Shown here in pieces: positions 1 through 64,000 of a stretch of DNA of 64,000 nucleotides. The DNA comes from Mytilus edulis. Lineage: Eukaryota. Within the stretch, counting starts at the first letter, position 1, and every line of letters begins with the position of its first letter. Position numbers and translations under genes: made by a program. The stretch covers positions 55,118,001 to 55,182,000 of the forward strand of contig NC_092347.1 of assembly GCF_963676685.1 (NCBI RefSeq), in the 5' to 3' direction. A model generated the notes under the pieces. The model had not been told where the DNA came from. It saw only the letters and a list, made by a program, of their open reading frames with translations, and did not search any database.

Positions 1-540
1 CTCCTGGATATTTGAGAAGACAGAAATAGAACTACCTTTAAATGTTGATTTTGGTTTTATTTGGTGTTCCTACAAAAAACAACAGATGAAAATGACATAA
101 GAAACTTTTAAATAATTCTGTAAACAAAATTCTAGATTTATAGAAGAAAATTATCAATGGAACAAACCAATATGAAAGCACTAAATCATCATTAAAAAAA
201 CAAGTTATTGATAAAAAGAAATATAATATATTAAAATAAAATACCCAGAAGGGCAGAGATTTGCTGGAACCCCTGGACTCATTTGTTGTCATAAAACAAA
301 ACAAGTCAACCGACACCACCGATATTATATATATATTTAATATCCAAACCGTCTTCGTCTTCAGACTTGCAATCATATACTGCAATGTACCAAGCTATTA
401 CAGCTGTGACTATCAAATATATTATGTATCTTCTGTTTATTGTATATAACTGTTGTGCATAAAAGTGTCCTTAACCAAGGTTAGACAAACTATACAAATC
501 CTTGGTATAACTTATTATGTTTATGTGCAAATAAAAAGAA
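1..540 (+). mobile_element. possible degenerate 3' end of a non-LTR retrotransposon (LINE-like)
   Basis: Broken reading frames (e.g. SWIFEKTEIELPLNVDFGFIW...) loosely resemble an ORF2 C-terminus. They are followed by an AT-rich tail with AATAAA and an A-rich end near 530-540. Many stops, no intact ORF. Confidence 0.25.
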
Positions 541-1094
541 ATATGTTATTTTTTAAACCACAATTTGAGAATCAGTTTTTGGCCCAATAATTCGACGAAA
601 CTTTATTTGCCTTTTCAAACAAAAGCTTTTTTTTTTTTTAGAAATAACCTTCATAAACAGTTTAGAGGTCAAATACTTTAATTGTGCGTATTCATCAAAA
701 GTACTTTTAAGGATCAATTTAGAAAAGTCTAGTGTGCCATGCGTGGTGTTGCAATATTACTAATTCTTATTTTTTCAGTTATATAGTGCTATAGTTAAAT
801 CTGAACATATAATTTTTACGCCATTACCGTAGCACCGTAACTATAAAAATTACTTAAACTAATCTCGCAAAGTTGGAAAAATTGCTAAGTTTGTAAATGA
901 ATACGACAAAATAAGGAATCTCTCATTATCTTGCAATTTCAACAACAAGAATTTCATTAAGATAAATGATATATTTTCATGTCTTTTTGTTCTGTAATAT
1001 TAGCATGGCAATGTGCTTTTAGAAAGCAATTATTTACTTTTTCGATGTTATTGCATTTCGTTTATTTAAGCCAACACTATTCTGTCTTCTCGCA

Positions 1095-1800
1095 TTGACT
1101 TCAAAGGCAAAAGTGAGCTTTTGCAATCATTTCGCGTGCGTCGTCTGTCCGTAATCGCAAACTTTTTTATAAATCTTCTTTTCTGAAACATCTAGACCGA
1201 ATGCAATCCTATTATTAAAATTCTGATCTATAACAACTCGCGTGCTTGTATAGATCATACGAGAATAAAGATGTCAGAGATCTAAATTTCAATCAGTTAG
1301 GGCCAAATGTTACCAACCTTTACCTATATAATGGAATCTAGTATTAAAATTTTATCTGGGGGTTCCATTCATCCTCTCACATGGTCATTGTTGCTAAAAA
1401 CTGAACATTGGAGGAAAATACAGTGTTTCGCTTATAACCCTTAAATTACAACAGAAGAAGGAATTCGGACATATTAAAAAATATCAACAAGTCCAAGGAT
1501 ATCTGATTCTCCATGAGATTTTCAGGAACATCCATTTTGAAGTTATTGTTTCTAAAATGTAAAATTATTGCCTTGTTATTATATTTCAAATTAAACAGAA
1601 ATAAAGAAATTTCAAAAGTACAAATGACTAGAACAATAATATCTGTACGTCAACATGCTAGAAGTCGCCATTTGACCCCTTATGATCCCTCGTGTGAGTT
1701 ATTGGATTTAAGTTTAAGTTTTACCTTTCTTTGCATTTTTTGAGGAAACTATAATAGTAGATAGAGAATTGTGCGGCTAAATGATATCCACAAATACGCT
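1095..1800 (+). mobile_element. degenerate HINE-like (Helentron-associated) repeat
   Basis: Diverged copy of the 8897-9642 family: GTGAGCTTTT...GCGTCGTCTGTCCGT microsatellite and AAATCTTCT..CTGAAAC. Boundaries are approximate. Confidence 0.5.
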
Positions 1801-2888
1801 AGAATATACGATAATATGAGTTATTCTCCTTTTAAGGCGGGCTTTACCCTTTTCCCCGCTTTTTCTGAAAAATGTATTAGAAATTATTAATTCAACTTAT
1901 TCGTCAAAATAGAATATTCAATTACTCCTTTGAGGGTTGAATTTGAGACACAGCCGGAATCTCAAACTCGACCCATAAAGAAGTTATTGCAACAGTATAA
2001 AAAAAAAATGATCAGCACAATAAGATCTACAAATAAATCGGCATGGCCGCAATTCTCACCCAGTCAACCGACTACTTATAGAATAAAAATGATCATCAGT
2101 GGAAGATCTACAAAAATGCCACGAAATAAATAAAATAAAATATAAACGATTGCATTTAAAGTAAAACAATTAATGTTAATGGCATATTTTTACTAGGCAA
2201 ACAATTCAGGCTCTTGTATGCCCTTGTACAAGCCACTTTTTTTATAGGTTTAAGGGCTGCATATATCAGCATTATTTATTTATAACTTAGTATATGTATA
2301 TGTTCTAAAGCAATCTCGGGTAAATATATGCACTTGGTTACTGTTATGTAAAGCGATGGACTCTTTTGTTGTTTTAAATCTTTAATCATAGTTATATTCA
2401 TGTATTTTTTAGAATTTGTATTTCAAAAAATGCTGATTTTTGCCCATTTTGTCGTAATTACGTTAAAACATAAAGCGGAGGATTCTGGCGTTTATCTTGA
2501 CAATTGATTAATTTATACAAAAATATCATTAAATTTTAATCCCTAGATAGCATCTTTTTGCAATTCCATTGCGAAACTAAAGTCCCTTTTCTGTACTTAC
2601 TGATCTAACCATTGTTTTACACCACAAAGCACGACAGGACATATAAGCCATATCGATTTTCAACGATTTTGGTTAATTTTAAAATGCAATCAGATGTTTT
2701 GAATAAAAGACAGAATCTCGTCTTTTTACTTATATAATTAGAGATCGTATTAACTTCTCTTTTAGGGAAATAATCATCTATTTCGATAGCAGCGTAGTAA
2801 AATAATTCTATTGAACTATTGCTATTGCGATCTACGTTTGTCTATTAACGATCAGGGCGCAAAGGAAATTATACTTAATTCACGTAAT

Positions 2889-2921
2889 TATAAGCTTCTG
2901 GTCCAGTAGACTAAGTCAGTT
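2889..2921 (+). promoter_or_regulatory. core promoter (TATA + Inr) of the Ig-domain gene
   Basis: TATAA at 2889-2893 and TCAGTT initiator at 2916-2921. The Inr A (2918) is 29 nt after the TATA start and 46 nt upstream of the signal-peptide ATG. Confidence 0.6.
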
Positions 2922-2963
2922 TCAGCAATCACAGAACTAGTGACAACTACATGGAGAAAAAAC

Positions 2964-3039
2964 ATGACTTCTCATTTTATTGGAATATTAATTCATCTGT
3001 ACATTTGTTTATTGGAAGCAGTTTGTAATTCAGATTCAG
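2964..3039 (+). CDS. exon 1 (signal peptide) of single-Ig-domain, probably GPI-anchored protein
   Basis: AAAC-ATG context; encodes the hydrophobic signal peptide MTSHFIGILIHLYICLLEAVCNSDS. Ends CAG|GTAACA (phase 1), compatible with the phase-1 Ig exon at 25002. Linkage across 22 kb is inferred. Confidence 0.7.
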
Positions 3040-4329
3040 GTAACAAAAGTAGTATTTCAATATAACATTTTTTTTGTCATTTTTTGTAAAGCTCGTTTTT
3101 TTTTTCTTTTTCATTTCTATTTGATCCAAATCTCAGAGTTAACTATTTATAATGAAAACTTAAAACTTTTTTAGAACTTTTTTTGCTTTCATTTTTGATA
3201 GTTATCATTTCAATTTGTAGATTTTTATTTATTTAAAAGTATTAACATGAATTTATTATTTTCAGTTAATTGTATATAACCATCTTTTATGAAAGTTCAG
3301 AAAGTGAATACTTAAAGAAAATCTGTTGTTCAAATATTTTAGGGGGTTTGGGCTGTTTTTCCTTTTTTGGCAGTTACTATCTGTCACTCGTGTACAAAAA
3401 TGTTTTTTTATCATAAGAAATGACCAACAAGAGATTCAAAAAGACGTGTAAATTTTGGATTTTCTTTGTTCTTTGTTTATCGCTTACAAATAATTGTTCC
3501 TCTTGTTATTGTGCTTTTACGCCACCAAATTGAGATAAAACCGTATAAATATAATTATCCATTTCGCATTTGCTAGGCCCAACTGGGTTTCAGTGGAATA
3601 CCCCGCATGCTCTTTTAATATTGAAATCGTTACATGTCCACATTCTTCAAATACTTTTTTTTATATATGAACTGCCTTGATAATCTGAGCATGACTTACG
3701 GTCTGTTTATTTGAGATACTAATGATCAGCAGATATTTAGAGGGAATTTTATTATAAAATTGGTTGTTTTTTGTGCGTTTTTATTTCCTAGTTAACGTAA
3801 GTGTTAACCCTGTTGGTAGCTGGCCTTTTTTTAAATGGTGTTTTACTCACATGTTTCTTTTATGTAAAAGGGTTTAGGGTGAGATGGGGTGCCCATAAGC
3901 ACTGGATTAACCCAACGACATTTTGTGACCAAGGTTGACTAACTAGACCATGTATTGCCCTTTATTGATAGTCTTTGTCTGTGCGTCTCTTTTCATAGGT
4001 GAGTCGGATGTAGTCTGCTGTGCTGTCAAGTATTTATGGTTATTTTGAGGATCGTAGTTCGATTTCATGGACACATACTGTTTTGTCAGATTCCCATATT
4101 CGAACATTTCCCAATATTGACACAGGTTTTCATTTCTTTAGTTTCTTTTTGGAAATGACTCCGATTGCTAAAGCCCGTCTAACTCATTTTCGATCATAAA
4201 AATCTTTACATGGTTCAAGTATAGGAATTGTATATTAACAGAAAATATGTATACAAAATAATTGAAAAGTTTCGGAATTGAATTGATAGATAAATCATAC
4301 TTTTTGTTCGTTAGACCACGTGAGCGTAT

Positions 4330-5090
4330 CGAACCAATCCCAAGCAAAAAAGCCCCAAGGTATGGAATGTATATCATCAATCTTCTCTTCCTCGACCTTA
4401 TCTCATTATTGGTGTCCATTTATGGAATTATAAACAAGCGAATTCGGCATAAAAGTCGAAAAATTGTTCATCAACGCAGCTTGTGTGTAATCGTGTAGAT
4501 AATTTTTGCTCCAATGGAATCCAATAATAGTGTGCTAGTTCTATAATAGAGATATACAAAATGATCTATTTGGTTAATTTTTTTTTATTTAATATCTTTA
4601 TTGCAAAATAACACCCATAAGGGTTAAGCAATACAAACAAACAATTATACATTCTAAATACAATGAAATACAATACAATAAAATAGAACATATTTTAAGA
4701 GTTTTATTAAATGTTTGCATACACATTATTTTATTAACTTCCATACGGAATAAAACCGTAAGATATGTATATGATGATGAAATGTCAGTCCAGGTGACTC
4801 TCACCAACACAATAGTCGGTGCTTCAGTTTACTGACATAATTTATAACATCCTTTTCTGAAATTCTCCGTTGATAAATTTAGCAGTAAGATTCCAGCATC
4901 CTTCAGTTGATCAAAAAGGGATATTAGTGTTGCTGTTCTGTGTATTCCGCTTGATCAGTACAGCTCCTTAGTTTAAACAGTATTTATTAATGAAAAATTA
5001 CAAGATGTATATTACAATGTTACATAAAGTTCAAATATGGGATTCGGAAACAAGTTTGGAAAAACTTTTATAAATCCGTCTCCCTATCAT
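4330..5090 (+). mobile_element. highly degenerate Penelope-like RT C-terminal fragments
   Basis: IPSKKAPRYGMYIINLL (about 4336-4390) and SSKIPAS (about 4880-4900) echo the PLE motif NFPFxxSNIPxxPAYGVYISQLIRY. Frames are broken. Confidence 0.4.
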
Positions 5091-5466
5091 CAATATACAG
5101 CTCCTTACTTATTTGGGTATTCATACATCCCTGTTCGTCTTTTTTGTAAGTTTGAGCGATCTTACCAATATAGCACGTTTACACAGTATCTTTGATGAGA
5201 GGACAGATCCCTATTAGTTTTGTGGTACTTACTCCAGAAAGACTGAAATGTGTGCAGAATTAAAGGGGTTTCTGCATGCTTATTCAAATATATACTAGTA
5301 CTACATATGGGATTGCAACCTTTCATTGGAATATGATCGCATATATATATAATGGATTGCTGTTCCAATTGAACGGAACGTCCACCAGCAGTGGCATCGA
5401 CCCAGTGATGTTAAATAGACAAAAATGTATGCCAAGAAATTGTTTCCAGATGCTTAAACAAATACT

Positions 5467-5921
5467 GCATATCGTCGCTGGGCTTCTAAAATGTCTTATA
5501 TGACTTTTTTGGCTAAAAATACTTTTTGACACCAATGGTCTGGGCGGGAGGAAATCTTTGTTATCACAAAATAGCATACAGTTAGACCAATCAAAATGTG
5601 TGAAATAAGACATATTACAAAATTGCCAATGTCAGTTGTTTGTAAAGTTTGCTTCCAAAATGTTGTATGAAAACCGTTGTAGAATGGTTTTGGGAAAAAA
5701 GTAATTGTACATTTATTTATTTCTGTGAAAATAATTTAAGTTCTTGGATAATCCAGAAGTGTCAACGTTTTTATTTCACCGCTATTTACAAAAATGTTCA
5801 AGTTCACATACGACATTTTGGAGCATGCATTTTGCCAAAATTTTCAAAGCCTGTTTGTGAGAAATTTTTTTCTTGAAAAATTTGTAATTTACAACATTTT
5901 AGAAGCCCAGCGACGATATGC
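5467..5921. mobile_element. ~455-bp MITE with perfect 28-bp TIRs
   Basis: GCATATCGTCGCTGGGCTTCTAAAATGT (5467-5494) and its exact reverse complement (5894-5921). No clear TSD. Confidence 0.8.
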
Positions 5922-8896
5922 GATTGGGTATCTGGTCACATTATGAGAAAAAAATCCATTTTATTTTTTCCAATGCTAATGTCCAGGTTACTAAAAATTA
6001 AATGTGCTCAAAATGTCGTTTCAAGATACTAATTAAGTTCTACATATGCCATTTCAACTTATTTGAATATGTGGTCCCAGAAAATATGAGGAAAATCCCT
6101 AGCTGTTGATTTTTGGTCTTACTTAATTTAAAAGTTTAAGAAGGAAAACATGATTACAGATTGGTTTTTTTTTTGCGTTTTGGGGATGTCCACGGGTACT
6201 TACTCTACCAGATCATAGTTAACATTAACTCCATGCATGCATTCTTTAAAGGGTCGTTCGTTTGTAAAAATGTTGTAGCTGTACAGGAAGTATAAATACG
6301 CAGTCAAGTCCATTCAGAATGGATATTCTAAATATGATAATTGAAGGGTGAAATGATCTCTGCACGTTACAGAACCCTTTGAAATAGCTCTGGCATGCAG
6401 GGAATGCAAAACCTTTCTATTTAATTATTGTTTATTTGTTTTTGTACAGAATAGTCATGAAATATGAATTACTCCATGTTACTTAAAGCAGCACAATCAA
6501 TCAAACCTTTATAAAATTCTACCCTGTGCATTTTATATAGTATATAGTTTTCCGTATTTACTAAATACTGAAAACTATATTTGTATGCATATTAACCGTC
6601 CACTACCGATCCACATCGCATCCTTTGACACGGTGCATGAGGCTTGACTCCAAAACCTCAAATCTTTTGTCTCACTGTAAATAAACATTAAGATTCGCCG
6701 TTTCCTATTTGAAGTCGCTCTGATCCAGAATTTTGAAAAAGAATAGCCCATCCTTCTACATCGGTAAATCGGGTGGAAATCCAACTGATAAAATGTATAC
6801 ATTAATGTCATAAACTATATCTGCCGTTTCATAGAAGAGGTATCTCTTTCTTACCCAGCCATCGATTTCAGACCAGGGAATTTGAATGTTACCTAATTTG
6901 GATGAAATGATTAATCATTGGTAAATACCACTCTGATGTATCGGGATATGTCTTATGTTCGTATATATTTGGATTGGGTCATTTGGTGATGAAACAAACA
7001 AAAATTACGTTTCCTGCGGGAGCATTAATTTGCATTACAGTATCAGCCATCTGTTTTAAAATCTTCTGAGACTCTGAACGATACTACCTTTGAACTGTTT
7101 TGTATTTTGATAATACCAATTGTTACATGTAAAAGCTAACAAAGACCACAAGAATAACAACAAATTCAAATAGAAAAAGAATTATAAAAATACACTCACA
7201 AAGATAATTAAAACATTGAAGGGCAAACAGTCGAACACAATGTTTGAGTTAAAAAAGGGGGGGGGGGGTTCGTACAAATTAATAATGTTAGACTGAAAAA
7301 AGAACAGACATCGCTGTTAGACTTTAACTTTTGCATTGTACCGTTTTCCTAGTATCTTTGAAATGCAAGCTGCAACGTAGAAAACAATCGTGTTTGATGA
7401 CGAAAAATTATAGGCATACATATTATGTCAAACTGTTCCGTGTTTGAATCTATAGATATTAAATGAAGTTAATAAATTCAGCAGATACCAACAAAGATCT
7501 ATCTTCATCTCACATAAGAAATCAAACAACAAAAAACAACAAAAATAACAGAAAATGAATAAGTTCTTTACAATTTTATGTCTAGATGTGTTAAAGGGGC
7601 ACTAGCTGCCAAATTCATGTTCACCGATTTGACTCAAATTCTCATATTTTATTCATTACAATGTAAAACATTTTTCCAAACTATCAAACGTATGAAATAA
7701 ACAATTTACTGGACATGGTCTCAAAAAGATGTAGCTTCGTTTCGTGTGAATTTTAACAAAGACGCCATCTAATTAACTATCGAGTTGACCCTCTATGACC
7801 ATATAAGCGATGTAAACATAAACATAGATATAAATAGATTAAGCAACTCGTGCAATTGGATTTTTATAGGTCTGTTAAATTTTGTATTATATATTAAAAA
7901 TTTATGTTTATCGTCGTTTTTACCTTTATAAGAAGTTTTTTTGTGGATCGAATCAGTCAATCAAATCATTTGCCTTTGTTTCACTTTCAATGTTGACATT
8001 CTTTTCCTTTCTTTTTAGACTAATTGTTTTAAACTCAGTCTAGTCTGCACGGTTTAAAACGTATATGTCTAAAAAAAAAAGGCTATACTGAAATCATAAC
8101 ATCCCATTCTTTGCTTTATATTGATCTCTGGGGAAGTTAAAGTTCGGCTGATCTAAAAGACTTTTGTTTGTAATTGCAATGTTAGAACTGCAATCGTGTG
8201 AAAACTACAGTAACATATTGCAATCTTATCTTACGTAATAAAGTGACAGTTCAGAGTGCCTTTTTTACAATTTTTAATGGAAAGTTTAGTCTTCACTACT
8301 TAACTCAAAGTTCGCAATAATGCTTTCTAAATTGTGATTTATAGAATTGTCTAGGATTTAAAATCTATATAGCTGACAAAAAGATCGTTTGTAAGACTAA
8401 GTAAACAAATACTCCATTATTGGTGATTATAAATAAATAATGATCAAGAACGTAGAGAGGTTAATCTATCTAATTAATCTTTTTGTTACAATAATCATTC
8501 ATATTTTGATCATAACACGACCAGGGATAACATTGTACACAAAATAATTTAATAAAATATGCTTATTGACCGAGAATGAGGGGAATATATTATATGTTTG
8601 TTATCTCATCCAGATCATGCATGTCATACTCAATTCTAACCCGAGGGTTGGCTGACCACAATGAGGGTATCACGAAGCTGACAAAAAGTGATGCTACAAA
8701 GCTATCAACAAAAAAATGTATCACGATGGTGTCGACAAAAAGTGATATCCAGGTGACTGATCAAGCCATTTTTAACCATGTGTTCCAATTCAAAAGCATT
8801 GCTCGTAAAAAAGGGGGGGTTCAACCCCACGAACCCCCTTTTGCATCCACCACTGATATCATGAAGACTACAAGACATCCACACGGACTCAATGAC

Positions 8897-9642
8897 TTTT
8901 TAGCTCACCTGGTGAAGGGCCAAGTGAGCTTTTCTCATCACTAAAGCGTCCGGCGTCCGTCGTCGTCCGTCGTCGTTTACTTTTACAAAAATCTTCTCCT
9001 CTGAAACTACTGGGCCAAATTAAACCAAACTTGGCCAAAATCATCCTTGGCGTATCTAGTTTAAGAAATGTGTCCAGTGACCAGGCCAACCAACCAAGAT
9101 GGCCACCATGGATAAAAATGGAACATAGGGGTAAAATGTAGATTTTGACTTATATCTGTGAAACCAAAGACTTTAGAGCAAATCTTACATGTGGTAAAAT
9201 TATTTATTAGGGCAAGATCTATCTGCTCTGAAATTTTCAGATGAATCGGACAACCCGTTGATGGGTTGCTGCCCCTGAATTGGTAATTTTAAGAAAATTT
9301 TGCAGTTTTTGGTTATTATCTGGAATATTATTATAGATAGAGATAAACTGTGAATAACAACAATGTACAGCAAAGTAAGAGCTATACAGATAAGTCAACT
9401 TGACCAAAGTGGTCAATTGACCCCTAAGGAGTTATTGTCCTTTATAGTCAATTTTTACAAAATATTTTCCACTGTCACTTCTGGACCAATTTCATTATAG
9501 ATAAAGATCATTGTAAGCAGCAAGATTGTTCAATAAAGTAAGATCTACAAACACATCACCAAAACACAATTTTGACATAAATCCATCTATGTCCGTTGTT
9601 TAATATGCACATAGACCAAGGTGAGCGACACAGGCTCTAGTT
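8897..9642 (+). mobile_element. HINE-like (Helentron-associated) non-autonomous element
   Basis: T-run start, AGCTCAC...GTGAGCT sub-terminal inverted repeat, GTCC/GTC microsatellite, and 3' GTGAGC..AGGCTCTAG-TT end. Homologous to 58537-59822. Confidence 0.75.
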
Positions 9643-10582
9643 AAATTCTTGACTCCAATGGCGCCGGGATTCACATTTTTCTATATGAAAAATATAAAGC
9701 GAGTAAAACCTTGAATAATACTTAAAAATATATTCGTCATACAAGGGGTCACCCTGGGTCCCAATAATCCACAATGATCTGGGTTTTTTTTCAGATAGGG
9801 GTTAAATACATCAACACAACAGATTGATATCAACCTTACTGCATACAGTCCCTTGTATGAAAATCATTACAAAAACTTTTTACTTCAACATATATGTTTT
9901 TGTTATGATTTTCATACAAGGATCTTTTCAGTGAAAATAATTACAAAATGTATAGTACAAATTCAGATTAAATCAAGTTATAATAAACAATTAATTCCAT
10001 GTTGATCGTGTTTACTGTTCAACATAGAAGATTTACCAAATTGTCGTTTATTAAAAGACACATATAACATTTGGAAAATCAATTTTTTTCTTCGTTAAAT
10101 CTGTTAAACGAAAACACAGTTTCTGTTAGCTTTGCGCTTATTTTATATAGAAATTCGATATTTAAAGAAATGCTATCTTCTGATTTCTACTTCAATGGTA
10201 ATCTAAAAATTGACATTATTCGCAACTTTGTATTTCCTTTTCCGCCGAATTAACATACATGTCTTAATATTATTAACTTTTCATCTTTTTCTGCTTGAGT
10301 TTTCTTACTTTCGTAAAAACGTCACAATATAATCCATTTATAGTTAAGCAATTATATCTAGTCAGTCTAGTAGAAAGAGGAATGCGTGCATTTATAAATG
10401 ATTTAAGAAAAAATATATAAATCCTCTACATATTCAAAAGTAGAACCAAAAACACTAAAGTTTAAGTTATATAAAAGACAGCACATATGTCAGTAATTTT
10501 GAGCTTTTTCATCCGTCTCAGAATAAATAAATTAATTAAAACTGTTAGATTTGTAGCTTATATAACAAGTGCTAAACAAATA

Positions 10583-10885
10583 AAAAGTAAAATCACAAAA
10601 ATACTGAACTCCAAGGAAAATTCAAAAAGGAAAGTCCCCAATCAAATGGCAAAATCAAAAGTTCAAACACATCAAACGAATGGATAACAACTGTCATATT
10701 CCGGACTTGGTACAGGCATTTTCTAATGTAGAAAATGGTGGATTGAACCTGGTTTTATAGCTAGCTAAACCTCTCACTTGTATGACAGTCGCATCAAATT
10801 CCATTATATTGTCACCGATGCGTGAACTGAACAAAACAAACAGACAAAATAGGTAAAAATGTCAAAAATAGGTGTACAGCAGTCA
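10583..10885 (+). repeat. dispersed repeat family (AAAAGTAAAATCACAAAAATACTGAACTCC...)
   Basis: Near-identical to 30673-30950. Reverse-strand copies at about 32470-32645 and 34900-35105. Confidence 0.75.
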
Positions 10886-13800
10886 ATAAGGGGTAAGGCA
10901 TTGTATGTAGTCGAACTGAAAGGGAAACATGGTAACAAACACAATAATATCTTTTGTTTGCTCGTTGTTGAAGGCCGTACCCATGGCTTTTTTTAATTTC
11001 TGTGCCATTTGGTCTCTTGATGAGAGTTGTCTCATTAGCTATCCTACCACATCTTTTTTTTTTTAATAAAGATACATTTAGACCAAAATAAAGTCAGTCA
11101 TGCTGACATTCACCTTGAAATGTAATAGCTCGTTTCTGCCTACTAGCAAACAATAAAAAGGGGTGCATGTGTCATTCAGCTGTCCACGTATTTTGGCTCC
11201 TGTTTCTGCTTGCGATCTGCCCAGCAGAGTCAAATACCCGAGTCATGATTTGCGAGGTAAGCCGACATAAAGTATTTGTAATACAGGATAGATAAACAGA
11301 TCTAGAAAGCTGATGAGTAAATGTTTTATACAGTTAATTATTTGGTGATAAACTCCCCGAGGATCTATGAAACATTAATGACGAATCGACGAGGGTTCTT
11401 ACTACTTGTTGTCAGGCCTTGGGCCGTTTGTCTGCTTTGGGATTGATTTTTTGCCGTGCAGTAACTATTCAATTATACGATTGTACAATTAATTCAATAG
11501 ATAGAATTTCATTTTATCATTGCTTATCAATTGTCGGCTAATGATAATTCTGTTTTGGTTTTATTCTTACAGTTTTAATGCATGGAAACGTCTTTTATTG
11601 CTAGATAATGAGAATAATTGAATAGAGAACGCTTTCGCGATGTCAATTAATTACTAAGGAACTTCTTGCATCGTAGAAGCGATATGAGCTTTAACCAGAA
11701 AAACGCTTCGGACGCAAACATTTATTTAACGTGTTTTCATATTGAGCATATATAAACCGCTAAATTTGAAGTGAGTTTACTGTGTGGAAAAGGGAGAAAT
11801 ATCTATTTAGACACTACAGTTTTTTTTTTTATCAAAATAAAACTGATTTAAAAATTATATTTCTTTATCTGAAGGGTCAATGCGGTTTGATTTCATCATT
11901 GTTGGAAAATTTATCAAATCATCATTTATGAAAATTTATGTTGACCAGGCAATAGCTAGCTATATATACAGATTTGCAAATACTGTACTCAAGTTGTCAT
12001 TTAGACATTATTTGGTATGAATAGAGCCATTCATACAAGAAGAAAAAAATATGTCGACTGAACATGTCACTACGTTAATATGATACAGTCATTCTATCCC
12101 ATGATTACATTTATTTTTAATAGGTTCAATTCCAAATATCCCAAGTTCTTTTATCATCAAAAATGTTACTTTTAGCCCATGAGTATTATTTATCTGTAGA
12201 CTGGCATCTGCTAATGACATATCAAAAAGCGTCACCCGTCGTCATTTTAGGAAATAAATTCATAACGATGCAGTGTTGTCCTAATTTATGAGTTTGACTG
12301 TCTGTCCCTCTGGTATCTTTCGTCCCTCGTTTGTCATAAAAGGTCAATTTGAGATGAAAGTGGAGACCGTTCCTTTTATCGTGTCTGGTACATCTTAATG
12401 GTCTTATTTTGACGTGTGACCGAATTTCTCCTGAGACTCGTGTAATATATTTATCTTTGGATCTATTAGATATGCGTTCCAATGCATATTGCATAATTGA
12501 CAAATTTTGATACATTTAGGAGAAGCTAACGAGGTTAAGATTCGTATTAATAAATTATTCATCTTGGTTGGATTTTTCATCTATAATTAAATATATCTGA
12601 GGTTCTCTTTACATAAATGCATTGCTTGAGATAGTATTTTTGATGTTATGGTTTATTCACATTATATCAATACCCAGTACGTTCCTAAACTGTACAGCCA
12701 AAACTGCCAATGGTCAACTGTGGGAGTTGCATGTTTATATTTATATACATTGTAAACTATTATAAAATTTATTAACAAACAAAAAAGTTCAAACTGAATG
12801 TATCATTCAAATACTTTCCGGGACTGACAGTTGTCTAAGACTAGTAATGGTACCTTCCCTCTAGATGTATTGGGAAAAGTCGGTCATCAGCAGTAGCTAA
12901 CTGATATGATAATTCAATTGTAACAAACACGTATCAACTCCGTTATAACTTTCATTGCATATGGCACGTGTATCTTGAATAAACCTCACCAGGAACGAAC
13001 GCTTCAGCGGAAAGTTATTGGGAGGCAAATATCATATATATCAGTATAGCCAATACCGCATTCACAGAAAGAGTTATCTCTGTGGTCTAAGCACAAATAA
13101 TTCATTATTAATTGACTGAACATTTAATAAACATGTATTATGTATAAATCATGGCAATGTCAATGAACTGACTACTAGAAGGATTGTACCACCAGTCAAA
13201 GTTAGTTCACCAACTGCGGTACCAACCTATTTTTAATTGTCAAGTATTTATAAACACGCTTGATATTGATTTCTGAGAAGTGACCAGTTTTATAACATAG
13301 ATACTAAAATTTTCGGTGAACATAATACCATTGTATACATATTGTACATGCTCTATAAAGTTCAATATTACAACCATCATGTAATAGTATGTTTGTGCAT
13401 AACCAATGTTTATTGTCTTAATGGTATCAATTCTGTAATTTTGAACCAATAAAATATCTTATCTCATCTTGTAATAACCACCGATATTGGGTAACTTACT
13501 GGACCAGATTGATTTTAATGTGTTGACAAGTTGAATAGACATCTAGGACAGCAAGTCTAAGGTCAAAAAAGACAGAACAAAAAGGTTACAATTCCGTTTT
13601 GCGATAGTTTCTCCTTGATTATAATAGGAGAAATGTTTGTTATCGGTGTCATCGAACGGATATACAAAAGAACTTAGTGTATGATATGGGACGAATAACT
13701 GGATACATCATTGATGAAACTATCCTAAAACTCCTGTCTATACATGGACTAGTCTTTAATAATAAGCGAACCGGTTTAACCCCGCCCAGTCAAGTGAAAT

Positions 13801-13910
13801 AAATAACCGTTTGTTAAATTAACAGCAAAGCAACCGAAACACAATATTTAATCAAGTCAATGATAGCATACAACGAATGTTATGTAACTCTTCAATTTAT
13901 ATGTAATTAC

Positions 13911-14050
13911 TTTATACTCATATAGAAGCTTCTATATAGACCTATATAGTATGCATCGTTTGTCAAATTCCTACTCAGTTTAAACTATTTATACTCATAT
14001 AGAAGCTTCTATATATTATGCATTTGTCAAATTCCTACTCGGTTTAAACT
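13911..14050. repeat. local tandem duplication containing the palindrome ATATAGAAGCTTCTATAT
   Basis: TTTATACTCATATAGAAGCTTCTATATA...TTTGTCAAATTCCTACTC.GTTTAAACT occurs twice. Confidence 0.8.
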
Positions 14051-15055
14051 ACTTTTAGACATCTCATTTTACATTCTCACTTTAATTTTTTTTAATTATG
14101 GCTATATTGACACTAGTTTGTTCATTCTGGAAGTCAAAACATCCCAAATGGGAAAAATAATTATTTATAAACTTAAAATAAAGTAAGAATTGCGACTGGA
14201 TCGTTTTGTTGGTAATATTTTCTCACGTATTGTCATACAATAACAATGACGAAAATTCTATAAATAAACTATTAAATTAATTGTTAATAATTATGTCACC
14301 CTCAACGCCCGGAGAGTTGGGGTGACATATTGTGATTCTGCGATTCTTTTTTCTAAATAATTTGACGATATCTGAATTTAAAATCATTAAATTTTCATAC
14401 AATGTAGATATCGACTATATATAGGCTTTGGATGATTTTAACAAACATCGGAAATAGAGTATACTGCCATTGAACTAGAGCAAATATCAAAATTTCAAAA
14501 TGCTCCAAATGTAATGAAACTTCACAGAAATGTTGACTGGCATGTATAGATGGGGCATTTGGATATGGAATAATAGCAGCGGGTACATGGAAACAGCAAA
14601 AATGTGAAAACATTTCAAATACCCTAAACTTATGTCATCAGGGTCTCTTCGGGCACTCCGTCTTCAATGATCCACATTTAAAACTGACAATCATGAAATA
14701 GCACATTAGTGCTGAAAGTGACGTTAAACACCAACCATAAAGGATTTTGAATCCGTCAATTACTTTAGATATATAAATTGTAGATGTTTTTTTCCTCAAA
14801 GCGGTTTCGTGAAACAGCTACTTAAAGTCAATGTCAGCTGAACTTTTCTTGCGACATTAATGTGTATTACATGTTTGTGAGATATGGGAAGATCTGGTAT
14901 GAGTGCCAATGAAAAAAACTCTCGATCCAAGTCACAATTTATAAAAGTAAACCATTACAGATCAAGGTGCGGTCTTCAGTACGGAGCATAGGTTCACACC
15001 GAACAGCAAGATATAAATTGCCCCCAAAACTACAAGTGTAAAACCATTCAAACTG

Positions 15056-15189
15056 CATAGGCGGATCCAGGGGGGCCTGGGGGGCACGCTCCCCTTTCGT
15101 AGGATAAATTTGGTTGATTATATAGGGAATCAATGAAGCATGACTGGAGAGGGCCCCCCTTAGGAAACTGAGTTCTGGATCCGCCACTG
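15056..15189. mobile_element. short TIR MITE (CATAGGCGGATCCAG...CTGGATCCGCCACTG) nested in a dispersed repeat
   Basis: Terminal inverted repeats; AACTG is duplicated on both sides. A related copy lies at 49274-49392. Confidence 0.65.
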
Positions 15190-15332
15190 AACTGGAAAAA
15201 TAACGGTCTAATCTATATAAAAAACGAGAAACGAGAAACACATATGAACTACATAAACAGACGACAACCACTGAACATCAGATTCCATTTTTATTTGTAT
15301 GATAGAAAGTATAAGAATTACGTGGCTTAATA

Positions 15333-15650
15333 TAAAAAAGAAGATGTGGTATGATTGCCAATGAGACAACTATCCACAAAAGACCAAAATGATACGGACA
15401 TAAACAACTATAGGTCACCGTACGGCCTTCAATAATAAGCAAAGCCCATACCACATAGTGAGCTATAAAAGGCCCCGATAAGACAATGTAAAACAATTCA
15501 AACGAGAAAACTAACGGCCTTATTTATATATAAAAAAAAAAAAAACGAAAAACAAATATGTAACACATATTAAAACAAACGACAACCACTGAATTGCAGA
15601 CTCCTGACTTGGGACAGGCACATACATAAATAATGTGGCGGGGTTAAAAA
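15333..15650 (+). repeat. dispersed repeat family (AAGAAGATGTGGTATGATTGCCAATGAGACAAC...)
   Basis: The same head occurs at about 48100, 54620 and 59821. Reverse copies at about 10960-11060, 37090-37290 and 60480-60520. Confidence 0.75.
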
Positions 15651-17029
15651 GTTATATTTCATAAAAATCCATGGGATCGCCCATTATCGTTTTCGATACT
15701 TAAATTCGCCCATGCGTTTTATTAAACGTTGTTTTACTAAATATTAGTATGCATTCATATCAATGTTTAATAAATTGTACCGATTTTTTTTTATTAAGCA
15801 ATAAAATCGTAAAGGGAGGAAATAATGTATTCTGCTTAACGTATTAAGTTATTATTTCACTCCGTTGGGAATTTCTCCACTTCATTGACGATTTTCTATC
15901 CAGGTACTAAAGCTCTGTTATATTTAAACGCACGACTGATAACAATTCCGCATGCATTACCCTCGATAGAAAATGGTTTTTGATGATTATTAAAGACCAT
16001 ATATATTACATTCTCCGTTCGCAGACAGTGCATTTTCCTAATTAATATCTTGCATTATTAATTAGTTTCAATGACAGAACTGGATTTATGTGACTGAACC
16101 AGCATGTGTCAACGATGTATGTTTTTTTAACAATAGAGAACATTTCCGACGTTTAATTAAAATCATTCTCATCTACTGCTATTATGATATACATAGATTT
16201 AAAATGAAATGAGTTAGTTTCTTAAAATGTCCTTTACCAAGTTAGGAATATGGCAGTTGTCATCAAATAGTTTGTTTCTATGTATGTTGCATTGGCGTTT
16301 GTTTTTGTTGCACTTCAGTGTTTCTGTCCTTCCTTTTAAAGTTGATGTGTTTCCCACGGTTTAAGTTTGTAAGCAGGATGTGTTTTCTCTGAAACGATTT
16401 ATGACTTTGAAAAGCGGTACTACTGTTACCTTTATTGAGTGTACATTAGTTGTAGTTGTCATATAGATGACTGTTCCTTTTTGACAAACTTCCCAAATAC
16501 TGTGGACTCCAACATGGTCTTACACTAAACAAGTTAAAATGAAAATTAAAAAACGTATATTCGATCGACATATTTCAATGTTTTATAAAACACATTGACG
16601 CTCATAACTAATCGTATGATTCTGCTGTACCACATTTAACAAATTTTGCTTCACAAAGTATATGTCGTGTAACCTACCTGGTAGAATTTATTGCATTTAA
16701 GTATTAGTCTCGAGTGTTTCTGGTAGAGTTTATGGAAGATATTTTGTGTATGAACAAATTGACCTTGTATGTAGGTTGTGCATGTAATGATCGACCAGGA
16801 TGAAGTGCTGAAAATTTGGATAGTTACTGGAAAATGAGTTGTTGCCTTGTGGTGCGTATGGGATTATCTTCCAACTTCCAAAACACACGAGTCTACGTTT
16901 TTATACATCCAATGCTCCAACAGACACCCCATTTAAGCAAGGAGTTAGCTGACTAGATGGGAGCAGTGCATTTGACCATATTCTTTACATAACTTGAACC
17001 CTTGAAGTTTATACAGGATATTTTGAAGA

Positions 17030-17520
17030 CATTGACTGATTACATTATGATTCATCTTTATTTTTATTATGGACCACATAGTTATTACATTTGGGTGATG
17101 TCTTTTTTTCTTTCAATATGCATTCCTATGAGAACAAACTATGTTCATCATATCCTCAGCAGCTGGTTATTTTCTGTATGAGATAGACTTACAGCACTTG
17201 TCAGAAAAAATATAATTCTTTTACTTTATGTTCCACAGTTTTATGATGAAGTTCGTACACTGAACAGTTTGGTGTCTTAACTGGTTGCATAGAGTCCATT
17301 GAAACTCAAATAAACGATGCCGAAAATATACAGTTGGTCTGCTCAATGTGATGACTTACATCTTGAAATTGACGACGTGGGTTGGTAGAAAACTAAACTC
17401 AAGAACATTAGAGAAGATTTTAATTTTCTCACAGTGAGCTTTCCATTTATCTGTAGCAACATTCCAGTAGCACATTGATATGATAAATAAATTGATACGA
17501 TATTCTATGACTTTAAGTAC
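17030..17520 (+). pseudogene. degenerate Penelope-like element reverse transcriptase fragment
   Basis: FIMDHIVITFG and IPMRTNY (cf. GIPMGTNCAP), then DLHLEIDDVGW*KTKLKNIREDFNFLTVSFPFICSNIPVAH at 17353-17475. These match PLE RT C-terminal motifs. Stops and frameshifts are present. Confidence 0.75.
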
Positions 17521-18572
17521 ACAGGTGTGTTCCAGATATTTCATAAACGGTTAAATGATGATGGGTCTACCTTCCAAAACACATGAAGTCGGACCAGATA
17601 TAGAGAACGTCGTTTGGCTCGAATTTTACTTTTCTGTGGACTGGTTTATTAGTTGCTTTTTTTTTTATACCATAGTGTTGTTTGTCCTTCTTGTCCCAAT
17701 AGGGTTTTGTTTTCCTTGGTATCTTATTCCTTTGTATATACTTAATCTTTGTATTTGAATTATATTTTTTTCATAATTGAAACGATTTTGCCCCAGGATT
17801 TTGCGGATCAATACAGTGATATATATATATACAGATCCTACGTTTGATCAGAAAATCGATATATTTCGAATAGACAACCGGAAGTCGTTGAGTTTGAACA
17901 AATGTGACAGACAGCTGATTGATAAAAAGTCACGAATGTCTTATTCTACGAATGGGTTTTGAAGTTATGACGGATGTATTATCTAAATGAAAACCTTGGC
18001 ACAAATTTATAAATGCAGACATTGTCAATGTAATTATGAAAGTAAACACCAAATTATTAATTGCCATGTAGAAAATGTCAAAACTATGTGAAAATAAATA
18101 TTGGTTCGCGTGCTTTTATATGATACAATATTGCAGTCAATATTTTCAACTTGTTCATGGTGACCATTTGGCTTTTGGTGATATTAATTTATTATATAAA
18201 TTGTTTGTTTTAATTGTTTATTATGATGGGGGAAAAAAGAAGATACAAATTAAAGTTGCTTGTAAAAAAACCTTTGATCTTAAACAAAATACCATAACTT
18301 AGAAAAATGAATAAACTTTAAGATGTTTTGCATCAATTGTATTAGTCTAGGATATGAGTTGTTTTACACAATAATGCTAAAATAAATTGTATTGGTTGCT
18401 TGGCATATAATATAATGCCTTGCATAGGAAAATCAAGAGGTGTTGTTAATAACAGGGGAAAACGATTGAATCTAACAACTTTAAACAAAATAAAATAACG
18501 CTTTAGCAACGGTAGACGCTAATGCTCTTCAACTTCGTACTTTATTTGGCTTTTTTAACATTTTTTTTATTA

Positions 18573-18617
18573 GAGCGTCACTGATGAGTCTTTTTTAGAC
18601 GAAACGCGCGTCTGGCG
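18573..18617 (+). ncRNA. minimal type I hammerhead ribozyme
   Basis: GAGCGTCA-CTGATGA-GTCT(TTTTT)AGAC-GAAA-CGCGCG-TC-TGGCG. Intact CUGANGA/GAAA core; stem I CGUCA/UGGCG; palindromic stem III ACGCGCGU; predicted cleavage after GUC (18612). Confidence 0.85.
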
Positions 18618-19071
18618 TAGATATAAGATTTCAATCCTGGTATCTATGATGAGTTTATTTACAACCACTGGGTCGATGCCACTGCAGGTGGAGTTTTAAT
18701 TCCCCCGAGGCCAAGGTTTCACCAGCCAAATAGTCAGCACTTCTGTGTTGACTTAAGTTATCATTGATATGTTCATAATTATGAATTTACTGTTGAAAAA
18801 ACTTTGAATTTTTGAAATACTAGGGCTTTTCTACCTCAGGAATAAATTATCTTAGCTGTATTTGTCAAAACTTTTAGGAATATTTGTCCTCGATGCTCTT
18901 CAACTTCGTACTTTATTTGGCCGTTTTACATTTTTTGATTCGAGCGTCACTGACGAGTCTGACTACTGTGCTGGTGATACCCTCGGGGAATTAAGACTCC
19001 ACCAGCAGTGCCATCGACCCAGTGGTTATAAAAAAACTCATCATAGATACCAGGAATAAATTTTGTTTTTA

Positions 19072-19115
19072 CGCCAGACGCGCGTTTCGTCTACAAAAGA
19101 CTCATCAGTGACGCT
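19072..19115 (-). ncRNA. minimal type I hammerhead ribozyme (antisense to host gene)
   Basis: The reverse complement reads AGCGTCA-CTGATGA-GTCT(TTTGT)AGAC-GAAA-CGCGCG-TC-TGGCG; core intact. Confidence 0.85.
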
Positions 19116-20904
19116 AGAATAAAAACAAAATAAAAAAGGCCAAATAAATTACGATGTCACCATGAATGAAATTTTGAAATAAATTTTAATTTCAGAATGA
19201 CATGAGGTTGCTGTTAGCTGATCAAAATAACGTATTATAATGAAACATACATATTATGCAACTATTAGTTGACCTATCTAAGCTTGGATTATTTCACTTA
19301 ACTCACTAATGATGAATACCGTAGACCTATGGCTGCAGCTTGTTTATGTAAACAAGTATAACAAGCTTATTGGTTCAGGGGTTGAAGTCATAAAACTTTG
19401 CTCAGTGCTCGGAGCACAAAAATCATGCTCGAAACACGAAATCCAGCATTTTGATTGGTTGATTCTTGAGTCTGAGTACAAAAATCGTGCTCGAAAGTGT
19501 TATGACCGCAAGGCCAGGACAACTCCGTCTTACTTTTATTTACTCACAGGGACCATTATATTAACGAATTCGTCTTTCCTCTTTAGATCAAATGACTAAA
19601 TCATCAAATAAAAAAAGCATAGTTGATATGTATGAGCTATGCACTGAAGTATTTACATAAATTATGTGACGAAACACCATAATATTTAGAGGTCACATAA
19701 AAAAAACCCATGATGCTTAGGTGTTATACATACAAAACACTGTATTCGTTCACTGGAGACATTAGAAGTTTTGCTTTAATAGGCGAATGCTGTCTTGACG
19801 CTAATTATCGTTTCTTGCACTTAACAAAGGACAGTTCTTGAAACATTAAACATATGGTTTCACCATTTTTTCTGTCGAGTTAACATTTCTTATCAAATAA
19901 AAAGTTGCCAATTATTCTTAGACAAAGTAATGACTAGATTCCTATAAATAACAGACATTCACAAAGAATGCAATTATTTTATTTTGAAATATTTTTTATG
20001 TAAAATAACGTTGCAAACTTTGACTCTTCTGTCATTTTTTTTAAAGATTAGTTTGCAGTGTCTTAGTCTTTAAAATTTGTAATGCCATGGATCATTTACC
20101 GGAAATAGTCTGGATTTTAGTGATTGATATTCTTAAAGTTCTATCATAATTAGTCTAGTTCTATGTCACCGTTCTATGTACACTGCAATAGCAAAATCAA
20201 ACATCATTTAGTAAATTTGAGTCTGTTTTTACAATTTACAGTGCGTAAAGTTACTGATGAAATGATGAAACATGTATTTAGCTTAGCTGTCAATTGTCGA
20301 TTTTCTATTCATACTTTATTTTGATCTCTGATGACAATTTGATGCTTTAATTTTAAAATAAATTGAATACGCCAAAGTTAGGGTGAAATCTACATGAAAC
20401 ATATAGCGTAATGGTTTGAAGATATCAAGAGGACTTTAATATAAACAAGACTTGATAGGACAATACTCAGTACTTTTGTAAAATATATAGATTAACCGGC
20501 ATAAACCTTACAAGCATAAGGTGTAATCAGATGCTCCGGTAGGGTTGGGTACACTTGGTACTACTAGATTTGTTAATATTCGATATAAGTTTATGAAAGC
20601 CGATCATGTCAAAAACCCGATACATTTAACGCGATAAAATCACATTTAACGCGATAAATTCAGTTTTAACGCGTTTATATAATTTTTAACGCGATTTAAG
20701 CACAAAACTACAAAAAATGACCGAAAATACTTTCTTCTTTCGCCATAACAACGTTTTAAGGCGTCAGATTTTACTCGAAAATTACTAAATGAAATGGCCA
20801 CATGTGTCATAACTTTGTCAATTAACGCAATAAAGTTTATTAATTTTCAGCACATTTTTGTTATCATCGTCATTAATTATTTATCGCATTAAAATAAATA
20901 TTAA

Positions 20905-21220
20905 CGCGTAAAATGAAGGTTTAACGCGTTAAATGAAGGTTTAATGTGATAAAAGAGGGTATAACGCGTTAAAAGAAGGTTACCGCGTAAAAAGATAAGA
21001 AAAATACAACTTTAACGCGTGACAATAATTTTTAACGCGTTAAATGTATCTTTTTCGCGTTAAATGCAACTTTAACGCGTTAAATGCAACTTTAACGCGT
21101 TAAATGCAACTTTAACGCATTAAATGCAACTTTAACGCGTTAAAAGCGTTAAAAGCATTTTTAACGCGTTAAATGCATCTTTAACGCGTTAAATGCAACT
21201 TTAACGCGTTAAATGAATCT
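20905..21220. repeat. 20-bp minisatellite (TTTAACGCGTTAAATGCAAC)n
   Basis: Regular 20-nt period, clearest at 21031-21220. Most units carry the 14-bp palindrome TTTAACGCGTTAAA. Confidence 0.9.
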
Positions 21221-21635
21221 TTTAATTTAATTTCATTTAAGATTACTTTTCATTTGTATATATATGGACTGATCATGTTAATTAAAAGTCCATCTAGATT
21301 TACATTTGTCAACTTGTCTTTACGCTTTGTCTTAAATAAATTTTGTTTATATGTCAGGTTTGTCAGATACTTTACTTTTTTGCGTCTTTTGATGCCTGTA
21401 TCTAACATAAGGGTTTACCATAAACTTTGGTAGTTTGACGTATACTTACTTAAGTCTCTACAAGTGAAGTTTTTTTTTCTGTAGATGGTGTAAACATGAC
21501 ATATCTTTACTATACCTTTACTACATTTTGTACATCTATCAACCATACCTCTGTTAAACATTACAATCGGATATTGTTACACCGCTGTCAGTCAGATTAC
21601 CGAGGCATTTTTTGTTTTTCATTCGAGCGTCATTC

Positions 21636-21680
21636 GAGCGTCATTAATGAGTCTTTTGTAGACGAAACGCTCGTCTGGCG
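21636..21680 (+). ncRNA. degenerate hammerhead ribozyme remnant
   Basis: GAGCGTCA-TTAATGA-GTCTTTTGTAGAC-GAAA-CGCTCG-TC-TGGCG. The core CUGAUGA is mutated to UUAAUGA and the stem III palindrome is broken, so it is likely inactive. Confidence 0.65.
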
Positions 21681-23324
21681 CAAATACAAAATTTCGATCC
21701 TGGTATCTATTACGAATTAATCAGCTAGCAATCGCGTGTGAATTGAGAACATGTTCAAAACAACAGGCTATTAAGAGCATGCATCGAGCATCTAGTAAAC
21801 CATGCCCTATATTAATAAAATGAATCTGTTATTAATGCCCTACCTGTAAAGCTGAAATAATCTCTATGTCCGTCCGTTTCTCTGCCCGTTATTAGTCCTG
21901 AAATTTGTTCAAGGTTATGATTGTCTTTCTGATATTGTTTGATTGTAACCCCATTGTTTTATTTTGTATTTACATTGAGTGATAGATCAAACTTATTCGT
22001 GAAGTGATATGTCATTTGATTGAGTTAAGCCATTTCAGTTGATATTTTAAAGTGTGTCTTTCAACGTTGTGATATAACACTATTGTTTCAAGTTGGATTA
22101 AGGTTGGTGCCTATTAAAACGTTTCAACCCGCTGCATTTGTCCTAAGTCAGGTACCTGGTACCGTGGTTGTCGTTTGTTGATGTGCTTCATAAGTGTTTC
22201 TCTTTTTTTTATAGGTTAGACGTTGGCTTTTCTGTTTGAATGGTTTTACACTTATCTGTTTTGGAACCCTTTATACCTTGCTGATCAGTGTGAGCCAAGG
22301 TTACACGTTGAAGGCTGTAATTCATTCCCGGGTGTGGTAAAATGTTATCGTCTTCATTGGTCATCTTCATGTGTTTGTTGTGGTATGTTTTCATTTGCAG
22401 CACTTGTTTTTGATAGTAAATCGCGCAAAGCGATGCATTCAGAGTCCATGTTGTTCAAGATAACTGTTACAAATAGGACATTTGAGTTTGTATGGTTTTC
22501 AGTTAACACACAGTGTTTGCTATTTTGAAATCTGGTTAGTTAAAGAGAAAGGTTTAATCGTGAGAGGAAGACGCCATGTCATATCTTCCGTATTCTCCTC
22601 GTCTGTAATGTCCAGGACACCACGATACTACAAAAAATGCGAACAGATCATAGTAGTATTTTGTTAGTAACATTATTCCATAACTCCATCCATGATGTTT
22701 TAACGCGTTAAAGTAAGGTATTGTAGCAACGTAATTGTGTTGAATTTAACGCGTAAATGTGATTCATTATGACACATGTGGCCAGTGCGACGGGTATTTT
22801 ATCGCGATAAACGTCTTTTTTCCACCTGCGGGTTAAATCCCAAATTTGATAATTGTTAAAAGTTTAACGCGTTAAATATATTGATTTCTTTACAAGATTT
22901 TAACGCGTTAAAACTGTATTTATTATCGCGTTAAATGTTAACGCTTTATCGGGTTTTTGACATAATCGGCCTTTCATATAAGTTTTCCCCGAGAAAAAAA
23001 ATGACGTCCAAACAAATACAACCAAAAACGTGCAAACACATCGTACAGGCACAAAATGTATCGGAACAACTTTTTTATCATAACGTTCCTTGTGAAGGAT
23101 TAACATGAGAATTAAGAGCTCTAAAAGCAGTACCCTTTGCATCGTTCACCTTGACTAACCATCGAGGGTTTACATCATTGCTGGTAGACTGTTAGACTTC
23201 GATGGTCTCATTGGCAATTTTTCAGTGAATAAATTGATGTAATTTATTGAATTGTGAGATTTCTAAAAAAAAGAAGTTTAAAAGTATTTTTCACAAACTT
23301 AAACTTTAACATATCTTGCACTAT

Positions 23325-23935
23325 ACTGCCTTAGCTCATGTTCTTCTCATATATGTTATGATGGTATGATACTAAACCCCTAACGGGAAGGATTGTGCCT
23401 GATGTTCATATGATGAAATCATAATCTTTCAGTCAGTTTAATTGAAATCTGCAGCTGGCATGTCAGTTAACTGCTAGTAGTCTGTTGTTATTTATGTATT
23501 ATTGTCATTTTGTTTATTTTCTTTGGTTACATCTTCTGACATCAGACTCGGACTTCTCTTGAACTGAATTTCAATGTGCGTATTGTTATGCGTTTACTTT
23601 TCTACATTGGTTAGAGGTATAGGGGGAGGGTTGAGATCTCACAAACATGTTTAACCCCGCCGCATTTTTGCGCCTGTCCCAAGTCAGGAGCCTCTGGCCT
23701 TTGTTAGTCTTGTATTATTTTAATTTTAGTTTCTTGTGTACAATTTGGAAATTAGTATGGCGTTCATTATCACTGGACTAGTATATATTTGTTTAGGGGC
23801 CAGCTGAAGGACGACTCCGGGTGCGGGAATTTCTCGCTACATTGAAGACCTGTTGGTGACCCTCTGCTGTTGTTTTTTATTTGGTCGGGTTGTTGTCTCT
23901 TTGACACATTCCCCATTGCCATTCTCAATTTTATT
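23325..23935. repeat. dispersed repeat family ending ...GGTTGTTGTCTCTTTGACACATTCCCCATT.CCATTCTCAATTTTA
   Basis: Shorter copies at about 33990-34105, 34265-34320 and 37620-37960. Confidence 0.7.
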
Positions 23936-24160
23936 TATCTTATTCATTCTGTGTGTATTTAAAGATCATTGACTTTCTCGTTTTTTGAATTCACAAAGAC
24001 CAAAATGAATGAAATGGTACACTTTATCCTTTTCCTAATAAACAAAAAAGTTTTGAAAACAAAAATATTGCCATTAACATATTGTGCATCTAATAATTTA
24101 ATAACTGATTCTTCAATTTAGAAGTCACATACAATGTCTGCGTACCTTTTATAAAATTTA

Positions 24161-24549
24161 TAAAATTATAATCCTGGTACTTTTGATAACTATTTACACC
24201 ACTGGGTCGATGCCACTGCTGGTGGATATTTCGTCCCCGAGGGTATCAACAGCCCAGTAGTCAGCACTTCAGTGATGACATGAATATCAATTATATGGTC
24301 ATTTTTATAAATTTTCTGTCTACAAAACTTTGAATGTTTCGAAAAACTAGGGATTTTCTTACTCCAGGAGTAGATTACCTTAGCCTTATTTGGCACAACT
24401 TTTTGGTATTTTGGGTCCTCAATGCTCTTCAACTTTGTATTTGTTTGGCTTTTTTACTATTTTGATCTGAGCGTCACTGATGAGTCTTATGTAGACGAAA
24501 CGCGCGTCTGGCGTATAAAGTTATAATCCTGGTACTTTTGATAGCTATT
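24161..24549 (+). mobile_element. retrozyme-type repeat locus B: one 355-nt unit with terminal redundancy
   Basis: A ~34-nt direct repeat TAAA.TTATAATCCTGGTACTTTTGATA.CTATT occurs at 24161 and 24516 (period 355). Contains an intact hammerhead. Confidence 0.8.
24469..24513 (+). ncRNA. minimal type I hammerhead ribozyme
   Basis: GAGCGTCA-CTGATGA-GTCT(TATGT)AGAC-GAAA-CGCGCG-TC-TGGCG. Intact core; predicted cleavage after 24508. Confidence 0.85.
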
Positions 24550-25001
24550 ATAAGAGTTTTTAGTAAGACTTTTTGGAAATAAACATTCATTATCTGTTTT
24601 TAGAATTGAATTCTATTTCATTTCAAGTCGTATCGAAAAAAAGCAGTACTGTTACACAGAGGAAAGTCCTATAAAAGAAAGGTGAAAGGTACCAAAGGGT
24701 CATTCTTACTTATAAGCCGAAAATAAACTGTCAACGTCATAACCAAAAAAGAAAAGACAAACAGTACCCAAACACAACATGAAAAGTAAAGACTTATATA
24801 TCAACAGTTACACAAACCCCACCAGAATCTGGTTTTGGTTTTGTGTTTTTCGGAATAGTAAGCAGATTCTGCTTCACCTGTGACGACCGTCTTGTTGCTT
24901 ATATAAGTACAATCCCGGTGACAAGTCTAATTTGAATGGTCAAAATCAGGGAAAATATACATTTGTAAACTCGTTTATAGTTTATTTTCATTTCATTACA
25001 G

Positions 25002-25304
25002 ATACTGTTTTAGGACCAGACATTAACATTGCGCGTGAAAGTGTGCAAGTGCAAATAGGACGCAAAAAATTTCTAATCGGTGAATGCCACGTGCAAGGAG
25101 CTGCGCCATTAAACATAACTTGGATGAAAAGTGGAAAACTAATAATTGAAAATGAAAAATTCACTTTGGTTAAGATTATAACAGAACAAAATACAAATAC
25201 TCGTCAGCTGTGGATAAGAGAAATGGCGTTAGAAGATTATGGACAATATACTTGCTCCGCCACAAATTTGTACGGCACGAAGAAGAAAAATGTTTTTGTT
25301 AAAC
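25002..25304 (+). CDS. exon 2: immunoglobulin I-set domain
   Basis: TTACAG| acceptor and C|GTAAGT donor, phase 1-1, 303 nt. Encodes PDI...ECHVQGAAPLNITWMK...LWIREMALEDYGQYTCSATNLYG, with the canonical Ig Cys, Trp and DxGxYxC motif. Confidence 0.9.
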
Positions 25305-25955
25305 GTAAGTATTAAAATTACTTCGAGTATTGCCAAAAAATATTAGAAATAAATGTTTTCCAAATCGTCCCTTTAAATAAATTGAACGTCAATATTACTT
25401 GCAATTTAAATAATCCTAATAAAAGAACCTGAAATTGAGAAAAAAAATATACATGCTGGAATTTTGAAAATGAAACTTTGATGAACGGAAGTTCCGAACT
25501 GCTTTATCAAATTTTTATGAAATTTTCCAATCTGGAAAAGAAGCAGTATTGCTTTTATACTGCTACAATTCCTCTTTCGCAGATTTGGGAGATATCTTAA
25601 AAATGATGTCCTGAAGTATAAGGTACTTATTTTTTGTTATATAAATGGTATTTACATTTAATGTGTTAAATTAAATTTACATTTAATGTGAAAATTAAAT
25701 TCATATTTAATGTGTAAAATTAAATTTACATTTAATGTGTTGGTAAGACACAATTATTTGTTTATTAAGCATTAGATAGTAGTGTAAAAAGTAAACTTTT
25801 AAACTTTAAAGCAATTGCTCGTTTAACTGTATCACTGATTGGGACGAATTGCTTTATTTGGGCTCTTCCTTTTACACTCAGTAATTTATGTAATTCTACC
25901 TCTGTCAACCAGTACAAATACACGAGTTTCGACAATGGTGTATAATAGTGTCGTC

Positions 25956-26166
25956 TCGAAAAACTAAGGATTTTCTTATCCCAGGAGAAGATTACCTTAG
26001 CCGTAGTTGGTACAAATTTTTGGAATTTTTGGTCCTCAATGCTCTTCAACTTTGTACTTGTTTGGCTTTTTAACTGTTTTGATATGAGCGTCACTGATAA
26101 GTCTTATGTAGACGAAACGCGCGTCTGGCGTATTAAATTATAATTCTGGTACATTTGATAACCATT
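25956..26166 (+). mobile_element. retrozyme-type repeat locus C (5'-truncated unit)
   Basis: Aligns closely to 24339-24549. Confidence 0.8.
26086..26130 (+). ncRNA. hammerhead ribozyme with G8-to-A core substitution
   Basis: GAGCGTCA-CTGATAA-GTCTTATGTAGAC-GAAA-CGCGCG-TC-TGGCG. Stems and GUC site are intact; the core reads CUGAUAA rather than CUGAUGA. Confidence 0.7.
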
Positions 26167-29127
26167 TTAGATCATTTTATATCTCATATCATTATCGAAA
26201 GTTTGAAAGTAACTAAGATTACATACTAGTAAATGGCAAGTCTGAGTTTGGTTGCCTCTATTTCTTATCATTGGGGTAATGGGGACGATCTCCGACTGTC
26301 AAGAATAAAAAGGTTTTTATAAGCAAGCAGAGTAAATCGTCTGCTCCCACGTCAGCCAAAAATTTTTGCTATTCTGAATGCTTTTAATAACCAGGACCTT
26401 GTACATAGGTACGTTTGAAAGACTAACTGACTGCTAGTCTTCTTTAAATTTCAGTTGGATGCGTTTAATTCAGTATTAGTAAAAGTGGGAGAAAATATCT
26501 ACAGATTGCTTTTTGTTGTTAATAATTATTTATGATTTGACTCTTCAATTCAAAGATTATCTTCTTCTGACTGCAGTTAGTTTAAGAGTATATATTTCTT
26601 TATCGTACTTCGGATTATATGCAATTTCAACATCTTTCCATGGAAGTAAAAATTTGATACAAAAAAGCGGTTATGTTTATAAACGTATCAATAGTTAAAA
26701 GCTCTTTAAAAGATATATACCAAGGTAATACTAATACATAAACACTGAGGAAACCGTATGAACTCAAAATCTTTGATCAACACTGCCTCCATGTTTCTAC
26801 TCTCGACTGTTCTTATTCCACAGGCAATAAGGATGGTCATAGATACTTACTTTGTGGTTTCTACGTTTAAAATACCAGACCGACACATCTATAGAGCAGT
26901 TATTCTGCATGAAATGTAGACTACATCTCTACTGGTTGTATCCCTGTTCAAATCCCTTAGAAAATGCCTTCGTCTTGTCTGGAACAACAAGATGTTCAAG
27001 GACAATCAATTCCTCGTTGACCTATCATCTGCACTTTTCCATTTTGAAGCTTTTGAAGTTCGTTACTTTTTGTAACGATTCTTCGATCAAGGATGTTGTC
27101 CTATATACCTTTAAGCTCAGACATAATTGATCTCCGGAAAAAATCAGAGACGATTTTCTCATTATATTTTTATTTATGGGTCTGTAAAATTCACTTTTAG
27201 ATGTAGTTCTCTTTGGACGACTTCATATTCGTTTATTTCAGCTAAATCTTCACCAACATTACATTCAAGATTTATCTTCACCGAAATTGGATTTGGATTC
27301 CAGCTTTAAAAAAAATCGTAATCCAATGCTTCAATCTTTATCCCCTCGACTTCAGTTTTGACTACACAGGGAAAATATTATGAGGGGCTTTCTTCTGTAC
27401 AAATCAAATATTGAACACTGCTGCATCCATTCTAGATCGGGATGCTGGAGGGACAATTCTTCACAGGTGTCTGGTAACCAAATTGTATAAAACCACACAT
27501 CTATTTTGATAGTATTTTATCGACACAGCAGTAGTTCTGGTAACCGATGACACCACAGTTGTCAATTATCTGAAGAATCAGAGGGGAACTCATTGTTACT
27601 CCTTGTAGAAAATAGCCAGAAACAGTGTATAAAGTTCTTGTTACCTCAACTACTAAAAGCTATAGATCGTCAATTCTAGAAATTTAAGTGCATGTATTTC
27701 GAGCGGGTCAGACTGTATATATGATAAGTTTATATCTCTTTATTCTAGCATATCTACCGTGAAAAGGTGATATGCATGGCGCTGAATCCTCCTTGGGGTT
27801 TAAATTGAGTTCTGTCAGCCCTTCATTCTACTAATTTTGAATCAGCAGATATCGTATTTCTATCTTAAACATGCTGTGTTTTATTAGTTTTAGCTTCTGT
27901 TTGATGGTCTTGAAATTCCTACGGTTTTAGTTTTAATAGGACTGGACTTTATTTAAGCATGCCTCTTTAGAAGAATTTTTGTCCACAGAGTCCTCTTGTA
28001 TAATGAGAACTCATCTACTAGTATTTCACATTACTAACCCTCTATGTTTTCCGATGCATGAATTGTTTCTCTCTGAGGCCTATAGGTAAATCGTGGTTAC
28101 AGCGCAGTAACGGCACAAAGGGTAACTGTGTATCCCCCTTTTCTGTGTCTTTGGAGAAATGCAATGAGGGAGGTTCGAGATTACTTATGCTCTAAACCGG
28201 TTATATATTTCACTTTCAGTTCGACGAATCCGTTTGTTGTTATGACGCAATATGATGATAACACTCTTAATTTATGATGGCAGGCATAAATTAAAAAGAA
28301 AAACACTTCAGTTTACTGTAAATATGAATACATTTATAAACGAACTATGACGAACCTATATATACTTGAGAAATGAATAGACTAGAAACAAAAAAGAGTA
28401 ACGAACAATATTTTGTATGTCTATAGATCCTCAAAGTTTATTAATAGTGCAGGAATGCTGAGCATTTATTTAAACATTGTATTGTTATGTCTGATATTAC
28501 AAATACAGGGATACAAATGTTTAGATACTATTTCAACCATAACAAAAACCGATCTTCATATTTTACAGAAAAAAAACCGAATAGTTGAAGTGTTTTTATC
28601 TCCTATACATTTCTAGGAATATGATTAGTTAAAATCAACCGCGTGGAAACCATGTATATTTAATATTTGATTAGAAAGCGGCCTTACTTCACTGGTTAGT
28701 AGTGGTGTTACGTCCCTTAATGAAAACAACACGATCTTAAGGATAAACAGACGAAAAAATTGATAAACTATTGAAACAATTTGTTACACAGTGCTCTTCG
28801 CTATCACCCCATGAATTTACTGACTACAATATTTATCGTCTTAGATTACTAGCACACTATGTAACTAAAAATATTTTGTCAGAAAATTACTAATAAATGA
28901 GCAGATGTGGCTCAACTAGACCGAAAGAATATGTACTCTTCCTGTGTTACTTAGGAACAATTTGTATTAAGCTATATCACTATGTATTACAGTTTTACCT
29001 GGCTGCTCAAACAATAACTACGTTGAAGACATCAAATTAATATTTGAAATACTTGAAAATATACGTCAAATAAACAAATGTGTGTTAAAGTTAAATCGTC
29101 AATAACGTGTTTTCTCTCAATTTACAG

Positions 29128-29237
29128 GGGCAGTTGTACGTGAAACAAGACAGGAATCTCAGTCTAATTGTGCAGATAAAAAATATTTTAATATAACTGT
29201 ATTTTTAACTTATTTTGCTGTTATTGTGCATCTTTGA
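29128..29237 (+). CDS. exon 3: stalk and probable GPI-anchor signal
   Basis: TTTCTCTCAATTTACAG| acceptor in phase 1. Encodes RAVVRETRQESQSNCADKKYFNITVFLTYFAVIVHL*: small-residue omega region SNCA, a spacer, a hydrophobic C-terminus, and no cytoplasmic tail. Confidence 0.75.
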
Positions 29238-30435
29238 TTTTTATAATATTTTGAAACAATTGTTGGTGTAAGAAAGACGGGTGACTACATTGATGGAGTC
29301 TAAATTATATATAAAGGTTAATATATTCTCCTGATACCCTCTAAGGCCTTATGTTGTCAGAATGTTGCAGAAACCTTCGGAATTCTTTCACCTTCTTTTA
29401 GTGACAATTTCAATTTCAATTGAACCAACCTTGTGCTTGTCATCCTGATGGACTTGCTTTACTGAACTTACAAAATAGATGCATTGTTTAATTTGTGTTC
29501 GTCCTACATATGTATCGACTGTTTGTCAATAGACGTGAAACCAACTCAACAAACGAATTATTTTTGGTACACAAAAATTGTTAACTAATTCTTATCTTTT
29601 TCGATTTTTTTTAGTAGGGTTTCCTCCATAAAATAATTCAATAATTATCAAAGGTACTAGGATTATAATTTAATACGTTTCTGTTGTTTAGGTATATAAC
29701 ACCATTACACGGTTAGACGCGTCCATAAAGTGATCGAAAAGAAATATTCCCTTTAATTTGACAGCTGTAGGAAATTAGCCCTGCGTTTCATTGCATAACA
29801 ATTTTTCTAAGTCATAAACACAAAGCTTTTGTGTTTAAAGCACCATTTTTGGGGGTGTTTCTGTAATACGTTTTTATTCTTGAGGAGTTTGAAATGTTTT
29901 TTTGAAAACAGGACTAAAGCTTGTTAACAAGGGGAAACGGCGGGAGAATTTGATTGATTAACTTTCAGTGATGGTTATTATCTTATATGCAATGAAATGT
30001 TGTGTAAATATTGTTAGTTGTACTGGGTAGGATAAAGCTTTTCTCTGCCAAGTATTTCTTTATTTAAAACAAAGATATATTCTGCACAATATTTTTTACA
30101 AATTTAACAAAGACCAGTAAGAGAAATCAGTGGTGGTATTACTCAATTACGAATTAGTGATATATCATATAACATCATAATTTTAGCGGTAACAATAACG
30201 ATTTCAAATCGACAATTTATGTTTCAAATGATCTTTGGTACATACCAATTTACTTTGAATTTCAACATGACTTGTAATGTTTGTGGTTGCTGTTTTGTAA
30301 ATAGCTGTGTTTATGAAAATATTTATCATTCATTTGTATAGTAAATCATTTTCTTTACTTTCTATAAACCATATATATAATTATTTGCATCATTTTTATT
30401 TGTCAATGTTATTTACATGGTCATGTATATGTTTG

Positions 30436-30441
30436 AATAAA
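30436..30441 (+). terminator. candidate polyadenylation signal of the Ig gene
   Basis: AATAAA following an AU-rich ~1.2-kb putative 3'UTR. Confidence 0.4.
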
Positions 30442-30672
30442 ACTGTATATTGGAAGTTCAAGACAACTATTACTATGTATTGTGTGATATTGATATACTA
30501 TTATGCACAATTCAATTCTTCTCGCAACCATTCAATTTGACGGAAAGCGAATACAGTATCATATAGAACATCTGCCAATTGCTCAAATTCTTATGTTTTC
30601 AAAAAAGCGAAAGGGAAAAATAAGTACATCTAAATAAAAGATGTAATACTGCTTAAGATTCTGTGAAAAAGT

Positions 30673-31085
30673 TAACTCCATGGAAAATTCAAAAAGGAAA
30701 GTCCCCAATCAAATGGCAAAATCAAAAGTTCAAACACATCAAACGAATGGATAACAACTGTTATATTCCTGACTTGGTACAGGCATTTTCTTGTGTAGAA
30801 AATGGTGGATTGAACCTGGTTTCATAGCTAGCTAAACCTCTCATTTGTATGACAGTCACATCAAATTCCATCAAATTGTCACCGATGCGTGAACAAAACA
30901 AACAGACACAATAGGTAAAAATGTCAAAAATAGGGGTACAGCAGTCAACATTGTGTTATCATCTTAATCACTATAAAAACAACAAATGTAACGAAGAAGC
31001 ACAAAAAGGCATACATCCTCATTTTGCTTATATTATACGATTTTATTTATCTATGTAAAATGCACCCATAAAGGATGGAGGGGTT
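30673..31085 (+). repeat. dispersed repeat, longer copy of the 10583-10885 family
   Basis: Direct sequence match to 10607-10885. Confidence 0.75.
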
Positions 31086-33390
31086 TAAGTACTGATGTAA
31101 AATTGCGCGTTTGAAATTCGCACAGGTAGACATGAAATAATTTTGTCGTTCAAAGTATGATGGGATACATAAATACAGTCACGTAAAATAGACAAAAAAC
31201 AGATAATAAGTAAAATAATAGTGTGGTTTAAAGTATGACGCGTAAGTTGACTTACATTAACTGTTTCATTAGTTCGAGTAACAAACCAAGGCAACCTTAT
31301 CTGGCTGTAGGTAAAATATCAGTCCGTACCATTCCTAATCCACGTGTCCTTTACGATATCTACGTCAAAGAAAACTTAAGCACCTGAGATCACCCCTAGT
31401 TTTTGGTGGGGTTCGTAATGTTTATTCTTTACTTTTCTATGTTGTGTCATGTGTACTATTGGTTTTCTGTTTGTCTTTTTCATTTTAGCCATGGCGTTGT
31501 CAGTTTGTTTTAGATTTATGAGTTTGACTGTCCCTTTGGTATCTTTCGTCCCTCTTTTAAGCAAAAGCTGTTGACACTTAGATGGTAAAATATTTCGGAA
31601 CTTGCATGCTTCTGTCCGAAGTAAATTCAATAAAGATGGAGATGCTCTCCACTTTCAGTTCTCATACAGTTGAAATTATACTTAACCAAAACTAGAAATT
31701 ACTGAATGTAGAACATAGTCAGTTTATGAAAATAACTTATCAAAGATACTAGCCTTACAAGTTTAGTATACTATATATGCGCTAAATCTACACAATGTTC
31801 ATCAGTGATGCTAAAATTCAAATAATTGGGATGCTAAATAAAAAAAAATTATGTAAAAGTGTTCAAAATCCGGCAAAGGTTGCCTTTGACTGTGGTAAAA
31901 TAAACAAAACAAAATAAATGAAAAAGCGAGTACTGCGCAGTTTAGTTATGAAATAGCGAAAACAATGCCGACACAATATTAATCTACAAGAGAATGAAAG
32001 GATTAGTAATAAAATTTGGACTATCAAAATATGTTTCTTTATCCATTCTAACAATAGATGTATGTCTAATGAAAGGTCATTGTTTTCCACACATATTTGC
32101 AATAATAGTATATGTGCTTCATGAGAATATATGTTGTTTGTTAATTTATTGTGTTCATATGCTACTTGATGTTGTGGTTGCTTGTCTTTTTGTGTTGATG
32201 CAAATATCAAATTCGATTTGTGTTTTCTTTTAAGGTTCATTTTCTTCAGATTGTCCTATTAGTCACGGTTGAAGTAGGATTTTCATTAAAGCAGAAGGGC
32301 ATACTGTTAGAAAAAAACCTCAGGTTCAAATAAAGGGTACAATAAAAAAAAACACCGACAGAAAAAAATACTGAAAACTCAAATCTTTGGCGATAAGGAG
32401 GATACGTTCGTATACCTATTCCTTTCCCAAGTATGAAGTGCTCCTTACTAGTAAGATGTATTTACAGAGCTAGTCATAAAACCAGGGTCAATCCACTTTT
32501 TTCTTCATAAGAACATGCCTGTACCAAGTCAGGAATTTGATAGTTGTTATCCATTCGTTTGATGTGTTTGAACTTTTGATTTTGCCATTTGATAAGGAAC
32601 TTGAATTTTCCTCGGAGTTCATTATTTTTGTGATTTTACTTTTTACAGAGTTTTCTTTAAAAGATAATCAGGATAATTGACGATTGGTGTCAATGTCAAT
32701 GAAACCTATTACACTTGTCGTACCATAAGATGCATCATTAGTCTTAAATGTATGTAACTGAAATCAGAAACAGAAGAATTCACAAAATAAAGTTACATTC
32801 TGTCAAACATAAACACGATAGAGTGATCTCTTAGCTTTGGACACTATGATGCTAATATGCACCAAAAGTAAACCAAGATACGTAATTACAATGATTCTGC
32901 AATCATGTTTTTTCAATACAAAATGAATTTCCATTGCAGAGAACTTGTTGCTTAACAAACATATCGTATTAACACAACGATCATGTTTACACAAACTAAT
33001 TAGCAAAGGCTTCAGATCACTAGAAGGCAAGGAAAAAGGATACAAAACCGATAAAATGTTTTAGCATGAAATGATAAATTGGCTGTCATTTAAGATAAAT
33101 GTGCTTAGTAATTTATTGGGTTTATGACTTGGATGGTCAGAACTATTCAAAATCAATGTCAAAATCAGTCGATATATATATGGTCAGCATATTTCTCAAA
33201 AATGGATTCCTGAGTATGTGATGTTAATTTGGAATCGAGAAAAGAGATTTCCTTTGAGTGCATTTACATGAAGGATTAAAATCCAAAAGTTGGTATAAAC
33301 GCAAATTTAAATACTCGATGAGTTTAAAAAAAACTGATTACACAGAAATTAAACAAATATTTCTCTTATATCAATAAATTCATAGACAAC

Positions 33391-33526
33391 AACTGTTAAG
33401 TGTCTTTAAATATCAGCTGTTTGTGTACTAGGCTAAGAAAAATGTGTAATACGAGCTCCAACGAGCCTTTTCTTCTGTTTTGAGTCGAGTACAAATACAG
33501 CTGATATTTAAAGACACTAAACAGTT
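33391..33526. repeat. inverted repeat / fold-back MITE core
   Basis: 39-nt arms (33391-33429 and 33488-33526), 36 of 39 complementary. Confidence 0.75.
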
Positions 33527-36500
33527 ATTGACTTTATCCTGCAATTAATTTTGTGCATCCAAATTGTTGAATTTTTGTTGTTGAGAGAAATCGACATGAC
33601 TTAGATAAAGGCAAAAGTAGTATACCAATGTTCAAAATTCATAAATTAGATGAAGATAGCACAAAAAAATCCGGTTTACAACTTAAAGTGAGGGAAACAA
33701 ATCAACTATCCATAACACTGAAGTGCAACAAAAACAAACGCCAACATACATATAACAAAATATTTGCTTAGACCTGCCATATTCCTGACTTGGTACAGGA
33801 TATTTACAAGGTATGTACAAGAACAAATGGTGGGTTAAACCTGGTTTAATGTATATTCAAACCTCCCGCTTTATGATAATGTTAAAAAAAATAACGTTAA
33901 ATGACAACACTACGTGAAAGAAACAAACACTCGCAAGAACACTCATCACAGAGAACCACACGTCAAGTAAATAAGATAATAGTCAACACTTGAAGGACGT
34001 ATCCGGGTGCGGGAATTTCTCTGTTGGTGATCTTCTGCTGTTGTTTTTTTTTCTATGGTCGGGTTGTTGTCTCTTTGGCACATTCCCCATTTCCATTCTC
34101 AATTTTAAATTTTACAAAATGCAAACCGAACATATTCCACCAGCGACATACACCACAGGATATTAAAAACTGTGACGCGCTTACGTAACTAACATGCAAT
34201 CTCGAACTTTATAAAATATTTTCATAATACTCGTCCAAACAATTTTCATGACAATGATGTCTGATCTGTGGTCGGGTTGTTGTCTCTTTGGCACATTCCC
34301 CATTTCCATTCTCAATTTTGTTGAATTGCTGTTAAACTGTATATTTAAGCAATTATCAAAACAATCACATTTCTCCAGTGTTAAACAAAGAACAAACCAA
34401 AATATTTCAATACTGAGAAAACAATAATTAAGAAAGAGTTGAGGCCAATTTTCCCTGAATTATTCAAACCAAGGTACTTTTCAAAAAGTGTTTTAATCTA
34501 ACTAAGATTCAAGTATAACATCTCCATTTTTTTTCATTTGATGTTCCATTACAATAACATGGATTGCATAAACATAAAGTCAAATCATTAACACCTGGGG
34601 ATATCTGAAAACGACAATTGATATTTTTTTCAATAATTCTTTTTTATTCCAGAATTTTATTCGTATCCATAAAACTGAGGGTTTTTTTTTTCTGAAATAA
34701 TTTACATTTTGTCTTTCGAATCTTAAAGAATCTTAAATTTTGGTTAAACACATCATTGAAAACAATATTTAATAACAAAGAAGTAAGATATTATGAAATT
34801 ATCTAGAAATGATATTCGATTTCGAGTAGAGTTTGAAGACTTTTTTTTTTTACATTTTCACCGATTGATTTGACCACACATAGTTTTCAAAAGAATGAAG
34901 TTTGATGCGAATGTCAGACAAATGAGATGTTTAGCTAACTATAAAACCAGGTTGAATCCATCATTTTCTTCAGAAGGAAATACCTGTACCAAATCAGGAA
35001 TATAAACGTTGTTTTCCATTCGTTTGATGTTTTAGCTATTGATTTTAGTATTTGATAAATGGCTTTCTATTTTGAATATTCTTTGCAGTTCGGAATTTAA
35101 CTTTTTAGATTCACAATGTGTCATCCGTAGAGGATAAAAAATACTGGACAAATTGGCTCCATCTCTGTTGATATATATCAAGGGTATAGATACGCATCAT
35201 GAACGGACCAATCTAAGAGTTGTATGGGATTATCAAAATAAACCACAAAAACATGTACAATGACAAAAAGAGACCGTTAGGGGTTCTTATCACATTAGAA
35301 TATTAAATCAATTCTACCTTTATATAAAATTAAAATGCCCTTCGTGAATAGGACGACATTCATATTCTTAGATGAGAATCGATAACAAAGTTACTCGTTT
35401 ATTATTGAATCAAATTATGTGAATTAGTCGACACACATTAGTAAACATTGTCATAAAAAATATAAAAAATCTAAATACAATCGCATAAATGTCAATATAA
35501 AATCTTCTAAGTTATTTACGAGATGTATATCTAAAGTTTCCAACTTGTGAACCATACAGTTAAATACTAAATATAGTTGCATAACTACACCACACAGATT
35601 CGAAAGAATCTGATCTGGGTCGATTCATTATATGGCCCAACGTTGTAAAGAGAATTATCTTGATGATAATAACTATTGAGGAAACAGCCAAGTTCCTCGT
35701 AGATTTATTCTCTTCTTACTTATCTGGTACACATATACAAAATGAACAACAGAACTACTCTTTTTTTCTAAAACCCTCAGCACAACTCACCATTTATTCC
35801 AAATAAAACATTTTTTGTTGAATGTTTAATATATTTTCAAAAGTACTTTTTTTTTTATATCTAATAAAATCTCATTAACAATGAACAAAACTAATTGTGA
35901 CGTACACGTTAATGAGACAGAAATCATATGCCAAAAACCAACAAAACATATGTTGATGACTTAGAACATGTAAAGACTAATTCAACCGAACCACAACTAA
36001 TATTTTAGATTACCCGGCCTTCCGAAGTCAGTGCTATGACAGCAAATCAGCTAGTGTAACAAGAAGATTGTTTCAAAGATAATTTTCAAAACTTCAGGCA
36101 AGTAGATTTGATATTCCATATTTCTCAATCGCAGTAAAACTAATTTCTCCAGCACTTTTTAGTTTTGAATATGTTTTTTATGTTCTGACTTTTTTTTAAA
36201 TATGCATATTTGCTTCTTGAACATGGCTAGACTAATCCAAAAAAGGGCATTTTAAAAGTGGTATTTTCATTTTTGAATAAAGTTTATCTAGGAACGCGTG
36301 TTGAGCGTCATGACATAAGATCTTTTAAAACGCGCCATCATCATTACTAATAAATCATCATGTTTCTAATACTTTTAGATTTATATTTTCATTTTATAAT
36401 GGTGGAGTTGAATAAACACGTTAGTGCTGCACATTGTAACAAAATGTTTTGCTTTCTGATAATTATTCTGACGTAATCTAAACATTATAGCCTACATAAC

Positions 36501-38552
36501 CGGACCATTTTGCTTCCCCAAAAGGACAATACCAATCTAAGTTTGTCTAATATTGGATATATGATCATCATATAGACACCGAAATGATTATAAAGAACTA
36601 TAATTGTTTTCTAAATGAAATAAAATGATGGCTTATGTCTCTGCGAATTGTATGTCATAGTCTGTTCTACTAACGCTGACTTTTTATGTAGTTATGATAA
36701 TTAAGCGATTTGTAAGAGTGCACATGCTGGTTGAATGATAATAATAGACTTTTATGTTGTAAGTCTTTATAAGATCAAGGTCTTAATATACAGGAATAGT
36801 AGAAATCTACGATTAGCAATGATTCATTAAAGAAAAAAATAGCATTCACAAATGAACTATTAAAATGAGTCCAATGTCAGAAGGAACATGTCAAAGTCAT
36901 TTACAAATTGCATTCAATTTATCAATCGAATCTGGATCTAATACATTACTAGTATATATTTTGTCCTATTTCTATATTAACTACATTACTTATTTCTTAT
37001 CAGTATATTTTGAGTGCGGGTAACAGCACAATTCCTAGAGTTAAATGAAGTGCTGTTGGTCATCTGTCATATTTTTTTTCGTAAATTGTTTTGTTATGAA
37101 CGAGGCCGTTAGTTTTTTTTATTGAATAGTTTTATATTATTTATGTTGGGGCATTTTATAGCCGATTATATGGTATGTGTTTTCTCGTTGTTGAAGGCCG
37201 TACTGTTGCCTATAATTGAATACGTCCACTTCATTTGAACTTTGGTGGATAGTTGTCTTATTGTCAATCATACCGCATCTCTTTATTTTTATATGTATGT
37301 TGGATGTGTACTGGAAGATGATTTATCTTCAAATCGGTACTTTAGATCTTTTGTCTTCTGTTGATAAGTTTCGTGCCATTCTGACAAGGAAGCCTTTCCT
37401 ACTATACTTTCAACAGTTTAGTCGTGTGTTTTGCTTTCATACCACAGATATATTTGAGCACCCACAAACATTTTATCCCCGCTGCATATCACGGTTTCTA
37501 GTTCTGTTTTATAAAGCCAGGATCAAATTACTTTTTATTATATGGTTGTCGTTTTTTGCTGTCTGAAATAATTTTTTTCTTGGTGTTATTGATTAAGCAT
37601 ATACCAGTTCGTTTGGGTTTCAACATTTAACATGAGATCTGTCAAAACACGTTTAACCCACCGCATTTTTGGGCTTGTCCCAAGTAAGGAACACCTAGTC
37701 TTTGTTAGTCTTGTGTGCGTGCGTGCGTGCGTGTTTGTTTGTTGCTTTTTTTTTTTAAAATTTGGTTCATTTATGTTACGGAGTTTTGTGTGGTGTTCTT
37801 TTCGCTGAAATTGTGTATAGGGGCAAACCAGCGCGTGCGGAATATTCTTGTGCTGCGTTAAAGTCCAATTGATGGATTTGGGCGGTTTTCTGCTCCATAG
37901 TCAGATTGTTGTCTATCGTAAACGCTTTTTTACACATTTTTCGTTTCCATTCTCAAATCTATCCTATAAAGCTATTATACGATATGGGTTTAATTAACTG
38001 ATGAAGGTCATACAGTTACTTAAAGATGCTTTCAACCATGTTCTTTGTTCCTTTAGTAATGGTGACATGTTCTGTCATTGCCAATCATACCACGTACCCC
38101 GTCTTATCATTTGTAAATTATTGTATTTTCTTCTAAGTTAAACAGAGACACATGAATAAGTAAATATACATTTATGGCTCTGGTTAAATCATTTATGAAG
38201 GAAAAGAAAGCGTTTCATACATTATAATTTTTTATAATTAATTTGTTCTGTTTTTTTTCCAGTTGATGCTCTTCCGATATGGGAGATAGTGAGAATGCGT
38301 CATTTCAAAAGCAGATTCTATGAGAATGTAATCGTAACAACAAATGGAAGTGTTTAACGACCTTGACTGGCTATACAGCCCTCGCACGGTCGGCTCGGTG
38401 CCCGAAGGCGATTGATGAGCATTTAAATATTTTCTGCCGTGGGTCAGGAACAGGTAGTAAGGACGCCGAATGGAGGCCGCCATCTTGGTTTTGGTGAGTT
38501 GATTTTGGTTTTTTACTATTTTGATGTTATTCTTCACAACGGCTGCTTTCAG

Positions 38553-38897
38553 GGCCAATTTGGTCAGCTTGGCAGCCCGCTAACCTCGATGATGGAGTAC
38601 TGGTAGATGAATCGTGGACGTAGTTTTAAAGATGACAGGAAGCGTTATCAGGACCAAAGCCGTGAGGCAGTAAAATGAAGGTCGTATCACCCAACAGCCT
38701 AGGATACAGCCCTCGGACGTTAATCGGCATAACACTCCCCATGATACAATGGTTTTGGAGTGCATGTTAACGCGGGTACGCCAACTCCTACGTCTATCTG
38801 TACGGCATGGATTGGTTTCTGTCATCTTAAGAAGTAAGTCGTTGATCATCTAACAATAAACCCTCATCGAAGATAGCGGGTAAAGGAGAGCTGGCCC
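38553..38897 (+). other. unidentified structured element with nested rod-like fold (ncRNA or LTR-like)
   Basis: Six or more nested complementary segments including G-U pairs. Preceded by a TATA-like box and a 59-nt GT-AG intron; internal AATAAA. Confidence 0.5.
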
Positions 38898-39101
38898 AGC
38901 ACGTCCGTTCAGCTGTAATGACTGAGACGTGACTGATTTTGTGTAATCGTAATCTAAAGCGCATTGCATTAAATAGATGAACGTTCAGCTACGTTATGAC
39001 AATAATCTTAAATTATGTCTGAAAATGAAATCTCGGAAATGTCATATTTATTGACCCTTTCCTGTTTTTAATAAAATAGTACAAGCTTCCAGCATCGTTT
39101 C

Positions 39102-39166
39102 CACCATATACCCACAGGTATATCACCATATACCCACAGGTATGTCACCATATACCCACAGGTATA
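39102..39166. repeat. 22-bp tandem repeat x3 (CACCATATACCCACAGGTATAT)
   Basis: Three adjacent near-identical units. Confidence 0.9.
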
Positions 39167-39995
39167 TGGCCTGAAGCTGACATGTTAATTGTCATACAAG
39201 TACCTGTTCAAAACTAACAATCTTTATCGTTTTGTGAAGAATTGAATTTTTATTTAATATTGTTTCGATTCAATGAATTTTAATACAGTTGGAGAGCTTG
39301 GGATAAAATAAAATGACAAGGCAATTCTATAAACAGCAGTTTAATTTCATTTTATACAAGAATACTGTTGTATTTAGACATATCTTAGTTTCGATTATTT
39401 TAGTCATCAACAAGTTTCTTTTTGACGGCGAATGTAAATTTATATCATCATGGTAAAACGTGTCTTGAAAGGTGCTAACTTTCTAATGTATTGTGCGCAC
39501 ACATTATTCATATATTTAGTTTTAAGAAATAGGTTTTGATGAAAAATCTATGATTTTAACTGGCCGTATCAAGTGGAATTTATTGGTGTATTCTATATGC
39601 TGTTTTATGCAATGTTAAAGTGCGACGAAATGGATGTGCTCCTTTATGATTGTGTATTAAAATAGCCTTAAAAAAGGTTATACGAGTTTTGTTACGAAAA
39701 AGAGCCAAAAGAACCAGTTGAAATGCCACTAGTCACTTGGGGAGTTGTCTTATTGACAATCTGCAATCATACAGCTACTGCTGAACTTTTTTTTTATACC
39801 AAATATGAATAGAAACTTTTCAATCCCATTAATTAAAAAAAATGTGATTGTGTATTGATAAAACACTCAGCTGAACGTGCATCTATTTAATACAATGCGC
39901 TTTAGATTACGATTGCATTCTCATACTTATTTAATATCGGTTATAAGCACGTGATAACAGACACAAACAAAAACTTTGAATATAATTAACTTCAA

Positions 39996-40028
39996 CAAGG
40001 ATTTGTATAGTCACTATACAAATCCTTG
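39996..40028. mobile_element. 33-bp collapsed TIR element with 7-bp TSD
   Basis: CAAGGATTTGTATAGT-C-ACTATACAAATCCTTG, flanked by ACTTCAA at 39989-39995 and 40029-40035. Confidence 0.75.
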
Positions 40029-41934
40029 ACTTCAATTATAAAAACGTGAATGTCATATTATTTAGTGTTTTGTAATTCCTTCAGCCCTAAAACAAGTTAA
40101 TACAAAACGTCGTTTACACTATATCACATGAATTATTATGTATCAGCATGACTGTATAAACAAGATTGTGTAAAGGTCTGTTGACTTGCAATACTCATAT
40201 AAGAAGACCCTATATCAGTAGTGAACGTAACTCGAATAATTCAGCGCCCTCTATCCACTACTTTTCTCGAGGTTAATGGAGTGATCGAAGTGATCGTAAT
40301 ATAACTACTGAATTATTCGGGTTATACTGAACGAATAACAATGAGATGAAGAACAACGATCAAGAGTTGTTGACGTATTTTCTAAACTATGTTAAAAATT
40401 AATCTAAAATTGTCTCTAATAGTCTGTTGTTAATTATAATTCACACAAAACCAAAATTAAAACACTACAGACTTTCTGTATATTATTATATACTCGTTTG
40501 TGTAGAGGTTCCATCCTCTGTATTTCATTTACAACTTATACAAAAACAATCCTTTGAATTAAACATACATTTTATTACACCAACTTGTATTTACTTTTTC
40601 ATTACTAGAATATACATTTTTACTTTGTGGCATTACTTTGGCTACAGAGCATTCTATAATATTTTGTTGAGGTCAAAGGGTGACTACCGATTGGACTACT
40701 TGTTTGGCATCTTTTCTTTTTCTTTTAAAAAAAATAACTAATTTGTGTAACACCTGCTTTCTAGTCAACAGAAAATTAACAAGTGCCCAATACAGGAATT
40801 CCAAAATTCTAATTCAAGCTGATACAGGAATTCCAAAATTCTGATTCAAGCTGCGAGCGACCTCTATGGCCATGCTGAATATGGCAATGAGCTACAGGCT
40901 GCAACACCCACGCACCCACACAAATATTTGATTGAATTAAACCAGTTTGTAGTTTTTTGCTATTGCGCAATTGAAAATATTTGCTATCTAAAAATAAACT
41001 ACACCACATTAAACTATAACTTTTCATCTTTCTTTTGGTCACAACAGCTAAGGAATGTCATCAGTAAAAGTATTTTATTTGTTTTTTTCAAAGCTGAACA
41101 TTTTTCCTAAAAATTACATTTTCTGTAAGAATAACGGCAAATGTACGCCATTTGACATCACTGTATAAAAAATAAAAATTTGTTGCATGAAATTTAAACA
41201 TAATTTTAAAATAATTTATATCATTAAAAAGAAGACACATTAAGGATTATGGTGATCAGAACAGCTAAGAAAAGAACTGAGAAGAAAATCGAATATCGTC
41301 TGTTAAAAATTATTTTTCATATAACTTCTATATAACGATTGTATCCATGTAGGGTTCTGAATTCAGGCATGCGCAATGTTGACCGGACTGATTCTTGACA
41401 ATGCTCACATTACACTTGGACATTGTTGAGCTCCTAGCAAAATAAGAAGTAATTCTGTTTTAGTAGTATTGAAGTAATGTGTGACAATTTTTATTTATTC
41501 ATTCAACATACTGAAAAATTTAAAGTATGGGCAAAGAAGTACATTTGTAGTTATTTGCCAGATAAGGTAAAGAATTTAGACTGCATTGCACGTTTTCTAT
41601 CTCTTATAATTATTCGCCATTTCTATTGATATGACATTGACAGTGCTTTTATAACTTATGTATTATAAAAATGTCGTAGATATTGTAGCAGATAATTATA
41701 TCTCTAAATGCCGTGATAGAAATCAACAAAAATTAATTACACACTATTACTAACACTGATGAACTGAATGAGCAATTCTTGATCACTCTAGAGTACAGTT
41801 CCTGAGAAATCTACCATGGCAGATGGAGAAACAGAGATCAGTTAACATATAACATCACTGCAACTACTGAGGGCACACATGAGGTTTGTAGTATTGTTGA
41901 CCATTCATAAACAAAGTCTATTACATTTTACAAT

Positions 41935-41940
41935 TTTATT
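41935..41940 (-). terminator. candidate polyadenylation signal of AP5B1
   Basis: AATAAA on the - strand, about 96 nt after the stop codon. Confidence 0.5.
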
Positions 41941-42035
41941 TATTTTTATCACAGTCAGTTGTTTGTAAACAATAGTAATAAAGCACCAATTATATAAAAA
42001 TTGCACATATATTTCTGACAATGTAAGTCAGTTTT

Positions 42036-42187
42036 TTAAAGTTCAGTTAGGAATGTATCAACAAATGGTAACATGTGATAAGAGTCTGTTGCTATGGAAA
42101 CATTGGTCTGCTCTTCTTTCCCTTGGCATAACAACAATAAATGATGACCTGATGCCAATAACATTCCATAGCAGGATTGGTTGTTTT
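42036..42187 (-). CDS. AP5B1: AP-5 complex subunit beta-1, terminal coding exon
   Basis: ENNQSCYGMLLASGHHLLLLCQGKEEQTNVSIATDSYHMLPFVDTFLTEL* resembles the AP5B1 C-terminus (..VALRTDDWAVLPLAGDYL). AG acceptor, phase 1, TAA stop. Confidence 0.85.
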
Positions 42188-43096
42188 CTATAATATATAA
42201 AAACAAAATGATAAAAAATTACCATTCATTTCATAAAGTCAGGTAAAACAATAACATATTTTTTTCTTTCACCCACCATGCTCAAATGCAAACCAGCCTT
42301 GGGTGTTGTTTATATAAACTTAAAACTAATTTTAAAAGTTGCCACTAAGATCAGATATGGTGAACGATAGCAGAAATTTGTTTCTGTTATAAAAATCTAG
42401 GATTTTAAAAATAGGAGTCAAGACGACTATGAAATAACCTAATTACACAAATTTCAAGGGTGGACAATTTAATATTAAATTTTCACTGCAGTTTTTATCA
42501 AAAAAGCTAACAGTATAAGATATAGTATGAACATATGATATGAACAGAGTCAGTGAATTGACAGTCTGTGCTAACTAGTTTTTAAATGATTCATTGATCA
42601 ATTGATTGTTGTTTGCTTAGTGTATAGTAAATGTTATATGCATTTTCAGACTGGGTGCTAATCAACAATACATTCTATCTGTAGTTTCTGCCAATTGGGT
42701 TCATTGAGATGAAGCCTTTATCACACATCTTTGGAAAAAACAGAGTCTTTTTAAATGATCATTTAATACATCAAACCTAGTAGACACACAGAGAGTGGTT
42801 CAAACTTATCACCTTATTTAAGACTGGAATAAAGAGAACATTTTCAAATTAATGGCATATGTTGTTACACTTTATAAGTTCAAGGTTTGCTGTATTGGCT
42901 ACGGGTCTCACGGCCAATACAGCTGACCGAGAATCTATACCAGTGCCAATACAGAAACAGCCAGTTTAAAACACTTTTATTAAAAAATACAACTTTTTCG
43001 ATACAGAATTGTTCTCTGAATGCTGTATTACATACATCAAATGTGAATAATGGGCCAATATTTCCAATATGCAATGGCAATGATGTGAATATAGGG

Positions 43097-43199
43097 CCAA
43101 TATTTCCAATATGGACTGGCAATGAATCCTGAATTACATGCACAATATATGTTTACATGTAATTCAGGGTTCATTGCCAGTCCATAATGGAAATATTGG
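43097..43199. repeat. long hairpin (about 44-nt arms, 15-nt loop)
   Basis: CCAATATTTCCAATATGGACTGGCAATGAATCCTGAATTACATG pairs with CATGTAATTCAGGGTTCATTGCCAGTCCATAATGGAAATATTGG. Confidence 0.85.
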
Positions 43200-43754
43200 A
43201 CCAGGGCCGAAAAGCAATATAGATCATGTGATTTATATAACTAGGACGACGTCACCATTAGACACATGCTGTTTTTGGTAGTATTAGGGCTGTTTTAATC
43301 ATATTATTTAATTATATATTATATAAAAGGTTTTGAGAAGTTTAAATAAATTTACATAATTTTGTGACCAGTCGGTATTCCATTTATTTATCATTACGTA
43401 TTACCAATGTTATTTCAACTGATCGGGCGGAGCTTATGTTTTCATTTGTATAAGTACAGCCTATTTGAAGATGTGTGTGATAAGACTGATTGCCGTTATA
43501 ATTATTACTGATTTCTAATCATCCATCAGTGTCATCAAGGGAATTTACAAAACAATGACTGGACACTTCATTGATGAGTTTATCCTAAAACACCTATCTA
43601 TAGATGGACTGGGTTATTGTGAGCGAATCGTTAAACTCCGCCCAGTCAAGTGAAATAAATCGAGTAATAGAATCAACATAAGTTTACAATAATTAAACAA
43701 TTGATGTTTTTTTTAAATTCTGAAGTCACATTAGCTTCTTTTCCAATGACTTAC

Positions 43755-43855
43755 CTTTACCCTTCAATTTGTATGATGAACAAAACTGGTTCATTCTTTC
43801 TGAAAATTGCTCCAATGTTTTATGAACTATTTTGATAGACTGAACACATTGTCTA
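43755..43855 (-). CDS. AP5B1: AP5B1 coding exon
   Basis: RQCVQSIKIVHKTLEQFSERMNQFCSSYKLKGK; phase 2-1; G|GTAAGT donor. Confidence 0.8.
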
Positions 43856-43966
43856 CTGCAAATACAAATTATTCAATAATTAAGCATTTTTATATAAAAG
43901 ATTCAGTCATATGTGAAAAAAATATGTCTTTATGGAATCTCAATTTTATTAATGTTAATTAATATA

Positions 43967-44173
43967 CTGCTAATTTAGAAGTTATTGTGTGCATTTATTA
44001 TTGCGATGATGTCATTTTAGCCTAAAATGTGATTTGAATTTTTTCCGATATAGAGAAAAATCCTGTTGAATTCATTCAAAAAATTTCAAAATGCAAGTTT
44101 AAATTATTGCGATTATAACCCTGTAGCATTTTTCGCAAAAACAAGAACATCGCAATAATTTCTGAATTTACAG
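43967..44173. mobile_element. short TIR MITE with TA flanks
   Basis: Left end CTGCTAATTTAGAAGTTATTG versus reverse complement of the right end CTGTAAATTCAGAAATTATTG; TA on both sides. Confidence 0.6.
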
Positions 44174-44601
44174 TATACTATATTAATGATAAGTTTTAAT
44201 CAATATTCATGTTAAATACACCTTTTGAATTATGTCTTCTTGAATAAAGTAACCAAAAGGTAATTCTTGTTTTGTTAGACAGTAATTTGTGTTCTCCACA
44301 TGCATGTTCAAAAACCAACATTTCAAAGAATAACCATCAAATCTGCATTTCACTTTTTATTCATTTTCTACATATAAGTAAATTGGAAAGACCTTCAGCA
44401 TGTTACTTATTGAACCAGTTCAAGTGAATTAGTTTACCATAGTACTTTGTGATAAGTTTGTATGTTCTTTTCACAAAGTGAGATGTTTCATTTGAGGTAT
44501 TGAGTTGAAATATCACTTTAAATGCAAATGGATAGTCATGTCAAAAGCTGATGCAACATTTACTGATTTGCCTGTAAAAAATCATGTATGATATACTCTA
44601 C

Positions 44602-44757
44602 CTTGTATTAGACTCTGGATTAGTAAAATATGTCCATAGTTTATTGAATAGAGACAACTGATTGCCCTCAGGCAGAGGTAGCATCATATCTAGTAATGAT
44701 ATATTTATTTCCTCTAGGTCATTTCTATATGTTAACATATTATCTGTAAATTCTACC
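44602..44757 (-). CDS. AP5B1: AP5B1 coding exon
   Basis: VEFTDNMLTYRNDLEEINISLLDMMLPLPEGNQLSLFNKLWTYFTNPESNT (cf. VNFADLFLPFP...FFEELWD); phase 2-2. Confidence 0.85.
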
Positions 44758-44790
44758 CTGAAATACACAAAAGAAACTAATAACTTTTAA

Positions 44791-45385
44791 GGGCATACGA
44801 TACAGTTACAGGGAAGGTAATGACGTTGCTAACGTAAATTGTTATTTTCGCCACGTCAAACTATGATTTATCTGGAAAAGATGCAGTTTTGACTGATTTT
44901 TATCATTCAAACTTATTTAATTTGAAAACGAGTTCATGGACCCCCCTTTGCCATCTGGTTTCATTACGCAAGAAAATTAAGTGTGCCAATTTTAATGAAA
45001 ACGTAAATAGTGCATTTTTTTTAAATTTGATAAATATACAGCAAAAAATAATGTTTTTTTCTACATTCATGAACATTTGATAAATATGAGTTATTTCTCA
45101 ATACAAAAATGTATAAATTTTTAGAATACTTATAAAATACAGAAATTACAAATTATTTAACAAAAAACATTTTGTGTTTATCTTTTAAAACAAAAAAGTT
45201 ATGTCTTTCTTTCGAAAGGGAAAATATGGCCACAAATCTGAATTTTGAGCAAATATACAAAATTTCAACCTCATTTTACTCAAAACAGGTATATTTTTCA
45301 TTACATATTTGATTTAATCAGGTAAAATAGTCTATATGGAAATTTTTATCAAAATGTAAATACCCGATCAAAACGGTATCGAATG
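44791..45385. mobile_element. TIR MITE after TTAA (Kolobok-like ends)
   Basis: TTAA-GGGCATACGATACAGTT left end; degenerate right TIR AAACGGTATCGAATG. Confidence 0.5.
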
Positions 45386-45667
45386 GATGTGTTAGTTCAA
45401 GGGGAGGTTATTCTAACTGTGCAGTGATTATTTTCTTGCATTTCTTAGTACTACAGATGAAGATTGCATGGTTATATTCATATTGTATAAAAATGAGTAG
45501 AAATTGCCATTGCTTCTATATTTAAAACAGCTAGTACGGTGTGATACGAAAAATATCTATTCACGTGGGAGTTAGATAACAGCCCCAACCATAAGAGAAT
45601 GTTGTATATTTCTAAGAGATCTGATTTAAGCTTTAATTTTGTATAAACTACTGAATGATATATTTAC

Positions 45668-45731
45668 CATGCTCTGAATACTGTTGGTATAGGGAACTTT
45701 GGTTTCATATGTACTGTCACATCTAAGCTAT
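45668..45731 (-). CDS. AP5B1: AP5B1 coding exon
   Basis: DSLDVTVHMKPKFPIPTVFRAW (cf. LQPRCPAPARLDV); phase 1-2. Confidence 0.8.
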
Positions 45732-46188
45732 CTGAAATGTTAGTGACATTTTATTATTCCACAGCTCCATGGTTCAATGAGAGTATTACTTTTCACTGTG
45801 TACATTTTGATTTATTAACTATTTTAGAAGTACTTTTAATAGCTGGAAAAAATGCCATCTTGAAATTATGTCATTAAATAACAGAAAACATATGATGACT
45901 TTAAGGTATATAGAATATTAACTTTTTTAGAAATACTTTCAAAAGCTGGAAAAAATGCCTTCTTGAAATTGTGTCATTAAATAACAAAAAACATATAATG
46001 ACTATGTGTATATAGAATATCAATATCTCACAACAGTCTTTAGCATTAATTGACAAACAAAAATAAAACAATACTGTGAAAGTCTGTATGCCATTGAAAT
46101 TAGTGTGATTTCAAGGTAGTATTTTTAATAGTACATGTATCAAAGAAATAAAAGTAAAAATGTAAAAGATAAATCAACATAGAAAAGA

Positions 46189-47296
46189 AACAAGAGTGCA
46201 CACGCTGAAATGTCTCGCCTTCTATACTAATCATTGATATTATGTTGATAGTCCTATGTAAAAAGCTTAGCTTTATAACAACTGTACCATAAACTTAACA
46301 TTAACCAAGATAACTAAACAAAGACCAATGAACCTTGAAAATGAGGTCAAGGTCAGATGAACCATGCCAGGCAGACATGTACAGCTAACAATGCTTCTAT
46401 ACAACATATATAGTTGACCTATTACTTATAGTTTAAGAAAAATAGACCAAAACACAAAAACTTAACACTGTGCAATGAACCGTGAAAATGAGGTCACGGT
46501 CAAATAAAACCTGCGCGACTGACATAAAGATTATTAAATATTTCCATACACCAAATATAGTTGACCTATGGCATATACATTTTTAGTATTAGATAAAAAG
46601 ACCAAAACTCAAAAACTTAACTTTGACCACTGAACCATGAAAATGAGGTCAAGGTCACATGACATCTGCCCGCTAGACATGTACACCTTACAATCATTCC
46701 ATACAACAAATATAGTAGACCTATTGCATATAGTATGAGAACAACAGACCAAAACACAAAAATTCAACTATAACCACTGAACCATGAAAATGAGGTCAAG
46801 GTCAGATGACACCTGCCAGTTGGACATGTACACCTTACAGTCCTTCCATACACCGAATATACTAGCCCTATTGCTTATAGTATCTGAGATATGGACTTGA
46901 CCACCAAAACTTAACCTTGTTCACTGATCCATGAAATGAGGTCGAGGTCAAGTGAAGACTGTCTGACAGACATGAGGACCTTGCAAGGTACGCACATATC
47001 AAATATAGTTATCCTATTACTTATAATAAGAGAGAATTCAACATTACAAAAAATTTGAACTTTTTTTTCAAGTGGTCACTGAACCATGAAAATGAGGTCA
47101 AGGACATTGGACATGTGACTGACGGAAACTTCGTAACATGAGGCATCTATATACAAAGTATGAAGCATCCAGGTCTTCCACCTTCTAAAATATAAAGCTT
47201 TTAAGAAGTTAGCTAACGCCGCCGCCGTAGCCGCCGCCGCCGGATCACTATCCCTATGTCGAGCTTTCTGCAACAAAAGTTGCAGGCTCGACAAAA
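46189..47296 (-). mobile_element. HINE-like element with six internal ~147-156-bp tandem units
   Basis: ATGAGGTC recurs at 46341, 46488, 46643, 46790, 46936 and 47092. A GCC microsatellite and the TCGAGC..CTGCAAC/GTTGCAG..GCTCGA terminal inverted structure precede an A-run. Confidence 0.75.
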
Positions 47297-47513
47297 ACTA
47301 AAATCTCATAAACAGTTTAGTCTTTGAAATGATGACATTTGATCTCCTAAAAAATGAACCATCATACATTAAGAAAAAAAAAATGCAAATAATAGCTTAA
47401 TGATAATTTGTGCATTATTTGCAGTCCATTTCCAGCATAATAATTTTATAACAAATAAATGGTAGATAATTTTAAGAGATTTGACAAAAAAGATATCGAA
47501 GACAAACACTTAC

Positions 47514-47619
47514 CTTTTGACTTAATTTCAGCTAACTGTATACCTTTCACTGCTTCAAAGTTATTATCACTCTCAACATTTACAGAGATTGCTTGTACTT
47601 TCTCCTTTTCATATTTAGA
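47514..47619 (-). CDS. AP5B1: AP5B1 coding exon
   Basis: SKYEKEKVQAISVNVESDNNFEAVKGIQLAEIKSK; phase 0-1; G|GTAAGT donor. Confidence 0.8.
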
Positions 47620-47907
47620 CTGAAACAAATAACAAATAAAATCTAAAATCAAATAAACAAATTATTTTAAAGCATTTACATTGGTAAATTAAGAAATGAT
47701 TCATGGCAGCCATAGATTTGTTTTTATTCAACCATGGCTTGGGCATTTATATTGGATTATTTACCCTGGGCGTTAGTGATGGTAAATTACAGATATAAAT
47801 GACCAACCCAAAAAAGTACTTTAAATACACAAAAACGGCTGTTCCGCATTACAACCAACTATAAATATTATACTGCCAGATAAAAATTCTGTGAAACGAT
47901 GTTATTA

Positions 47908-48100
47908 ATTTGACATTAAAATTAGAAAGATCATATCATAGGGAACAAGTGTACTAAGTTTCAAGTTGATTGGACTTCAACTTCATCAAAAACTACCTTG
48001 ACCAAAAACTTTAACCTGAAGCAGGACAAACGGACAAACGAACGGAAGCACAGACCAGATAACATAATGCCCCTCTACTATTGTAGGTGGGGCATAAAAA
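47908..48100 (-). mobile_element. partial HINE-like element (same family as 57213-57534)
   Basis: Near-identical to 57300-57534 with a shorter GGAC microsatellite. Confidence 0.7.
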
Positions 48101-48884
48101 AAGAAGATGTGGTATGATTGCCAATGAGACAACTATCAACAAGAGACAATAATGACACAGAAATAATAGAAGCATTCTTGCATAAATCTTTTGAATTTGT
48201 TTTTTTCCTATAAAGTATTAATCGTAACCACTTGTAGAAGTGTTAATAAGAGATCTTAATTACACACAGGACCCAAAATGTCACTTTCATTTTGTTCCAA
48301 GCTTTTTATTTCTAATGATTCATCTCATTAGTGGATGTGCTACCCCATTTTTTAAGTTCTATAATTTCAACTTATTCCAAAAGGGCATAATTGACAGTAA
48401 TGGTAAGAAAAAACTTTAAGTAACTAAGGCATATCTGAGCATACAGTGCCAAATACTATATATAATTGAAGTAGACAGCTAATAATTCAATTTATTCCAA
48501 AAAAAAAAAATCATTTATGCAAAGCCTCAAATTACACTTGTCGACTGCCACCACATAGTCTAGTGATTAACGCTTCATTGCAAGGCTCCCCACCTACAAT
48601 CCATTTATTGGTAAAGTTCCATCTATAAATTGAACAGTTAATAAGTACAGAAGAACTTAAATTTCATAACTACTTTACAAAAAAGATACTCTATGGAATA
48701 GTTCTGCATATCAATTATCAGTAATAATAATTTTAAGTGATTACAAATGAATTTTCTTGATAATTAGCAAAAACAGAGCCTGTTAAGTATTTTTAAATAT
48801 GATACATTCAATTTGGAAGGAGACAGCCATGAAATTATAACAAATTGAAAATTGGAAAAACTGAAATCCATTACACAGACTTAC

Positions 48885-48955
48885 CATTTGTATTTTATAT
48901 GATGCTTTAATGGAAATATCTGCTGATGATAACCAATCATAGTAGGATTCTATAT
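48885..48955 (-). CDS. AP5B1: AP5B1 coding exon
   Basis: DIESYYDWLSSADISIKASYKIQM; phase 1-0; |GTAAGT donor. Confidence 0.75.
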
Positions 48956-49677
48956 CTGAATTTATACATGATATAAATATCAAATTTGCAGTTATTTTTG
49001 TAATGATTAGGCATTTTTTTCATACATCAACAGCAAAAAAATTTGTTTTTCCAAAACAAGTGGAATATGAAACCACTGTCTGCAATGACATATCATAGTT
49101 TTTTGGTCACTTCAAATGCAAATGGATTCATAATCTTAACTAAAGAATTGAAATTCCATATAAAATATCATCACATATGCAAAGCATGTCTCCTAAAATA
49201 TGGTTTTAATATCATAAACAAGGTATTGTCAACGATTTTAAATGATCTTTTTATTACGTTTGCACAAAATATGCAGAGGCGGATCCAGAATTTTTCATAA
49301 GTGGGGGTCCACTGACTGCCTAAGAGAGGGGCCATGTCAAGCTTCAGTGATTCCCTATATAACCCCCTGGGCCACCCCTAAATCCGCCTCTGGTATGTAA
49401 ACTATGCAATCAAGTTATTGATGCAGTATGTTCATATATAGTACAACATTTCCTAGTCATACAATTATGCTATTTTACTTTCTTTGTGTCGCATTCGAGT
49501 GAAATTAAAATTTAATGGGAAAATGAGTCTCAAAGTTGAGAAGGGAATTATCTCTCAAAGTCCAACTAAAATAATGGCTTCAGTTTTATGATGTTGTCGA
49601 AAGATATCAAAGCAAAAAATTAAAAACTTCCTTTTGAGATGTCATCATTATTTGGAGTAAACATTTCCATGCCATAC

Positions 49678-49724
49678 CTTCAAACTCTTTTTGTTCTTTT
49701 TCAAAGTTAGTAGTCACAGTATTC
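49678..49724 (-). CDS. AP5B1: AP5B1 coding exon (47 nt)
   Basis: NTVTTNFEKEQKEFE; phase 2-1 bridges the neighbouring exons exactly. Confidence 0.7.
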
Positions 49725-50140
49725 CTATTAAAAACAATGATTACCGGCATAAATTATAGTTACATTTAATCCTTCATATGTTTCTAATTGTTAAATACTT
49801 CTGTACTAACCACTCACAATTGTTAAATATTCAAAGGAATCACCTTTACATTTGTATACACCTTTTTAAACAACAAAATCAAACTCACTTTTCATTAATG
49901 TTATACCTATACTATTGTAATTTTTTAGTGACAAGAGAAAATAACTCTATTCTTGAAACATTTGTGTGCAAAATTATTTTAGAAAAGGAACAATTTTTTT
50001 TTAAATATGCGCAAATTACTGTTTGTATTTTTAGATCCTTATCTAGCGCTCATAATGATTAAGAAAAGACATTCTTGCTTGAATAACTATTTGTTTGAAG
50101 CAAATCCTGTGTAAGTTTAATACTTTCAACAGCATACAGT

Positions 50141-50213
50141 ATGTTATGGCAAACTTAAAGCAACATTTGAAAGTATGATACTTTCAAATGTTGCTTTAAG
50201 TTTGCCATAACAT
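50141..50213. repeat. perfect 73-nt palindrome (36-bp arms, 1-nt spacer)
   Basis: ATGTTATGGCAAACTTAAAGCAACATTTGAAAGTAT-G-ATACTTTCAAATGTTGCTTTAAGTTTGCCATAACAT. Confidence 0.95.
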
Positions 50214-50269
50214 TGATGTATGTCGACCTCAAATTTTTCTTATTTATTTACTAAATAATATAAAAATAC

Positions 50270-50336
50270 CTATGCCATTCTAAAACTGGAGGATTAGCTT
50301 GAAGGATCTTACTACAGCTTTTGTCATCTGATTTTC
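50270..50336 (-). CDS. AP5B1: AP5B1 coding exon
   Basis: GKSDDKSCSKILQANPPVLEWHR; phase 1-2. Confidence 0.7.
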
Positions 50337-51311
50337 CTTAAAAAAACATAATCAAAACGAATTTACCATTTAGATTTTTTATACTTTTTATACATATGTA
50401 TTTTAAAAATCTTTTCAACAGTTACAGTATTATCATCATGATGCTTATTTTCCCATAAAGGAGTAATAACATAATGAAAAGTCATGGCAAAAGATGTGCA
50501 AAATGTCATAGCTATGACAAAAAAAACTTGTCAACCCAAACCAATTGTGCATTAGCTGATCAAGCTGATATTTTCATTTCAGTATTATGTTTGTTTGTCT
50601 TAGAGTGTTAAAACCATAGTCATAATGGAGTAACAAGGTCAAGGTTATGTCCTCATACTCGTTATTTCCCACAAAGCATTATAAACAGGTAAAACTTAGC
50701 ATTACCCAAAAACCCCATCTTAATCTTATAAAAAAAAAAACATATTTTACACAAGAAGTTAAAATATTCGTCTTAGTATAACAGTAGAACATCTTATTTA
50801 TGCAAAGTCTCCTTTACTGCTTACTAATGCCAATTTACAGTAAGTTCACAACCAGTATAGATAATTTTCCAAATTAATTGTCTTTCAAGAAAAAGAAAAA
50901 TGTTTCTTTCCAACTATCCAAAAGCTTCATGGCTTGACTGCATAATAATTACAAATAAAAGTCTTTCAATAGGATGTAAAGAAAGATAATATAGATTTCA
51001 TGGTATATCCTACAAGCCATAACATCAGGGTTCTTTGTGCACAGTCAAACAGATTTTGAAATTCATCTTATTCTTTTCGTGAATACTAAATTTGGTGTTT
51101 TGAACAGCTGAGTCTACCAACATTGCAGCAATTTGTTTCAACAATTTTCTAATATTGTTGTGGAATTTATAATTATAGGGATTTAGATTATTATCCAAGC
51201 TGTACATAATGGCAAAAATACACATTTGTGTTATTTTTCTCCCAATGAAAGTGACAAAAATAAATTGCTTTAATATGAAAATGAGTTGGTTTAGAGTATA
51301 TTTGTTATTAC

Positions 51312-51384
51312 CTTCAGGAAGTAACGTAGAAATAGTCTGGTTAAAATTCTGTGTCCCAGATGTTTTCTTAAGGAACTCTTGAAT
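51312..51384 (-). CDS. AP5B1: AP5B1 coding exon
   Basis: IQEFLKKTSGTQNFNQTISTLLPE; phase 0-1. Confidence 0.75.
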
Positions 51385-51936
51385 CTATAATAAAACATGA
51401 AGATATGCATGTTCATCCATTTAAAACTATTTAAGAGTAAGCTAGTGTCCATCACATGATACTAGTATCAGCAGGAATTCTTTAAAAAAAAAATCCCACT
51501 TAATGATGAAAACTACACATATAACAGTTTTAGTTCTTACTTCCAAAAATTTAAAAAAACCTTTTACTGTCACTTAATGAATTATTACATGTTGGCATTC
51601 TTGATGCCATTGAAATTTTATCAACCCAAAAAAACTTCTTCAGTCTTGATTAGTTTTATGAATGTATTCTAAAATGATATTATTTCATAATTCATTTTTA
51701 CTAACTTTTTCTCATAACTACTTTTTGATTAGGTTTTTTTTTTATATAAAAATAATCGTTATTTTCTATAAATACATTTTACATGCATAATTAGTTTTCA
51801 CATTGGAAATAAAAACCTTTTAATTTTTTGCATTTTTAATTTGATATGGAATAATCAACTCAGCTTATTTTTCGAAAACAAAACAAACAGAGAATATGCT
51901 TCAAACAAAACTGCTACAGCAGTTACCTCCCCTTAC

Positions 51937-52043
51937 CTTGTTTGATGTTGCTGAAGTCAGGAGTGAGTAGTAAAATAAAGCTCTGTCTTGAATATCCATG
52001 TCGTCATAGGACATCATCATATTAAACAGAATATCACCAATGT
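51937..52043 (-). CDS. AP5B1: AP5B1 coding exon
   Basis: DIGDILFNMMMSYDDMDIQDRALFYYSLLTSATSNK carries the adaptin trunk-end motif (cf. AP5B1 EDPDGRDHARLYYILL); phase 1-0. Confidence 0.9.
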
Positions 52044-53594
52044 CTGTAATATAAATACATGTACAGTTTGTTATATCATCGATTTCTGAAAAAAAATACT
52101 TTAAGATGTTGATAAGTCGTTCACCTATGGCCATTTTTTTTTTCATTTTTTCTGCAGACATAGCTTTAATTTTTTATTACCCTGTATTGTCAAGCTATGT
52201 TACTCATAATTGTTTCTCAGTCACTAAATGTACGATGTTGTTCCATACTAAAGCTGCTGACACTGTTTGTTTACATTCAAATTCCAATGGCGTCAAAACC
52301 ACCTGATGCATTGGATAGTTCTACCCATTCAAATTGCTCTTTTGTCAATAAGGGGATTTTTCCAGTCTATGGCAATTATATTATTTGTTTGTGTGATATT
52401 GCTTTGAAATAATTTGCAATAATTTGGGGGTTTATTCAACAGGAAACCTCAATTTAAGTCATGACATTCGACAGCAATGGAATTTTGTATGAATATTTAC
52501 CAACGTACATGATGGTCAGAATATTGATCTTGTTATATTGAATAAAAAAAAATATTCTATGAAAAATAAATGTAAATCTTTTTTATCAACCTACTCTTTA
52601 TTCCTAAAAAAATTTATGTCATGAACATCATTTTTTTCATATAGCTTTCCTTTCATTTTGGATGTTGTTTTTTTTGTTAGAAAATCAAGGAAAATGTAAG
52701 GTGCTTGTCATTTTGAAATTCATAAAAATATGATTCGCTTGACTTTTTTTGTCTGCTACTAAGATTAATGACGCTGAACGGAATGTACACAAAGCAATGG
52801 AGGCCAGAAGTGGGATTTTGTGAAGTTCTGAAATGTTTTAGGCATTCGGAAGTCAGGTTTAAAATGGCCATTAGAAAAATGGCATGTTTACACAAACTTT
52901 TGAATATCAATGAAAACGTATCTTTAGAAATGTTTTTTTTATTTAGAAGAGTAGAACAAACGTATTCTGCACTAACTTTGAACGCTGATATTAGCTAAGT
53001 GACATCAATACAGAGTTTTCCCATGTGATAAGTACAAACACAAATACCCAACGAACCAACAAGATGATCGATTTTAGACTACGATAGGATATAGTACTTT
53101 TCTCTGAACATAAATCTTATAGAATGACGTAAAAATATTAAACAATTATTTGTAATGAAGTTTTCACACAGGTTTGTTCTGCAAAATTATTTGTGAGAAC
53201 TATACTTTAAAATCTGACAGCTGCTAATGTCTATTTCTAGAGCTTTATATTTAGAACAAGTGAAACTGATGCAGTTTCCGCCACCTACCTTCTCAGAAAT
53301 GCTTGTAATGAAGTTCTTGAGAAAGATGCAATGAAAATATTCATGGGACGGACAGAATGAAGAATGGATGGACAGACAGAGGTTTAACAGAATACCCTCA
53401 CTTAAAAAACACTTTAAAAGTGGGGGTATAAAAAGCACACAGTGCTCCATGTGAAATCATGTCCGTAAATGTATAAAATAAAACATTAATTGAGGGAAAA
53501 GTCTACTTTACAGTTATTATTATTTGGTATTTAAGATCAAATTCAATCAAGTAGTACTTTGTAAACCATTTTTCTATCATTATGCAGTAATTAC

Positions 53595-53730
53595 CTGTAT
53601 ATAGCTGCTTTGTTCCATGGCATACTAGAAGATTGTGACATACAGCCAGTATACCATTCCCAAGAATCCAACTACTACCATCTATGCTGGCAGCATTCTG
53701 TACTAGATGGTTTAGAAAGTTAATGGTTGC
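53595..53730 (-). CDS. AP5B1: AP5B1 coding exon
   Basis: ATINFLNHLVQNAASIDGSSWILGNGILAVCHNLLVCHGTKQLYT (cf. ATLNFL...WDLQQGLLRVCRALL); phase 0-1. Confidence 0.9.
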
Positions 53731-54436
53731 CTTCAAAAAGAGCAAGGTTAAAATGTATGTTTAAAATGAACTAATATTGAAAACCTTTTCTATGAAAACA
53801 AGTCTACATTACTTTTTTGTGCAAAGGTCAGTCCTATTTTCCTTGATACAAGAGATTTACTTAAAACAAGTACAAATATGGCACATTCATCCAGAACAGC
53901 ACACTGACAGAAAAGCCAAAGAGATTAAAATGTCCAATGTTATACATATAAGAATATATAGCAATAGATACTTGTTGTAAAAACTACCGTCCAAGGTTCT
54001 ACTACGTGGATCCAATCCAGGCCAAATTATTTGTATTAATAAATCCAGAAGATAGTTATTATTTAATTTCTTATTTTGACCTTCAGATTAGAAGATCCCA
54101 TCACAATAAATGAAATACTTTTATGTGTCTTTAAACAATTTTTTTTCTGTTTTCATGTCTACTGCCTTTTGCATGGATCATATTGTTAAATATATTGAAA
54201 ATAACTAACCTTTATATATGAGCTCATTACTAAATTGACAGCTTCAAAAATGTAAATCTGCATGATAACCAGTATAAAAACTTATATATATTTTTACTCA
54301 GGTTACTGCATGTTAAGATGACAATGTTAAAATTCATCAATTTTGTGTACCAATAATCTTGATTCGTTGGATTATCTCATTATTAAACTTTCCAAGTTGT
54401 GATATCTTTTTCTGTATTGTAAGAACTAACACTTAC

Positions 54437-54572
54437 ATGTGGTGATATCTCTTTCTGCAATGAAACTTTCCTCATAACCTGAAGAAAGTATTGGTAATCT
54501 TTTGCTAAATCCTCAGAGGTTGTTGATGTAACTTGGGAATGTAGTAAGTTTAGTATTTCTAAATACATCGAG
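54437..54572 (-). CDS. AP5B1: AP5B1 coding exon
   Basis: SMYLEILNLLHSQVTSTTSEDLAKDYQYFLQVMRKVSLQKEISPH; phase 2-0; |GTAAGT donor. Confidence 0.85.
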
Positions 54573-55282
54573 CTGAAAAGAAAACAGTTCTCTAAATGAA
54601 TATTCAAACAATTTCAAATAAAAGAAGATGTGGTATGATTGCTAATGAGACATTTCTACATAAGAGACCAAAATGACACAGAAATAAACAGCTATAGGTC
54701 ACTGTCAACAATGAGCATAGCCCATATTGCATAGTCAGCTATAAAAGTTTTTTTTATACATACAAAAAGAATGTGGTGGGGTTGAAAATGTTAAGGGGAT
54801 CCCAACACTCTTCTAACCTAGAACGGTGGTGTAACAGTACAACATAAGAACGATTGTTTGTAAATGTCCTGGGACGATAAACATGATAAGCATATCTGTA
54901 CAAAATGAATATGAACTATGACGTTTGAAATAAGTTTCCTACAGGTTTAACCAAACTTCAAAAACAAATCTTTATATCTTTGGAAGAATTTAGTACAAGT
55001 TTGGATTTTTTTCCTGGTAATGAAATCCCTGACTTCATAATTTACCAGTTATACATTGATTACATTTGTTAAAATCTAAAACTTCACCACACACATGGAA
55101 ATAGCAAAAGAGTTGTGAAATATAAATTCTGTAAGATGGTGCAGAAGAAACATCACCATCCCAAAAAGGAAAATTGACAATAGGGAACGAAAAATAGTCC
55201 CTTTAAATGTAAATTTTAGTGTGGAGATTCCCTTGCAAAACTGAAATATTTAAATCCAGGAAGGGACAGTTATAAGTGTTTA

Positions 55283-56392
55283 TGTTTCAGACCGTATGAG
55301 TATTTGGACTGTAAGCCTACAATACGAACTGTAAGCGTACAATACGAACTGTAAGCGTACAATACGAACTGTATGCATACATTTTTAAAATATGCATACG
55401 TTCGGACCGTACGTGTACAGTCAGGCTAATTATAAGAAGTAGATCAAGTTTATAAGATATGAATGTATATTACAGGTAAACATAACTGAAATCTTGAATT
55501 AATATAAAATGTTCAATAGTGATTGGAAAAAAACCCATAATATTTTGATTATTTAAAAAGTCACGTAAATTTAATCCATTAATCTCATGCATTTAGCATG
55601 TCAGTCAGTAATACATGTACATGAATATGGCTCAATGAATTGAAGTTATTAAGGGGTCGTCCATTATTGTCAACCATTTTCCAAAGTGTACAAAACATAC
55701 ACTTGGGGGAAGGGTTTAAAAATCAACATTTTTACTGTACGCTTTAAAAAAAAAATAAGAATAAAACATGTAAAACAGTCAGACATGTTTAAGTTTATTT
55801 TCAAAGCAACTTTCTATATACAACTAAACTATGATAGAAAGGATCTCCTTTTTATTAGAAATGATTGATTCTTGTCTTGAAAATCTGAAAATGGTTGATG
55901 TACACTTTTTCAGGGAGGGTGGGGGTATGAAAAAGTGTATGTTTTGTACACTCTGGAAAATGGTTGACAATTATGGATGACCCCTAAGATATTTAAAAGT
56001 AAACAAAATGTGAAACTGAACAGTACAGACGGAATTTCCTTGCATACTGCCACAAAACAAGCAAGTTTTTCTCTTGCATGTAAGAGATGCAAATGCAAAG
56101 GAACATGCATGAACAGAAATCAGACGTTCCTTGTGGTAGCAGGTTTCACCCAGGGCGAGAGTGCCAAAAACAGGAGTTCGATACAATTAAAATCAGAACA
56201 ATTTAATTTCAATTTAATGTTTACTTGTTCACTTTATTTATCTAATTGTAATAATGTTAATTTGTAAAACTCAATAAAATTTTTTTGATAAATGTTTGTC
56301 TAAAATAAACCCATATGGTCCAAATACCTGTATGGTCCAGCTCGTACTAGACCCGTACGCGTACGTTCCAAATACTTGTATGGTCTGGAACA
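55283..56392. mobile_element. TIR element (TGTT(T/C)CAGACC...) with 20-bp subterminal tandem repeats, hosting a nested MITE
   Basis: TGTTTCAGACCGTATGAGTATTTGG versus reverse complement of the right end TGTTCCAGACCATACAAGTATTTGG. ACTGTAAGCGTACAATACGA occurs about three times. Confidence 0.65.
55653..55984. mobile_element. PIF/Harbinger-type (Tourist-like) MITE
   Basis: ~48-bp TIR GGGGTC.TCCAT.ATTGTCAACCATTTTCCA.AGTGTACAAAACATAC with 3 mismatches. TAA TSD at 55650-55652 and 55985-55987. Confidence 0.8.
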
Positions 56393-56810
56393 TGTACATT
56401 AGATTTATTTAAGTCTATTTGTTTAATTTTATAAAACAAAAATACTTATTTTTACATAGTTTGTAATGGAATGCATAAATATGTATCTGACTTCCATTTA
56501 AATTCTGGCATCTGAGTGGTTTTCAATTTTATATTTAATTTATTTTAAAAACAATGATTTTTTTTTGTTTTTTATTTATCGTACTGAAACTGAATATATG
56601 TCTACTGTGAACAAAACTACAAGTCTCAATGTCATGAGATCAGTGTTTGGTTTTTACAGATTTTATTGAATAGTCCAAATATTTGTAGTCATGCTACTTC
56701 AAATGCATTATTATCTAATTACTTCAAAGTTGAAGAAAATGCACATGTATACTTATCATATTATTTCACATAAAATACCAAAAATATATTTGTAATATTT
56801 ATAAATTTAC

Positions 56811-56900
56811 CTATCAGATGTTGTCTCTCTCAAACATTCCAGGAAATCTAAAGCATGTGGAATGAAGTGTGGAAATCCTGATATTAATCCTTTAATAAAT
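56811..56900 (-). CDS. AP5B1: AP5B1 coding exon
   Basis: FIKGLISGFPHFIPHALDFLECLRETTSD (cf. PMLAPHFVDLLD); phase 2-2. Confidence 0.85.
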
Positions 56901-57212
56901 CTGAAAAAAAATAACAATAGATATACAATAGTAGGTCAATGTCAGGAAAATAAAAACTTTTTTGTATGAAACCGAGAAACTGGGAAAGGGCAAGCTTCTA
57001 CTGAGCCTTTCCCCACTTTTGCGTGGAGTACTATTTTTAAAAATATTTTTATGACATTGACCTTAAATTGTTTTAATACTGCAACTTAAATTAATACATT
57101 GATAGCTTTTTAACTTATCTTTATCCCTAAATGAACCCCTGATTGTGGAGAAAGTGCTCCATGATGAAATTGACATTATACAAAATATAGCTATGTTACT
57201 ATATTTAGGAAA

Positions 57213-57534
57213 AACAAGAATGTGTCCCCAGTACACGAATGCCCCACTCGCGCTATCATTTTCTATGTTCAGTGAACCGTGAAATTGGGGTAAACCCTCT
57301 AATTTGGCATTAAAATTAAAAAGATCATATAATAGGGAACATGTATACTAAGTTTGAAGTCGATTGGACTTCAACTTCATCAAAAACTACCTTGACCAAA
57401 AACTTTAACCTGAAGCGGGACAGACGGACGAACGAACGAACGGACAGACAAACGAACGGACGGACGGACGAACGAACGGACGCACAGACCAGAAAACATC
57501 ATGCCCCTCTACTATCGTAGGTGGGGCATAAAAA
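57213..57534 (-). mobile_element. HINE-like element with GGAC/GAAC microsatellite
   Basis: AACAAG..GTGT..ACAC hairpin end, (GGAC/GAAC)n tract, and ATGCCCC..CTAC/GTAG..GGGGCAT inverted end before an A-run. Confidence 0.75.
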
Positions 57535-58095
57535 TAAAGTTAGTTGCAGTATAAATACAAACATTGGTATTAATGCTTAGCAGCATTACTAAAACTATAC
57601 AAAAACAAATATATGAGACATTAGACTCAGTATATGCACAATTCCTTAAATTCATAACCACTCAAAGTTTTAAAACAATAAATAGCCAAGGCAAGCAGAT
57701 TATTCAGCAAGCTAAGGTTGATTTGTACATAATATACTTTAAGTAGTATTCTGCAGGAGTTGACAATATCTTGAAAAGAAATGCTGAACATGTTTATCTT
57801 TGGAGAACAAGAAGAAAAGTAAACTGAATCCTAAAATCTCTTGTAAAGACAGAAGTGTATGACAGTAAAAATTATTTTAGGTGTGGGGCATATGTTAATT
57901 AGACAGCCAGCCAAAGAAAAAAGAACAAAAGATATCAAAGGTGTTTTATTCTATTTATTCGTTGTGGAGTCATTTTCATTTGTGGGCTACTTATTTTTGG
58001 GGATAAAGGGGAACTATGAATTTATTGTGCTCAGCAAAAGAAAATTTCTTGTAGTGTTTTTTTCCAAATCCAACAAAAACATGAAATCAAGTTTT

Positions 58096-58227
58096 CTACA
58101 AAAGTGTAACATCTCCCTCTAAAATATCCTACAAAAGTGTAACATCGATTCCAAAATATTCTACAAAAGTGTAACATCTCCCTCTAAAATATCCTACAAA
58201 AGTGTAACATCTCCCTCAAAAATATAC
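58096..58227. repeat. 33-bp tandem repeat x4 (CTACAAAAGTGTAACATCTCCCTCTAAAATATC)
   Basis: Four adjacent units; the second is slightly divergent. Confidence 0.9.
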
Positions 58228-58536
58228 CCATGAATATAAATGAATCCACAGTACATCCCAACTGGTGTAGAATATAATGAATTAAACTGTTTATAATGCA
58301 ATACAATGCAACATCAAACAAGACTTTTAAAATCCAATACAATATACTTCCATATCATCACTTTTGTACCTTTATCAAAAGCGCCTTTTGCAACATTAAC
58401 AAGCACTTAATTTCCAAATTTAGGCACACAAGCTAGACGTTTCTCTAGGATTTCAGTTTATCTCAGTTTATTTTCTTAGATTTTTCAATAAAAAATCAAC
58501 AGATTAATTTCAGAAGTAGCTGTAACTGAAAGATAA

Positions 58537-59822
58537 AACTAGAGGCTCTAAAGAGCCTGTGTCGCTTACCTTAGTCTATGTGAGTATTAAGCAAAGGAAG
58601 CAGAAAGAGTCATGACAAAATTGTGTTTTGGTGATGGTGATGTGTTTGTACATCTTACTTTACTAAACAGTCTTGCTGTTTACAATTATCTCTATCTATA
58701 ACGAACTTAGCCCAGTAGTTTCAGTGGAAAATGTTAATAAAAATTTACAAATTTTATGAAAATTGTTAAAAATTGACTATAAAGGACAATAACTCCTTAG
58801 GGGTCAATTGACCATTTCGGTCATGTTGACTTATTTGTAAATCTTACTTTGCTGAACATTATTGCTGTTTACAGTTTATCTCTATCTATAATAATATTCA
58901 AGATAATAACCAAAAACAGCAAAATTTCCTTAAAATTACCAATGCAGGGGCAACAACCCAACAACGGGTTGTCCGATTCATCTGAAAATTTCATGGCAGA
59001 TATATTTTGACCTGATAAACAATTTTACACCCGTCAGATTTGCTCTAAATGCTTTGGTTTTTGAGTTATAAGCCAAAAACTCGATTTACCCCTATGTTCT
59101 ATTTTTAGCCATGGTGGCCATCTTGATTTGATGGCCAGGTCACCGGACACATTTTTTAAACTAGATACCCCAAAGATGTTTGTGGCCAAGTTTGGATTAA
59201 TTTGGCCTTGTACATGTAGTTTCAGAGGAGAAGATTTTTGTAAAAGATAACTAAGAATTACGAAAAATGGTTAAAAATTGAATATAAAGGGCAATATCTC
59301 CTAAAGGGGTCAACTGATCATTTTGGTTACATTGACTTATTTGTAAATCTTACTTTGCTTAACATTATTGCTGTTTCAGTTTATCTCTATCTATAACAAT
59401 ATTCAAGATAATAACCAAAAACAGCAAAACTTCTTTAAAATTACCAATTCAGGGGCAGCAACCCAACAACGGGCAGACTGATTCATCTGAAAATTTCAGG
59501 GCAGATAGATCTCGACCTGATAAACAATTTTACTCCACGTCAGATTTGCTCTAAATGCTTTAGTTTTTGAGTTATAAGCCAAAAAATGCATTTTACCCCT
59601 ATGTTCTATTTTTAGCCATGGCAGCCATCTTGGTTGGTTGGCCGGGTCACCGGACACATTTTTTAAACTAGATACCCCAATGGTGATTGTGGCCAAGTTT
59701 GAATTAATTTGGCCCAGTAGTTTCAGAGGAGAAGTTTTTTGTAAAAGTTAACGATGACGGACGACGACGGACGCAAAGTGATGGGAAAAGCTCACTTGGC
59801 CCTTCGGGCCAGGTGAGCTAAA
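58537..59822 (-). mobile_element. HINE-like element with ~500-bp internal tandem duplication
   Basis: Reverse homolog of 8897-9642 with an intact AGGCTC-TAAA-GAGCCT hairpin. The internal block repeats at about 58765/59270 and 59218/59719. Confidence 0.8.
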
Positions 59823-59988
59823 AAGAAGATGTGGTATGATTGCCACTCTCCACAAGAGACCAAAATGACAAAATTAACATCTTTATGTCACCCATACCGC
59901 AAAGTCAGCTATAAAGGCCCCAAAATGACAATGTAAAACAATTCAAACGAGAAAACTAAAAGAGCATGTTCCACAACAGCTCACATAC

Positions 59989-60142
59989 CTGTTGATGTCT
60001 TGTGAAAAAGACCTGCTACAATGTCTCTGATACATGCCAAATAATGCTCTGAACAAAACAACAACAGCTCTGTGGTTCCCTGTATGCCACACCAACTTGT
60101 GTAAATATCCTACACTAGCCAATAACAGGGCACCATTCATAT
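59989..60142 (-). CDS. AP5B1: AP5B1 coding exon
   Basis: DMNGALLLASVGYLHKLVWHTGNHRAVVVLFRALFGMYQRHCSRSFSQDINR; phase 1-2. Confidence 0.85.
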
Positions 60143-61489
60143 CTACAATATAAACTGTATGATGACTGAACAACATCTTTGAAAAAACTAATAACTAACA
60201 CTCTTCAAACTTCAATCTTAAGAATAATCTGACAAAACAAAACAAAAGATGGGTGATGCCTGTATGCAGCAGCAATATGTGTAAATATTCATCATTGGCT
60301 TATGGTTCAGTCTGTAAAATTTGTTTTTTTGTATATGGTTTTGTTACAAATTGTCATTAGTTTTCTCATTTCACAATATCAGGTAGGGGCTTCTACAATC
60401 AACCATACCGTGTTGGTTTTTCTTATTTCTCCATGGCCTATAATTGCTCAGATACACCTACTTTATGTCAACTCAGGTGGATAGTTGTCTCATTGGCAAT
60501 AATACCACACCTCCTTGTTTTTATATTTATAAAATGACAACATTCATAACTGCGGTATATAATATGACTCAACAATGAAACAAAACAATGTGATGACTAA
60601 CTACACTGGTCTAGGCAATTATAAAACATATCATTTCTATGATGGAAAGTATACAGTGAAACATTAGAAGAAGAACTCTAATAGTTGAAATTAAAACAAT
60701 ATGCTTCTTTTCAACACATATAACATAACATAATAACACTGAGCAAAGTTAGAAATGACATAGATATCAACATTACAAGCATGTAACAGGGGAAATAATT
60801 GTTTCTTTTTCTATGAGTAAACAACATTCCTTTGACAAAAAGCAATCATAATTACAGTTAGGCTACAGCTAGGAATAAAGAACTAATTTATTGAGACACA
60901 GTATTTCAGGTATATCTTCTTCACAACATTAACATAAAATAAGAGGCCGCAAAGAGTAAATTTCCTTTTCAATTAAAAAAGGTGAATAAATTTTTAGCTG
61001 GTATAATTATCTTTTTGTAAGAATACAAAATATGAAAATTTCTCAAATATATGAATGGAACTCGAACATTTTCAAGTTTGAAAGCATAACCATATAAAGA
61101 AATGAAGAATTTGTCTGCAGATTTTTTCTAAATGGCTGCTTCTTCTTATATCAACTGAGAAACTTTTTCAACAAGGGTTGAATCATAACAAAGTAACAGT
61201 GTCATAAACATATTTATATTTCTTTATCCTTTGTCTATTTTTTGTAGTTCATATAGCCAAGTTTACAATTTTGTGTTGATGATTGAAACATTTAAGCTTA
61301 GTATTTAAGAATGTCTTACGACATAAAAATAGCTTATAATGGTAATTGATGTTAATTTCACAGCCTTAGCTAATTTACTTTAAAAGTGAATATACACCAT
61401 TCATAATTCATTCCAGAATCTTTCATAAATTATTAAGGTAGCAAAAGTGTTATTTCACAAGTAGTCATTGTAAAATATAAAATCCTTAC

Positions 61490-61625
61490 CACTTGGCAGC
61501 TCACTTAATCGTGGAATGCATGAATTCAATAACATTAGTTTACTAAGTTGACAATCAAGTGGGTCAAATACTCTGGGATAGAAATTCAACTGATACTTCT
61601 TTATCCCATAGTCTTTTTCTGAATC
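61490..61625 (-). CDS. AP5B1: AP5B1 coding exon
   Basis: DSEKDYGIKKYQLNFYPRVFDPLDCQLSKLMLLNSCIPRLSELPS (cf. PSLLHDPMALLARLHLL); phase 0-1. Confidence 0.85.
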
Positions 61626-62093
61626 CTGAAAAACACAGACGTGACACCAGTCAAAATCAAAATATGCATAAACCTCAAATCTATCTTAACTGAAATCTTG
61701 TATTAGAATATTCAAAAAGAGTCAATAGTGATTTAATCTTTGTTTTTCAACACATGTCGAATAAAATAAAGTTATGTAGATATGAATGAGTTGGATTAGA
61801 CAGGTTTTATTTATCATTTTAAAACTTATGCAAAATAATCATATTTAAGACTCCAGTACCCAAACAAATTAAAACCTGCCCTCCTTATAAATTTTAAAGT
61901 TAAGTCAAAATTCTGTTTACAAATATTTTTTCTGTGTGCATTCATACATTTTTGATTTTCGGATATTCATAGTCAAAGTTTAGTCATTTCTTAATTAAAT
62001 AAAAAATATTGGCTGAGATTATTGTCAAGACATTCATTCCAGTATTCACATACAAGATATGTCAATCAAAACTAGATAGACACTCCTCCATAC

Positions 62094-62231
62094 CATTAAT
62101 ATCTGTTTTAGCCAATGAGCAAAAAACAATCTCTGAGCTGGAACCAGTGATGGGTGATCTAATCCTCTGATTAAACTGCCAATGATCTGGGATTCTTCTT
62201 TCTCTGTTAGTATCTCATTTTCAAACTCTAC
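62094..62231 (-). CDS. AP5B1: AP5B1 coding exon
   Basis: VEFENEILTEKEESQIIGSLIRGLDHPSLVPAQRLFFAHWLKQILM (cf. FGEALFTAQDE...HPALPPPTHLFYLHC); phase 0-0. Confidence 0.85.
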
Positions 62232-63035
62232 CTACAATAGAACCAATCATTGTTATTGACATGAAAATAATCCATAGCTCATCAAAGCTGGTCAGTTATC
62301 TCAAAATCTGAATTAAAGATTAGTATAATGACATACAGGGACACATATGATTATTAATGCATCATTTATTCAATTTTATTGCCAACTGTTTTTTCTAAAA
62401 AAATGATTTATCAGATTACTTTATTTCTTAGCACTGTATTTTTCTTTTCATCTATTTATCTTAATGATGGTGAAATTCTCAAATATAAGTCTAAAAGCAG
62501 ATACAAAGCTATCCACAATTTGGCAGCATCAGGCCATTTTTTGTAATTTTTAAATATCTATTAATGAAATTTTACTTTTAGTGATGTAATCTTTCAGTTC
62601 CTTTTTTGTTGTTGAATATGCATTCTATTCAGCTTACAGAAAAGAGATAACGAAAAAACAAAACCTGAAAACAAATTCTCAGGGATGGTAAAAGCCCACA
62701 TATGTTTCAAATTTTGTTCAGGTATACATTATTTATTAAGTGGGTCTCACTGGGGTCTAAGCATGACACGAGATTGCTGATTTTTTGTTAGCGTAACATG
62801 TGAAAGTCAAATTATTGTGCTGTGAAAACGGGAAATAAAGTCTAGCGGGACACAGGAAATTACAAAAAAAATGAGAAATGCTTACGAACATAGTGTAAGC
62901 CAGATAACAGTAAGCGGGATCTGGGGATCAGAACTCTCCACCCCCAAATTGCGACCCCATTTTTAAGCCTTGTTGATAAGTTCTAAATACTGACTTCCTC
63001 ACATACTACAAACAATGCTAACTTTTATAACTTAC

Positions 63036-63110
63036 CATAATAAAAATAATTAAATGAAGAATAACCGGATCCATAGTAGACATGTGATGTAACATCAGAG
63101 GTTTGAATAT
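63036..63110 (-). CDS. AP5B1: AP5B1 coding exon (most 5' exon in window; gene continues beyond 64000)
   Basis: IFKPLMLHHMSTMDPVILHLIIFIM (cf. LFKPQLVRLLGT..LLH); phase 0-0; |GTAAGT donor. Confidence 0.85.
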
Positions 63111-63201
63111 CTGAAACCATATCGAAATCACAATTAAAAATAATGTTTCTTACAGTTGTACGTTAAAAAAACAATGCACAACATAATGGTTAGATTATGT
63201 T

Positions 63202-63458
63202 CATACCTGCCAACTGTCACTATTTGCAGGGGATTTCCCCCATGAAAGCTAACAAATGGAAATTTTGAAATAGCAATTTTGTCCACAATTTTAAACAAAA
63301 TATTTAATCTTACAATGGCTATATTCTTTAAAAAGTATGAGGAAGCCAGAAAACAACATTAAGATACATTTGAAGGCCCCCTTGAAGGTTTTGTAAGACT
63401 AAAAGAGCCATCTTGCATGTAAAACCCCGATGGGAATTTTGAAAAGTTGGCCGGTATG
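63202..63458 (+). mobile_element. ~257-bp MITE (CATACCTGCCAACT...AGTTGGCCGGTATG)
   Basis: Short TIRs; homologous over its length to the inverted copy at 63713-63923. Confidence 0.7.
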
Positions 63459-63712
63459 TATTTTATCTCCCTTGAGTATTAAAACTGATGAAATTTGTGG
63501 AAAAATCTCTGGAATTTTAACAATGAATTTGATTAGCTCTACTAAGTTATACCTTAGGAAAGGTTATTTTATTAAATATCTTGTATTATGTGTTATATAA
63601 ACAGTTATGTTTATTTCAAATTATTATTGAACCTCAATTCTGAAAACAAGCTTTATGGTCTTGGGATACCATGCTTGCAATTAGGGCAAACATCCTTTAA
63701 TACTCTCCATAT

Positions 63713-63923
63713 CATACCTGACAACTTTTCAAAATGCACATGGGGGTTTTGCGTGCAAGATGGCAGTCATAGTCCTAAAAAACCTTCAAATACATTTAAA
63801 TGTTGTTTTTTGGCTTCTTCATACTTTTATAAGCCTAAGGCATTGTAAAAATAGTTGTTTTGTTTAAAATTGTGGACCTCCATGGGGGAAATCCCACACA
63901 AATAGTGACAGTTGGCAGGAATG
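63713..63923 (-). mobile_element. inverted second copy of the same MITE
   Basis: The reverse complement aligns to 63202-63458 (e.g. GTCCACAATTTTAAACAAAA, AAAAGTATGA.GAAGCCA, GCCATCTTGCA). Confidence 0.7.
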
Positions 63924-64000
63924 CCTTACAATCTTACATAAGTCAAAATAATTGTTTTGTTTTTTCAATATATCCAGTTCTGAAACCAAATAAGTTGAAG

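Follow-up and report, generated by a model that had tools for sequence, protein, structure and literature searches.

The hammerhead repeats in a 64,000-nucleotide stretch of Mytilus edulis DNA (hereafter the window) are very probably truncated insertion products of a 355-365 nt hammerhead unit, which was likely copied by the endonuclease/reverse transcriptase of Naiad elements. With considerable confidence we infer that the Naiad reverse transcriptase binds a hairpin common to both elements, primes just upstream of it and copies round the circular RNA of the retrozyme.

Retrozyme copies in the window

Six hammerhead motifs had been proposed for the window in an earlier note made from the letters alone, and all six are present: full cores lie at 18573 (plus strand), 19116-19071 (minus strand) and 24469 (plus strand), whereas the motif at 18942 ends after helix II, that at 26086 carries G8A and that at 21636 carries C3U and G5A. 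The Infernal-type check envisaged there gave matches of RF00163 to four of the motifs, yet each stays just below the gathering score of 34 (32.5, 32.5 and 33.0 bits for the intact cores and 25.9 bits for the fourth match). The proposed unit lengths hold, with 369 nt from 18573 to 18942 (A type) and 355 nt from 24159 to 24514 (B type). The description of the hammerheads as minimal was too strong: their helix I comprises 6 bp, and a helix III of 2 bp with a GCGC loop is present, whereas the term is reserved for motifs without helix III (PMC7761336).

Locus A consists of two copies. The first, an A-type copy of 1.2 units (18521..18960, plus strand), runs from about unit position +275 and stops inside its second hammerhead, so that the 3' end is missing; its closest relatives are 89% identical, which marks it as old. 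It contains an intact type I hammerhead (18575..18618; cleavage after 18612; 32.5 bits) and a damaged Naiad-type hairpin, with approximate limits of 18664..18730 taken from its alignment row. The second A-type copy (18959..19157, minus strand) extends from about +289 across the cleavage site and the hairpin, with an intact type I hammerhead (19071..19114; cleavage after 19077; 32.5 bits) and a Naiad-type hairpin at 18963..19033 that is 80% identical to the Naiad family N3 over 71 nt. The two copies meet at a 2-nt microhomology, tail to tail; they are 85% alike and both lack the 3' end of the family. Locus A is therefore not an inverted insertion of the PLE type, as those are arranged head to head with the 3' ends outside; two old insertions and a deletion would explain it better.

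A further A-type copy, 5'-truncated and with a dead core, lies at 21632..21721 (plus strand) and ends at +46. Locus B (24159..24549, plus strand) is a B-type copy of one full turn, from +6 round to +41, with a single hammerhead and 96% identity to an array unit. Its Naiad-type hairpin (24198..24260), with helices P1, P2 and P3, matches the beginning of N3 with 87% identity over 63 nt, its hammerhead (24471..24514; 33.0 bits) has an intact type I core with cleavage after 24508, and the 41-nt stretch 24509..24549 leads from the cleavage site to the fixed 3' end of B-type insertions. The cleavage triplets ending at 18612, 19077 (minus strand) and 24508 were read directly from the sequence. Locus C (25956..26167, plus strand) is a 5'-truncated B-type copy from +186 to +42, with its G8A hammerhead at 26088-26131. 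The outlying fragments were also recovered, namely a 38-nt B-type stub (29640..29677, minus strand; +4 to +41), an old degenerate retrozyme 3' piece (31720..31848, minus strand; 67-69%) and a partial hairpin (5373..5420, minus strand; +37 to +81). The latter is of retrozyme or Naiad-type origin, and since it comprises part of the hairpin only, a Naiad-type element rather than a retrozyme may be its source.

Activity of the copies and their host gene

In the plus-strand copy of locus A one hammerhead is full and the other truncated, the minus-strand copy and locus B have one each, and the cores of locus C and of the copy at 21636 are dead. A circle can be released only from a copy with two working hammerheads, and the window holds no such copy; its loci are insertion products rather than circle sources. 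The assignment to non-LTR retrozymes with two subfamilies thus stands, but not the view of these loci as circle-producing copies. Self-cleavage and circular RNA are described for the retrozymes of M. galloprovincialis in PMC7229834. Of 22,208 reads on a 20-kb stretch, 14,819 match it at no more than 90-95%, and the depth over the Ig exon was 0.03 in that run; the reads therefore come mostly from family copies elsewhere, and they show sense-biased family RNA only.

The host exon encodes an Ig I-set domain (25002..25304, plus strand; PF07679, E 1.6e-15) and is spanned by an RNA-type contig at 24999-25305. It joins in frame with the probable last coding exon (29128..29237, plus strand), at whose start (29128/29129) RNA-type contigs also begin. 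By our own reading the predicted C-terminus is hydrophobic and resembles a GPI signal; no homologue of the gene was found. A candidate signal-peptide exon at 11148-11256 was rejected, since its end is in phase 0, which precludes a direct junction with the phase-1 Ig exon. The 29640..29677 stub lies in a transcribed stretch about 400 nt past the stop codon, likely the 3'UTR. Of the intronic positions claimed earlier, that of locus C between the two exons is borne out, whereas locus A, the copy at 21636 and locus B are placed only upstream of the Ig acceptor; they are likely intronic, the exon before that acceptor not having been placed.

The retrozyme family in the genome

The window repeats belong to the non-LTR retrozymes of Mytilus, the class of PMC7229834, their likeness to the published clones being judged by description. 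Exact hammerhead cores number 15,075 in the whole genome and 0 in the reversed control, which shows that the motifs do not arise by chance. A-type units elsewhere (n = 24) measure 347-373 nt with a mode of 365 nt, and in one C2 array of B-type length all 21 of 21 units measure 355 nt; both lie within the class limits of a non-LTR retrozyme (tandem units of 150-450 bp in many copies). Arrays hold up to 22 hammerheads, and in the four largest the core is intact in 21/21, 8/8, 7/7 and 6/6 units, each with a type I hammerhead that has a helix III. In two arrays 19/21 and 8/8 units are identical, with 8.9 differences between arrays, which favours the mechanism proposed below; several arrays are heterogeneous, with 3-11 differences within, which speaks against it. 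The repeats are low in GC and non-coding (the only frame over locus B is a chance antisense frame of 87 codons), their ends are unit overlaps and not LTRs, and PBS and PPT are absent as judged by eye. Two consecutive complete hammerheads, the criterion for an active copy in a 2026 preprint (10.64898/2026.07.22.740005), occur in arrays elsewhere and in 0 window copies. The annotation is corrected accordingly: most of the approximately 15,000 hammerheads are single and sit in insertion stubs, which are not circle sources.

A fixed 3' end of insertions

The 3' end of insertions is fixed about 41 nt (B type) or 48 nt (A type) beyond the cleavage site: B insertions stop between +40 and +48 in 25 of 26 cases, and A insertions between +43 and +55 in 24 of 29 (5/29 off site). 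Among loci that had been fetched for other reasons, 13/19 3' ends are at the site and 6/19 are off it; the off-site ends count against the mechanism proposed below. The 5' ends are variable, 56 of them being spread across +5 to +350. Given the position of the 3' end 41-48 nt past the cleavage site, longer insertions require an RNA that spans the junction. Read in genome order along C1, 9/9 arrays have no hairpin 20-mer behind their last unit, while this 20-mer follows inner units in 13/14 cases and single hits in 3/41. Only this paired reading is used as evidence; the genome totals (3,319 for the 20-mer before the end, rarer than the 4,901 for the 20-mer after it) are uninformative or contrary, as they run opposite to the naive expectation and thereby against a Naiad helper, although the reversal may be due to variation among subfamilies in the 20-mer before the end.

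Target-site duplications were not found, the longest shared flank words in 55 insertions equalling those of a shuffled-pair control, and no poly(A) was seen at retrozyme insertions; duplications of more than 4 bp are given as optional, "when present", in PMC7229834. Three of the 56 5' ends, and in addition the 29640 stub, fall at +4 to +6. Such ends would be expected if copying ran as far as a cleaved 5' end, but their frequency is not beyond chance.

A hairpin common to retrozymes and Naiads

Three families with open frames of 1000-1053 codons and near-identical copies, N1-N3, are by their sequence features Naiads. PF01541 matches N1 at residues 179-269 of 1052 aa, thus N-terminally, and RVT_1 gives no match at E 0.01; all three families have a GIY-YIG motif at 135-179, YIDD at 844-898, and CX9CxxC, CxC, GPKF/GPKY and DKA, in keeping with the Naiad diagnostics (a Zn-finger lengthened in mussels, CxC, GxKF/Y and DKA) in PMC8557442. 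Their units measure about 4.3 kb (N1), 4.75 kb (N2) and 3.37 kb (N3) and occur with pLTRs and inverted copies; the same paper gives a body range of about 3.4-4.4 kb, which N2 slightly exceeds, together with partial tandems with a pLTR and 5' truncation. By eye, N1 matches Naiad_Mgal/Mcor at start and end. Rfam yielded 0 matches at E<=1 in N1-N3 (loci L134, L216 and L218), and so no canonical hammerhead; a decayed retrozyme core sits in the N2 3'UTR.

In the retrozyme unit, a 63-nt hairpin that is 87% identical (E 1e-17) to the first bases of the young N3 lies directly after the point where insertions end; in Naiad it stands just before the start codon. The local score to N3 is 86, compared with a shuffle maximum of 30 and 25-34 for the control set, which comprised five canonical PLE loci with C-terminal endonuclease and no LINE; the A-type match to N1 is hardly above shuffles (38 vs 35), which weighs against a Naiad helper. 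In an alignment of eight related sequences, from which N1 was left out because its extra inner hairpin was misaligned, 98.9% of the cells of 23 pairs are paired and 8 pairs have changed on both sides; 0/500 shuffles reach this value and slid controls give 34-51%. In the folded circle the hairpin (+48 to +107) is predicted to be the most stable domain, with pair probabilities of 0.89-1.0. Its core opens 12 of 54 published Naiad consensi. At E<=1, Rfam gave no match to the hairpin in the window, and among known RNA families (twister and others) just two chance matches (E 2-3.3, L218 7900-8700); the reading as a known structured RNA family was rejected.

All three Naiad families end in the same register, before the same covarying hairpin, and the retrozyme families share this distance from end to hairpin: for N1, 29 ends from 30 loci stop at the T-run ahead of it, as do 2 ends of N2 and 5 of N3, the N3 end survey being left out of the counts because the query flank made its table uninformative. 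The repeat at 23338-23935 was considered as a fourth Naiad end and rejected, as no junction to the hairpin was found.

The two elements also meet in the genome. A same-strand Naiad 3' end abuts 4 of 69 retrozyme 5' ends, with about 0.06 expected, and the controls gave 0 on the opposite strand and 0/67 at retrozyme 3' ends. The N1 3'UTR carries a 27-nt retrozyme end (24 filled and 23 empty repeat copies), and that of N2 holds a decayed 293-nt retrozyme copy ending at +41. The hairpin sequence is nearest to N3, while the junctions are with N1 and N2, which weighs against the proposed mechanism and leaves N1, N2 and N3 all as candidates for the working family.

Proposed mechanism and alternative explanations

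Tandem arrays elsewhere would be transcribed, cut by their hammerheads and ligated into circles, as is known from M. galloprovincialis (PMC7229834). The Naiad protein would bind the hairpin as on its own RNA and nick genomic DNA, and reverse transcription would start at a U-run that lies 0-6 nt upstream of the hairpin, as suggested by the fixed ends and the Poseidon precedent. After 41-48 nt copying would pass back over the cleavage/ligation junction, the circle being the likely template, and would halt at variable points without leaving a target duplication, both of which are observed. The expected products range from stubs through single turns, of which 24159-24549 is an example, to arrays of up to 22 units. 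Occasionally the enzyme may change template and continue on Naiad RNA from its own start point, and such a switch is the presumed cause of the joined Naiad 3' and retrozyme 5' ends. The hammerhead would thus serve circle making and the hairpin mobilisation. That Naiad mobilises the retrozyme in trans is indicated indirectly, by the 4/69 junctions and the captured pieces.

A Naiad helper could instead have copied an uncleaved linear multimer or read-through RNA, with arrays stemming from source arrays or unequal crossover. We consider this unlikely but deserving of weight, as junction-spanning RNA of any kind yields the same ends, the main substrate of Poseidon in vitro is uncleaved RNA (PMC11167929), the hammerhead of mussels cleaves slowly (about 0.1 per min) and some retrozyme arrays are heterogeneous; circles, however, account for 75-95% or more of the retrozyme RNA extracted from mussels (both values from PMC7229834), and arrays of identical units differ among themselves, yet keep the canonical 3' end and a truncated 5' end. 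The hairpin could also act at another step, as a Naiad-derived promoter, translation or packaging element, the fixed 3' end then reflecting endonuclease trimming of DNA. Its position immediately ahead of the Naiad start codon and the ascription of PLE tails to endonuclease-mediated resolution (Craig et al., PMC8557442) would suit this, but it is rendered rather improbable by the two-sided helix changes, which indicate a single-strand fold, by the constant end-hairpin distance in five families with different upstream sequences and by the coincidence of Poseidon ends with mapped initiation sites (PMC11167929).

Mobilisation by a hammerhead-bearing canonical PLE or LINE, with the hairpin as a relic of Naiad ancestry, is very unlikely: young PLEs with C-terminal endonuclease are abundant in the genome, Xenopus retrozymes match pLTRs of annotated PLEs (10.64898/2026.07.22.740005) and the N2 3'UTR segment is compatible with a retrozyme origin by deletion from Naiad, but five canonical PLE loci have no sequence in common with the retrozyme, and canonical PLEs were rejected as helpers on these five. 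Moreover, poly(A) and target duplication are both absent, young copies share the Naiad end register, young arrays keep the hairpin, and junctions with Naiad are in excess. Scarcely credible, finally, is the original proposal of a local cluster of active retrozymes giving 355/369-nt circles from a host intron, even though three cores in the window are intact and reads on its copies favour the hammerhead sense 3-4 to 1 under the usual library convention. Every window copy lacks a tandem pair of working hammerheads, and the word cluster was an overstatement: at a rough density, 3.5-4.4 pieces are expected per 64 kb against 7-8 in the window, and 13-39 stretches of 7.6 kb holding at least 5 pieces are expected genome-wide, so that such a density is expected by chance somewhere in the genome and a special local cluster was rejected.

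Relation to known systems and significance

The retrozymes of M. galloprovincialis (Cervera and de la Pena, 2020; PMC7229834) likewise have a type I hammerhead, two families, tandem units of 350-390 bp, thousands of copies, low GC and no LTR, PBS or PPT, and the match of N1 to Naiad_Mgal/Mcor extends the likeness to the hosts. PLEs are named there as candidates only, and the fixed 3' end, the hairpin and Naiad are absent from the results and discussion as available. N1-N3 agree with the Naiad clade (Craig et al., 2021; PMC8557442) in protein diagnostics, 5' truncation, partial tandems and the lack of a canonical hammerhead, whereas the retrozyme is non-coding and has a hammerhead in addition; the main text, as far as available, makes no mention of a "stem-loop" and gives non-autonomous partners for Chlamys only. 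A second "tail" end 30-40 nt further on was not seen among the N1 ends. For vertebrate retrozymes, units sharing sequence with PLE termini have been described and PLE enzymes proposed (Li, Clavereau and Pollet, bioRxiv 10.64898/2026.07.22.740005); in the available text the units are homologous to pLTRs of Xenopus PLEs from Repbase, Naiads appear in coral only, molluscs are not sampled, and a fixed end, cis-element or junction evidence does not occur, while the piece in common here is the 5' hairpin of a hammerhead-free clade. The retrozyme class and, from that preprint, the proposed retrozyme-PLE kinship were thus known before; what is new is the fixed 3' end together with the Naiad hairpin.

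The likeness to Poseidon, studied in Anolis (Frangieh et al., 2024; PMC11167929), is that an RNA-internal start upstream of a required region sets the genomic 3' end, that targets are AT-rich and that insertion does not need hammerhead cleavage. Poseidon differs in belonging to another clade and in initiating at two sites in an AC-rich stem-loop inside the ORF (PMC11167929). In the mussel case a single U-run precedes the ORF, and the passenger is circular and non-autonomous. In SINE-LINE pairs, a non-coding passenger copies an RNA signal that is recognised by the reverse transcriptase of its helper. Here, by contrast, the common signal lies at the 5' start of the helper, downstream of the priming point; it is consequently left out of the insertion 3' end, and circular or tandem RNA alone passes it on.

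The mover of animal retrozymes and the recognition of an endless circle have been left open since 2020, with papers guessing at hammerhead-bearing PLEs, and no published report of a Naiad partner, a hairpin or a fixed end for retrozymes was found in the literature. With a named clade, a 65-nt structure and a start site within a few bases, the question becomes a defined in vitro assay, as for Poseidon. We lean towards the broader reading that the hairpin is the reverse-transcriptase recruitment/initiation element of a wide Naiad subclade (bivalves, hemichordates and a fish), and that the retrozyme is a two-module parasite, combining a hammerhead for circle making with a captured hairpin through which an enzyme related to telomerase and lacking a hammerhead can roll round the circle and insert multimers. 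In the literature searched, the hairpin is the first candidate cis-acting RNA signal for Naiads, a clade that dominates bivalve genomes. If the broader reading is true, an animal retrozyme would for the first time have a named helper, signal and start site, and the 65-nt structure would be a portable handle by which any circular RNA might become a template for target-primed insertion.

Retrozyme copies in the window and in the genome

All six hammerhead motifs described in the earlier note were found at the positions it claimed, and its unit lengths were borne out for both retrozyme families, with 355 nt for the B type and 347-373 nt for the A type. The window copies include two tail-to-tail pieces at 18521-19157 (A), and the copies B (24159-24549) and C (25956-26167). 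When scanned with the type I hammerhead model (Rfam RF00163), the three intact motifs score 32.5-33.0 bits, below the gathering score of 34, and the G8A copy scores 25.9 bits. The fold is that of a type I hammerhead, with a helix I of 6 bp, a helix II of 3-4 bp and a helix III of 2 bp capped by GCGC; since helix III is present, the motif is not "minimal", as had been proposed, in the sense of the available text of PMC7761336.

Exact hammerhead cores number 15,075 in the 1.37-Gb genome versus 0 in the reversed control, and the window, at 55.1 Mb on chromosome C4, contains seven retrozyme pieces and one piece consisting only of the hairpin described below. None of the retrozyme pieces has a tandem pair of working hammerheads, and therefore none is able to release a monomer. 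Nor do they form a special local cluster, as the earlier note had suggested: at a rough density of 3.5-4.4 pieces per 64 kb, estimated from loci fetched for other reasons, 13-39 stretches of 7.6 kb with at least five pieces are expected genome-wide. The proposed intronic location holds for copy C, which lies between the Ig exon and the probable last exon of the host gene, joined in frame. For A, B and the piece at 21632-21721, all upstream of the Ig exon, it is likely, the preceding exon having been sought but not located. This Ig-domain gene (25002-25304 and 29128-29237, +) ends in a hydrophobic tail; a homologue search returned none, the best paralogue being 37% identical, and a signal-peptide-like exon at 11148-11256 (+) has a phase incompatible with the Ig exon.

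The repeats belong to a known class of retrozymes, likened here to the Mytilus galloprovincialis families by description. For that species, the available text of Cervera and de la Pena (PMC7229834) counts some 5000 type I hammerheads, which lie in 350-390 bp repeats and form two families; it further reports self-cleavage, ligation by RtcB and an abundance of circles, and proposes Penelope-like elements (PLEs) as candidate helpers, without evidence. In one RNA run, family reads were found in the hammerhead sense at 4.2:1 (bin with B) and 3.0:1 (bin with C) under the usual library convention. Identity of the reads on the stretch is mostly 90-95%, with the host exon silent in the same run, so that the reads derive mainly from other loci.

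A fixed 3' end

Counted from the hammerhead cleavage site, B insertions have their 3' end at +40 to +48 in 25 of 26 cases (mode +41) and A insertions at +43 to +55 in 24 of 29, one A pair being a duplicate of a single insertion; these loci were best matches, and the queries gave that end no advantage. The 5' ends (n=56) are spread over +5 to +350. Among loci fetched for their PLEs, the fixed-site end was seen in 18 of 26 matches uncut by a locus edge (three edge matches and four hairpin-only matches being left out), or in 13 of 19 once seven apparent Naiad-borne 3'UTR copies had been removed by eye, and two further matches end at +36 and +37. Along the first 37 Mb of chromosome C1, taken in genome order, the 20-mer following the fixed end is missing from the last unit in 9/9 arrays, and is present in 13/14 inner units and in 3/41 single matches. 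Genome totals run contrary to a fixed end (3,319 for the 20-mer before it versus 4,901 for the one after), which probably reflects subfamily differences in the upstream 20-mer. In the window, B stops at +41, C at +42, the piece at 21632-21721 at +46 and the stub at 29640 at +41.

Among 55 insertions, neither poly(A) nor target duplication above control was found. For any insertion longer than 41-48 nt, the template RNA must have spanned the cleavage junction. Within the two largest arrays, 19/21 and 8/8 units are identical, as against 8.9 differences between arrays, and smaller arrays show 0 to 11 differences within the array.

Naiads share the sequence that follows the fixed end

A GIY-YIG search revealed many young PLEs in the genome. 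Among 20 fetched regions and 30 short loci, a short stretch of the retrozyme recurs in a single element, one whose endonuclease is N-terminal. A protein search yielded three such families (N1-N3), 56-63% identical, with open frames of 1000-1053 codons and many near-identical copies. All three carry the Naiad diagnostics given in the available text of Craig et al. (PMC8557442), N1 matches Naiad_Mgal and Naiad_Mcor at its start and end, as judged by eye, which marks the host as a Mytilus-type mussel, and Rfam has no match in N1-N3. In each of them, the sequence that follows the retrozyme fixed end sits directly after the pLTR end, before the start codon. It is shared over 63 nt with N3 (87%, E 1e-17), 71 nt with N2 (70%) and 34 nt with N1 (82%); local scores against N3 are 86 and 78, with shuffle maxima of 30 and 31, and those against five C-terminal-endonuclease PLE loci are 25-34, the match of A to N1 being marginal. 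The Naiad ends are in the retrozyme register: the 29 N1 ends (30 loci), two N2 ends and five N3 ends examined stop at a T-run 0-6 nt upstream of the hairpin.

This hairpin lies directly after the retrozyme fixed end. An alignment of eight sequences (three retrozyme, N2, N3 and three other genomic copies without known parent; N1, with its extra inner hairpin, was excluded) supports one long hairpin of 23 pairs, with 98.9% of cells paired against 34-51% in slid controls and eight pairs changed on both sides; 0/500 shuffles reached as high. As the rows are related and few, this counts as support and not as a probability. Inner loops near CTGCTGG and CCCGAG are almost invariant. In the predicted fold of the B circle, the hairpin helices have pair probabilities of 0.89-1.0 and the hammerhead is unformed. 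An exact text search of the available Craig supplement places the hairpin core at the start, or close to it, in 12 of 54 listed Naiad consensi (eight from bivalves, three from hemichordates and one from a fish), a floor since such a search misses variants, and the outer helices of these starts change in a compensating fashion, as judged by eye. No Rfam family matches the hairpin. Hairpin copies lacking an upstream hammerhead, at L026:1258-1322 (-), L053:684-748 (-), L220:5410-5474 (+) and window 5373-5420 (-), could belong to additional Naiad families or to passengers of another kind.

Junctions and exchanged pieces

A Naiad 3' end in the same orientation immediately precedes 4 of 69 retrozyme 5' junctions (two N1, two N2), with about 0.06 expected from local density, whereas the opposite strand gives 0 and retrozyme 3' junctions give 0/67. 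A template switch within one reaction explains this excess, and so would cleavage by the Naiad endonuclease at the element's own ends; either route needs Naiad protein. Retrozyme sequence is also found inside the Naiads. In the N1 3'UTR, one of the copies of an internal repeat includes 27 nt of retrozyme end, up to +41 (24 instances filled, 23 empty), and the N2 3'UTR contains a decayed retrozyme running from +105 round to +41 (71% over 293 nt) that lacks exactly the hairpin and would fit either a captured copy or a remnant of how the retrozyme arose.

One Naiad lineage, represented at L216 (N2), L156, L160, L168, L215, L217, L225 and L226, has in its 3'UTR a decayed retrozyme whose hammerhead is dead; this copy is partly duplicated as 240-nt repeats, and its pieces may be mistaken for retrozymes. 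Several 5' truncations (L028, L047, L075, L080) fall close to the same TTACCTTAG word at about +222 to +231 of the unit, two of them at Naiad junctions, and the word is a possible stop or switch hotspot. About 15 separate N1-N3-like 3'-end pieces occur at 10581-35098 of the window. One of them, at 31379-31559, is a 96% N3 end, and another (24671-24948, -) lies in the interval from copy B to the Ig exon.

Other features

An abundant 5'-truncated repeat at 23338-23935 (+) has a T-rich 3' end that is fixed at 23933-23935 across about 14 copies and coincides with loose RNA read ends; it also has a weak SECIS_1 match at 23348-23412 (32.3 bits, gathering 35). The repeat resembles the 3' terminus of a further PLE-type family, and it showed no junction to the hairpin; selenoprotein Naiads are known in clams. 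Two blocks of 20-nt tandem repeats around the palindrome AACGCGTT (20622-21222 and 22680-22950) seem to flank an insert of 2.3 kb, which may be a foldback or MITE-like element. Near-perfect AT-rich inverted repeats at 50135-50220 and 43093-43203 match miRNA models far below gathering scores, and an AP5B1-like gene exon lies at 51904-52173 (-; PF21588, E 4e-10). Elsewhere in the genome, young C-terminal-endonuclease PLEs occur at L116, L120, L127, L128 and L219, the first three also having a second frame of 260-425 codons, upstream and overlapping, and many full-length copies across several PLE clades appear recent.

Naiads as probable helpers of the mussel retrozymes

Established here are the insertion anatomy, the fixed ends, the common register, the common covarying fold and the junction excess, and published work on a close relative has demonstrated cleavage and circles; that Naiads are the helper of the mussel retrozymes is, in our view, very likely. 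A 2026 preprint links Xenopus retrozymes to PLE pLTRs (10.64898/2026.07.22.740005); in its available text, no mollusc is sampled and Naiads are found in a coral only. In the literature searched, as far as its text was available and with subscription papers and Repbase Reports mostly outside it, a Naiad helper, the hairpin and a fixed retrozyme end are unreported. The element is known; the proposed helper-and-signal relationship is new.

By analogy with Poseidon, in which, according to the available text of PMC11167929, reverse transcription begins inside the RNA and sets the genomic end, the Naiad protein would bind the hairpin and prime upstream of it. The template may be a circle or, less probably, a linear multimer, and the hairpin may act in initiation or, less probably, in another role. 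With priming upstream of the hairpin, the signal falls on the downstream side of the priming point and is consequently absent from the 3' end of every insertion, so that it would be passed on only by a circle or tandem. This need would explain why the passenger has retained a hammerhead, which its Naiad helper is without.

Follow-up and report, generated by a model that had tools for sequence, protein, structure and literature searches.

The window analysed here, a stretch of 64,000 nucleotides of the Mytilus edulis genome, carries a short non-autonomous element that is inserted in one arm of a larger host element with terminal inverted repeats. An 11-bp direct repeat bounds the block 38338-38941, and once this insert is excised in silico the host arm matches its other arm at 39869-39925, which reconstructs the empty site. 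The features of the locus are collected in Table 1.

Table 1. Components of the element and of its insertion site (positions of the window).
Feature	Position	Strand	Basis
Target-site duplication (TSD), left, 11 bp	38327..38337		identical to 38942-38952
Target-site duplication, right	38942..38952		identical to 38327-38337
Whole non-autonomous element, ~599 nt	38338..38936	-	ends agree among copies; polarity from LINE, truncations and RNA-seq
LINE-derived 3' tail, stem-loop and (TTG)n end	38338..38394	-	match to LINE 3' end
Linker between rod and tail, most variable part	38395..38552	-	10-15% deviation from column majority vs 3-7% in head and rod
Rod-like body with branched tip (fold of the preliminary description)	38553..38897	-	folding; compensatory pairs 38870/38586 and 38827/38630
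Internal copy of tail core motif (CGAGGGCTGTAT), hairpin at rod tip	38703..38714	-	motif search
Bulge CCAAUCCA, considered as a template for the 5' patches	38808..38815	-	unpaired in minus-strand fold
Downstream-promoter-element-like (DPE-like) GGACGTGC, +29..+36	38899..38906	-	8/8 consensus match
Initiator-like start TCAGTC, A+1 = 38934, opening a ~41-nt head hairpin	38931..38936	-	shared start of full-length copies
5' extra bases of the window copy, CAAAA, between TSD and element	38937..38941	-	comparison of copies
MITE-like host element bearing terminal inverted repeats	38319..39925		inverted repeats I1 and I5; SINE within left arm

The element opens with the head hairpin (-16.5 kcal/mol) and closes with the hairpin of the tail (-13.8 kcal/mol), whose terminal repeat is (AT)n or (CAT)n in other subfamilies. 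The tail core motif CGAGGGCTGTAT occurs in the window only at 38373-38383 and 38703-38714, against 0.36 occurrences expected, and the 12 columns of the second site, at the rod tip, are unchanged in 65 of 85 aligned rows.

The preliminary description of this DNA had recognised the rod, and its nested helices, including three short ones, are found where it placed them: 38562-70/38888-96 forms 9 pairs (2 G-U), 38575-95/38861-81 forms 18 of 21 possible pairs, 38604-14/38843-52 consists of 7 uninterrupted pairs plus a bulge, and 38629-41/38816-28 comprises 13 contiguous pairs (1 G-U). The 345-nt stretch folds with a minimum free energy of -122.8 on the plus strand (z -4.47) and -117.7 on the minus strand (z -5.04), and in the comparison with shuffled sequences that had been proposed, none of 100 shuffles folds equally well on either strand. 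Other parts of that description require revision. The unit measures ~600 nt and not ~335 nt, the rod being its middle, and what had been considered a stand-alone novel ncRNA is the body of a dispersed retroposon. Structure at the RNA level is supported, although the strand had been read the opposite way: G-U pairs had been taken to favour the plus strand, whose fold contains 13 of them vs 10 in the minus-strand fold, whereas LINE polarity, truncations and RNA-seq identify the RNA as the minus strand. Likewise, the AATAAA reported in an internal loop sits on the non-transcribed strand and is not conserved, being present in only 13 of 85 aligned copies. Rfam gave no match in the whole 64-kb window at the gathering threshold, nor over 38338-38941 at E<=10, and ARAGORN called no tRNA over the element.

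Copies were sought in the window's own genome (1.37 Gb). The 345-nt query returned 470 candidate places, and all 40 matches that were scored are near full length at 95-100% identity, while older copies extend the range of the family to about 70-100% (down to ~70%). The check for genomic copies that had been suggested thus yields hundreds of dispersed copies in the same genome, each ~600 nt with common ends, and the proposal of a small retro-transcribed element is borne out by dispersed monomers, TSDs of 9-15 bp and a LINE-derived tail. Of 86 distinct full-length copies, 62 have a called TSD of 9 bp or more (mode 11-12 bp), about 6 of these 62 calls looking wrong by inspection and inflating the patch lengths given below. 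The left 67 nt of the element return 1037 candidates vs 350 for the right 67 nt, and this excess corresponds to a second family that is common only over the left 57 nt and has variable stops on the far side. Among 30 loci found with a near-tail (3') probe, 25 reach the head, a duplicated pair included, and 5 are without 5' parts; conversely, 28 of 30 loci found with a head probe also contain the tail. Equally conserved probes, each present in 61 of 86 full copies, have 143 exact matches for the head and 203 for the near-tail part, which suggests that ~70% of copies are full-length. Losses in SINE copies affect the 5' side, and LINE copies also stop at variable points on that side. Re-insertion into the same target, head to tail, was observed as SINE-SINE and SINE-LINE combinations and as tail-only pieces, often with the same TSD between them and sometimes with different subfamilies (loci L076/L077 at C10:73.208-73.212 Mb, L064, L079, L090, L128 and L264).

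This anatomy does not correspond to two other classes of mobile elements. The R region of an LTR, as had been considered, or a solo LTR is contradicted by the TSDs of 9-15 bp, by the LINE-derived tail with its microsatellite end, and by the absence of paired copies around gag-pol in the loci read. A MITE was rejected since the arms that pair lie inside the element (38562-38896), whose two ends do not resemble one another.

In 7 of 8 LINE loci the 57-nt tail is 96.5% identical to the 3' end of a 7.3-kb LINE, and the remaining locus matches it over 56 nt at 96.4%. Since the match is to the 3' end of the LINE, the sense strand of the short element is the minus strand. Two copies of this LINE have 7.3 kb in common at 98.6%. 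In copy L151, the translation of ORF1 shows three CCHC knuckles (Pfam had no match there) and ORF2 codes for endonuclease (APE), RT and RNase H, with a single stop in frame. On the basis of its sequence the partner is assigned to the I superfamily, and its clade is likely Nimb by elimination from the I-superfamily clades of molluscs, for which Nimb and Ingi are named in the part of PMC10294476 that was accessible. The LINE starts with (T)CACTC, which resembles the start of the SINE, and the promoter type of the SINE head appears LINE-like. No homology exists between this head and the 5' UTR of the partner (best local match 20/28 nt), and no donor of head or rod was found among the 8 partner-LINE loci and 20 further LINE stretches; derivation of the head from a LINE is not supported by the LINEs sampled. 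The 1.6-kb 3' UTR of the partner contains tandem repeats of ~118/237 bp in copy-variable number (L151:7700-8290). Another I-type LINE family (L266, L268, L269 and L280) is marked by a structured 5' end rich in GC, by 5' junctions that are precise and by a tail of (CAAT)n, and its copies are strongly clustered on one contig (C11).

Transcription was followed in two RNA-seq runs of the same study, X21 and X22, about 6% of the raw reads of each being read. First mates over the body lie on the plus strand at about 70-280x vs 1-7x in X21 and at about 60-125x vs 3-22x in X22. Since a spliced ferritin-like gene on the plus strand places its first mates on the minus strand in the same runs, the RNA of the element is the minus strand. 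The reverse assignment, in which the plus strand would be sense and its GATTG run would form a 3' tail of RTE type, is ruled out by this strand control together with LINE polarity and truncations. In the small-RNA run X24, a 30-nt peak at 38353-38382 is antisense to the tail, and further peaks, in sense orientation, start at 38729 and 38824; all of them begin with U, and we infer that they are piRNA-like. Loose read ends at 38390-38393 in X21 and X22 hint at a third family, as well as numerous tail-only copies, with the same 57-nt LINE end.

Full-length copies start with (T)CAGTC, and in 71 of 85 rows an exact GGACGTGC occupies +29..+36. At this position it matches the consensus of the I/jockey-type downstream element at 8 of 8 letters, as given in the accessible portion of PMC1636488. 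The interpretation that we hold with good confidence is that of a ~600-nt non-LTR retroposon encoded on the minus strand, for which these motifs make transcription by RNA polymerase II from its own head likely and which the RT of the 7.3-kb LINE likely mobilises. The internal initiator and DPE would drive transcription, and the ORF2 protein of the LINE would bind the tail stem-loop and use nicked DNA for priming at the (TTG)n or (AT)n end.

It is improbable that the element lacks a promoter of its own and that its copies arise by read-through of a few host loci or through RNA polymerase III. Such an origin could account for the few dominant alleles in each RNA-seq run, for the absence of a start peak at 38934 in the X21 and X22 listings, and for 207 reads of X22 that extend past the tail into one specific flank, because of which part of the RNA signal may be read-through or host UTR; the only T4 run on the sense strand would be compatible with RNA polymerase III. 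However, the copies have a sharp common 5' end at the initiator-like motif with the DPE-like 8-mer at the canonical distance, the two runs differ in their variant sets and agree in strand, and a pattern search for A and B boxes was negative on both strands. Given this result and the negative tRNA and Rfam searches, a canonical pol III SINE with a tRNA, 7SL or 5S head was rejected. Even less probable is a body that originated as a captured viroid-like or host structural RNA, whether circular, ribozyme-bearing or SRP/7SK-like, to which a LINE tail was joined. Its size, rod shape and branched tip would suit this origin, as would the failure of Rfam, the examined LINE stretches and metagenome contigs to yield a match to the body, but no Rfam family emerges even at E<=10, none of 30 older loci examined looks like a single-copy source gene, and no end-to-start joint indicative of circles occurs in four runs (6-13% of raw reads, libraries without RNase R). 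The viroid-like nature suggested earlier is not upheld by these searches for joints and ribozymes. A retrozyme was discarded because Rfam reports no ribozyme and fits to HDV, hammerhead, twister and hairpin forms failed, including that of a twister-like stretch on the plus strand; the fits failed on topology.

The persistence of the rod is clearer than its cause. The majority sequence of 13 old copies is 85.7% identical to that of 55 young copies, so the rod persists across subfamilies 14% apart. We consider it probable that the rod has been kept by selection at the RNA level, while a passive, decaying relic of a fold-back duplication or of a captured inverted repeat, carried by the same LINE-mobilised element with no RNA role, is an unlikely but serious alternative. 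A relic is compatible with the 84 pairs that form in the plus-strand and minus-strand folds alike, almost all of them Watson-Crick, and with the variants in at least 3 rows at these pairs, which favour no strand because 12 are compatible with sense G-U pairing, 12 with antisense pairing and 19 break the pair. It also agrees with the greater stability of the old majority in comparison with the young one (-133 vs -117). Against a relic, two double compensatory changes separate old and young copies, TA<->AT at 38870/38586 (7 rows) and AT<->CG at 38827/38630 (10 rows). Moreover, variants common to at least 3 rows are rarer in paired columns (85/259 vs 40/86, p=0.03), whereas private variants show no avoidance of them (p=0.70), these p-values being only indicative since the rows are related. 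Only 5 of 49 substitutions between old and young copies fall in the 96 jointly paired columns, in a partly circular test, and the fold of the old majority (-133, z -7.9) is stronger than that obtained when the same types of substitutions are randomly placed (-95.5 +/- 7.6). The antisense strand has the lower minimum free energy in 66 of 74 copies. The consensus that RNAalifold derived from 74 rows was weak and its covariation term was not favourable, and with two clear double changes the support from covariation is thin. If the rod is indeed maintained as RNA, it might compact the transcript and present the second tail motif, aiding the capture or holding of the LINE protein, a role that we put forward tentatively.

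Of the 62 full-length copies for which a TSD was called, 60 carry extra bases between the TSD and the head (median 13 nt). These 5' patches consist mostly of CAATC, CATTC or CATC units (the top 5-mers being ATCCA, CAATC, AATCC, ATTCA and CATTC) and contain only 75 G among 1121 letters. Copies that are 99% identical to each other carry different patches; therefore, the patches arise at insertion. No patch-like run occurs in the 19 junctions of truncated LINE copies that were listed, of which ~13 are credible, and CATTC and CAATC units are found in one of two TSD-verified full-length copies of the partner LINE; in other LINE families, the junctions of full-length copies look clean. Words of 6 letters cover 701 of the 1121 patch letters vs a shuffled mean of 510, an excess that is confounded by periodicity. 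Telomerase-like templating in cis by the CCAAUCCA bulge found no support, since the 9 of 62 copies with the variant CCGAUCCA show no CGATC and two copies with the normal bulge show CGAT. Since SINE and LINE both begin with CA-N-TC, and 4 of 25 SINE copies begin with CATTC or CAATC, the preferred reading is that patches would result from stuttering on the first bases of the template. On reaching an intact 5' end, the enzyme would re-copy or stutter on the terminal CA-N-TC, leaving CAATC, CATTC or CATC units, a step that seems possible but still doubtful. The added units usually leave a pyrimidine before CAGT and, therefore, would rebuild the initiator. A more ambitious scheme, which we regard as speculative and rather unlikely, would unite both parts: a telomerase-like reiterative step of the RT would add degenerate CA(A/T)TC units and rebuild the untranscribed part of the initiator, and a selected 340-nt rod with a second enzyme-binding motif would contribute to a family in which most copies are full-length and transcribable.

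Among known elements, the closest are the rare LP (LINE-promoter) SINEs found in gastropods and bivalves (Matetovici et al. 2016, PMC4758252). As far as the accessible parts of that paper describe them, they resemble the present element in a non-tRNA head proposed as a pol II promoter, a LINE-type tail with short tandem repeats, variable TSDs, a Nimb connection and a mollusc host. However, their head is a ~70-bp segment like Nimb-17_LMi, of which two rows of supplementary figure S2 are unlike the present head, the present element has no polyA signal on the sense strand, and its partner LINE is identified here; the same parts of PMC4758252 make no mention of a rod body of 340 nt or of repeat patches at the 5' end. 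Similarities extend to the tRNA-derived SINEs of bivalves (V, Meta, Core and Deu, with Nimb or CR1-Zenon tails), for which the available portions of PMC11481361 and PMC10294476 give 35-61 bp of LINE 3' homology (57 here) and tandem multimers with the same TSD between units. The present element differs from them in its head, without tRNA or A/B box, and in a word search three diagnostic 8-9-mers are absent from the accessible part of the curated bivalve SINE library of PMC10294476. The initiator-like CAGT start and the R-G-W-C-G-T-K-Y match (8/8) at +29..+36 are shared with I, jockey, Doc, F and G of Drosophila (PMC1636488), which are autonomous LINEs, whereas here the promoter-like head belongs to a non-coding 600-nt element. 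A CATT initiator is listed among Drosophila internal promoters in the accessible text of PMC2861651. Extra bases between target and 5' end also occur in R1/R2, where, according to the part of PMC2718515 available, they are non-templated, of any sequence and found in a fraction of the copies, both full-length ones and truncated ones; in contrast, the present patches affect nearly all full-length copies, are G-poor and periodic, and are absent from the truncated LINE copies examined. A full-text literature search with four diagnostic 14-mers gave no paper, a metagenome scan with a 21-nt head pattern gave 0 hits, and the element is unmatched in the supplements of PMC11481361 and in parts of those of PMC10294476 and PMC4758252, although Repbase or Dfam may already catalogue the family.

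SINEs are nearly defined by their pol III heads, and SINE finders based on tRNA would overlook elements of this type. Pol II-type LP-SINEs were proposed in molluscs with no partner LINE or test, as far as the available sections of PMC4758252 indicate. The idea becomes directly testable in the present family because it is young (copies at 99-100%) and expressed, its partner is nearly intact, and it carries a textbook combination of initiator and DPE. Moreover, the periodic 5' patches provide dozens of natural read-outs of a LINE enzyme at the end of its template and also inform on how elements with internal promoters keep their first bases.

The window contains further repeats and frames. A dispersed repeat containing CTGATGAG...GACGAAAC (18569-18658, 21632-21721 and 24465-24554) has what we take to be a hammerhead-like core, and Rfam at the gathering threshold makes no call on it. 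Units of 20 bp whose cores are palindromic (TTTAACGCGTTAAA) form an array at 20619-21242, and tandem repeats of ~147-155 bp extend over 46312-47126, with one further dispersed copy at 36850. Finally, two exon-like open frames were noticed, one on the plus strand at 24884-25315 that is immunoglobulin-domain-like by eye and one on the minus strand at 51901-52173 that looks like part of a host protein.
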